Assembly (NCBI RefSeq): GCF_964204865.1
Contig: NC_135253.1
Coordinates: forward strand, 16,802,001-16,866,000
Reading direction: 5' to 3'
From: Styela clava
Taxonomy: Eukaryota
Length of the DNA stretch: 64,000 bases
Shown: one piece after another, positions 1-64,000 of the stretch
How the letters are laid out: the number at the start of each line of letters is the position of its first letter
Position numbering within the stretch: the first letter of the stretch is position 1
The notes under the pieces: model-generated
What the model was told of the DNA's origin: nothing
The model's database searches: none
The model's input: the letters and a program-made list of their open reading frames with translations, nothing else
Program-made: the position numbers and the translations under genes

Positions 1-539
1 GGATGAGAAACATCGAAGATATTGGACATTCAATTTTTCCTATACCCCTAATTTATTGGTCGAAGTGTATGAGCGGTTACGCAAGATATAAACTCAATTT
101 TCTTACAAATTGCCGGGTTTCAGGAATGGTAACCAAGATTTTCTAATGAGAGAAGTGATCCTATCAAAATTCTCGCTCGAAATTTCGGGTACATGTCTTA
201 CACACGAGATCGGCCACAGCTGATACACTATGGCGAGCAAATAAGAATGGATACAAGTACTGTGTATTTCAATACTCCTAACCACTTATTGTTGATAGTG
301 CATGTTATTTGCCTGAAACAAGGTCATTGCCTGAGATATCGTAGTTTACATACAAGAAGACCCAAAAAAACGGAACCCATGGATTTCTTAATTACGTTTA
401 TGAAAATGTATTTAATTTTGTTTGCGCCTGAATTTCTGTTTGTGTATAATTATAACCGAAAATTTCAGAAATCTAGGACGCTTTGTACAAAAAGTTCTGT
501 TCTCTCTGAAATATTTTCCAAATCGCCTCCTTGACATTG

Positions 540-1396
540 CAAGGGTCACCAACCTTTTCGGAGCCGAGGGCTACTTTCTGGGTACAGTTTGAGCCGAGGG
601 CTACCAGTTCAATTCACACTTCCAAAAAGTCAATTTGCTCAATTAAGCTTCAATTATTGAGAATTACTGGTATTTAGTAAGATAAAAACACTGATAAACT
701 TAAGAATTCTTCAGAAAATCAAACGATTATTATTAACGTAGCAAATAAATCACTATCCATGGCACTTTCATTTTCAAACTGATTGTTTTGAAAAATGTTG
801 ATTCATGTTAGCTCGAACCAAACACCGGTCTCGTAAAATAGAATTGCTGTTTGATTTAAAAGGCTAGCTTTTTCTGCCCTTACTGCGCTGACCAATGGAT
901 AGTAACAAGATGTGAAATATCTCTCCGCTTTGTCGTTACTATAATTGCCCCGCAAATTAGACATACGTAAGGTGGTAAAGGGGAATTCATCCCCCACTCA
1001 TCGTGGAAATGGTAGGTTTTCTTTCGTTTTTCTGTCATTTTTCTTCAAAATTAATAACTGTTTTATTGCTGCTCCACAAATCAACGGACAAGAAAAAACG
1101 CAGGTTCGTGGAAGTGACATCAGTGTGATGACATAATTGTGAGAGTATTGAATGACCCATCACATTACTGTGGTCAAATACTAATCAGAATGATCGTTAC
1201 AATAATAATTACCATAGTGTCATTTGCCACGTACAGACAAAAGTGCGATTTATACAAGAGTCGTATGACAAAAATTGATTGATGTAGCTTACTTATGAGC
1301 GCCGTTATTATGCTTATTTTGGAACAGACATGCGGGCGACTTATATGGTCTTCACGGGCGACTTGGTGCCCGCGGGCAACGGGTTGGAGACCCCTG
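540..1396. mobile_element. Non-autonomous hAT (Charlie/Buster-like) MITE
   Basis: Terminal inverted repeats CAAGGGTCACCAACC (540) and GGTTGGAGACCCCTG (ends 1396) match at 13/15. Subterminal GCGGGC/GAGGGCTAC repeats are present. No ORF, and the 8-bp TSD is not preserved. Confidence 0.75.
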
Positions 1397-1904
1397 TTAT
1401 AGAGTATAGAAAGACTTGTATCCCTTGAGCAAAATTGTGAATTACTAACTTGGTTTTCTGCTGAAACGCACTTTCTATTGTGAGGGCATGTCTATACTAT
1501 ACTGATGATCAAGTCCGGCTGCAGTATGGAACAGAACATTCACAAGGTGTAAAGAAAATAAAAAAAAGTTATGGAAAGGCATTGCGGATAATGGATTTTT
1601 AACGAGATCAATATACAAACATTCAACGACCGTACCGGACATTCAGCTTACCGTATGCTAATTTTAAGCAGACATGTGCTGGTACTCTGATATTAAAACT
1701 GTAGAATGTAGAGTCTGTAGAGTAATCTCGTGTCGAGGATTTCATTTTGTGATGATCAAAAGCCCATATTGTAGAAAAATTTTGAGAATTGGAATATCCG
1801 TTAATCAAGGTTTACATTTGACGCCAAAGATCTTCTGTTTATCGCTATATCACAAAATAAACATTCAATTAACAGCGTATTCCATTATTACTGCAATAGC
1901 TTAA

Positions 1905-2372
1905 GTGTTTCAAGAGTATATCCGATATTGTTGCTCAGTCTGGCTCCATGGTAATAAAACGCTTGTCTCAAAATTGCAAAGTACTTGTAATAATTTTTTA
2001 AGAATTGTCTTCAGGAAAAGTAAACATGAAAGTGTAAATCATTTTTATAAAACGCTAAATATACTCAAAGTCGAAGATATAATGAAATTTGAAGTACTAT
2101 CGTTAGTCTATGATTTTCATAACAACTCCTTGCCAAACTGCTTCGACGACATACAAACTAAAATTACTTCTAATCGAAGAAGTAGTTCTGATTTGTTTAT
2201 ACCTTTTATGAGTAAATCTGTGAGCCAGCATGCCCTGTGTTATACTGGACCCAAGCTGTGGAATTCCCTCCCCTTGAATTTAAAGACATTGAAATCCAAA
2301 AAATTGTTTCAGAAAAGTCAAGTCCCACTTGATATCCAAATATTAAAAGTTATTATTTCAGAACCACACTGA
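1905..2372 (+). mobile_element. 5'-truncated non-LTR retrotransposon (L2/CR1-group) ORF2 C-terminal fragment
   Basis: The translation YIRYCCSVW...KLQSTCNNFLRIV...LFIP...YTGPKLWNSLP matches the post-RT C-terminal region typical of L2/Crack/CR1-group LINEs. No RT core lies upstream. Confidence 0.8.
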
Positions 2373-3329
2373 CATATAGTTTTTGTATGTAATTAGATAG
2401 AACATCAAAAGAAAGACCATGACAGAATGTTGGGACACTCCTCACTTGCACATACTTATTATTCCCATGAGAATGTTGAACAGCCATAATATTGTTATTG
2501 TCTCTGAGATTGCTTCTTATTTTTGAACAAGCAGCTAAGCTCTCCACATCTGTTTTGTTTTGCATTAAAGTTGGCTCTTTATTTTGTCCTATAGCATGCA
2601 TAGCATAATATTCTTTCGCACATGGCTGCTCATATTCTGATATCTGCATGTGCATGTTTTTTGTTGGGTTTCTGATATTCCACATGCATGATCTTTTATT
2701 TCTATTTCAGTGGTGGTGTTTCTTTGTGAGGGTTGTAGAAGGTATAATTTAACTCCGGTACCTATTACTGTACTTAGGCGACCAGTCGAGATATATTGGA
2801 TTCTCCCCTTCATTTTAATTTGCTGTGGTATTCCATGATTTGTCTTGTGTGTATACAAAATTTTATCCTAGGTTAAGGTTCTGCTGTGAAGTTAACGTGA
2901 AGGCCAACATACAAATGGTTAGTGTGGTTTGAGAGTTCTTGCATGGTTTGCGAAGATTATTTACCCTGTGTCCCAACCAGAATTCAACTCAGGTCTTTCA
3001 ACTTGCGTTTTAAAGATAAATAACTAATCATCAATATTTACTCAAAATAATAATTTCTTCTCAACAAAAGTGTAGGGTAGAGTGAGTGGTATTTCCTAAT
3101 ATGTAACCCTTGAATATTCTACTCGCAGATTTATTTTCTGTTTTTCAGGTCGTTTGTGATGACCAATTCAATGGCTAGCTTATTGAATATAAAGGGTGTC
3201 TACATCATCAAAATTGGCAGTCTGATGTCTATGATAAATTTGAATTGACAACAATTGCGTTACATTAAGTAAACGAAGAAATGATCCTGTGAAATAACAA
3301 TCCTAATTCCTTTGTCCTTGCAGAAGTCA

Positions 3330-4220
3330 ATATCTAAGATTAAAAAAAACTTACTTATAAACCTTGGTAACCAACATATTCCTATTCCCCGTTGTCCTAA
3401 CTTAATTAATTATAATTACTTATACTGTTACTTGTACCTTTAAATACTTATTACAATCTGGACTATAATTTGGCAATAATAGGCTCTAGTTTGGGGAATG
3501 AAGTGGTCTAGCCCACCTCTTCATGCACCCAATTCTGGCAACTTTGGTTGGGCATTTTTGGCAATTGACTCCAACTATAATCAGCTTGGCAATATATTTT
3601 TCATAAAAGTTTATCTCTACTGTTCACTCCCATTTATAAAATCTATCAATTCGACAGTGGCAAACGTTATAAATTTATTAATATGGTGTGGCAAGTAATT
3701 TTTATTTATTTATTTTTTGTTAACTATCCGTATGTAATTTATAACTTTTGTATGGTTGTGTGTGTGGGTGAGCGTGTGTGATATATTTCCATTATTTTAG
3801 GTGAGTGAACACGTACCACTTCTTCTTGGCAAAACCTTCCATCTTATATACATTCTGTATGTTTTAAACCTTATCTAAGGTTTTGTTTGCTCTCCTGATT
3901 TCATAATCAGTTTTTATTTATTTTTTTTACCATTCATTTTATTGTTATGCTGATTATGGAGTCGAAATAAACTTATACTTATAGTATAACAGCCCGGAAG
4001 TTTAATACATTCGAGTATCTTTTGTTTGATTATTTCTTGCCCAAGCCTCGTTTTACTAGGTTTGCGTTTTTTGTAATTTATTTTTGTGTGTGTGCTGGTG
4101 GGCGGGCACATGATATCTCTCATGTTTTAAACTTTTTTAAAGGTTTTGCTCGCCCTCCAGAAATCTCCATTTTAAATTTGTGTATATTATGGAGTATTCA
4201 AATAAACTATCTATCTATAT
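3330..4220 (+). mobile_element. Two adjacent LINE 3' UTR/tail remnants
   Basis: Two copies of a stem-loop (AAACCTT-ATCT-AAGGTTT at 3866; AAACTTT-TTT-AAAGGTTT at 4129). Each is followed by ...CTCC, then GGAGT...AAATAAAC and a short-repeat tail (TTATACTTAT; TATCTATCTAT). This is typical L2-clade 3' end architecture. The left boundary is approximate. Confidence 0.5.
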
Positions 4221-4504
4221 AGCAACAATAACAGCAGGGTCGGATCATGACGTTTACAGACCCTAAGCACTTTCGATTTTGGTGCCCTATATATATAAAT
4301 AATACGATAGAAACTGGTGTTTTTTATATTATTTGAATTTAAATAAGAAATTTCCAGTATTCATGACTAATTCTGCGCCAAATACCGATTATTTTGCATT
4401 ATTTTTGTGGGGAAAACAGTTCCTTGCTGCAACAGCCAGCCGCGATGATCCTGTCCGTTGTGGGCATGTAGGAATGTACTGTATATATTTTCAATTTTCG
4501 TTTG

Positions 4505-4790
4505 CCTAGACGGCTAATAAAAAACGATTTGATTTATTGGTCACGTTTAGTGGCCATAACGATCGTTTCAATATTATGTTGTTGTTGTTCTTCGACACGT
4601 TTTTAAAAAGTCGCTTTTCTCTTCGAATACTGGACCAATTGCTTTGAAATTTTCAGTGGTTAAAGATTATTTTTTTCGCTAGAAGGCTATTACTTTTATT
4701 TATTTCAAAATTTTGCGTGAATTCTATGAAATTTGATATTTCGTTTAAAATTTTGCTGTATTATTTTTTATCCATGGGAACACGGATTTT
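4505..4790. repeat. Probable Helentron/DINE-1-like non-autonomous element fragment
   Basis: A (GTT)n microsatellite is followed by CTCTTCGAATACTGGACCAATTGCTTTGAAATTTT, resembling the core of HINE/DINE-like elements. Boundaries are uncertain. Confidence 0.3.
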
Positions 4791-5942
4791 AGTCAGTGTC
4801 GTGACTGGCTGTACGTTTTGATTCTGCAAAATTCTTGCTACTGGAAATTCAGAACTTTTTTGAGGGTACCGGTAGCGTCAAAGGTACCGGTTAGGACTGA
4901 TTCGCTCTGGTCTAACGTGTCCATATATTTGTGCGTAGCTCTCTTGTTGATTTTATGTTTTTCTTTTATGTTTTTTTATGATTAATTTAATGACGATTCG
5001 TGACTATTCAGCACACTTATACTACTATATAGGCTACGGCATATTTGATTCAGAAAATAATGGCTGTTTCTGTAATGCACGTTTGTGTGAAAGAGGGTAA
5101 ATAATCAATTTTACTAATGTCAGTTGGTCTAAATTCCAAGTGTGGTTTTAAGCTTTTCGCGGCGTCTGGAGCTGCCGCAAAACCATGGCGGTATTTCCAA
5201 ACCACGGCCGCTATGGCCAAACTCACGGCGACTGACTTTTTAGCTGCCACAAACCAATGGCGAGTTGCCGTTACCGCGGCAGCAAATTGAAAACCGATGG
5301 CGGGTAAAATTTAGCTGCCGCAACCCCGGCAGGTCAGGGCTGCCCAGATGGTGACAAATATTGGGTAAGTTGGAACATTTTTTTTATAGATACAGTTTAG
5401 AATAGATGTATTTGGGGTTAGGTTTCGGGTTTGAGTAGATATATTTTCGCATGATAAACTGAAATCTGGTAAATGACTTTGTGAATATACCGGTAATAGC
5501 GACATAAACCATGGCAAGAGCCGCCGCGGTTCGTTCGTGGCAGGAGCTGTCATGAAGTGGTAAGAACTGCGAATCCTAAATTCAGTCGACAAGAGCCTGG
5601 GAAACAATGATAAGTTATGCCGGAGTTGGAAGAAAGTAGCATTGGGAGCGATTGAGAGGTGAGAAATCAAGTTGTAGACTGACAGTTAATGTTTTAAAAT
5701 ATAGTCTATATGGCATTTCAGACTGTAATATATCAGAATTCACTGTGGTGCTGTGCATATATGCAAAAACTGCGGGAATGTAGTGCATCAGATAAAATGC
5801 ATTATTTATGAGAAGTATTATTCAATATTTAGTGGTATTTTTACGCTCATGCAGTTCCAAATATTTTCTTCCTCGTTTTAGATACTGTACTACAAAAGAA
5901 AACGGAAATGTCCACCAATTCAACCTAACGCAGGCTCTAATC

Positions 5943-6385
5943 CAGGGGTGGGCAACTTCTCTAGTCGGCGGGCCAGATGTGGAAAAATGAAGTACTCGAC
6001 GGGCCGGATATTACAAAAAATACTTCGGTATCCAATCTTTATTAAATGCTCAACACTCTCAGACAACTTTACGTTTCTTGGGATATTCCATGGTTAATAA
6101 AACTTAATATAAAACCTAATTTCTAAAATCTATTTATATTTAGAATCTAAATATAAATATATCTGATAACAGTAATGGGGAATGTTTACAGCGCTCTCTG
6201 CTTTGACCTTATATTGTTTGTTTACAAGTGTGCTAACGCAATTGTTTGTTCACAAAGACACTTGTTTATTTCACCAGCTCGCAATGACAGTGCGGTGAAA
6301 GTAGAGCGATCGGCAACTTTCAGGAATGATGTGTCGGAGCATATTACAGAGTGTGGTTGGATACAGTCAGCGGGCCGGACAAAAT
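5943..6385. mobile_element. Truncated hAT (Charlie-like) MITE
   Basis: Left terminus CAGGGGTGGGCAAC with GCGGGCC(A/G)GA subterminal repeats near 5967, 6000 and 6370. The right TIR was not found. Confidence 0.5.
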
Positions 6386-6840
6386 CTCTCGAATAAAATG
6401 GATCGAACAAGAAGTCTTGAAGCGTAAAGGTATAGGAGAAGATAACAGTCGCGAACAGCTTAGATAGGCTATTCATAATGAAATACTTCGGCACTTTTCT
6501 GCAATTGTTTTCCAATTCATTTTTTCCCAACTATGAAGATTTTTAATATGTGACTTCGTCGCATAAAAGTTGATGCGTTTGACGAGTTCTATGAAATTAA
6601 AGCAACTTTTTTATTATATTTCGTTGTAAACCTATGATTTTTGGGGAATTCCCTATATATACTATTTTTGCATAAGGATTTTTGAAGCATGTTTTACAGA
6701 AAATGTGCAACCTTCGTTAGTGGGAACAAGCTGTTAATTAAAAAAAAAGAGCTCGAACGTTGAATAAGTAACGTTACGTCATGGTGCCAAAGATGCTCTC
6801 GATATCACTTGGATGATGTAGTGGGATTGATCGAAATGAC

Positions 6841-7290
6841 CAGTGGTTCCGGCATGACGATGCGACCCCACACACATTCAACTGGCTGAGAGAGCGATTT
6901 CAAGAAAGGCTGATCAGCAGTGACGTCGAGTGTGCATCAATAAATCGGACTTGAATCCTCGACAATTCTATCTTTAAGAGCAATTCTGAGGACAATGTGT
7001 ATCAGAACAATCCCTAAACAATTGCTGATCTAAAGGCTACAAGTACAGCAAAAATCAGAGAGATCCTCATAGACGAATGTGCGCGAGTGATTGGCAATTT
7101 TGTGCAACAGATGCAAGTCTGTCTCCAACGCCGAGGACGGCATTTGGAACATAACGTGCAAGACGCCTAGAGTTTTGAATCTTGTACCATCACACACAAA
7201 GATAAGTTTAAGTGTAGACAAAATGGCATAATTTAGTCCATTTCGTAAAAGTAATTGAGAATTTTATGGGTTCTGTTTTTTGGAGTCAAA
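6841..7290 (+). pseudogene. Degenerate Tc1/mariner-superfamily (rosa/maT-like) transposase C-terminus with terminal remnant
   Basis: Manual translation gives QWFRHDDATPHT (cf. WFQQDGATPHT), WLRERFQERLIS, DLNP..FYL, and DNVYQNNP*TIADLK...ECARVIGNFVQQMQVCLQRRGRHLEH. It contains stops and frameshifts. Confidence 0.8.
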
Positions 7291-7417
7291 AGGGTGGTAG
7301 GCTATTATTAACTAATTTGCTACTAAGTTTTATATCTTATTTTGGAGTATTCTTGTATCGTATCTCTCCAAATGGTTCGCCAGTTATAATGTTTAGTATT
7401 TTCTTTGTATTCTAGAA

Positions 7418-9495
7418 CAGTGATTCCCGAAGTGGGCGATATCGCCCCCCAGTGGGCGAAAACGATACAGAGGGGGGCGAAAAAGTCTAAGGGGGCGATT
7501 TCACGAAAGCTGTTTTATGTTCGGCGCACTTAATTCTGTACTCTGTGTGCATTCGCGGGCTTGAATCATGTGAGCGATGTTCACACGCGAAAGGATTTCT
7601 GGTCTCGTCTTTGCAGTAAGGTAAGGTAAGGTAGTTTACGTATCCCAGTGGTCGACAAAATACTGCCGAAGTAAAATAATCTGGCCCGGGACGATTCACT
7701 GAATGGACCTTTGACCGCGGAAAATTCTTTCCATACTTTACCATTTGAAAATTTTCGGTGCTTATTTTAAGAGTGGTTTCGCGAGCTGTGGCCTGTAAAA
7801 TGGGGTATTTGATTCAAACTATCATTCTAATACACACCATTTAACAATCTGTTTTTTAAAAGTACCGATAAAGAATTTTAGCCTAGTCTATCACAGCTAT
7901 TTCTACACTAATTTTTGATTGCTGTATTTAAACTGAAACTCATAGAAAGACAAACTAATCATTGACTTATTTCATTTAAATTTCCGAAAAACAACTAAAT
8001 ACTAACGAATATAATTCAAAACGCGAAAATGAGGTAGTGCTCACGACCACCCCCGAAAATTTGTCCGAGTGAGAGTGTCTGACCTCCTGCGAAAGGGGGC
8101 ATTGTTACGTTTTTTGCATCTTGCTGATTGGCCAATGTCACGAAGTAAACAAGGAAGTCTATGCCCGGGGAAATATCCAAACGGCGGTTTTGACGATGAA
8201 ATTTTTTTATTTATAATCTACGCTCGAGGAGTAAATTACATTTTTTTACGTAACAGAATTTATCGTGAGACACGTTTAGAGTAAATTATACTATATGCTA
8301 ACAATTTAGTGAACAGCCACTCGTTTAACGAGCCTACAATTTAATTATAATTAGACAAATGGAAACACGCAGAAAAGTTGATGCTGAGTGCAGGGGTTCA
8401 ATAGCGCAGTAAATATTCGAATATATTGCAAAGCAATAAGGAAATAAAATCCATATTCTATTCGAGAGATTCATCACTGCTTGATTTTTGTAAGAATGTA
8501 TCTCCTTAAAGAAAATATATATTTATCAAAATTTCACAAATCGTGCGAAAATATTCACTTCGATGTTTGGAAGTACATATTTGTGCAAACCATTATTTTC
8601 GAAAATGAACATTACAAAGAACAAGCAAAGAAGTGGGTTTGGTGATGCCCATTTAGAAAATGTTTCAGTCTTGGCGTCGTAAAGCTATCCAGCGCGATGC
8701 AGCAACAAGACAGTGTCACATTAAATGTCATTGTAATATTTTTTTAATAGGACGACTGAGTTGAGTTCACGATTGTCGCAGTTTCCGCGTGTGTTTCGTT
8801 TTTAACTCTCAAAAAATATATGCGACCCGCAAAAGACTAGCAACCCTGAATTTTGTCCTGCGAGCGACATAAAATTTGTCGACCCCTGGGCCGTAGCCGA
8901 TAGTCAGTCACGGCTTCTTCCACATCCGAGTCCATGAATCCAAAAAAATGGCTGGTTAATCATGGAATGGAGGCCGTGATGGGATGAGGAATCGGGGATG
9001 GATTTTTCCGAAGTATTTTGGTGCAGGTCATCAGGCTGTACGAATGAATGAAATGTTCAAAAATTATTATTATAAGTTTGGGAAAATTAACTTTGTTCTT
9101 CTTATTTTAATGTGAAATGTGGTGAATTTAGGAAGTGAAATGCTATAAGGCAAGAGTACACGGCGGTTTTTGAGAAGGTAGGACCCTGGATTTTTTTCAT
9201 TTCCGACCTATTATATGGTGAAAAAGGGGTTTTCAGCCGTGCTACTATTGCTATTAGAACAATGAAATCACCTTTCCATCAGTAAATGGGGTAATTTTAG
9301 ATGTAATAAAAAACTCGCTGAAGAACACCAAGCTCATCTATCTCATTAAAAAACACTATAAACTATGATTTGTCTTCTTATTTGGTCTGTAATAAATTCG
9401 TTTCTGACTTTATATTTTTTTGTAGTGCAGGGGGGCGATGAAGTTGTATAAACTACTTTAGGGGGGCGATGGTCAAAAAAGTTTGGGAACCACTG
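7418..9495. mobile_element. Non-autonomous hAT (Charlie/Buster-type) element
   Basis: TIRs CAGTGATTCCCGAAGT and AGTTTGGGAACCACTG. Perfect 8-bp TSD TTCTAGAA (7410-7417 and 9496-9503). GGGGGCGA subterminal repeats at both ends. Confidence 0.92.
8391..8888 (+). mobile_element. Nested Buster/SPIN-like hAT remnant carrying the transposase C-terminal dimerisation motif
   Basis: 8563-8664 translates as MFGSTYLCKPLFSKMNITKNKQRSGFGDAHLENV, the hAT Buster C-terminal motif. The right end is ...TTTGTCGACCCCTG (8888) and a possible left end is CAGGGG at 8391. No TSD. Confidence 0.7.
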
Positions 9496-9605
9496 TTCTA
9501 GAATACTTTTGGATGTTCTTGGTTCTGGTCAACTCAGTACTTGCGTTTAAAATAGATCTATAGTCAGGCCTACATTTTATAGCATCTTTCAGGGTCATCT
9601 AAATA

Positions 9606-10565
9606 GGGGAAGGTGGGGCACGTTGGGACATGGGGGCACAGTGGAAAATCAGCTCTCACACTGATACTATATCCGCAATCCTGTCCGCGGTTCGATGTTT
9701 CTTCGGTGAGTTACAACGTCCCCGCGAACGGACAACGGACGGGTAAAGCAGCGCAAGCTACGAGGTGAAATTGGTTTTAGGAGGTTGAAACTAAAATTTT
9801 ACCACTCCAGTTATTTCTTTTTTTTTACTTTAGCCTTCCCAACATGACAAACCACCGTCTGATAATTTTCAGCTTCAGTCCACTGTAAAATATTCATAAC
9901 GTTGAGTGGATGTGCCATCCGAATTCCGCCATGGGATGGTCTGAAAATAATGGTCCGGGATTCAGTGGAAAGAAAATGCCCTACAGGGCACAATTCGACA
10001 GTGTTTGATACAATAAGTGCTTAGAGACCTAGAGATGCGGTATATTTTGTGTAATATTATGGTTTCTTCCGACCCATGGCCCAATATGGAGTATTTCCGA
10101 GAATCAATAATATTTCCAGATTAGGATTAGAGGAAGAAAATAGTCAAATTTGTTTGCGAATTTTTTTGTCAAAATATCTGAACTATTTTAGTTGAACATT
10201 TTTTTTTAAATATTTTTAAAAATATTAAAGCTTCAAATTTGAAGTTTCCCTGTTCTTTAGACGTTTATGCTGATTAATTGCTTATTTTTAAAGGCATACC
10301 TAGTTGAATTCTGACAGACTGACCCATTGTGCCCCAGGGTCTGTCCGAATGTGCCCCACAAGTGGGATACAGTGGGACACTTGACAGACGTTTTTCAAAG
10401 CATTTGGGTAGTAAGATGTGTGTTGCAAAGGAATTTCTTAGTCGCTGAATAAAAACTACATTTACCCCTCTATGCATTAGTCCCGCAAACGTAAGTGAAT
10501 ATGCATAATTAACGGCTTAAAATATGCAAAAGAAAAAAAGTGTCCCAACCTTCCCCACTTTCCCC
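9606..10565. mobile_element. Non-autonomous Tc1/mariner/pogo-type MITE
   Basis: About 25-bp TIRs GGGGAAGGTGGGGCACGTTGGGACA and TGTCCCAACCTTCCCCACTTTCCCC, flanked by TA on both sides. Internal (T)GGGACA/TGCCCC repeats. Confidence 0.85.
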
Positions 10566-10745
10566 TACACAAAACGACGGCACAAGTACCATGCCCACTC
10601 TTCAAAGTAGTGGTTTCATACATAAATAGAACGCTAAACAATTATTCGAATTGTATTTGGTTTCGTAAAAGTTGTAAACACGATTATTTAACTATGAACT
10701 TGTATATATATATAGTTACTTACGGTGCCATATCGCGATGTCACT

Positions 10746-11086
10746 GGCGCGGCGGTGTGGCTCAACGGGCTAAGCGTTAGGAATACGCTCGCCACCGCAC
10801 CTCTAATTACTCTGCGTGGGTTCGCAGGTTCGAATCCCATGCAGGGATGGTTATGTGCGAGAAGATTGCTGGGCTCCTCGCCGTCGTTGGGTGGTTCACG
10901 TTACCGCTGGTCGGTTACGGCTTCCTCCACCACCAAGTTCATGCTTCCGAAAACAAACAATATAACTAATCCCATACCCGACTTGGAATAGTAACCGGAC
11001 GAGAGGCCGTGGTTCGCCATATGGATAAGCCGTCTGTCTTATCGGCTTTCCTCTCCCCGGGATAAATATGTAAATCTATCCTATCC
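10746..11086 (+). mobile_element. tRNA-derived SINE
   Basis: Pol III A box TGGCTCAACGGG (10758) and B box GGTTCGAATCC (10827). GC-rich body, 3' stem-loop AAGCCG...CGGCTT, and a (CTATC)-type tail. It does not form a complete tRNA cloverleaf. Confidence 0.85.
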
Positions 11087-14000
11087 ACTATTGATAGGGC
11101 CTCTAGTACGGTCCATGCATTTATATCAATAATATGTAAATATGTCTGCAGACTGCAGAGGCGATCATCCGCATTCGAGGTAATATTTAAATATTGTATA
11201 CAATTCACTTCACTCAACAATATCGAAACATTTTGATTCAAATGCTGTCTGTTTGAAATTCTGTTAATGCATCTTTCAATATTAATGTTGCTGTCGATGA
11301 GCACGTACTCACAATCTGTCGTCTCTTACACAATATTATCACAGCAGACAGCACCTCATCTCGGATTCTTATCGCAACTTGTCGACTTTTATATGATTTT
11401 TCACAGATCTATAGTGATTGCTCATATACGACGAAGACGAGAATTGAAAATCAATTGAGGCAAGTCTAGTCAAACTCAATTTTCGCTCAGGTAAGTGAGA
11501 CAGTGGGAAGCAGCAAGTCGAAACATTTACAAATTGTGTAATGTTCTGATCTAAATGAGCCATCTTCCAATGTTACAGTTCACGACTGAGTCATTTCGCA
11601 TTAATCAAGTCGAATCAGTCCAAATATATACGTCATTTGAATATATTTTTCGTTTCCAAAAAATGTTACTCAAGTATAACCCGAGTCGACACACATGCCA
11701 ACCCTTTTCATACGATATTCTGTGGAAAGATAATCTGAGCATAAACAATAAATAACACTTCATGTTTATACATCCAACAGTAATTGTCATAAAAGTGTGG
11801 TGGCATATTGCTAAACGAGATTAGATAACACTTTTTAAACACCTCGGGTCCTAGCTCAGTCTGGCAAGACAACAATCCAGTAAATTGCGGTATAAACGAA
11901 AAACATAAACTGAGTAATCAGACTGAACCAGTGGCTATCACTTTCGCCTAATTTAATTGGAATATCTGATTAGAGATCTTAAGTTGTTCTAGTCAGGGTG
12001 TAAGAAGTCTGTCTTTTTGTTGTTTTGAATGATGACAAGGTATCAACTCCTTCATTCATATATATTGCCTCGAAAAATGTGAACTAGTGGGTAAACCGTA
12101 GCACATATAGAACTTAACTATATTTGCATCGCATGGTTAAGATCTCGGACGAAAACCCATGAGACTACCTTGTAAAGGTGTGATAAATTGGGTAGGCAGT
12201 ACCGGACAAGAAAGATAAGGGCCCTTCCTAAAATAGTATCCTACTGCGTAGAATTGGCTGCTTGAAGAGCCTCGTTTGCAGTGTAAGTATGATGAACGTC
12301 TCATAAAACAAAAATTATGTATTGGTCTCACTAAGAGCTTCATTCAACTATTGGTAATAACAATATCGGATAATTTAATAAGTTTAAGCATAGTGGCGAT
12401 TTTTTCACATCGGCTATGGAAAGGCGTTGTAAAATTGTTTTTAAATTTACTTGTTACTCTGACAGTATTGAGGTCGGGGTTGCTACAAATCCCATATCAT
12501 GCAAGTGTCAGCTCTGTCACAGCAATGAATCAAATCGTCGTCCTTAGCAAGTCCGTGGCAGCTTGTGACTCAACTATCAGTCGCATATTATGGCTTTTAA
12601 ATGGTGACACACAATTGAATTTTATCAGTAGTTAATATAACACAAAAAGCAAAACCATTACGCTGCAATGTTTTATTGTGTTTATCCTACATACAATTAT
12701 TTTCCGATCAATTTGCTTTAAGTAAATTGGGTGAAAATTGCTGCCAAATCATCCCATTCTTTGTTGCCAAATGTGTTGAGGAAAGGATACTCATATGGAT
12801 GTTCAGTCGTTTATATTAGCATTCGGTTCTCAAAGTTCGGAAGGAAAATTCTGCAATTTTAAAAGTAAAACAACTCATGTCATACATACTTGAACTTGAA
12901 AACTCGCTTTGTCACTGATTTAATAACAATTTATCGATCGCCTACGACATATTGAATAATTTTTGCATTGATTACACATAGGGTGGCAAAAACCCATACT
13001 GTATATATATATATATGGTATATGACAACCCTGATTATCTTGTCCCAAATTCCACAATCAGTTGTGTTAACTCTATGTATATCTTACATAATATTATGAA
13101 AATACCTAAAAAATACACAATTTGGGTAATTAATATGACTCTTAGATTCTAGAAGCCAATGTGAGTTAAGGAGTAAAAGTTAAAACCGAGCTATACGTTG
13201 TAACTTTGGAATGTGAACAACGGATAAGCTATAGCGTGACGGAAATGCCGATGATTTCGTCTCGAGAAATGTTTTTATTCGTCGGTTGTCTGGAAGAATA
13301 CGTCATTCTTAGTTAAACAGTTATGTCTGTGCGATGTGTCTAGTGAGGCCCAAATACTATCACAATCCAGAGTCTGTGTGTGCTTGCGAAGTAAAGTAGG
13401 CATCCGACAGAAGTGAGTTTTAGAGAAAACAAGTTCCCACACAGGTGAAGTTCAGAATTTACCTTGTAGCGTGGGAGACATGGGAATGATCAAAATATTA
13501 TTGTGTCGAGCTTATGCTAAAGGCCTGAATGCTACCAAGAGCAGAGGTATATACTGTACAGCTGTATATAACTCAAAAACTGCTTTTGGATTGTTGAGTC
13601 CGGTAGGTCTGTAGGTTATAAAAAGTAATCCTCAGATAGTGTCAGAGTGTGTGTTTTATTGCCAATCATCCAGTGTTGTAGTTCAGAATATTAAAAAGAA
13701 TTGGTGTTCATGTTAATTAGGTTGGTAAGACGCCATGTTCGATTTCGGAAAATATACAGCGAGATCAGGTTGTTGTAGTAAGCAAACACCCTATGACTCA
13801 CTTGAGTAATTATATGAATAGTGATTAACCTTTAGTAATTGATAGTTTTGTCATTTCGATATAATTTGTATAATATTCATATATGGAAGAACATTCATTT
13901 AATTTCTGACCTGATAAGTCGCACTAATTCGAAATTTAGTCTGTGTGGAATTGATGACTCAAATCTAGTCAAGTACTGAACGTTGTTGGAAAACACAGTT

Positions 14001-14689
14001 AACCGTAATATCTGAGTCTTCAAATATTCAAACGCAACTGTTTGAAAAGTCACATCTGGTTTTGATGAAATTTTATAAGCGACAGAATATGGGACACAGA
14101 TAATGCGCGCTATTCGATTGTCTACCTCGGGGACTTGATACGAATTCATCGGTTTTGTATCGTTTCCTGTCGACAATGGTGTGTACTTAAGTGTCGTACT
14201 TCGCCTTATACGTGACTTTCTGATTTTTAAAATTACAGCTCGACTGCTGAATCAAACATTAAGGTATGTAAAACGCTATTATGGGAAACTAATTAGTAGG
14301 CACAGACCCGACAATTGAAACGGCAACTCTTGCGATAGACATATAAAGAACGGTGTTTTCGACGATGATGTTATTTACCAGAATTTGACCAATGTAGAAC
14401 ATGAACCATGGATAAAATACGACTTACCGGTGCATTTTACAACTTGCGATTGCTTGACACAGTGTTGATACCAAACGAGCACAGTAAGTTTTGTAATTGC
14501 AAATAAATTGTAAAGATTTTAACATTCGGGTCATGCCGGAGACAAGCGTGTATTATGTTATTTCGTTTATACTTTTAAATGATCTTTCATGTACAAAAAC
14601 TACTTAGTCAACGATAATAGTTTATAAATTAGGAAGGAGTCGTGTATTGAACGGAATTACCAAACTGAGCCAAATAAATTATGCTGCAC

Positions 14690-14866
14690 AAACATATTTA
14701 AATAATTTTGTCGATTTCAATTCTATAATTTGCTCCCAATAAGTCATATGATTTATATTTTATCTCCGGATATGCTACATAAACATATTTAAATAATTTT
14801 GTCGAATTTCAATTCTATAATTTACTCCCAAAGGGTCATACGATTTATATTTTATCTCCGGATATG
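14690..14866. repeat. Tandem duplication of a ~91-bp AT-rich unit
   Basis: AAACATATTTAAATAATTTTGTCGA...TTTATCTCCGGATATG occurs twice in tandem with a few substitutions. Confidence 0.85.
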
Positions 14867-15243
14867 AAATTTATATTACGCGATAACACGTACTCCCTAG
14901 AGAACGCGGTTAGTATGTCGATAGAATAATAGACTTGGCGTTTTTTAAAATAACAATCTGCCGGTGGTTCATATAAATGTAAGACAGTTTTGGGAGTAAT
15001 GAACAATTTTATATGTTCAATATTTTCCAGTAGGACGATATTCCTCCCCGAGAGACGACATAATACAAAAACTTTTCCGAGAAAGAGTAAACTCTGCGAA
15101 ATTGCTGGTGGAAGCAAAATAAACATTCATTCAGTCGATATTTCATCAAAATACCTAAATACAAACAAAGCAAGTAATACCCGCCATAAAATTCAATCGC
15201 ATTTATAACCTTACAGTTACGAGTTTATTATTAAAATTATAAA

Positions 15244-17079
15244 ATGACAAAAACAGATGAAGAACTTGATAATCTTATTGCGCTTTTGAGCAAGAAGATA
15301 ACTGAATCTGATTTCCCGCAACTACGAGATGCTTCAAAAGATGAGGCAATCAAGGAGTGCGATCTCAAGCGTTTGTCGTCACCAAAGGAATGGTTGACAT
15401 TTCTTCGTGAAAAGAACCTTTTGTCCTCAGGTTGGTAATTTGAAGTTTTAGGAAATTGATAAAAAATTATTTTAAGTGCAAACCAGTTCATTGCTATTAT
15501 TGTCCAGACTCTAATTTTTGTTACTATTCGAATAGGAAAACAAACGAACAATCAAAACTGGCTTGAAGTTAAAACCAGTAAATTAGCTGTATAATATATT
15601 ATAATATATAATATAATAGACCTTAAGTCATTTGAAGCTTGTCCCACACAGGAAAAAGTGGTATAAACAAACGATTTTTACATTAGGCCTCATGATCATT
15701 GTTATTTGAGTATAAATTTTTATTTTTCACAGTTGGGGCCAAATTGCGTATTGTTTGTCAAACAGCTCGTTATTTAGTTTTTTTTACTTAACTTAAATAA
15801 AAGGATACTTTTGTGGAACGATTTTAACGACTCCTCAGCCATTATGGTCATGCATTTTGAACGATCCCATGCTAGCTATTCCTGCACCAATAATTAATCC
15901 AGCGAATAATACCTTTTGTATATTGTCACAACACGAACATTCGAGATTAAAAGTCCACTGGAAAACATCGAACTTTCTGGTCTTGGTAAATTGTTTCAAA
16001 AAAACAAAATTTTATTCATTTTACCAAAAGTAAGGAAATATATATTCAAACTTGCTGAAATTTGCAAAGTTTCCCAACGTACAGCACTAAAACTAGCATA
16101 AATGCAAATTTACGCTTTTATAAAAATAAATGCAAATTTATGCTTTAACGACCATATTATTCTCCACATGGCATATTGCTAAAATTTGTTCGTACATGTC
16201 GTGTCATATTTAAAATGATATGGTCAATGAATATTATAATTTATAAAATAATTTTTGTATTGGCAGATGATCCGAGTTTCATCGAACATGTTTTCGAAAT
16301 CTGTCGTAGACCGGACCTATTAACAATTGTTATGGAGTACAGAATATCAAATTTAGGTCTTCAAAACGAAGAGGAATTAGGGAAAAAATTAATCCGGGTG
16401 CGAACCTCAAAAAAATATAAAGGTTCTCCAGGTAAATAAAATATTTATTACAATGCAAATATTGCATTGGCATATTATACAGTTATAAAAATGAAATTAA
16501 ACGGCTAGAGAATTTTGAGAAATATTAAAAAAAGAGTTGTATATATCATCCGTCTTATTAGTCTTGAAAAGCAATTTACAACAAACTCATATATACATGT
16601 ATATATATGTTTATGCGTTATCCCAGTTCACGACAGTTGAGCAATAAATGCGTTCAAATATAATTTGCCAAAACGTGTGTCATATTTGAGAACATTTATC
16701 GAGTCACTTTTATTAATTCATTACTCTAATGTATTTTAAGAAATTGTTGAAGTACCAAACTCCTTCCCAAACTTTATCGGTGAATGCTTCCATGATCATA
16801 TCGACAAGGCTTCATTAATAATTGACACATATATATTTTGTAATGTTACGTTAAACGCGTTACGTTGAACGTATCTGATTCACATTATTTGAAGTACAAC
16901 ATGATGTATAAAAATGTATATAAAATTGTAATATTTATTCATAATATAAAATATATAACGGTAATTATTACTAGCATCTCGTTTTATTTTTAGACCAACC
17001 GGATATCGAACAAGGAGAACCGGCGATAAAATTATCTGCCCCCCCGAAAAATCGACGAAAAAGCTCATCCACTAACTGA
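15244..17079 (+). CDS. PEA15: Astrocytic phosphoprotein PEA-15 orthologue (DED plus C-terminal tail), about 145 aa
   Basis: Exons 15244-15430, 16267-16431 and 16994-17079 (GT-AG, phase 1/1, 438 nt in frame). The protein ...ITESDFPQLRDASK...EWLTFL...DDPSFIEHVFEICRRPDLLTIVMEYR...EEELGKKLIRVRTSKKYKGSPDQPD...AIKLSAPPK matches human PEA-15 ([26 protein letters not shown]...LTRIPSAKKYK...IKLAPPPK). A possible 5' UTR intron spans 14484-15216. Confidence 0.93.
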
Positions 17080-17211
17080 CTCATTCCCATGGGATATTCG
17101 TTTACCAGATTGAGAGTATAGCCGTAACATTTCATATTACAATACAAATTTGTGTAATTCTCGTCATAATTACCATACTTATCAATGTAATTATTTTTAG
17201 CTGCTTTTTTT

Positions 17212-17443
17212 CGGTACTCCCGTAGTATGTGAACCAAGATGGCGGACACCGGGACGTAGTATGTGTACCAGGTTAGGGTTAGGCCATAATTTTATTCCAA
17301 TTTTCTTTATTTTAGTTCTATTACGATTTCGGGGACTAGTCAAGTGACATCCGTAGTATTTGTACCTGAAATTATGGCCTAACCCGGTACACATACTACG
17401 TTCCGGTGTCCGCCGTCTTGGTTCGCATACTACAGCAGTACCG
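17212..17443. mobile_element. Palindromic MITE with telomere-like GGTTAGGGTTAGG, in the putative PEA15 3' UTR
   Basis: About 70-bp inverted arms (CGGTACT..GTAGTATGTGAACCAAGATGGCGGACACCGG..GTAGTATGTGTACC.GGTTAGG and their reverse complement), inserted in a T-run. Confidence 0.85.
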
Positions 17444-18971
17444 TTTTTTCTTACTAGCTATGATAGCTTTTGATAAAAAAAATAATAAGTTACTTAAAGT
17501 CTCGAAAACAATGTAGCAAACTATTTTTCACGGTATTCTGACGCATGATATTCGTAAGATTTGTGCAACTGATTTTATGTAGCGTTTTACACCTTTTATT
17601 GGAGCGAAGCTTTACCAAAAAGCAATCGATACGTAAGCTGCGGTTATTACGTGTTGTAAGTACCAATATATTTCCGTACCCACACGGTTTATTTACACAC
17701 TGAGTGGCCTGCAAGGTGTTGAATCTGATATTGGAGCATTGTTTTTACTGCGTTGTGTTTATTTGAGCGCGGGTTCGCTGCACATACTTTGATAATGTAA
17801 ATTTTTGATGCTTTTTCTGTATCATTTGCTATCTGTGTAATTTATGTCGTTTATCTGTGAATACATTTGTGCTGAAAATTTCCGCGTGAAACTGTATCTA
17901 GGCTTCGTGTCATTTGTAAGATTCATTCTGAGTACCATCAGCGTGACTTGTGATAATGTGAGGGTGAGTGTACATTTTGTTTAGTATAGTAAAATGTATT
18001 CAAAATCGCTAAACAAATTTGATATTCAAGTTTTTTCAAATAAAAAATGTTCATGAATTAATTTCCAGCTTTCTGTTATTATTATTATCTTAATTTTTTT
18101 CCCACTTATATATTTTGACACTTTAAAAATCGAAATGATGTTAAATGCCAGGAGACGAACTTGCGACTATTCATAGTTCAGTTTTACTTCCGAGCTTCCC
18201 TGTCAAATGAAGCAATTGGCACCCATCCAATCATTTTCTTGCTACGTAAACACGCGATTAAACAAACTAAAAATAAAGCTTTGCTAACGTTATTAGAAGA
18301 AAGATTTGAAAAAATTACGCTTGATCATAAATAATAACTCATAAAAACAATTCTTCATTGAGCATATAAATGCACGGCTGTCATAGTAACATCTTTGTTG
18401 AAATCGACTCGCTGTAGAGAAAACTTTACTGTTAGATGTAAAAATCATCGACCGAATAGTGTTTAATAATTGCATTTTTTGGATGTTTTTATTCAACGTT
18501 CTGTGCCATCAGAAAAAGATTGTAAGTTGATTTTGTCTTGAATATGCAACAAATGCAACTTTTTCAAATATAAAGTCCGTAGCGAGACGTAAACAAGCCA
18601 ATATGCGTCATATCAATGAAATGGCTGAGTGTGTTATATCCTTGATGAATAACAAAAATATCCCATTAATATCATATGCAGAGCCTGGCCATTTGATGAA
18701 AATGCCGAGCGCGGTCAATGATATGTCTTACACAAGCTCATATTCAGCTTCAATCTACTCACCCATTCAATCAGAGCGTAATCGCGTGATATATGCCGAT
18801 ATACCCAGCTATTTACTCTCAAAGGCCCACTCTCCACAAAAATAACCATAAATATTATTTTACCATTTTGATATAATATAACTACATTATTTTTTGAATA
18901 GAGCGGAAAAACATCTGGAAGTAGTAATTTGGAGTCAAAATATCATAGTAAAAACATATTTGGTAAAACGA

Positions 18972-20066
18972 CTATGAAGTCGATGGAGTGGATGCAATAT
19001 TTTGTTTACAAAATACCGGCATGTATAGATTCATATAATTCTCGGTACTGAGAGCATGGAGGATAGGATTTAAAACCATGTGTAACATTGATAGCGGATG
19101 AGAAATAAAAATAACATATTTAATCAAACTATTAATGGCAGTAGGGACAGGTGTATTATTATTTACAACGTTATATATAGCAAGTCCATACCATACCATG
19201 TCGGCCGAAGCAAAAAGAATGAGATAAAATATAAACACAACCAATATCATTCCGATATGCTTAGCAGTCTTTGCATATTTTTCTTTTCTCCCTACCTTCG
19301 GGCGGCAGAGGCGATAAATAATAGGTGGATACGTTACAAGTACTACCAAAGCTGTAATGCTCATTGCCACTAATACGAGAAGCATTGCACAATTCATATA
19401 CAACTCATCAGTGATCAGACCGATGTCTCTTTCATCGTTCTTCATTTTGAGCATTCTCAGACCTATCGGTGCTATGTGAAGCGGTATAGTTGCTCCTATG
19501 GAAAGAATTAAGCAAAAAATGGACATCCATACACCCGTTTTATTCTTCATCCAATCTCTTGCTTTGAATGGAAAAAATACGGCAACAAACTTCAAAATCG
19601 ATAAAGAGGAAACAATTAAATTTGCAAATATTCCCGATGTTGTCAGCAATGTAGACCTCATTTTGACGTAAAATTCCATAGTTTCTTGAAATGAAAGATG
19701 ATGTACGTAACTATAAATCTCCACTCCTACAAAAACTGTTAAAGCGATCACGTCCCCGATTACAAGACTCAACACCAACACGTTAGTTGCAACATTGAGT
19801 ATGGTTTTTCTATAGCGAACAATCAATGCTAATAGAAAAATGTTTGCAATGTACCCAAATATTACAACAATCCACCAAAGAATGTCCGATACCAGCAGAA
19901 ATATTTCCATGTCTTCAACAAGCTGTGCAGCATAATTTGTAAGCGCAACATAGTTATTGATAAAACGAGTTTTTGAGCCTGGATTTACTCCCACCGTTGT
20001 AGTATTACTGTCGTCATTCGGATTTACTGTTGAAACCAAGTCGAGGGGGAATATTGACCCATCCAT
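18972..20066 (-). CDS. Intronless, atypical rhodopsin-class (class A) orphan GPCR, 364 aa
   Basis: Seven hydrophobic segments. TM1 GYIAN, TM2 LSLVIGD, TM3 end SILKFVAVFFP (DRY replaced by LKF), TM4 W, TM7 LNPILH. N-terminal N-glycosylation sequons. A splice acceptor lies a few bases upstream of the ATG. Confidence 0.9.
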   Translation of the reverse strand: MDGSIFPLDLVSTVNPNDDSNTTTVGVNPGSKTRFINNYVALTNYAAQLVEDMEIFLLVSDILWWIVVIFGYIANIFLLALIVRYRKTILNVATNVLVLSLVIGDVIALTVFVGVEIYSYVHHLSFQETMEFYVKMRSTLLTTSGIFANLIVSSLSILKFVAVFFPFKARDWMKNKTGVWMSIFCLILSIGATIPLHIAPIGLRMLKMKNDERDIGLITDELYMNCAMLLVLVAMSITALVVLVTYPPIIYRLCRPKVGRKEKYAKTAKHIGMILVVFIFYLILFASADMVWYGLAIYNVVNNNTPVPTAINSLIKYVIFISHPLSMLHMVLNPILHALSTENYMNLYMPVFCKQNIASTPSTS

Positions 20067-20513
20067 TGGTATCTAAATGAATAAGACAAGCTGCTAAAAA
20101 GAAGAGGACCAGTTATTTTTCACAAAATGATTTGGTGGATAGAAATAGAACCCAAATCAAACATAGAACTGTTTCACGAAACAATCTCATATATGGTATC
20201 AATTCTATCGTTTTAATTCAAGTGTATTTAGCACTGCTATTTGAAGATTGCTAAGAATATGTATAAAAGTAAATAAAACTTTCATGTTTGACACGTGTGA
20301 TATAGCTTGATTACGTGCAGCTGTATGGACCCGACCCTTGACCCCAGAAAAATTCTCTACTCTATATTGCGAACTTTTTTATGCGCATATTACGAATGTT
20401 TTGGAGAGCTGGCTCTTAGACGCTGGTTTACATGTTCAAAACCATCTCCTTAATTAAAATTATTCAACCACGTGGCTGCGAGACCAATTTTTGATTACTG
20501 CCATTACTGCCTC

Positions 20514-20562
20514 TAAATACTTCGATTGTCAATATATCCTATATTGACAATCGAAGTATTTA
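20514..20562. repeat. Perfect 23-bp-arm inverted repeat (hairpin) with a 3-nt loop
   Basis: TAAATACTTCGATTGTCAATATA-TCC-TATATTGACAATCGAAGTATTTA. Confidence 0.95.
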
Positions 20563-22679
20563 ACTATTTTTGGGAACACAACTGAAAACAGGCACATATC
20601 ACGCAAAACTACGAAAACGAGGCAATGTTTACAACCATGCTTGAATATCTGTCTGAGCGACTGCAGAAATTGTAATTGTTACGTCATTGACCACTTATTG
20701 CTGGTTGGTTGTGATTACGACAATAAACAAGGAAATCGATACTCGGGGAAACATCCATTATATGTAAGGATGGCAATTTCGGTTATAATGCATTGACTGT
20801 TGATGAGACAAAATTGATTGGATAACCACCGAATTTTACTGAAGCTTTCGGCGGTATTTTTCAACAATACCAAAGGGGTTTCATATTTACGACCTGAATG
20901 CGCACTTGTTGAATGTCGTTTCATAGCCGTTCTCAAAATACAGTCAAGGAACTACGGTAGATTCACGAGAATTTATCCTGACTGATAACTCATTGCTTAA
21001 TTTCTATATTTTTAAGTGTTAACTATCTAACTAATATCGGTTAACCAATCAAGAGGCTAACCATTGTCCTTCATAAATATATTAGATTTTGCAATGTATG
21101 CACGATATAATTTAGTATCCTGTAGCATTGTATTCTGGATATAAACATTACAAAGTCCACTGTTTCTGACTGAATACTCTAATGTGGATAGATACCACGT
21201 ACAAACTATAGGTGGTAAATTGACCAATTATTAATTGAGAAAAGTCATAATTCACTCTGCCTCAGGCTACCATTCTCATACATTTAATCATTAAATACAA
21301 GTCTAATATAGCTGATTTTCATATAATTATATTTTGTAAAATTAACAAGAATTGGCGAATGCTGTGGTTTCCTGTGTGATAATATAAAGTGTGTCCAATA
21401 TAGTGTGAATAATTTTGTTGCTAAGATGTGTATATGTTCAAATAACTGTTTACTACATCTGGCATTTAGAATGGAATCACTAAGAGCGAACAGGGAAAAT
21501 CTCATAATGAGTGTGTTTAACTGGTCAATAATTAGGTACATGTGTTAATAAATATTTTTGTGTGGTTAAAAATAAGTTTACTTCGCTTTTCTCATTTTTT
21601 CATTGCCAAAAAAGGCTTCTAGTTTATTCGGGGCATATTTTTCAGTCAGAAATTTGAATACATGGTACCGTCTTTTAGTATTTTATAATGTGTTTTGTCC
21701 TATATTTAATATGGAATGAATTTCGCAAAATCAGTTCAGATTTTGACTTATGTCATGTGACTCCGACCTCTCCGTACAGTATGTTTCCTTATTTTGTCCG
21801 CTTTGGAAACGATCCTGCTTTGACGACTTCTCAGCAATTATTATCCTTGCGTTTCAAGTTTTCATTTCCGTATACATTTAATGACGTTCACTAATCCGGA
21901 TGCCGGATCGCATAGAGACACCGTACATATTATGTATTATGTACAAGAATTGAATCGCATAATAAGCTATGAAAAGCAAGAAATTTTCGTCCGATTCTTC
22001 GAGTTCGTCAAACGTTTTGTATTGTACCCTTGACAGGGTAATCCTAATTCCTCTGGTCTAATTCATGGAGGAGAAGCAATGCAGGAAACTATGCTATCAA
22101 TATCACCTATAGGTATTATCGTCTGGTAGTACAAGGAACTGATTCTGTTAGACTTCAGTGGTCAAGAGTTATCAAAATTCACAGTAACCATCTATAGTCA
22201 ACTCAGTCTCTTTGTAGTTGCTAGAGGAGAACCGATATGCGATCTGCGATCCGATGGTAATATACAAATTTATACCGTGAAAAGTTTGTAGCTGACAACT
22301 AAAATGTATATTAAACATGTCTTTTTTTGCAGATCAACTTGAATCTGAATAGGAGAATTAGTTATAGCTTTATTTTGAACCACCGCGAATTGACGTCACG
22401 TCCTATTAGTGACAAAAAAAACATGATCTCTTTCGAAGCTTTTTAAGCCTTCCACGAATTCAGGTAAAAATCTACAATTGTCACGCATTCTCGCCTAAAC
22501 AACTAATCGTATAGACGCCAAGTATAAAATTCATTGTATCACATACAATTTTAGGAATTGTATGATAACGCGAAAAAATGATTTGCAGTAAAGTGGGATT
22601 GACCGTGTAGGACACAGTAGAAGAATTCGAAAAACTTCTACAACTGTTGCGTGCCTTACAGAGAATGTGGTAGTATGAA

Positions 22680-23663
22680 ATGGAATCAACCTTACAAAAT
22701 ATCGTAAACAATAAACCAAAGAATGCCAGGAGCATATTTTCCGATAATGAATATGTTATATTAGCGACTTACACTATTCAACTCGTGAAAGATAACACGA
22801 CACCTATTGCATCTCGGGTTTTGCTGTGTACTGTAACTGTATGTACACATCTGGTCAATTGATTTTATGCTTGCTCTCATTATGTAGGAACAGGAAAGTT
22901 TTATTAAAGACTGCAGTCAACCTACTATTGCTGGGATTAGCTATATGGAAGTTGACAATGCTTGTCGTTATGAGCTGTTTCGAAGAATATGAATTGGTAT
23001 ACCTGAATTTATTCGACTATACAAAGTTGTACTTAAAAAAATGAAATCTTCGATGATGACGACCTTAGGGATCTTCACCGCTTTATATCTTCTGCCATAT
23101 AAGTTCGTATGAGTTATCCATTTAAAGCAAATATTTGGCTGAGGAGACAGAACGGTGTTTGGATTATATCGGTCTCAGCTCTTTCTGCGATAGTCTTAAC
23201 CATACCATTGTATGTGTTAATGTTTAACGGTATCGAAGGGAGCATAAGTGAAGAAACAATCACTGGAGAATCGTATATTCAATATCCTTTGGTGATCGAT
23301 GCCATTGCTTTGACAGTTGCTATTATGTCAGTCACATCCACACATTCGTTCATGATGTACTTTCTGTGTCAACGAAAATGGGAAGAAAAAAGAAATATGT
23401 GGATGCTGTTAAATATGTTTTAATGTTGCTGATTGCGGTTTGTATTTACTTGAGCTTGGTAGCTTCTACAGACATGGCGTGGCTTGTTCTCGATGTTGCG
23501 TCTCATCCACCTTTTTCCAGTTTTGTGAACAAATTATTGAAAGTAGTTGTGTTTTTTTTCTCTGTCACTTACGATTATTCATATGATTTTAAATCCAGTT
23601 TTTCATGCGTTTATCACGGAAAAATTCACAGAGTCGTTCGGAATATTAGTTTGCAAGAAGTGA
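22680..23663 (+). pseudogene. Frameshifted paralogue of the neighbouring atypical GPCR
   Basis: Fragments in different frames match the 18972-20066 protein: YPFKANIWLRRQNGVWI (FPFKARDWMKNKTGVWM), TIPLY (TIPLH), KMGRKKKY (KVGRKEKY), ASTDMAW (ASADMVW), IHMILNPVFHAFITEKF (LHMVLNPILHALSTENY). Several frameshifts. The start is approximate. Confidence 0.85.
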
Positions 23664-24337
23664 ACCTATAAGAGCTGGATTTTTGAATCTCGTTCTACAT
23701 ACAATCTAGAAGATATTGCTTATCTTTAAAGTTAAATACACGTATAAGCAAATGCTTCATGTCGTAGCTGGTAGTTTTGCAATTTAAGATATTGAATAGC
23801 GACATTATTTAGGCCCAAAATTTTGGTCGCTTGTCAAATACCACGATTGCTACTTCATCAAGATCTGTTGTTTTTCATTATTTTTGATACTTATAAAGTA
23901 ATGTTCTCAATATTTATTAGCAAACAATTTAAGTTGACTAATGAACTTTTCAGTAACAGGTTGTCATCACTAGTTTCGATGCAGATATTACTCCAATGTA
24001 TGACTCAAAATTGATAGTTGATATACGTTTTTATTAAATATACATTCAATCAAAAATAATGATTTATTTTACATATAGAGAAGAAAATAATGTGTAATGA
24101 AATTAATGTTAAAGCGATTTATCATATCATGTAACTCATGTAAACAAAGTTGGGTTTCTAACAATGGCTCTTGCATGAATTTTATATTTTTTTAAATACA
24201 ATTTTACATTGTCAGTTACTTATCGTTACCAGGTGAACTATGAATAGTTGCAAGCTTAAACTTAAGCAAAAGACTGGAACACACAAACTTAAAAAAAACG
24301 TCAAAGTGTCATTGAAATTAATTGTACTTCATCAGTT

Positions 24338-27300
24338 TCATTGTTGTTGAATTTCTTCCAAATATTCTTGTTCTTCATCATCTTCTGTTTCTAGAGTTAG
24401 AACGTATTCGCCGTTGGCTCCGTAAATTATTTTCAAATCCTGACGAAAATTTAAAAAAAAAATGGTGATGACAAAATGCCTGCTTGAAATAAACATGTTC
24501 ACGTTGATATATTCAAAAATAATTTACCGATGATGCTTGTTCATTAATGTTGTCTTGAAACATCTTAAGAACTTTCGGATCAATTGTCCAATTAATCATT
24601 CGAATTTCTTCGCTCACGTGAGGTATCAATCTAGATATTGCGATAACGTTTAGGCCCCATGCTGTTGTCATTTCAGATGCGCTGATGTCCAATACATTCA
24701 TCTGTCATACATCGATTAAAACACAAGAAAATACATAGATTATTAATATATTATATTGAGTAATAACAGTCGCCAAATAAGTTATTATATGGTCATTAAT
24801 GTTTTAAAATATAGTGATCAAGTCGCTAATATTTAAAGATGAAATTTGCGTTTTCATTTACGTGTTTTGATCTCAATTTATCTCATTCATGTCTGGTGTA
24901 TTCACACAAGATTGACAGTAATTGATTGATGCTGTCGTCTTGTTTAATTTTAGTCACTTTGATTGATTTTTGCAATGCTGACACGAAGAGCGAATAATCA
25001 AAATCAAATTTTCTTAGAAATGGCAGAAACAGAAAAATTGGCTTTTCCTTCTTAGAGTTATAACACTTGTTAAACTTATAAAATTTGTTCAAGATTCAAA
25101 AAGACCGAAATTGGAATAGATGTCTTCGTGTCGACATGTTCTTTGTTGAATTAAATAACAATTTTAAATAACTAAGAGGCGTTTATTTGAAATCATTCAT
25201 GAAAATGTATAAAACATAATACATTCGAAGTAAGACTTTACAGAATGCTATTATTGCTAATATAATCTCGTATATTCTTCTATTTATTTATTTTAAACGA
25301 TAATACAGTTGTTATTCTCACCGTTGATGTTTTTAGTGATGCTTGAAAATTTCTTATTTCTTTGTTTGTGATCTCACATTTGCTGAGGTTCAGTTCTTTG
25401 ACGCCATTTGTTTGAACAATATCACCCAACATAACCATTGCTTGTACGTCTAAGCCTTTGTTTTCACTCACATTCAAATGATATAACTGTCAAAAACAAT
25501 GAAATATGACTTCATAAAATCTGCAGAAAGGAAACAAGTTTGGGTTGAGCCATAAATATAGAGCAAACATCATTGTTTTTACATCATCATTCTAGCGTGA
25601 ATTTGAATGTATAAACTGATCAAAAATATTTTTGTTTTTTCATCAAAAAATTTTCATTTTTTAAATAACCAGCAAGCGCACAGTAATTGAATCGCAAATA
25701 GTTCAGGAGTGTGGCATACATGTTTCATATATGAATGCATGTAAGTTTTACGAACGTTGAAAAAAATAAATAAAAGCATTGTATTAACCTGAGTGTCTTT
25801 GAGAGATTTTCTCAGTCGTTTGAATGCACCAGATGTGAGTGAGCAATTATTTAAGTTCAACGACTTCGTTTCGCAACTTTTAACGATATCACCTATGATT
25901 TGAATACCCGCTTCTCCAATCTTGTTGTTAAAACCAGCTTTGATAGTCTTCAACTGTAGACACGTATTTGATAGGTATATTTGTTTTGAATTAGTCTACT
26001 CATTGGATAATACATTTGGATAAGTTTTAAAATACTTCTACGGACTTTATTTTCGTTGCTGCCATTGTTGAAAGAACGGAACTACTATCATTCATTATTT
26101 ACCACAAAGAATTTAAATAAACGAAATAAAAGACGAGATACTTGAGATTATCTGTAATGCATTCTACGGAGATACAAAGAATTAACATTAGTGTGTTAGC
26201 TAAATTTAATTCGGCTCAATTCCATTGACTGAAGTCAGTTCATTGGTATACATTTTAGCAATTTTGTCAGTGAAGCCAAAATTCTACTTTATTGCTGATT
26301 TGTAAGCACTAAAAATAATACCTGGGCCCCTTTAAAAGACGCCTGAAGCCTCGCAAGCTTTTCTTTATTCAATTCACAACGAGAAACATCTAAAGCTTCA
26401 GATTTACAATGATCAAATAAATCACGAAGATTTCGTCCTTGAAACAGCAGTTTGGAGTTCCCCTGTAGATCTAACATTTTTATCTGTAAAATAGAACAAG
26501 GAGTTTTAAATACAAAATAATAAGCAGTTTCTACACAAGGAGATTTCACTTACGGTAACATCGCACTTTTGAGCGGCAGTTAACAAAGATTTGATTGTTG
26601 CATCATACAAGTTGCAATCTGACAAACTGAAAAGGTCAAGATTTCCAGTCCGGGAAAGTAAAGAGGTCAGAATCAGTATGGTCAACGATGTCAATTTCTC
26701 TCCAGAAAGACATATTTCATTCATATGAACTTGAAGAAGTTCTTTAATTCCGTCGCCAGCTTCGTGAAGTGCGGCATAAAAAGAATGACTTTTATCGCCC
26801 GAGTTTAAGATGTTTCGAAAATCTTGCAAAAGTATTTCTCGTTTTTCTTCTGGTGCCGATACTGAAAAATAGGACAATAAACCATTCGATCATTATGAGG
26901 AATTTGAAGTCAAACATCAGTAACAATTTAAACATATATCATTGAAGTATTGTCGGCTGAAGTTGTGTCTGCCAAAGTAAAGATCAATTTGAATCTACTA
27001 ATTTGTACGTGGTAACCCACAATGCTTCTGCGAACGGTTACAAATATAGCGATACGTGACGAATTTTCATACATACATTCTTATTTGCTGAAATTATACC
27101 GAGCATATCGAAGGCTTGAAAGCAACAAAATGACTGACCTTCAACGATGTCATGCAAAACTGCCATGTTTTCTTCGTTGAATAGAAGTCCGCATAATACC
27201 ATTCTAATGAAACCGTGTTTGGGATTATGGAGATGCTTTTTTGTGAATTCCACAAAATCAGCCAAGCTCACCTCACAAATATGTAAAGCGGCTAAATATT

Positions 27301-30300
27301 CTTGTACGGTTTGATGAGTAAAAGAAACTGCAAAGTATTCCTCTATTTTTCCACGATTCACATCAAGTTTGCTTGATCGAGGATGGAATATAGGAAGCTG
27401 TTGAACATCAGCCAAATCCAAATCAACTTCCGAAAAAACTTCATCTTTTAACATTGATAGATTTTTCTCTACGCTGTCACAGGCCAGTTTCTTCACCTTG
27501 GTCATAATTGTCACTGACTGCACATTCCACGATTCGCCGTTATCAAAAGCGCATTTCAAGTACCGTGACATTACTGCAACGCAAGTATCAGGACATTTAT
27601 TTTCAGTATCTTTCAAGACAGCAGTTGACCAATATAGAAGATTCAATGGAATTCCCCCCATAATCGAAAGATTCGGATAATCTTGCTCTAGGATTTTCCA
27701 TGGTTTATTCACTTTGCTATCTTTCGGAGTGTAGCTTTTGACAAGCGTTTTTATATCCTTCTTTTCTAATTCAGTCAAAGCGTATATTCGCATTGGGGCT
27801 GCAGCTGCTGTGAAGTGTTCAATAGTATACGGCCTTGCAGAGGAAAGTATGTGCACATTGGGGAATAAGTTTCCACATAGCAAATTATGTAAAATGCACG
27901 ATGGACTCGCACGAACATTGTAATCAATTTTTTTATGTTCCCTTCCTGGAATTGATCTCATTTCATCTAAGCCATCAAGAATAAAGAGGATACTTTTTCT
28001 ATAGTCTATTAGCCATCTGAATCCAGCTTCTGTATATTCATCGCTTAACTCTTTGAACTCTGAATCCCCAGAACGATGCTACTCTCTCACCCTGACCTCC
28101 CACGGCGTCGCATCGATTTGACGCGTTAAAAATTTGTAATATCCCTAATTTTAAATCAAAATAACTTCTAAACCATTAGATATCAGATGGTCTGTAATAT
28201 ATCATATAAAAGCTTATCTAGTCTTTTATTTTAACTGGCATTATTTTTCACGAGATGTTTTGATGAGATGTGTAAGCCTATTTGTAGCCCCATCTACTAT
28301 TTTTTTGTATTTTGGTAATATTTAATACATTTCTTAGAAATGTATCATCAATATAAGTACAATTTTGAAAAGTATACAAAATTACCTTTTGGAGAATATA
28401 CGTATGACTTTCTTAACATACGCATAACTCATTTTATTGCAGAATTTGTACTATCGATTCAAATGGTTTGCAAACAAAATTTATCAACTATTTGACGCCA
28501 AGTTTGCGTAAGGACGCAAAGGGCGACGACGACATTGTCGTGATAACGTTCATGCGACGTATCGTGCGTAACTCTTTGCGTGAGGTATATTGCGCAATTG
28601 CACATCTGGTCGTTCACAGCTTGAGTGCAGATTGTGGCTTCATTGCATTAGTATCATATCCTCGGCCGCAGATAAAACCCTTTCAGACGAATTTTGATCG
28701 AACATAGTAAAATTGCTAGAATATAAAGGCAATTTTATATACGTTTACTATTTGGATATGGGACGAAAATGAATGGCCAAAACGAAATATTTGATCCTCA
28801 TGAATTTATGAGGTTCCGCCGGAAACATCAAGGCTAATTATTCACCGTTGGATATCATGAAGATTGAATAAAAAAAAACTGATAACGGGTACACGGAAGA
28901 CATGGTGGCCAGTAGCTCACCTGGTCAGTGTTTTACATTTTGCAGCCTCATTAGATTTTCGAAATTACTGCATATACGCTACATTCCTGATATCGCTATA
29001 TTTACAATGAATTTTAAACGAAAGCTTTGTCCAGATGAAATATTGGATAGTATTCATCTATCAGAAGAAGAAAATATGGCACAATAAAACTCAGCAATGG
29101 CGCTAAACAATGCATCCATCGATATGTTCCATCATTCTATTTTTAAAAATCCTTATTTTGGCTATTCGTATTTTTCATATCTTTATGCAATTAAAACGGC
29201 AATAACACTGCGTATTGTGTGTTTTAGTCGAACCGATGTAATGCGTGAATTTCCCCGTGTATCGTTTACAAGTCGTAAGTCGCTTCACGAGTACGAACTT
29301 AAGTAAATGACGTTACGAGCATGCGAGGAAAAGTGTTTCTCGTATGAAACATAAACGTGCTACGTGCCAACGTAATTGATTAACGTCGCTGCGTAACGGC
29401 GTAAATGTGTTGGGTCGTTATTTACGTCACCTTGACGTCGCCTCGATCTTGCGACAAACAAAATCACGAATAAAAATGCTTCTAAAATTTGAATGGTGCA
29501 ACATAAGATCAATCTAATGGTATCACTGGAAAGCTATCTTCAAATTCTACAAATTTTGTCGATAATGTACTAGGTTTAATCGAAAACAAATTTAAGTTTT
29601 GTCAATTAGATTTGAGCAATTTTCAGAAGTTTTTTATGCTTTTTAATTTTGCCAATTTTCATAAGATGATCACAATATTTTATCTCAATTTTAAAATTAT
29701 ACTTAGTCCTGTAGATCATCTTTCACACGATGTAAAACTTGTCTAAATATAATAAATGTTTCGCGAGATATGAGGTTTCAAAGTTGCATACCTCTTACGG
29801 GATGCGAAAGCCGCTAAACCGGCTTTCAGCGTCAGAAGACTTTCTCGGGAAAGCCGGTTTAGCGGCTTTCAGGGTTCAAAGAGTTAAACCATGAACGACG
29901 CTTTTAAACAGAAGTTCGCATGGAGTATAATAGCCCTTAACTGGTAGTTCGCTAATGCGTACGAAATGCACGAAGTTGAAAAAATCCTTCCTGGCAAATG
30001 GATGCCAACGTTCGGAAATATCTGGTGAAACTTCGTTGACAACTAGCAATCTCCCCATTGCCATGTCGGCATATCGTTCAAGAAGAGTTGTTTTTCCTTG
30101 CCCTTCATCTCCTGTTACCAGAACGTGCCTGACTTTTATATTTTCAATTGGTCGCTTCTTGTTTTTATTTTCTTCAATCTCTTTGGCCTCTGCCTGAATT
30201 TCATCATCCACTGTTGACATCTTTTTAATATCATCACTGGAGATTCCGATTCGTCGCACAGTTGGAGTAATCAGAGTTGTTGAATTTTTCTTGCGAAGAA

Positions 30301-33300
30301 TTGTTGCAACACCAGGTGACTTGACAATATCACGACTGCATGCTTCGATCTGTCGACGAAATATTTCCACGGCTTTCGCAGCTTTAGCTTTAAAAATGTT
30401 TGTATCTATCAATATCATTGATGACAAAAAGTAAAAATGTCATACATCATAAATAAATATTCACAAATATTTTGTTGTTTTATCCATTCAACACTATCAT
30501 CATGAATGTTCGTTAAGATCATAAATATATAATTTTTATCATAATACCATACCTTCCGTTAACTGCACTCTCTCAGCATCAACCACTTGTTCAATATATT
30601 GATCGCCATAATCGAGATCTTCTTGTACATTTTGGCCCTCACTTTCTGTTTCTTCTCCACTTAATTTCTCCTCTTGCTCGTTTTCATCTAAGTCGGAAGC
30701 TCTTTTTCGATTCCCTTCATCTCCAGTAGAGTTTTGCCCTGAAATATTTTCTGTCGTCGAAACAGACGTTGTTTTAATATCAGTTACTTCATCTTCGTGA
30801 ACGGATGCTGATTCATTCTGGCTAGACGTGCCTCGTATTAATGCTGCAATCCAGCTTACCCTTTCAAGAAAGCCTGTAGGAATAAAAATAAATTATATGG
30901 TCAATGGTTTAAATGCGTGATAAGTTAGAATATACTTTCGTTTAGCTCTTCCTATTAACTCATGATTCTCTTTTCATATACTTTATTTCCCCGGCTAATA
31001 AATCGTCTTTCTAAACCCAATTTTTCGGCCTGATTAGTATTTTTTTTTTTTGGAGGGGGGGGGGGGGGCGTCTTATTCGGCAGGTATGTTTATTTTTCTG
31101 TGGTCCGCTCATATTTCGCAGAAGTCTTCTCAAACATGATTTGGGTTACTGTTACATTTGGTTTGATATATTTTATCATGTACTCGATGACGCCAAAGGG
31201 TCGGTCATGATATTTAGTTGACTTTGTACTGGCAGCTGTTCATAACTGGCTGGTGTCATGAAGCACTCCCTGTTTACGCCCGCCCGTTATCGGTACTTTA
31301 AAGAGAAAACACGGTCACCGAGATAAAGTGATTTATGACCCTTCGGTTTTGTGGATTCGACGGAAAATGACACAGACAGGAAAACACAGCAGTTAACAAA
31401 CCCACGGACGTACAGTGTAGTACTTATCACACCGTATTTAAAGGTTATTTCAACGTTCGGGCTAATAGGCTGTTTAAAATGATTGCCGCTTTTTAACACA
31501 AAATTACCGCTTCATTGTTGAGAGTGATAAATCTTGTGAGTATGATTCTACTAAACAAACATGATAGATAAATGATATAGTTAATAGGGTTGAGCATTTT
31601 CGAATGCCGATATTTTCACAATCAAATCAAATATTTTTCTCGAATGGAATCTAGAATCCTTGGGAAATGGGTGATTGTGTGTGACTATTTTATTGTATTG
31701 GGACATCTCAACACATGAATTACTCTAAACATAGAATCCATCACTCAAACAGTTCGCTGAACGTTCACACACAATAAAAAACACGTCTTATCAATAACTC
31801 ATTTGGTAGAAAAGAATGTCAGAATTGCTTAGAAAAAAAATGGCTTCAATAAAAAAAATTGCGAAATTGACCTTGACTTTTGACGGAAAGAAAAAAACAA
31901 GATGGTGGAAATTCGAAATTTTCGTCTGGCCCGATCCGATTTACTATTCGATTCAAAATTGTAATTTACTTTGCATTGATGTGACTAATTTCAGGCCAAC
32001 AAATGATTAAAACAAGCAAACGCAATGCGTATATTTTGCATATAAAGTGCAGAATTGAACTTGCGTATTATCTCTTTTAATAAAGTATAATAGTATGCAA
32101 AGATTTATCATATATATATTTCGACTATATTTAAACTAAGAGAGTATTGTTCATTATTGTTAGTATTTACAATCAAAAACATGTACCTTCCCACGTCAAC
32201 AACATGGATTCATTCTTCGTGGGTTCAGGTTCGTAATCCACTTGTGGAAAAATGTCGTTAAAAGCTTCAAACTTCGCCTTTTCGTTATTTTCTTTCCCAT
32301 TATCAAATCCGTTTTCATGTTGTTTGTCTTCAATTTCGTTTTCACATTCTTCTGTAACATCATAGCTTTCTTCATCGTGATCAGTTGCGGAATTTGTTGT
32401 TCTCATGCACCCGTTCATACACTGTGTACCAAATATGTATCCAAATACACGAAGCAATCCAGAAAATCTACCTGAGAATGAAAAATGGAGAAGATTAGTT
32501 CACTGAGCTTTGAAGTACACAGGGCATCGGAGTGTACTTTTTGCAAGATTTGTCACAGCGAGATCACGAAATTAGTTTAAGTTTGGAAACATTATTGTTA
32601 TATATGGTCACTAACTCACTGAGAACTGCAAGTATAAGTTTATGGAAAAAAATAACATAGAAAGTATGTTGGTGAGCTGGAACTTTTACTTGGAATGCAT
32701 AGGAATTGGAACCGAAATCCTTTCGGAGGCGCGTTTTATTGTATAATTACTCCCGTTCTTCTTATACGCTTACCTTGTGATTTCTCCGATCTATTGATTT
32801 CATCCCCAGCATTGTCCTCAGTCATTTCGATCGCTACTACTGCCAGTTGATCTGACTTATCGTTGTCTGGAAGAGATTGTCTGTTTGTTTCAGTAACACC
32901 ATTTTCTGTAATAATTTCCTTCTCTTTTGTACCTGGAGGTATTAAAATATTAAAATATATTAGAAATGAATCCCGAATATATTTCAGTACGTAAAATCAC
33001 TTTTTTGTCACAGTCATATGGAATTTATGTCCCAGTTTCCCCGTGTCGGAATCAAAACACTAATTATACCATCATTACCATGCATGGAAAAATAGAAAGC
33101 GTGAACTCTGGAGTGAATATGACAAACTTCTGAGCTTTCAAAACATTATATAAAAAGTCAGAATCTCAACCTTCATTTCCTTCGTTATATAATTCATCAG
33201 TTATTTCTCCTTCTTCTATATTAGACAAAGTAACGGTTATATTTGTTGCATTTTTCTTTGACGATTGAGAAGAATCTTTTTTCTTGAACTTAATTATGCT

Positions 33301-35391
33301 CTTAAATCCAAAACGTTTGTTCGACGATCTTCCTTTTTCTGTAACTATAGAAATTCTTATATAAAAAGACCAATAAAGAAATGCTCAAAATGTGTTCTTG
33401 TTGTCATGTTTTGTGTATTATAGAATTGGTAGATATATGAATAGGGCGTGCTGCTGTGGATCACTTTGCTGGGTCCTACGAGCCCGATATCCACTGCTGG
33501 TTTTACTGGTTTTCTATGTTTCACGGACACGACTTCGTGTGCCATTGGGTACAATTCTTTTAACATTTCATATGACATTCGGTAAAAGTGATTGAACATT
33601 TGGCTGGAATTTCGATGGCCATATTAGTCAATTGACCTTAGTCTACATATCGTCACGCTAATAACCGAATTGCGTAAGTCATTTTTAGCAGTTTTGAGAA
33701 AAACGTAAAAAACTTCCTAATGATTTTGTGTTGCAATTGAGAGTCAATAATTTGCCATGGTTCATTTTTTTGATCGTAGCCGGATCTAAGTTAATTTGTA
33801 TGACGCAGTTAAGTGACGACATAATAACGCACTGTGACTTAGGCAGAAATGTGTCTATGACTTGGGGACATACGCAATTTTGCAACTTCACTATATGCAC
33901 CAGTCCTGAAAACTAAACATTTCAAAAACGAAGGTAATTCTCAGTATCTACAATGTCTAATCCCCAAAATAGCTACTCAGTTTCAATTATATCATTTTTT
34001 ATGTTTAAAAATATATATTTCATCAATATAACACGTTCTGCACACCCACCGAAATAGGACTAAGATTAAATTTAAAGAATAAAACAGCAATGCACCCAAT
34101 ATAAAAGCCAACCAAGGTAAATTTGACTCGGACAGTGAATATCACTAGTGTACGTCTCCCTATACTGTAGTAAAAATTCAAATTAATACGCGCTAAGCTA
34201 GAATCCGAGATGCAAGAACTCGAAAATACTTCGCCGAGGTTATTTTGCCTTTGTGACGTCACAAGAGTACTGCGGTAACAAGGATAATTGATTATGACGA
34301 AACAATTCCTAAAATAAAATCTGAGTTAACAGACAGGTGCGCAGCATTACATAAATACCTATTTTATAAAAAAAACTCAAAATCGCCAAAAATGACTTAC
34401 GCAATTCGGTTATTAGCGTGACGATATATGTTTATAATGATAATAACCCGATCGTTGCAATGGGCCAGTAACAAGGTAACAACATCATACAATTAATAAA
34501 AAATTTTTGCACGTCACCAACTGAAGTGGCTGTGATGACAGGACGGGAAAGTATTTTTATTTTTATCTTGATTACACTTGGACCATGGTGCTATACTGGG
34601 GGTCACTGGGCAATATTTACGATTTTACGATTGGAACATGAACCATACCATCATGGATATATTGTCATTTTTTTTTATCTTTAAACAAAACAACGGCAAT
34701 TCAACTCTTCCTCGTCTCAATTTAAACGCCCATAATTCATGATATATAGTTTTATCCCGTCTTCGTGGAGAAGAATATTATGCAATTAACGAAGAAATTG
34801 CTATATTTTTTGAAGTTTTATTTCATTTAAAGCGATTGAAAACTTGTGAAAAAAAAAGGTTATTGAAATATATTGAAAATAAAATTAAATCTGATTTTAA
34901 ACATTAATTAATTATTAATCATCATCATTGACAAAACATAATGTTTTTATTTAATTTATTTCTTAATAATTAAAATGCGATAGACTTGTGAGTTTGATCT
35001 ATTATCTATTTCAAGGGTTTTGTCACAAGAGAGAGCAATATCGAACGCACGCGAACAATCTCTTAATCCGATGAAAATCAAATTCAGTGATAATCATAAA
35101 TAAGTTTATATCAATTTATCCCACGAAATTAAAAACTGAATTTTCTGAAAGATAAGTATGAAAAATTTGATGTCATCTGTTTAATATTGATATTTAATTT
35201 AAAAATATTATACCTCCTTTCTTTTTTTCTCTTGCCCTTCTTTTTTCTTTCTTCTTTTCCGTTTTACCCAAGGTTCCAGCGTCCTCCGATAAATTTGGAA
35301 CCTCTTTTATATCTACAGTTTTATAATCAACATCTTCGGTAACATTTTCCTCATTGTATTTTACGACTGATTCTGACTCTGGGCCATTCAT
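24338..35391 (-). CDS. NLR-A: NACHT-LRR protein of about 1200 aa with an acidic/basic low-complexity N-terminus; this allele is interrupted by a piggyBac-type insertion
   Basis: Exons (minus strand): 35391-35214, 33344-33171, 32932-32774, 32471-32187, 30873-30553, NACHT exon 30387 (or 30405)-27139 interrupted at 28049-29883, 26861-26554, 26483-26322, 25953-25789, 25486-25322, 24701-24528, 24439-24338. Walker A GDEGQGKTT, Walker B ILDGLDE, sensor-1 SSARP, GIPL, FTHQTVQEYLAA, and RI-type LRRs (LNLNNCSLT, LNLSKCEIT). The frame is continuous once the insertion is removed. Confidence 0.85.
28049..29883. mobile_element. Non-autonomous piggyBac-type element inserted in the NLR-A NACHT exon
   Basis: TTAA TSD at 28045-28048 and 29884-29887. 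TIRs CTCTTTGAAC(T/C)CTGAA. The 22-bp subterminal inverted repeat GAAAGCCGCTAAACCGGCTTTC lies at the right end. No long ORF. Confidence 0.92.
33651..34423. mobile_element. Non-autonomous DNA transposon with perfect 36-bp TIRs and ATAT TSD (Sola1-like), in NLR-A intron 1
   Basis: CGTCACGCTAATAACCGAATTGCGTAAGTCATTTTT and its exact reverse complement, with ATAT on both flanks. A 4-bp AWWT TSD is characteristic of Sola1, but the superfamily assignment is tentative. Confidence 0.8.
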
Positions 35392-36566
35392 TTTATTATT
35401 CTAATGCACCTGTAAAAAGAATACAATTCAACTTGCTTTATTTCTATGAATATATTGCCAATTAAATTTCTGCCGTGTGCTGAAAACAAAATGAAAATCA
35501 CGAATGCATTTCTTTGTACTACCATGTTTATAAAATGAATGATGACAAACTTCAGACCTTCGACTTCTTCTGCGAAATGTAGCGATCTGATTTACGTTAG
35601 ATACAGTCACGACTCATAATTTGAAAAATGTCTTGCTTTGAAAACATTAGTCTTAAGTGTCAATTTATTATCGTTGATGGGGTATAATACACACGCATCC
35701 AATCAATACGTTAATCGTGTTCAAACGAATCATGCAATCATTTATTCTCTGTGTCAACTTCGTTGTGTGTTACGCTTGATTCTTGATCAAATTACTACGT
35801 CATACTGAATGATACTTGACAGACCACTAGTTGCAAAGTGTAAATGTGTTGGCGACGATCGAAATGAAGATTTCTTCCTGAGACTAGGGTGAAAAAATGT
35901 AGATATAGTAAATCGTACAATTAAATAGTATCCGAGTGTCAATCACAAAAGCGTCATGCACACGTAAAACCGGAAATTGTGTTCTGTGTTATAGAATGTG
36001 TATTAACGAGTATTGATTTGGAGTTTTCAGTGAAGCCAAGTTGATACCGAGCGAGAGGCGCGTTTCTTTGTATCATCTCTAGTTTAATTTAGAATCATAT
36101 CATTAGACCAGTTTAGTTTGATGATCTTCGATTTACCACATAATGTAATAATTCGGATAAGGCAAAAAGCCGCTAATTTTCACTTTATTGCTTTAGATAT
36201 ATATTATATTGACAGAGAAGTCACAGTAAGAGCAGCAGAGTAATATTCAGAATTATAGAATTAGCCAAAATGTATATGAATTCAAATTTAATAGTATTCA
36301 TCTAATATAAATCAGAAAACCTAGTGCCAAATAAAAATTATTTATTGAACTTAGCATTTTTAGCAAAATCGACAAAACAGTTTTGCCTCCTAACTATTTT
36401 AATCGGTGTTCGATGATTATTCAAGAGCAGAAAATATTAATTATTTTTCGCTATAACTACTTTTTTCTATATTTTTAAAAGACGGTTGAAAAAATACTGT
36501 ATAAGACCGTGGAAGCAATTTCAAAATTTTTCTGAAACGATGCAATAGATCCGTCAACATCTAAAG

Positions 36567-39500
36567 ATGATATTCAAGAATGAAGATCAAGTTTCCACGT
36601 TAGATCCAGTTGCCACAAGTAACACTACTATTCCCTCGCACGAAAGTGGTATGACGTTTGGTGCTTGTAAAATAAATTTTATTGGAGAGGCATTACGAAA
36701 AATGACATATTTTGTTTTGTGTTTTAGATGTGAATATCCAGACGGACTGGATGGCATTATTCTGGGAAAGAATGAGAGGAGCCAGTTGGAGGTCTTTCAT
36801 AAATTTTATGACTAATGGTAATTGTTGCCAAATAGGAGCCTCAGCCAAAAGACAGGAACAACTAGAGTCTCCACAAAAAAGTAAACTATCCGGATTCCTA
36901 TCCGAAGACATAAAGAAATTTCGATCGCTACCAGATGTACGAGACCCGATGCTTTTTACATGGGAAGGTAAAATGACAGAATATCGTCAGCCTTTATATT
37001 ATTCAGTAGTCGTTATAAGTTAGGTATTCGAGAAATCCATAAATATAAAAATTCAAATTGAAAATTTAGAATATGGCATGATTTTTACTTACTTTTTTTC
37101 TGTGACATACTGCATATAGGATTCGTTGAAAAATTACGTTGGGTTGGGTCGGCCATCAATGAGTTTTTAGACCAGGATTCTGCGGAATATGATGAAATTC
37201 CACCTGGATCAATATCGGAATCAGCGAACATCATGCAGACCGATGCTTCACAAGTAGATAACGAATCACCTTCCGGTATGATTTTGTATTCTTTCGCTTC
37301 CACTTAGGGTTTTGTTTTTTATCAATTCTAAAAAAAACATCGTGTTTTAAAACAAGTGCTTGTTTTAAATCTAAATTTTTATGTATTTTTTGTATTTTTT
37401 ATTGAAATACCCCTTGCATCGCCGCGAAACTGTACGCCAAAACGTTGCAATCTGGCAGCTGCACACGCAGCCGGAATTATAATTTCAAAAATGGAAGTAA
37501 AATTTTTTATTTTGACTTTCACCACTATTGCGTACATTTATCGCCAATTTATATCTCCACCAAAGTCATAAGATTTTACCCGGAATGTTTAGCCGAGATA
37601 TCACAGAGACGTTTTGAGTGAGAAAAATCATGAAAATTAGCTCACGAGCCTACTACAAAAGCAATTCGATCAAGTGCAGCTCCTCGGCAAAACGAGTGGG
37701 TTACGATAATGAATAAATATGCTTATATCGGCGATAATCTACTGATATGAACGATGAGACACACTAACCTAGCCTATATGTTATATGTAAGAGTCCTCTG
37801 ATGCAAAGACGCCACAACTAATCTGTTATGACGCCATCATATGGATTTCGAGGTCATGTATTGACATTTTTCTCATAAAATGAAGTCATTGTTACTGTTA
37901 ATACTGTTCGGTTAGTTTATGCTTAGCATACTTTGTTTTTTAAGGTTGAAGTGAGTTTTTCAAAGTTATACAAACTCATTTATTCGATCGCATTTCAATT
38001 TTCGCAACGTGGTTTCATCGCAGCAGAGTCGTTCACGTAATGGCTTATCGGTTGCGTCTTACTGCGCCAACCACTGAACTACAGCTTGAGAAGATGTGCA
38101 TGAGCCAAACAATTCTTTTTGAACAAATCCCTACTTCCACTGCTACGGCAATCAATATTCATTAGGGCAAAATCAGAAAAGCGTTTTTATAATCTACATA
38201 ATGTAATTATTTGTAAAGGATATTTCTTGCAAATCGAATAACTTATGTTGCGGCATTTTATACAAATATGTGCGTTTAATATATTGTGTCTCAAGGATGC
38301 ACGCCATTTTTAGACAGAGATTGCATGTCACATTCCCGCAATGCTCTGATGAATTACGGCATAACTTGATTCACAGATCATGATGATGAATATCAGCATG
38401 AAAATATCAAGGACGAATCCGTGCCAATGTCTGATTATCGTTCAGATCTCAGGTCATACAGTCCAGTGTCGACCTATGCGTATCAATTACCACAAGGTTG
38501 GTATATCACTTAAGCCAAACGTCCCAACCAATTCAACCAGGGGTGTTTGGAGCATGGTTCAATACATATGAACTAGAAATTAGATCGCTGGTCTCTATGT
38601 TGGCATCATTTCATTCTTCGGGTAGTTCAACTTTCTACCAAATCAAACCATCTTCTCATCAACACTAATATGACGAGAAAGGGAATAGCATTAGAACAGT
38701 CTTTGGACACGAAATGGACCTATGAATCGTTGTGTTGTGGCATTCTTCATTTCGTTGTTATCGTTTTTGTAAAAAATCCTTTACTTTTTTACTACTGCAC
38801 CAATTGCTTTGAAATTCCCAGTTGTTAATTATCGTTGTTGTCGCTAAAAAGCTATCACTTTTTTTTTAATTTTTGCGGGCTCTATAGAATTCGTTTTCAC
38901 TTAGAAGTTTTATGTGATGAAAATTACAAATTGCGCACGTTGTGGCGGTTCCGAAATTGCATTTAGGGAGTTCTATAAAACATCTTATACTGCTTTTTGG
39001 CTTTCGTGTCCATATTTTTGAGTATTGCTCGCTTGTTTTACAAAAGTTCCAATAAGCGCATATTGAGTCTTTTAAAGGGCTCTTTTCAGTACATGGCACT
39101 AATCTCAGCAGTACAATTCGTGTATCCGCCATTAACAATATTCGGTTCTCTCATATCAGCCTCAATTGTAACTTTTAGTGCAAAATCAAATTAGTGAAAT
39201 CATACAAATCAATAATGTTCATTATTGTATATAGACTGAAATTTAAACCACCCAAGTGCGACAGTGATAGCTGTCAAAGTGTTGTGTTTATGGCATGTGA
39301 TTACCAGTGAATTTTAATCATTTTCATTTATCATTGTGCATACTAATACTCACTAAAGACGACATTTATAAGATATTAATCCAAATGTCACATTGTTTAT
39401 ATTATTTTACAGAAGAAACTGCATCAACTGGGTCTTTTCGTTCATCAGAACGATCTTCTATTAATGAAGATGAAAAAAAGAATATTCAAGGAGAAAAAAT

Positions 39501-42500
39501 CCATGGTATTTGTTTCTTTAATCATAATTGAACAATTGAGCATAACTGAACTAAAATACAACTAGAAATCGGGTTATTAGTATATACAATAAATTGTATC
39601 CCAAGCATTCATCATTGTAAATTTACTGAACTGACATTAGTCATGAAAGGTTATACGGTCGAGAGAAATGAAAAAAGGGTTCTCAGAGGAAAATTTTAAT
39701 ACTAAATTTGTATATGCCCCATCGTGTATCATTCGTTAAACATCAAAATAACTAGATTGTGTCGTACAGTTGAATATTTTGCAAATTTAGAAAAAAGAAA
39801 CGCTCTCTCCAGTTTTCGTCACAAAGTTGCGAAAAGGTCATCAACAATTGCAGGGATGGGCCCCATAAACGGAATATTTGATATTAAAGATGTCGGAATT
39901 AAAAGCATTCCTGAGCTTATTGAAATTGATAAGCAAGTCCCTGTTTCCAAAACGGAAGTACCAGATGTTGTTGATGAAATAAACGAAAAAGAATCAGATG
40001 TAGAGACAAAAAAGAAAAGATTGAGACATATTGCAATTACGGGTGGAATCGGATATGGAAAGACAACTCTCCTGAGACGTTTCACAAGGATGGCATTAGA
40101 TAACAATGTATTGGTTGGTGATGCGGAAAAGGATGAACCAACTTCCGGTTTTAATCCTTTTTCGGGGAAGGGTTCATTTGATTTTTTTCATTTCATTTCT
40201 GTAAAGGATCTACCGCATGTGCGGTGCACACCTGTTCAACTTTTGTTTCGATCACTTTTGGGTAACTTAACAGAAGAAGAAGCAAAGGCTGGATGTGAAT
40301 GGCTGAAATCTTCAAACAAGAAAATTCTACTAGTGATTGATGGTTTAGATGAGCAGGGGTGGAGTTTTAAAGCTGAATTTGATCAAATGGATTACAACGA
40401 CACCGCAAGCGCAGAATGCATCATTGCAAATATCCTTGGTGGCCATCTATTTCCCGATGCATTTTTGTTAACTACGTGTAATGAATCAGTACTACAATTC
40501 TTTAACGAGAATTTACGACCTGATAAGATTTTAGCACTCAATGGTTTAGAAGAAGATGATATTGTAAAGATTTTTAAATCTATATCGGATGCATCGAATA
40601 AAAATGCAATAAAAAATATAGACGCTGAATCAATGTCAACTTGTTCTACACCACTGTATCTGGTAATGAATTCGTTGATTGCGAGTCAAGAAAGAAGCGT
40701 CAAAGTTGCATCTGGGCCAACAGTTATATTGAATTTAATACGATTATTTGTTTATGAAAAGTTTTCTAACAACCCAAATATCACATTCATCCTCAAGAGA
40801 CTGAAGCAAACGGCCTACACGATGACTATGTCACATAGGTATCGTTTCAGAGAAGATCAAATCATTGACATTGGAATATCTCTTGAAGATATCCGAGATC
40901 TATTAATAGTAACCGCTCAAGGAAAAAAGTCTAAAAGAAAAGGCAATTACACAGAAATGCAATTTTCTCACATGGCCATCCAAAAAACACTTTGCGCTTT
41001 ACATGTTTGCTCGATGAGCGCAAAAAGCTTTTGTATGTTCGTCACAAATCATTTGGCTCTACCGCCTTTCTCTTTCATCAGAAAAGTGATATGTGCCATT
41101 ATTCTCAATTCATCAACGCGGCAAAAATATCAGCAGATCGTAAAAGGTAATTTTAAAGTAGATGAACATAAAGTTTAATTAGTTGTGTAAAGGTTTAGAC
41201 CATTATGTTATCTAATTGAGATGAACAATGAGGGTTTAAACATACTTCGTACTGAAAACAATTTTTCATTCGGAATAACAGTTGGGTGCATTTTTCTGAA
41301 TTCCAGTATTGAACATATACTAACGCACAGATCTGCAAATAAATTTCAAATGATGCTGTTTAATTTTAGTATTTTCCCTAAGTTCTAAATTATTACCAAT
41401 TATTACCATGTTGCAGTACCAAAACTTGAAGAAAAGATTGCTTTTCTCCAAGATTTTCTACGAAAAATGTTGTCGTCTGATACCTCACCAAGACACAAGA
41501 TTGAAATACTTTCCGCGTTGAGTGAGTGTGATGAGAGTACTTTTCGGGCTCTAGATAAAGATTTCAGCAAGATATCTGTATCAGATATTACTCTCGCTCC
41601 GTCAGACTTAAACAGCTTATCGAAAGTCATCACAAACTCTGGTCGAATTGATTTACTTGATCTCACAAGCTGTTACCTGGATGACAAAAATATTGACACA
41701 CTGTGGAGTTTGATAAAAACTGGTAAAGCAAAGGTAAGATATTGTTCCCTGCGTTCATTGCCTAATATGGTATCTCTCGTGATGCAAAAAAAAAAGATTT
41801 GTCACGATCACGATGGTCAACATTTGTACTTCAACTCTTTTTTTGTCGCGTATTTTTTCTCAATAACCTCAAATAATGTTTTGATCAACTTCCGGACCTC
41901 CTGAAGTATGCGCAACAAGATGGCGCACAACCTGAACTCAGGTTGTGTACCAGGTCAGGGTTCAGGTTATGCGACATCTTGGTGCGCATAATTCAGAAGT
42001 AACCAACTTTCTATAGAATATCGCACGACTTGGCACGTAATCAACTTATGTCAATACTTGAAAATTTGTGACGAATGGTTTATGAATAAAACCGTGAACG
42101 TGAAATTGGCGTCAACCTAACTATCACAAAAATTAAAAAATAAATGATTTCTTCCGACTACCATGCGAATTATTTTACCAGAAGAATATACTGTATTTAG
42201 ATTCGGAAACTATGTCTCAAAGAAAACGGTTATCTTGAGTTTGCTTGTAACTCTTTTGGAAAACTTGTAGATCATTGCTTTGTGGAAGAAGTTGATATCA
42301 GCGATTGTGATTTGGACAAAAGCAAAGTTAGACATTTGCAAAAAGCTTTCAAACACAATGTTGAGGTGAGTCGAAATAAAAAGAAGTGAGGGTTACTCAA
42401 ACAATGATTATATATTCTCATTTATATATATATATAAATATCTCTACACCCTAGTATTTTAAAAAGGATACATCAAAAGACGCATTGCGTCGATGTTTGA

Positions 42501-43893
42501 GTATGTTTAGCGAAGGTTTTTATGTTTGTACAAATTAACATTTTATACGATGTGTAGCTTGATGGACTTATCCTCAACAACAATCCGCACCTAGGCAAAG
42601 CAGGAGTCGAAATTATAGGAGAACTTGTGCATAACTGTGGCCTCGAAAAAATTGGATTCGGTAATTGTGCTATAACACCGAAAAGTCTGTCTCGATTTCA
42701 AAGAGGATTGAAAGGAACAAAGGTATTCTAAAAATACATCGAATTTCAGTCCTAAAAAACTTTTTACCTACACATAATGCTTCAGTTTAGAAAATTGGAC
42801 CTCAGCTCAAATCCATACATGGAAATTCGCGGCTTAGAAAAGGTTGGAGAAATACTACATGAATGTCGCGTTCAAGAATTGAACATCAGTAACTGTCAGC
42901 TAAAAGACAAGGAAATAAGAAAGTTTCAAATAGCTCTCAAGTCGGCTAAAGTAATTTTCCATTGAATATATATTAGTGTTTCATGCATATTTTTCACGTT
43001 ATGATTAACGCTTTTGAAAACTAGATCAGACTGGATCTGAGCTGACAATATAGCAGACCAACTGCAGTCTCTTTCGGAAGGAAACTCGGGCCGTATGCCC
43101 ATCCTCGTTCCTAAACTGAAAGAAGATTTGGGGAAATTCCTTTAACCGTTAAATCATTTATGTTATAAAATTTCTTGAAACAAAGTAATAAATTAAAAGT
43201 TCCCGTTGTTTCAGAATTTTTAATGCAAAATGGCACTTAAATAATTTCATCGATTTCAGAAAATCGGATTTTCAGATTGATTCATGAAAATAAAACGAAC
43301 GACACTCCTGTGAAATAGTCCAATATTTGGAATCACTTTGTTTGTTTTTTTCGACCAGATTTGTCACATTCATTGCACAGTTATAATGTGAAGTGCAAAA
43401 TTTGTTTATAGGTGACTAGATTCCTAGGTTTCATGGTTGAAATATATAAGCATATAAATATTTATTTAAACACAAATACAGATGACAGTATTGGATATTA
43501 GCTCTAAAACTTATCGTGATGCTACGGAACACAATATAATTGCTATATCGCGACTCTTGGGTCACGTTAGTAAAGAAATCAAAATGAAGAATTGGGATAT
43601 TTCGGAAAAAGCTTTCACCATGTTACAAGAAAATATGAATTCAGCAGCATTACCGGTGAGATGTAATTTTGGTAATTTGAGAGAAACTATTAGTAATGAC
43701 TGTATTGAAATAACAGTAATCGAAAATATGCGTTCAAAAGGAATTTTAACTCGGAGCGAAATGCAACGAAATTTTACATGGAAGATAAAATACTAGAGTA
43801 TGACTTATGCAATCACTTTTTTGTATTTTATCACAGGATCTTAAAATAACTTTTGGAACAGATGGACAACAAGTTGTTATGGCTCGTAAATAA
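36567..43893 (+). CDS. NLR-B: NACHT-LRR protein, about 1036 aa
   Basis: Exons 36567-36648, 36728-36967, 37120-37275, 38377-38496, 39413-39505, 39770-41146 (NACHT), 41417-41733, 42201-42365, 42558-42722, 42786-42950, 43482-43655, 43837-43893. All are GT-AG and in frame (3111 nt). Walker A GGIGYGKTT, Walker B VIDGLDE, CSTPL, FSHMAIQK, and LRRs (LDLTSCYL, LDLSSNP, LNISNCQL). The small N-terminal exons are less certain. Confidence 0.88.
41893..42004. mobile_element. Short palindromic MITE (same family as 47621-47731, related to 17212-17443), in an NLR-B intron
   Basis: CGGACCTCCTGAAGTATGCGCA.CAAGATGGCGCACAACC...GGTTATGCGACATCTTGGTGCGCATA.TTCAG; nearly the reverse complement of 47621-47731. Confidence 0.8.
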
Positions 43894-45346
43894 CATCAAA
43901 TTCCACACCGGAGCGGTTGTTAACTCTTGAAGTCTTGCTACCTATGAAAGAAAAGTCTATTCGAGATTGGATCGACTCGACGCACTAAGTGTCCAGTCAC
44001 ATTTCTGATTCAAACCTCCAATTTTTCAAGATTAGCGAACTTGATTTATATCTGTTTCGTCTTAATGCTCGACCCGAATCGAGTAATACTTCACGACTTA
44101 AGGGAATTCATGACTCGATCAATAAATGAAGTGGTTTGGAGTTGCTACAAGTTACAAATTGCAGACGACTTTAATTCAACTTAATACTTCAACCCGATAA
44201 ACCCAAATTTAACTCGACAAGAAGAAAAGCGGAAAGAAGAATTAAGCATTTGATCAAGAAGCATCTTTGGCCATGTAGTTTATAACTAGGTATCAAGCCT
44301 GATTTAAACCTTCGTAGATATATATATTCTTGCTTTTAACTTTAATCCTTCTGTTATGTTAAGCTATTTAAAGCTTGTAAATGTAAAAGAAAATGATTTT
44401 TTGATTACTTCTTACTCATAAAGTATACCAAATTCATAATTCAATTTATCCACAAACAGAAGTTGATGTCGATTTTGCTTGTCAGAAGGTATCGGTGATT
44501 TTTTCAGTTGATTCTCAGTCCAATATCCCGGAATGAGTGTAAAATTAATTCAACTGTAATCAAGGAATCGAGGAATCTGATACATTTGTGTTCATAAATT
44601 AGCAAATTTTTAACAATATTTAACACCATATAATATAGCCAGTAAAAATTTATTTCGTGTGTAATTTGAATTATTTATGTCAGCTTGTCTTTCAAAATAA
44701 AAATATTTTTGTAATAAACAGATATTTGAGACATTTGTGTTTATCAAATATAGCGGATTTGTTCAGAGTGGCAAGAGTCAGTCGTTAAAACAATTTGATA
44801 GATTTTTGATTCTGACAGATATCTAGGGATTTGGGAAAATATGTTTGGAATTTTTAGGTGCAAAAAATTCATTGAGACTCCGTCTGAGTTTATAGAAAGT
44901 TGCTTTATACATGTACATTAGTTGTATTACAAAACATAACTTATAACATTAAATGGAAAGCCAAATGTCTTTAAAATAACATGATAACAATAACCATTTT
45001 ATGATATGTTTTACAGCTATAATTTGGAACTCCGGATATAGGGGGGCACCATTGTATTCCCATATTTTCACTGAAGGTATTATATTTCATGAATCTGACG
45101 ACTATTCCTATTTTTTTCATTTCAACACCACTATGTTTTTCTAATGTTTAAAATTATCAATTGCAAGCTGATTGAAATTTATGAACGGCAGAAATCATCT
45201 TGAAGAGAAATAAAAAACAAGCCGTATAACCGCCGATTATGGAGTGTTGTGCCAAATAATTTTTGCAAAAAACATTTTACATTAAAACTAGGTTCGTCAT
45301 GGTATGACATTTCAGCAAATTCACTTCCGAGGTCAGGAGTTTATAG

Positions 45347-46613
45347 TAGAGATGTACCGATGTATCGGTATCGGGTATCGGTATCGGCAATATCGGCCAT
45401 TTTTTCGGTATCGGCCATGTATCGGTATCGGTTAGATTAAGGCCGATATTACCGATATATTTACCTTTTTGATATGGTCCAGAATGTTTTAAAAGATAAG
45501 TTGGAATACTACTTTTTGATTTATTTTTGTCTGGAGAGATCGTGAGCTATGAGCCATACATGTCCCCACCCCTGCGAGAGAATAGGATTCACGTGTTTTT
45601 AGCTATTTATCAGCTAAACTAGCTCAACTAATTTGGCTATTTTCGCTGTCAAATTTTTATATTGACAATTTTAATATTACATAGTTTTTATGAAGAAATA
45701 TATCAACACAGCACATAACAAAAAGCAACTAGGCGCCCAGTTTTAAATCATACAGTGGAATTGGGGTCCTTCCTTATTAACGGCACATGGACTTTTGGCA
45801 CGGGTATAAATTCTGACTGTTTGTCGTCAAGTACGAGTGTCATTTAGTCCGTCGACATCGATAAACTAAATTCCGACAGAATTATCCCACTACACAGGTA
45901 TTAATTTTAATTCTGCTTAACTACACGATTTCTTTATAGATATATTGACTGGACCGCCTAGCCCTAGACTGTCTCAAAATATATGATAGCAATTGTAAAA
46001 TATTATAAAATAGTGAAGTAAAAAAACATCCTCAACGGTTATCGGTGGGCCTTCTTTTTGTCGGTGCTGATTGATATTCTTTCATGTTGGCTTTGACTTA
46101 TTGGGTCGACGATTACGATTAGCCACTAAATTAAATATTTGTAAAATGCTTTTAATTTGAACGTAGGACGGCGGCGCTAGAATGTGTGGGTGATATTCGA
46201 TATTCTCTTAAACACGAATAACGATATTCGAAGCTCGCGATATTAACATTAAATTCAAATTGGACATCCCGGCTTATGAGTTTTCTAATTGAACACCGAG
46301 ATTACTAGCGTTACTGTACAATGTATCTTAATCAGTTACAGCATATGGATACCAAACCTTAATTTCATATTATGTGATATATATATATTTTTTTTCGATC
46401 TGAAATAATGTGTACTATGAACAACGCTTAAAGACCATTGTTTTAACCCGTCTGCCCTACACAGCATACCTAATTAAGTAATAATTACATAGTATCGGTA
46501 TCGGAATATCGGCCTTTTTGTAGTATCGGCGTATCGGTATCGGTATCGGCATTTTTAGCTGGTATCGGATCGGTATCGGTATCGGCGACAAAAGTGGTAT
46601 CGGTACATCTCTA
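45347..46613. mobile_element. Non-autonomous hAT element with ATCGGT subterminal arrays
   Basis: 15-bp perfect TIR TAGAGATGTACCGAT. Perfect 8-bp TSD GTTTATAG (45339-45346 and 46614-46621). (TATCGG)n arrays at both ends. Confidence 0.93.
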
Positions 46614-47375
46614 GTTTATAGTAGCAGCAGATGAATAGCATGAATTGTGAAAAATCATGGCGTAGACACAAAATTTCATATTAGAGCGTCAATGTGCCCA
46701 AGTATCTCGTTGCATAAAATTGTTGTTCTGTCCCGCATGCATAATTAGCTGGCATATTCTCACTGGTCCATTGAAACTAGTTGAATGTCTAAATATTCCT
46801 GTTCAGATACTCATTTATCAATAAATTAAGAAGGAGAGGATTTTTGTTTTGTATTCAAATTTTGGGTTAATATTTCATATCAACGTTTTATGAAAAAAAA
46901 CTCAATCAGACCTCGCACAGCATTTTTTCCAACAAGAAATTTATCACATTCACTTATGGATCCTGAAAAGCAAAAATAATTGCGATATTGTGTCAAAACA
47001 GCTGTTAAACAAAGAACACATATTACGCCACACTGCAAAAGTGTTGATTACCGATGGTTAATCGTGTTGCGCAATCTGTGATGTCAGTCCCGTTTCTTTT
47101 TAGCCTTATCTCGTATAAAAGGGACAACAAAAAGAATGCCTTTAAGCTGCTAATGCCACTTCAGGAGAATATATCTTAGCATTCAATGTTGTTATACTTC
47201 ATACTGTTCCATCTGACAAAGGCCTTGAAAAAAGGTGCCTAGGAACGAGAAATCAACTATTGAAGATGCATATTTCCAAACGGACAAAAAATGCTGGTGT
47301 TCTCGACGCTGGTCGTATTACAATAGTTGCCCATGCGGTAAGCCTCAATTCAAATTATTTTTTTGCACATATCGA

Positions 47376-50300
47376 TTAGGTTTGCTTTGTTAATGTACAT
47401 CTTCCATTGTCTTCATAAACGAGCTTGAAGTCCTGAAACAATATCATATGAACCAGCACGGAAAAAGCATATGTAAACATCATAGAATGATATTTAAAAC
47501 ATTAAAACATGCCGCATGCAAACCATTTACATGATATTGAAATGACACATGAAAACAGACTTAAACATCGAGCTTAGTAGAGAAAGGGCACTACAGACGG
47601 TTGCATATATACTGATTTTTGGTACTCCTGAAGTATGCGCACCAAGATGTCGCATAACCTGAACCCTAACCTGGTACACAACCTGAGTTTAGGTTGTGCG
47701 CCATCTTGGTGCGCATACTTCAGGAGGTCCGATTTATTTATACCTATTTTTAATACAACTTACTGGGTGAGCAGAATCGTCGATATGCTGCTGCACCATG
47801 CTTTTCATTCTCTCGTTTATTTTCCAGTCTATCATTTTCAATTCTTGAGTAACATGAGGTAATAGTTTTGATATTGCATCGACATAAGGCATAGTAACAT
47901 ACTTTTTCAATTCATGAGTCGTGATGTCTAAGACGTCCATCTGTAGTATAAATACGGATGTTAAAGGCTACTTGGAAATAGTAATATATGCATTCATGTT
48001 AAAACAGTTTCACGAAGGCCGAATCGAAGTAGTATGAAATCATTTACAATACCGGCGGTCATGCTTCGCTGATCCCCGGGTCGCTGAAATTGGGTTAATG
48101 CGTAACGCAAGGTGCGCAATTTTTAATTTCTATGACATCATCACACAAAAATTAAGTAAAAACGAATCCATATGACTCACCGACACTTTTGAAATAAATA
48201 AAAGTAATGGCCTACTAGCGACAACAACAATCTGAATTCAACCACTGAATATTCAAAAGCAATTGGTCGAGTAATCATAGAGAAACAACAATAACAAGGA
48301 GAAGAATACTAACAACAACAATTCAACAAAACGGTTCATATGTTCACTTTATGTTCATTACAACGCTTCATTACCTTATTATTTATTGTAAACTTACCGT
48401 TGCCTCGCCCAAACCTTTGGCAAACGCGGAAATCTCTTCAGCTGTTTGATCACATCTACTCATATTTACTTTTTTCGCGGAACTGTCTTCAACGATTTGT
48501 CCCATGATACGCGCACCTTGGGTTCCCATAGACCGGTTGTAATTGATGTCTAGTATTTCAATCTAGGAAACAATATTGGAAGTATTGGGTATTCAAGTTC
48601 AAGGTCATGAACGTTGTCTAAATATGATGAAATAATATGTGTTACCTTTGTCTTTCCCAGAGATCGATGTAGGCATCTTATTTTATTCTTCGTTAAATTA
48701 CATTTTGCAATATTCAATTTCTTGAACTCGTTTTGGGAATTTTTTACAACATTTCCAATAATTGCAATCCCAATTGAGCCGAGTTTTTCACTTCTGCTGA
48801 TATCAACTTTGACGAGCTATAAGGGAAAAAACGATTTAAGATATTTAGTTTGTGGTTGTTTTTGTGATAAACAGTAAACATTTTAGTCTGGTGATGGTGA
48901 CTATATGTATATTGCAGTATATGTACTTCAAAATATATTCAATAAAATGTTTTGATGAACAGTTTTCAACGGTATTGCCAGGCTGCAGACATATTACCAC
49001 TAAATCAAATGAAAATATTGGAAAACATAATATACAAGAAATTTGTAGACAACTATTTATATATTAATTAATTATTATTATAAACTATTATACTAGCAAT
49101 AACGTGTTTAATAATATCTTTCATAATTACATACAAACTTGTCACAAACCTTGGTAGGAGGAAAAGAAGCGCATTTTTGCAATCTTTCATCCGTTAATGA
49201 ACAATCATTGATGTTAAGTTTCTCTACTTCACAGTGTACAATCATTTTGAAAAGAGTTCCGCAATCAAAATCGTATCGGTGATTACTATGAACGTCCAGA
49301 GATTTTATCTGTAAGTTATAGTCACAAAACATTAGATAAAAAAGTGGGTTTAAATAGCGATATTTGAATCAGTGAATCGGGGTTTCCCTGATGATGCAAC
49401 TTTCAACACTTGGCCATGTAGGCGGATCTTCAATATTCCGAGTTTATTTCAACAAAATGTTTAGTTTGTTTCAAGTACAAAATATATATTGATAGTAAAA
49501 ATGATTTCAATATGAGTCGCTCGACTTTAGGGGCATGCCTATTGCAATTCGAAAAACACGAGTTTTGTTCCCAATAACGATATCGCCTTTTTCGACAAAT
49601 TTAAATTTCACCACATACTTTTCAATATGGTAATGTTGAAGTTTACTGTTATTTCCATCATTACCTGCAAATTAGACTTTTGTATTTCATTCCAAATGAT
49701 GTTCATCTTTTCTTCATTCAAGTCAGTGTCCCAAAGTTCGAAGATATCTAGTTTATGCATTCGGCTCAGTATCCGACCAAGTACATACGCGTCAGTTGGA
49801 GTCAAAACAAATCTACTTAGCTTGACGTAAGAAGGGTGCGAATCCAACAAAGAATCTGCTCCAGAACCAGATTCGTAGAGAGAAGATAGAAGCTCCAGAT
49901 AATCTTGTCTTGATAAATGTGCTTCTAGTGCTTCTTTAAGAAACACAGCAAGCAATACCTTTTTTTCCTCGTGATCTGAAACTAGATTACAATACGAATT
50001 GAAATGCAGACAAAAACAAAGAGAGATTGAATCTAAGCAAGATGTCAAATTATAGACAACCTAACAACTCTCACAAATGTGATGGAACAAAGTCAAAACA
50101 CTATTAATAGTATAAATTACAGTTTTGATAGAATTGTTTTAATACATTTAGTTGAATTAAGAAACGTATAATTAGAATTGAACTCCTAGCAAATATATGT
50201 AATAAAAGAGACCGACTTTGGTATATATTTATTTTCGAAATTACGTCAGTTGATTATTCAAAAGAAATGGCTTTATAAATATTTTCTGGACATAAGTTAA

Positions 50301-52255
50301 TAAGTTAAAAAACAAATAAATTAATGCAAGGTTACTTTAAAAACTATATATATTATCAGTTTCACAGAAGTTATAGCAGCTTGCCTTTTTCATTCGAGGG
50401 ATTCAGAAAATGACTACATGATCATTTTTGAAAACCATTCAATGATAAGTAATACCATTCAATATTATTAACAGGAAGGACCCGTTCCTACCTTGAAAAA
50501 GACCGTGTGTGGCTTCGTATGTTTCTCTGTTAAGAAGAAAACCACACAAAAGACGTCTGACAACAGAAAAGTGGGGAACATTGATATTTTCCTCTAGAAA
50601 CTGTCTGAACTTATTGACATCCATCTTTGATATGTGCAACATCGCAAACGTTTCTTGCACCGACTGATGACAAAAGAACATGACGTAATCGTCACTGAAT
50701 AACTTCTCTCGAATTATAATCGATGTTTGCCTCGGAGCAAAAATGATAAGATCTTGGGCGTCTTCCGATTTCAAATCAACAGTTTTGAAATCGTCTTCCG
50801 TAAAAAGTACTCTTCTCTCTACAGTTCCTTGGAACGCAAGTTTTTTTAATTTTTGAAGAGTCGAACTTTCTTTAGAAATTGTAGCGTACTTTGATTCTAC
50901 AAAGCATTGGATGAAGACAGTCATAACCCCAGCCATTGTGTCGAGAGAAAAATCCGTTTTGCAGATGAAAACTAAAACTGTGAAAATGAGAAAAAGTGGT
51001 GTTCTGCACATGATCAATAAATTGGGACATCGTTCACTCAAGCGGCTCCAAACGGTCGTATCTGATTTTGGTAATGCAACGGCAAGGTGTTCAATATCAG
51101 GCTGTTCCAAACCATTCAGAACAATAATTTTATCCGCTCGCAGTCTGTCTTGAAAAAATCTTATTTTATGCTGTCTTGATGATGTGACTACCCAAGCATT
51201 TGGAAAAAGCTCACCGCATAATAAATTGTATATTATGCTTGGCACAGTGGTAGAAGTAAAATAATCAATTTTTGCAGATTCATTTTCTAATTGCCAGTCA
51301 TACTGATCCAAACCATCAATGATAAAAATACAATTTTCTTGATTATTAATAAGCTTATTGTATCCAGCATTCAACTCGTCTTTGCTCAGTTCCTTTACCA
51401 TACTCTTGAAGATAAGTTCACATGGTGTAAATGTTCCGCCAATTGGTAAGTCCCTTACATTTATAAAGTGTCCGAAGAACGGTTTTCGTCTCCGAGGCAT
51501 TGTGAGCCTTCTGCAAACATCTGGTCTTTCACGAATTTTTACGGAGATTTTGCCTTCAGCAAGTCCCCTTGCATATCGCTTTAACAGTGTTGTTTTTCCA
51601 CTACCAGCTCCACCAACTAAAGAAACATGGCGGCATCTTGTTTTGCCGAGGCTATCATGTAGTTGTTCTAATGCAACACGTTGACCCTTCCATTTATCAA
51701 CACCTGGAGTGAAATTTGATTCTGGAGAATATTGCTCATTTCCTGCAGCTTCTACACCGCGATAAAAATCCACTTGGAGCAAAATGGGACACACTTCAAA
51801 ATCAGGTTCTTTTAACGGACTGTACTCTGCAACTACACTCGCTCCTGTTTTGTTTTCAGTTGTAATTTTGATCTTGTTGAAAAATCCTCTAACTGACTCG
51901 CGTCTTCCTGTTTAAGATAAAAAAAAAAGGAAATGAAAACTTGTTATCTTACCAAATAAATATTTTGTTTTTCTGATTTGATACAACGTTATTTTTATGA
52001 TATCACTCAAGGAAGCCGATTCGAAATGAAACCGCTGACTTCAGTAGAATTATGCAAGAAAATCACCCAAGAAACCAATTTGAGCAGATAACTATGCTAT
52101 ACCAATGTCTTACCTCTGCTACTAGCTTTTGGAATTGATTCATTACGAGAATGAATTGTTGTAATCGAAGTATTATGGATACCTCCGCCAATTATAGTCG
52201 AATGTGAATTGCTCACTTGTAAAAGCTCTGGTTGTTCGACGAAAACTTGTGCCAT
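47376..52255 (-). CDS. NLR-C: NACHT-LRR protein, about 867 aa, with a short N-terminus bearing a RHIM-like motif
   Basis: Exons (minus strand): 52255-52114, 51907-50492 (NACHT), 49981-49665, 49308-49150, 48816-48646, 48562-48398, 47940-47764, 47432-47376. All GT-AG, 2604 nt in frame. Walker A GGAGSGKTT, Walker B IIDGLDQ, sensor-1 VTSSRQ, CRTPL, FCHQSVQETFA. An in-frame stop lies upstream of the ATG at 52255. Confidence 0.88.
47621..47731. mobile_element. Short palindromic MITE in the last intron of NLR-C
   Basis: GGTACTCCTGAAGTATGCGCACCAAGATG...AACCCTAACC...CATCTTGGTGCGCATACTTCAGGAGGTCC; long inverted arms. Confidence 0.82.
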
Positions 52256-55200
52256 CAATTTCAATTCAGAAAAAGGTTTATTATATAAATTAGTTTATAA
52301 GATCATCGAATATATTCTCGAAATGTCCAAATATGTTTCACCAAGCTATAACAAGGATGTTATGATTATATATATTAATAGTGCAGGAGAAATTCACAGT
52401 AAAGAGCTACTGTCAAATGTCAATCGTTACGTCACATTATATGGTGTGGTAGGATCGCTGATTTAAAGAAAGCCAGAAATCTTGGTTAAAGCAATATGAT
52501 ATTTTGTACTCGATCAAATAAAGTAGTTCGGCTGTTTGCTTACACTTTACAGCACTTATCATTTGAGAATCGAGTTAAGTTTCCGAATAAATCCATGTTT
52601 TCACATACTTTGTATATGCTATCATAGTTTGCTGTTTAAATAAATACCAAAAAATCTGATATAACATGACACCGGGTTTCAGGAATGTTCTCCGATCAAT
52701 GAATGTCGACAACACATTTTTAATTAATGGCATTGTAATACCTAATAAAATGGTCTCAAGTTCGTTACTATCGCCTCCGCTCCATGCTTACAATGTAAAT
52801 ACCAATAATGACATATTGTAGCATCGACAAGCAGATGGCATACGGAGAGCATTGGATAGATACTTTATGCACAGGGTGTCATGTACAATCTTGTCACGGG
52901 GTATTTACTAAATTAGTCGTAACTGAGCTACGATACCTAGGCTTTGCAAGGAACCAAATTATAAACAGAGGTACCCACTACCCACGATGCTCCTTGCTAC
53001 AGTTACTATTTACGACTGTTTGATATTGTCGCCACTCCATCTGTTTTTCTATGCAGTTCATTACATATTAACAATACGATATAATTTATCATCCTTGACA
53101 ACACCACAATAATGTACTGACTGTTTATATTGCATTTGTCATTTCGTATTTTCTACGAGTTATTTCACTTGAAATTTATCATAAACGCCACAAACTTTTT
53201 GAATGATATGACGCAAATAAATGATGGATTCGAGACGTGAAAAATCGTCTCAAAATTTTTGAGTTAGTTTCCTGAATTACTGACTCATAAGTATTTGTAC
53301 AAAGTGTAATATGCAATAAATCATATAGGTGAGGCATGATTGAAATGATACTACAAATATGAAATATAAAACTTCATTCAACCGTTGCACTAATACCAGT
53401 GATCTTTACTTCCTAAACAACTTCCACATTGTTGATGGTACACTAATTTATACACTATACAAAAAACGTGAATTTTACCCACATGTATTAAAACGCTTTT
53501 CCAGCCTGCAAAAATATTATCTACAATTTTAATGAGTCGGCGATTATAACAAAGCTTATAACTCGTGTCAGCGCCCAACTCCTGATACAAACTTTCAAGG
53601 TGAACCGTGAAAAATCTCTCCGCGTACCTTCTGTAAACGAAAGTTTTTTCAAAATACCAATTGTTTCCTGGCAAGTTACTTCCCGTTCAACTGTTGTTTT
53701 ATCATTGCCTGGCTCTGTTTTGAGTCATTGTATACTATACACTCTACATATTATGAATAGTTGAATTTAGCTAGCGAGAAGCTTTCATAAACTACGTTTA
53801 TCTCGAATATTCCTCGGTAAATGAATGTATCATGTTTATCTTTATAGAATAAAGCTAAAAAAAGTTCTCGTTTGTCGACATACTTCATTCGAAAGATTTA
53901 CAGAAAATTTCTTAAAAAGGTGGTTAGCGGTAACGAAATCTTATCTTAAAGGCTTTGTCATATACAAAAGGAAATTTCTATGATTTCCCGCAGATGCTTT
54001 TCGGAATATATCCCTTCGCAACCAGTTTCTTTAAAGATAATTCTGATAAAGCACTATTACCACAAATGACCGGCGTTTGCCTTTTTATTGAGACATAGGT
54101 AGCAACAGAAAGCATAAATACAGTATGTGACGGCAAAGTCGCGGTTTCATATATATTCTAATTTACCTTCACATTAATTACCAAGAACAGCCGGCCAATT
54201 TTGGCAAGCACCTCAACTATGATAAATTTTGAACAAGAACAACAAAAACATAACGACAAAACGATCCATATCTTCATTTCGTGTCCAATAATATGGCAAA
54301 AAGTGAAAATCCAAGTTTTATTATCTAACCTCACAACATGAACCTGAAGTCAATATTTGAAACTGGCTGAAATTTAGCTGTCTTTGATTCTTAAATTAGA
54401 AAGACGTGCTGTTTTATGTCGCAGAAAAATATTTACATTCATGTCGCGCGACTCATCGAATAGTATTACCCGAGGTGACTGTATGTGCCAACGTCTCTAC
54501 AGTTACAAGGTAAATACTTCCAAATACAATGACAGAATGGTGCAATTCAATACAACAAAATATCCCACGCTTATTATGCGTCACGCTATCTCTTTTTAAT
54601 AAAAAAGGTGGGCGTTGGATATTTCAAAATTTAATTCAACCATGGGAATATGAGTCTCTAAGTCTCTTATTTCCATACAAGTCTAATAATTCCTTTGTGA
54701 TGTATCTACAATGTACACAGTGTGGCGTGTTTTTATTACTTCCGTCGAGACTAGATCGCGGGAGGTTCTGCTACATATTTTCTAAAAACCAATGTCGACC
54801 GTTTAAAAATTTATATATGTGAGTATCCTATTCGTTTCATTTATTGTGCCGTATTTTTCATCTCGCAGTTTCGCATCTAACAGAACGAGTGTGGTCCTTC
54901 AATTAAAAATTCACCGATGAGTGGGTATGACATCCCATTTTGGCCCTTATACATCCCTTGTAATACAATTATACACCAAGTACAATATTAATATGATATA
55001 TATCTATGATGCTGACAATGTAAGCATATTATGTAGTTTAATAAATTCCCTGAGTCAATATCCTGAATACTTTATGTCTGTTATAAAGTATAAAATTAGA
55101 AAACACAAATGGGGAATAAACTAACTCAGTTATAACAAATCTGCTTCTCGAGGCCATGCAAGCATGATTGTCTTCGTTATAGGATCTCGCCTTCACTGCA

Positions 55201-56432
55201 AAACTGAGACACAACGACCAGCAAAAGATTTCGTAGGAATCAATAGTCTTGCTGCCCGCTAATCATCATTGTGCAGCATATATAGAATGTTTTCTTTCAT
55301 TCAGTTTATCGTGGTTAGCATAAATCAGGTTATTGCCCCACCATTCACCTCAACCTAAAGAAACTCAGAGAAAAAAGATCAGAAGTGGCTAGGCAATAAA
55401 CTGATAGCACCAAGAGTTATTCTGCGAGGGTGATTTTTGTGTGGATCTTGTCTGCAAATTTCCGTGGATGATTTGGTGGCGAGAGGAAAGTGGCATTTTT
55501 TATTGATATCGGTTATTATCACAAAATTAAATTCGCGCAAATCGCTGATAAATCTATTCTTTAAGACTTCATTTTCGCAAAAGTCCAGCACTAGATAGTA
55601 TTGATGGTTCAAATGTTTGCTTTTTGATATCAGTTTCATCAAGTTCTACCTTTGAGTATCTGCACCTATTTCGCGTACACAACAATATTACACAAAATTC
55701 GTGCAGAACAGTTGTAGCCCCATACAACACAACGTCAATTTATTTTTTATATCATACAAAAATCATGAAGAGCGTGATTTCTACAAATGCTAGTTATAGT
55801 AAGCAAAATACATTTTATTGGACAATTGAATGGAAATGATTATCGCCCACAGAACCATAACAACAGAACGAAAAACTACAAAAATGTATAAAAAAAATTA
55901 TCGAATCTCTGCAATTCCTTGTCTAGTCTTGAACAGAACCTCGTATACTGTAATAAATGCTTAAACTTTACAATTTAAACTGTTTACTGCTACACGTTCT
56001 AAATATTCGTCTTATATAACAATATCATAAAAACTTCCTAATATAACTCGATGACCTCATCTCGACTCTCAGGCCAAACCATATAACAAATATACAAATT
56101 GTGTGTACGTTTCATATAAAATGAATGGGTCAATGTCCAATGCAACGCATTTTAATTTCCGTGAGTTGGATCGTCATCTTCAAATGATTTGAAACGTCAT
56201 ACACCGTATACACCGTAAATTTTCAAACGGGAAAACCCTAAAAACGATTTAAATAATACAATTGAGCAATCACCCTATTCAGCAATTAACAGTCACTTAC
56301 GCATCACACAATGTTCAGGTATAAATTAGAATATCAGATTTTACGACACCTTGGTTTAGCCAGTAAGTTTTGTATGATTCATACATATTCAATGCAATGT
56401 GCAAGGCCTATTACACAATAGTTATATCAGAT

Positions 56433-56930
56433 TAGGCTTACCATACGTCCCACTTTAGGCGGAAAGTCCCGCTTTTCAACGTCATGTCCCGGTATCCCAC
56501 AGGTCAGCCAAATGTCCCGCTTTAGCGTTCAACTAGCCAGCATAATACACGAACAATACCAATTAAAATGTTCTTGATATATAGGCTACTGTTGTTGCTG
56601 TGTAGCGTACCGTTAGCCTTCTCACTGAAGGTGGGTGCGTGGTTTTGTTTGTTTCTTTGTTTTGTTAGCGGATAGTTGCTACATTTTGTAACGTGTAAGC
56701 CCCGTACGCCAAAAGGGTGCTCAACGTTAACGTAAATTTATTTCTATTTTTCGAACTGAAACCGATATTCAGACAGACAGCGCAAGATCTTTCGATTACA
56801 ATATGGTCAATGAAGACGGTCGGGATGGTTTAAAATGACGGCCTCCAATGTAAAATTTAAAGGTGCAAAAATCACAGCTATGGTCTTTAGAGGCGTCCCG
56901 CTCTGAGATCACAAAAATATGGTAACCCTA
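56433..56930. mobile_element. Non-autonomous hAT (Blackjack-like) MITE
   Basis: TIRs TAGGCTTACCATA and TATGGTAACCCTA. Perfect 8-bp TSD TATCAGAT. GTCCCG subterminal repeats. Confidence 0.9.
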
Positions 56931-58810
56931 TATCAGATGATCTCGAAGTTTCATGATACGCGACCATGTTTCAAAGACTCTCAACAGTTGTGGCCACCTG
57001 CTCATCTATAAAATACTTAGTTTTGCTCTAACACGTTTCTATCTATTATTTTAGGCGTTGCAATTAATACTAAAATCGTCAACTAACGGAAGCAAAAGGC
57101 ATTGCAGTTGAAGAATTGGACATTTAAAGTCAATTAACTTCAAATTAATATAGTAATCGCAATGGGTACCAGGTTAAGGTTTTTTTGTACTCGTGGGCCC
57201 TCTGAAGCGGCGAGGGCCCGGATGGGTTGTTATATACATCATAGTATTATCTCGGAAATTTGAGAACCGCCAATAGACTTAATAAAATTTTACCGCGATA
57301 TATATTAAAATAATTTTTAAAATTCAGGCTACATCTTATTTTCCGGGAAACACGGTAATTTCATTAATCCATTGATTTTCTGTTTTCAGTAATCGTCCTG
57401 CCAAGCTGCACCATCAATGTTATAAAAATTACCGTAAAATCCTATACCAAAAAGTGAATTCCTATATATATTTGTAATGGCGGTATTTTTTATATGGGCG
57501 CCCTTTATAATCCTCTAAAAACCTTCCGCATTTCTTCTAAAAATAGAATTATACAAATGATATATATGGCGCAGTATTTTAAGCAACCTCGTAGATAATG
57601 TTGACATCACGTCAACACCAGCCATCTGTCTATTATTTGACGAAATTCGGACTGCAACAAATGATATAGATTAACTGATATTCAAACAAATTTTAGGTCC
57701 CATTTATAATAAATACATGCTTTCATATCCATGAGCTATGTGGTTCTACATGTTTCCAGAGACGTTTCTTGTTTATTTCAGCAACATTAGAAAATCAGCA
57801 ATAAATAAACGGTGACGTGACAATTAAAATTACAGAAACCGCCCATACAACTTCTTTGCTCGGACATGTTTTCAGATATGGGTATAGGCGCTCGCTCGTT
57901 TTCGTAGTTTTGATCGCTATTTGTCAGTTTTCGGTCAAAAATGTAGTTGTAAATCTAATAATTTACGCTCATTTTCTCTCTATCTGGGAGTTTCAGTGCA
58001 ATCAAAAAATCCCGAAAAATCTGCGACATGCAGGGCTTAGATTAGCTGCCGGTACTTTCTAATGGCAATTGGTGCCATGAATTAAAATGGTGGGTTCGAA
58101 CATTTAAACCAGTATATAAGCGCCAGCTCGGGTATCACAGGGAAATGAGAATATCCATACCTAGTCTAATTTCAGATAAATTACGGATTGGCGTTACATT
58201 CTGTTTAACAAAATTCCCTCGGTTTTCACCCACTAATCACAGAACGCTGATGGGATCAGTATACCCAACTCGCTTACCGCACATAAGATTTTTACCCATC
58301 AATGACAACTCAAGTATATATTCTGAAATCGAAATCACGGAAATGTACACCAGTCATACGGAAATAGAAAAAAAAATTACCACGTGTCATCAAGTTAGAT
58401 AAACATTTTACATCTATTTATTCAAAACAGTGACAATTATTGAACAAATTTCATACTGATTTAATCTACTCACCTGCCAACAAATATTTATGTACGTCAC
58501 TTACAAAAGATACCACAAGGATAATGATTAATAGATAATATTCGAGTAAAAAAAATGAAACTAGTATATCAAACATTAATGAATGTTATGATAATTAAAC
58601 AGCGAAGCAGCAGATTGGCGTGCTACTCACATAGAATATCTTTTCTGGGGCAACTTTTTAAACAATAGCCTACTACATCTATCTCGTTAACTAGGTACAG
58701 ACTAAATGTCATTTATTGATGCAATACTGAAATTTCACCTCAAATTTGAACTTCCGCATTGCCAATACGTTTTTAGGTTTTACCGGAAGTTGTAAGGTAT
58801 ATTCTAATAA

Positions 58811-61226
58811 CACTGTGCAACACTAAAAAAAGTACAGGGTATCTGCAGCAATTTTTGTATACATAATAACGTAGAAAATTTGTTTCAGGCTTTCTTTTTG
58901 TTGAATTAGGTATAGTTTTTGCAAAATTGCCACAGTCGTGAATTTCAGTAAAAACGTCAAAAATGGGTTACTGCCGTCTTTGCGGTCACATAATATGTGT
59001 ATTATATTATAAATCTTGAGAGAAAAACACAGTTTAATATACACATATTATGTACATTATTTATTATTTGCAAAACACAACAGCCTGTTTCAACCAAAAG
59101 TTCATCAGGTGTTTTTTATTCAAATAGAATTGTATTGGAATTTGTGTACATTAAACTGGCAGGGTAGTAACTAGCTGTAATGAGTTTACAACAGTGTAGC
59201 ACTAAAAGAAAGTTTGTATGCTCAATGTTATACTTTTCTAGTTTCAGTTTATTGAAATATGTGACTTACCAGTTTGCAACAAATTACTACTCATAGCTAG
59301 GCCCCACTGTTACTGCTGGAAAGACCTACCCTGATGTGCAGATGTAACATAAGTACTAGAGTGGCAGGCAAGGGTTATAGTATAGGCTTTGACGATGACT
59401 TCAAGACAGTGCAAAAATGATCCAAGCAAATTCTGCTACATATGTGGCGAATTAACATTTGCTAAAGAAAGGCGCAGTATTACCAGCCATATCAAGAAAT
59501 TGTACAAGGCGTACTTTCATTGTCATATAGGAGACCAAGACAAATCATGGGCTCCTCATGCCTGTTGCCTTACATGTGTGAAAACATTGAGCGCATGGTA
59601 TGCAAAAAAGAATGTGCACATGAAGTTTGGTGTTCCAATGATTTGGCGAGAGCAGAAAGATCATTCTAATGATTGCTATTTTTGTCAGCAGGACTATACC
59701 GGCTGTACAACAGCAAAAAAGAAGAAACGCATTGTTTACCCAAATTTGCAGTCAGCAATACGCCCAGTTGGGCACTCAAAAGAATTACCTGTACCAAAAC
59801 CCCCTGATCAGGAAATGTGGAGTTCAAGCAGTGGGGATGAACATTGTAGTGATGGAACAGTAGGATTTTCTGATTCAGAAAGCAATGATAAACCAATACT
59901 ATTTTCTCAAGATGCTCTGAATGACTTATGTAGAGATCTTTATTTAACCAAAGACAAAAGTGAACTTCTTGCATCAAGGCTTAAAGAACGAAATCTTCTT
60001 AGAAAAGGGGTGAAAATAACATTATACAGAAAACGTGCACAAAACTTGCATGTTTATTTCACTCTGGCAGATGATTTATGCTTCTGCAATGACATTGTTG
60101 GACTTTTTGAACAACTGGAAATACCATATGATAACACCAACTGGCGACTTTTCTTAGACGCATCCAAGGAAAGCATAAAAGCTGTTTTGCTCCACAATGG
60201 TAACACCCTGCCATCTGTTCCTATAGCTTACAGCACAACTATGAAAGAATCATATGAAAATTTAAAAACAATTTTAACAAGCATACAGTATAACGTCTAT
60301 AAATGGCATGTTTGTGCAGATTTTAAGGTTATAGCCATGCTCACTGGCCTTCAGTCAGGCTATACTAAATTTTGTTGCTTCTTGTGCTTATGGGACTCTA
60401 GAGCAAGAGTTGAACACTATGTACGCAAGCACTGGCCCGCTAGAGATGAAATTGAGCAAGGAAAACATAACATCAAACACAAACCACTTCTGCAAAGTGA
60501 TAGAATCCATTTACCACCTTTGCATATTAAACTCGGTTTGTTCAAGCAGTTTGTGAAAGCACTGGACAAGGATTCCTTTGCATTTGCATATCTTGCAGAA
60601 AAGTTTCCTTCCTTAAGCCGAGCTAAAATAAAAGAAGGTATCTTCATAGGTCCCCAAATTCGAAAAATTGTTCTTGATGAAACTTTTGACACACATCTCA
60701 CGAGAAAAGAAAAATGTGCCTTTGAGTCATTCAAGAAAGTTTGTGATAACTTCCTGGGAAAACATCGTTCAGAAGACTATGTGCAAGTTGTGAATGATCT
60801 ACTGCGTCATTTTCATGATATTGGATGTAACATGTCTCTAAAAGTTCATGTGCTCCACTCTCATTTGGATTTTTTTGCTGCGAATCTTGGCAATGTGAGT
60901 GATGAACATGGCGAAAGATTCCATCAGGATATTTCATTAATAGAGAAACGTTTTAAAGGAAAATGGAACACTGGCATGTTGGCAGACTATTGCTGGAATT
61001 TAAAAAAGGATGATGCCACTCTACACAAGAGGGTTAAGAGGACAAATGTTGTTTAAACTGGTGAATTCGGTGTTTTTTTTTCAAAATAAATAATAATAAA
61101 ATACATGAAAATGGTACCTAATCCAGAGAAGTAAATGTCAGATTTGGAATCAGCATACTTTTCTTACACCGAGAAAGGTCTTATATATCTTGTACTTTTT
61201 TTTCACTTCAAATTTGTTGCACAGTG
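58811..61226 (+). mobile_element. Full-length autonomous Chapaev3 (CMC superfamily) DNA transposon
   Basis: TIR CACTGTGCAACA / TGTTGCACAGTG, 3-bp TAA TSD, subterminal AAAAAAAGTACA inverted repeat, and a single intact transposase ORF. Confidence 0.9.
59395..61056 (+). CDS. Chapaev3-type transposase (553 aa from the first ATG)
   Basis: N-terminal Zn-binding Chapa-like region (FCYICGE, GDQDKSWAPHACCLTC, PMIWREQKDHSNDCYFC). Putative catalytic motifs LFLDAS, VCADFKV, PPLHIKLG and SDEHGERFHQD. No stops. Confidence 0.92.
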   Translation: MTSRQCKNDPSKFCYICGELTFAKERRSITSHIKKLYKAYFHCHIGDQDKSWAPHACCLTCVKTLSAWYAKKNVHMKFGVPMIWREQKDHSNDCYFCQQDYTGCTTAKKKKRIVYPNLQSAIRPVGHSKELPVPKPPDQEMWSSSSGDEHCSDGTVGFSDSESNDKPILFSQDALNDLCRDLYLTKDKSELLASRLKERNLLRKGVKITLYRKRAQNLHVYFTLADDLCFCNDIVGLFEQLEIPYDNTNWRLFLDASKESIKAVLLHNGNTLPSVPIAYSTTMKESYENLKTILTSIQYNVYKWHVCADFKVIAMLTGLQSGYTKFCCFLCLWDSRARVEHYVRKHWPARDEIEQGKHNIKHKPLLQSDRIHLPPLHIKLGLFKQFVKALDKDSFAFAYLAEKFPSLSRAKIKEGIFIGPQIRKIVLDETFDTHLTRKEKCAFESFKKVCDNFLGKHRSEDYVQVVNDLLRHFHDIGCNMSLKVHVLHSHLDFFAANLGNVSDEHGERFHQDISLIEKRFKGKWNTGMLADYCWNLKKDDATLHKRVKRTNVV

Positions 61227-61375
61227 TAATTAATAGGCCTACGATAGTTTTAAACATTATTAGAAAATATTGCAGTTTAAAACTTATGCAGCATAAGGCA
61301 TGTCTGGCGTTCCCAAATTTTTCCTACCAGCTTAACACAATGTCAGGACATCGAATACCTAGAATTGGTTTATAC

Positions 61376-62241
61376 CAGCGTTTCCCATCCTTTTTTGATC
61401 GTGAACTATTTTCTCACCGGCGAAAACCTCTGCGGACTCAACATGCGTTTATTGCAACCGTACTATGTGTGAAGAAGTAATAAAACCAAACACAACAGAA
61501 TTTTAACGAATTTTGAAATCGGAAATTCGACGCAATTACGCGTTTGTTAAAAGAGTCGTCTTTTTTAGTGTATAAATTGCCTTTCCTGTCGCACGATATT
61601 TAATCCATGACAACAACGAGAATTCAAAATGTCCTTCTATTTTACTTTAATTGTGTTCATGGCCACTCGTGGTTGCGTCAACTTATGACAAGATGAAAGC
61701 ATTACTGCTTTAAAATGTCACGGCAATCTGCGCACATAATAATGTGAGAATATATTGCCCGATTATATTTAGTTTTGATACATATTTTTTGCGATCTTGC
61801 GAATTTGTTATCGCCGTTAGAAAAATCCTAATATCTGCTATAAATTTCCAGAAAGTACAACTTGATTAATTACTCATTAAAAATATCATTAAAGTATAGT
61901 AGTAAATCAAAAAAATGTTCAAAAAATATTCATTGTCTCACTTTAATTTTAATTTATTTGTGATCATTTTTATCTGCGGTTGTGTTGACGAAATAAAAGC
62001 AATACTATGAAAATATCATGACAATCCGTTGACACAAAAATGCGTGGTAAAGTGCCCGATTATATTTTGTTTTGATTCGTATTTTTGTGAATTCGACAAA
62101 TCTGGGCTGTTCGTACAACACGGCGCCCCAGTACTGTACGTACCAATGTGGAGGCAGTAAAACAAAGAATCCCAAGGGAAAATACCCTGATACGTATACT
62201 ACGGTAGCACCCGAAATTATGACTCGGGTTGGGAAACACTG
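61376..62241. mobile_element. Non-autonomous hAT (Charlie-like) MITE
   Basis: TIRs CAGCGTTTCCCATCC and GGTTGGGAAACACTG. The TSD copies GTTTATAC and GTTTAGAC match at 7/8. Confidence 0.85.
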
Positions 62242-64000
62242 GTTTAGACTCTAGAAAATGTTATTTGGTATTGAAGTTTCCTTGCATATATATATACATG
62301 GGGTTTGCGATTAGGTTGTTATTGTGAAAATCATTTAGTTGAACTTCTTGAATTAAGATTAGATTTGGTACAAAAGACCGAGTTTAAAACATATTAAAAC
62401 TACAAAAAGTTCTGGGAGGCCCCACTGAACGTTTCTGAGTTCTTGCACAATATTTTTTTTTTCATTCTAGTCCGTATACCTACAGCATACCTTCCCGGAC
62501 GAGGGTGTTCTGCTCCAATAAACGTATTGAGAAGTGAATTCAATTAAAGATGTAGTAATCAGATGGGCATTCTAAACATTGTGTTTTTTGATCGATTAAA
62601 TAAGGGGGGGAATAGATTTTGATTCACGAAAGCTACAAATCCACTAAATTAAACACCTACGCTATACACCGTTATCATTTGTGGCCAAAAACCGATTTTC
62701 TGTTAACTGGGTGCGGGCTTGGAACGAAATTTCTTACAACCTGAAATAGCAATCAGAATTATTGTCAACAAGCGTCGGAGTGGCTTTTCGAATGACTCGG
62801 GAGTTGCAAATTTTCCCAGACTCCAGTCTAGAACAACTTTTTAACTATACAAAAAGCACTAAATAACTATTACGTCGAATTCAAATACTAGTATTACGCA
62901 AAATGTGGCCGATGTTCCATGACGGTCCAAAACACTTTTCAATTTCAGCAACTGAGTGTTTTTTTAACTTTAGGTACAAATTCTTTCCAGCCTTCTCCAG
63001 GTGGGGAGACAGAGCAAGATTTCTTTCATCTAATTCAAATTTAATAAGCGATGTCAACATTTTTTCGCGCACTAGTTAAAAATTGAAAACCACTTTGTAA
63101 CATTTGCATTTATTCATTTGTGGAACAAAAATCTACAATCTAACGTTTGAAACTACGATTGTTAACCCAAAAGTGCATAAAAACGTGGAGCGATTATGTG
63201 AAATCGATGTTGTCGAAAATTGGCGAGGGATGATGATAATTGTCAAAGACACCCGAGACCCAAACGGTTATTCATTAAGAAATAGGCCTACATTACATAA
63301 ACAATAACTTGTTCTTCAATTCTAGACATTACCATATATGAAAACGCATGCTCATCTATACAAGGGTGTATGGAAAGAAACAAGCAGCTTCTACTGAAAA
63401 TGGGTGAAAAGCGCTGTACACTTGCAGTAACTGCAAGGTTGTGGACCATAAATAGACAGCAATTGGCGTACAGCAAAGTTGCTAATAAGACATCAGAAAC
63501 CGACACAATATATTAAATTGCAGAGTTTCCCCGAGAACAATTAATTTCCAATGCGTGTAGTGTGTACCTAGTTTCACAGTAAAAATCATTGCATGCACAA
63601 TTATATCGACATATCGAGAATCAGTTGTTGCAAAACGATCTATATGCGGAAATTTTTCTCGGTGAGTAATAGAATGAATCATTTGGAACTGTGTACTAAA
63701 CATTGATTTGTATCATTCGTGCAATCATATGGTCTATATGTTAGCCATTGCTTGGCCATCACCATAACAAACAAATCCACACAAAAGATTGACAAAATGT
63801 TTCTATCTAGCAGGTTAGTAATGAGCATATGAATGAATTCAGTACGATTCGATTTCAAACCAGACCAGGAAACGAAAACGTCAGAAATAGCAGCATCGGA
63901 ACTTGTGTGTTGGAACGAAATTATTCTGACCATTCATGCCTCAATGATTTTCCTTATTGGCAGATTTAGAATCACACCACCGTCAGCTAGACTACACAGC

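Follow-up and report, generated by a model that had tools for sequence, protein, structure and literature searches.

A charge-free N-terminal segment as a candidate amyloid-type signalling motif in a Styela clava NLR without a death fold

On the minus strand of the DNA analysed here (a 64,000-nt stretch of contig NC_135253.1 of the tunicate Styela clava, hereafter the window, to which all coordinates without a locus or contig prefix refer), we find an NLR gene whose product carries a predicted-disordered N-terminal segment as the sole occupant of its effector slot, as judged from RNA contigs, Pfam, AlphaFold2 and a death-domain profile. Our tentative reading is that residues 12-35 (52151..52222), lying within a 47-residue predicted-disordered tail, constitute a divergent, non-RHIM, amyloid-type signalling motif. 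We favour such a handle because the segment stands alone in the effector slot, because of its composition, spacing and apparent constraint, and because it belongs to a receptor family that seems to use short motifs instead of death folds. The case for this first exon itself is weaker than that for the NLR-caspase motif match described below, since neither a partner nor an orthologue was found.

Gene structure and protein anatomy

The small first coding exon proposed in the earlier note on this DNA is real: RNA contigs splice position 52114 to the NACHT exon in six of the seven runs examined, the six coming from three studies. The joint is exact in X1, X2, X4, X6 and X7 and differs by one letter in X3, and X9 has no contig across it. 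Nine runs cover the locus; their status as RNA is a tool's guess, yet the contigs skip GT-AG introns. The exon (52255-52114, minus strand, like the rest of the gene) opens with an ATG at 52255 and runs for 47 codons to a phase 1 donor (AG|GT at 52114/52113), in frame with the acceptor at 51908/51907. Its translation is as originally read, with 52154-52225 corresponding to residues 11-34. Intron 1 (51908..52113, GT-AG, 206 nt) is followed by exon 2 (50492..51907), which encodes a pre-NACHT helix, the NACHT, the winged helix and the start of HD2, as assigned from PF05729, the structural model and a fold search. The remaining HD2 and the leucine-rich repeats are encoded by exons 3-8 (47376..49981, comprising 49981-49665, 49308-49150, 48816-48646, 48562-48398, 47940-47764 and 47432-47376), as defined by splice joints, translation and the model. 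The spliced product has 867 residues and is identical to NCBI XP_039249535.2 of S. clava.

Upstream of the ATG, sequence and contig coverage define a 90-nt 5' UTR (52256..52345) that contains a three-codon ORF (52306-52295), the stop of which is in frame with the main ATG. All six contigs extend to at least about 52315, beyond this in-frame stop (52297-52295), and inspection of the sequence between the stop and the ATG at 52255 revealed no AG. The 5' end of the X6 contig consists of 22 non-genomic letters, and its genomic part starts at 52345. Together with the AG at 52347-52346, these letters fit the 'Chordata 1' spliced-leader consensus tabulated in Table 1 of PMC3795323; the AG (52346..52347) is thus the trans-splice acceptor, with the leader joined before 52345, in the X6 contig only (one run of seven). 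Because the leader is joined at 52345, and because an in-frame stop with no acceptor behind it precedes the ATG, the N-terminus is final and lacks an upstream death-fold exon. An upstream death-domain exon is ruled out by these same features and by the absence of a profile match.

The leader 22-mer itself occurs 345 times genome-wide, frequently in pairs on one strand with 5-6.5 kb between the members. None of the three copies that were inspected (L023-L025) has a GT donor after it, and the copy in L025 adjoins ORFs that appear integrase-like by eye; this arrangement suggests that leader copies may have been captured in retroelement repeats.

As is typical of NLRs, a NACHT with Walker A and B motifs is followed by leucine-rich repeats. 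Pfam identifies a NACHT (PF05729, 57.9 bits, E = 1.5e-15), a winged helix and HD2 in the 867-residue protein. AlphaFold2, with an alignment of 67 sequences, produced a model of mean pLDDT 84 in which a helix (46-68) precedes the NACHT and a repeat solenoid follows it; residues 1-43 have a pLDDT below 50 and are predicted disordered, in a region where the alignment is shallow. A fold search with this model returned NOD2 as the top match (E = 1.3e-27) and ranked NLRP3 high. No CARD, PYD, DD or DED precedes the NACHT by Pfam, by a genome-derived death-domain profile or by AlphaFold2, in agreement with the earlier note. The profile, built from nine caspases of the same genome, gave no match in window 24-64 kb, and its positive control scored 92.8 bits. 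Residues 241-249 (about 51295-51325, minus) form an extended Walker B with Gln, as in several paralogues. Glu is the usual residue at this position, and the substitution may make ATP hydrolysis by this receptor slow.

At least 87 NACHT matches are present in the S. clava genome (87 of 194 candidates scored), and the nearest relatives of this NLR among the matches listed are 37-38% identical to it. A quick tree with 69 rows places it, with a support of 92 and on long branches, in one group with two NLR genes located in the window at 24341-35391 (minus) and 36567-43673 (plus). These neighbours are arranged head to head at a distance of about 1.2 kb. The N-terminus of each is long and acidic or disordered, shares one short stretch with that of the other, and has no copy of the paralogue motif described below. 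Elsewhere in the window are a rhodopsin-family receptor ORF (18972-20072, minus) and an intronless 556-aa ORF (59386-61056, plus), which has only weak RNase H-like matches and is probably transposon-derived. Genes of SGT1-like and NEDD1-like type lie on the other side of the exon 1 gene from the 7TM/NLR pair.

Short motifs in paralogous NLRs and caspases

In many paralogous NLRs, small exons ahead of the NACHT exon encode short motifs that are beta-prone. Over 40 upstream stretches, a profile built from seven paralogues gave scores as high as 61 bits for sense ORFs versus at most 9.4 for antisense ones. An unsupervised search of 67 termini, from which the exon 1 protein was withheld, found a motif in 19 of the 67 with an objective of 143.5, compared with 28-67 in four shuffled control sets run with fewer seeds. 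The first EM run had settled on death-domain and pre-NACHT helices. Before EM, seven distant proteins were left out for their length, as were 11 termini that were redundant and ten with death folds or with ZU5-like, transposon-like or membrane parts.

A profile of ten NLR sites placed three caspases at the top of 30 caspase ORFs, at 15.1, 11.4 and 11.1 bits, with the next at 7.2. In all three, which are close paralogues (two of them helped to set the register, and an upstream coding exon is possible), the motif is found at residue 6-8 (p = 0.003, 0.011 and 0.014). These caspases (L118:1360-2184, plus; L121:1483-2403, minus; L122:1261-2193, plus) contain His-Gly and Gln-x-Cys-Arg-Gly motifs, and no death fold was detected in them by Pfam or in the surrounding 40 kb with the genome-derived profile. 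Chance matches to a similar family profile go as high as 16.7 bits in 17,473 ORFs, so the link to the caspases depends on the position of the motif no less than on its score. A motif common to paralogues such as P0034 and to three death-fold-less caspases supports the idea that motif-based coupling may operate in tunicates generally, and the NLR-caspase match in S. clava provides a directly testable pair. Search listings of the open-access literature yielded no published account of motifs of this kind in the NLRs or caspases of tunicates, and the accessible portion of the S. clava genome paper (PMC7540406) makes no mention of NACHT, NLR or caspase.

Several further architectures accompany these genes. 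One phase-1 exon of 99 nt, which encodes a beta-type repeat of period 8, recurs at least 150 times (150 of 213 candidates scored), and most copies stand in tandem ahead of NACHT exons (G000 C5:107-175 kb and 232-289 kb, C1:31.36-31.77 Mb and others; loci L081-L110). The 30 copies inspected all have AG and GT ends. Such arrays could correspond to a long repeat domain or to a bank of alternative exons. For the repeat array of the paralogue P0064, AlphaFold2 returned a low-confidence helical model (pLDDT below 50) and no beta-solenoid, a point against the amyloid-type reading. By eye, the death-domain caspases L116:1459-3420 (minus) and L124:1456-3174 (minus) have an internal beta-alternating motif, with two repeats in L124, and caspases L119 and L136, which lack a death fold by Pfam, start with other short motifs. 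The NLRs P0005, P0047, P0084 and P0012/P0015 continue into a region that we take to be ZU5/UPA-like, to which Pfam assigned no family in P0015, and they end in a short N/I/G-rich tail at a site that a death domain might be thought to occupy. In P0005, this tail fits the shared NLR/caspase motif (p = 0.01). A ZU5-like region is likewise found at the N-terminus of caspases L117 and L129.

By profile comparison, exon 1 is outside this motif family. When held out, it scored at best -1.9 bits against the main NLR/caspase motif, a value reached by 67% of shuffles, and it did no better than its own shuffles against four further motifs and two paralogue profiles. To the eye, the second half of the segment had resembled the paralogue/caspase motif and the first half a second paralogue motif; both assignments failed these held-out tests. 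A regular expression that backed the by-eye match was not counted, as it had been built from the same sequences.

The exon 1 segment and its possible readings

Residues 12-35, the candidate motif, are unusual in composition. This stretch of 24 residues has no charged residue and no proline, ten of its positions are V, I or T, and two loose 12-residue pseudo-repeats can be made out by eye. On the ad hoc score, in which Thr is counted twice, no window in any of the 67 other tunicate NLR or caspase termini scores as high, and neither does any of 1,288 antisense 47-mers. All three allelic changes within it are synonymous (neutral chance 0.014-0.037), a tiny count, in a gene where the changes listed elsewhere are also mostly synonymous (12 of 19); the changed codons that flank it are both non-synonymous (L11S and R37G). 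The segment appears to be under constraint, and we regard its charge-free composition and variant pattern as hints, not proof.

Searches for relatives of the segment were negative. It is single copy in a genome search and matches no Pfam family. Pairwise comparison among 88 N-termini gave no relative at p up to 0.01 and three at p up to 0.05, where about four are expected by chance. A PDB sequence search with the motif gave no match, the ESM Atlas no usable match to residues 1-50, and metagenome contigs 90 pattern matches, none confirmed; residues 1-60 gave five candidates among shorter proteins, none of which scored. Among the relatives, tree rows, shorter proteins and metagenome contigs searched, we found no orthologue of the segment-bearing NLR. 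The kinase, caspase or pore-former with the same motif that the earlier note had suggested looking for did not emerge either: 50 caspase stretches held 7,043 ORFs, with a best score of 37 (37-44 with shuffled queries), the best score in 17,473 ORFs of 14 TIR and 70 kinase stretches was 41 (38-43), a gasdermin search gave no match, and the genes adjoining the NLR include no evident effector. The genome also holds an expanded set of kinases (L205-L242; clusters on C5, C6, C10, C18 and C19) with the catalytic domain on one exon, presumably IRE1/RNase L-like from their appearance by eye.

Nearly as likely as an amyloid-type handle is a tail that does not signal at all, being vestigial or a low-complexity leader, in a receptor that would act through another NLR, such as one of its two neighbours, or through a NACHT or LRR surface. 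The lack of a family-motif match and of a partner in our searches is consistent with such a tail, as are the many tunicate NACHT proteins with almost no N-terminus and the two neighbouring NLRs, which group with this receptor (support 92, long branches) and are also without the family motif. A charge-free and proline-free extreme of composition, RHIM-like spacing and exclusively synonymous variants are, on the other hand, unexpected for a drifting linker.

The earlier note had proposed that the segment is a RHIM-like motif, and we consider it improbable that it is a true but degenerate, or cryptic, RHIM co-assembling with RHIM-type partners. The register on which the proposal was based stands: in the first half of the segment (residues 12-23, 52187..52222), L12, V14, T20, I22 and G23 are spaced as RIPK1 Y531, I533, I539, I541 and G542, and four of these five key positions agree with RIPK1 at exactly this spacing. 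Residues 1-43 are also predicted to be unstructured, as a RHIM region should be (pLDDT below 50, with a shallow alignment there). The core does not hold up. In the part of a recent study accessible to us, the RHIM core is given as (V/I)-Q-(V/I/L/C)-G, Y531, I533, I539 and I541 of RIPK1 are required for nucleation, and mutations of I539 strongly lower it (10.64898/2026.02.19.706818). The exon core, T-I-I-G, departs from this at two of four positions, with Thr at the essential aliphatic position that corresponds to I539 and Ile in place of Gln. Three of the four RHIM aliphatics at i, i+2, i+8 and i+10 are therefore present (L12, V14 and I22), and T20 occupies the third place.

The pattern Phi-x-[ND]-[SAC]-x-x-[Phi/T]-x-Phi-G, in which Thr was allowed post hoc, fits the exon and 0.09% of 20,000 exon shuffles, and occurs at 0.17 per 10,000 antisense residues. 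The exon does not fit the strict form without Thr. Two N-termini among 80 do, both from Clavelina lepadiformis NLRs (0.12 expected), which counts for an amyloid-type motif and for a degenerate RHIM alike; these (P0083, residues 149-158; P0111, residues 47-56) come closer to strict RHIM spacing than the Styela exon and have no PF12721 match. Aliphatic spacing alone shows no N-terminal enrichment (2 versus 2.7 in shuffled sequences).

Profile searches speak against RHIM membership. Neither the exon nor the 29-residue segment matched PF12721 at E up to 5 or 10, a comparison in which HMMER filters hide weak scores, and none of the ten candidates scored in the S. clava genome passed the Pfam cut-off of 20 bits. 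The best RHIM-like stretch in the genome (L021:1477-1566, minus) reached 18.2 bits, which could be taken in favour of a RHIM system; there is no ORF of at least 130 aa within 10 kb of it, so its coding status is not supported. The RIPK-like kinase-death-domain gene of the genome gave no RHIM match, in agreement with PMC12119088, and tunicates are described as having no RHIM or no RHIM-bearing RIPK1 in the available sections of PMC4262963 and PMC12119088. With the core off, no PF12721 match and no partner carrying the motif, the exon segment is not a RHIM by the tests applied.

A tail with another job, such as folding back to hold the NACHT off, localisation or turnover, would fit a segment that appears constrained and has no counterpart on the effectors searched, and is hardly probable given that AlphaFold2 predicts neither contacts nor structure in residues 1-43 (where the model has no alignment depth) and that no positive evidence points to such roles.

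Possible mechanism and comparison with known systems

If residues 12-35 are an amyloid-type motif, as we tentatively favour, ligand binding at the LRR would allow the NACHT to oligomerise and would thereby bring several tails together. The gathered tails could then stack as a cross-beta seed, on which the matching motif of an effector, in all likelihood a caspase or an adaptor, would be templated; the oligomerisation, the amyloid and the partner, in both its existence and its identity, are predictions of this model. A bolder extension, which we think possible but rather unlikely, is that tunicates replaced death folds in many NLRs by short amyloid motifs that couple them directly to death-fold-less caspases, forming a fungus-like amyloid inflammasome of which exon 1 would be a private, RHIM-spaced member. 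We know of no output for tunicate NLRs that lack death folds. If such tails are amyloid handles, receptor-templated amyloid signalling, which to our knowledge has so far been shown for fungal and bacterial NLRs, would extend to tunicates, which among invertebrates are the closest to vertebrates.

The closest functional parallels are fungal NWD2/HET-S and PNT1/HELLP and bacterial BASS, in which a NACHT or NB-ARC receptor carries an N-terminal polar/aliphatic motif of about 20 residues. In the Styela STAND receptor, too, the candidate motif (residues 12-35) is short and N-terminal. In the fungal and bacterial systems, the effector next door bears the same motif, whereas none was found among the neighbours of the Styela gene or in the stretches searched. 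A private type of motif is nevertheless plausible, because the accessible parts of the literature describe many motif families in fungal and bacterial NLRs, each matched between receptor and effector (10.1101/2020.01.06.895854, PMC12881547, PMC7889193, PMC8086366).

With the RHIM of mammalian RIPK1 and RIPK3, the segment has in common the spacing of the aliphatics and the glycine. It differs in having Thr for the first core aliphatic and Ile for the core Gln, and in lacking an aliphatic counterpart of RIPK1 M547, five positions after the glycine. The carrier is a kinase in RIPK1 and RIPK3 and a receptor in Styela. In Drosophila, PGRP-LC, PGRP-LE and Imd carry a cryptic RHIM. These proteins illustrate that non-canonical cores can signal, as stated in the available text of PMC4262963.

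A RHIM in the place of a death fold would not be new in a chordate NLR, since the same text already predicts amphioxus BF82280 to be a RHIM-NACHT-repeat protein and adds that tunicates appear to lack RHIMs (PMC4262963). BF82280 and the Styela protein are alike in being chordate STAND receptors with a short motif in the usual place of a death fold; they differ in that the amphioxus motif was found with a RHIM profile, whereas the Styela segment is missed by PF12721. Finally, unlike vertebrate NOD2 and NLRP3, to which its identity is about 15-18%, the Styela receptor is without a CARD or PYD, and it shares with them the NACHT-HD1-WHD-HD2-LRR fold.
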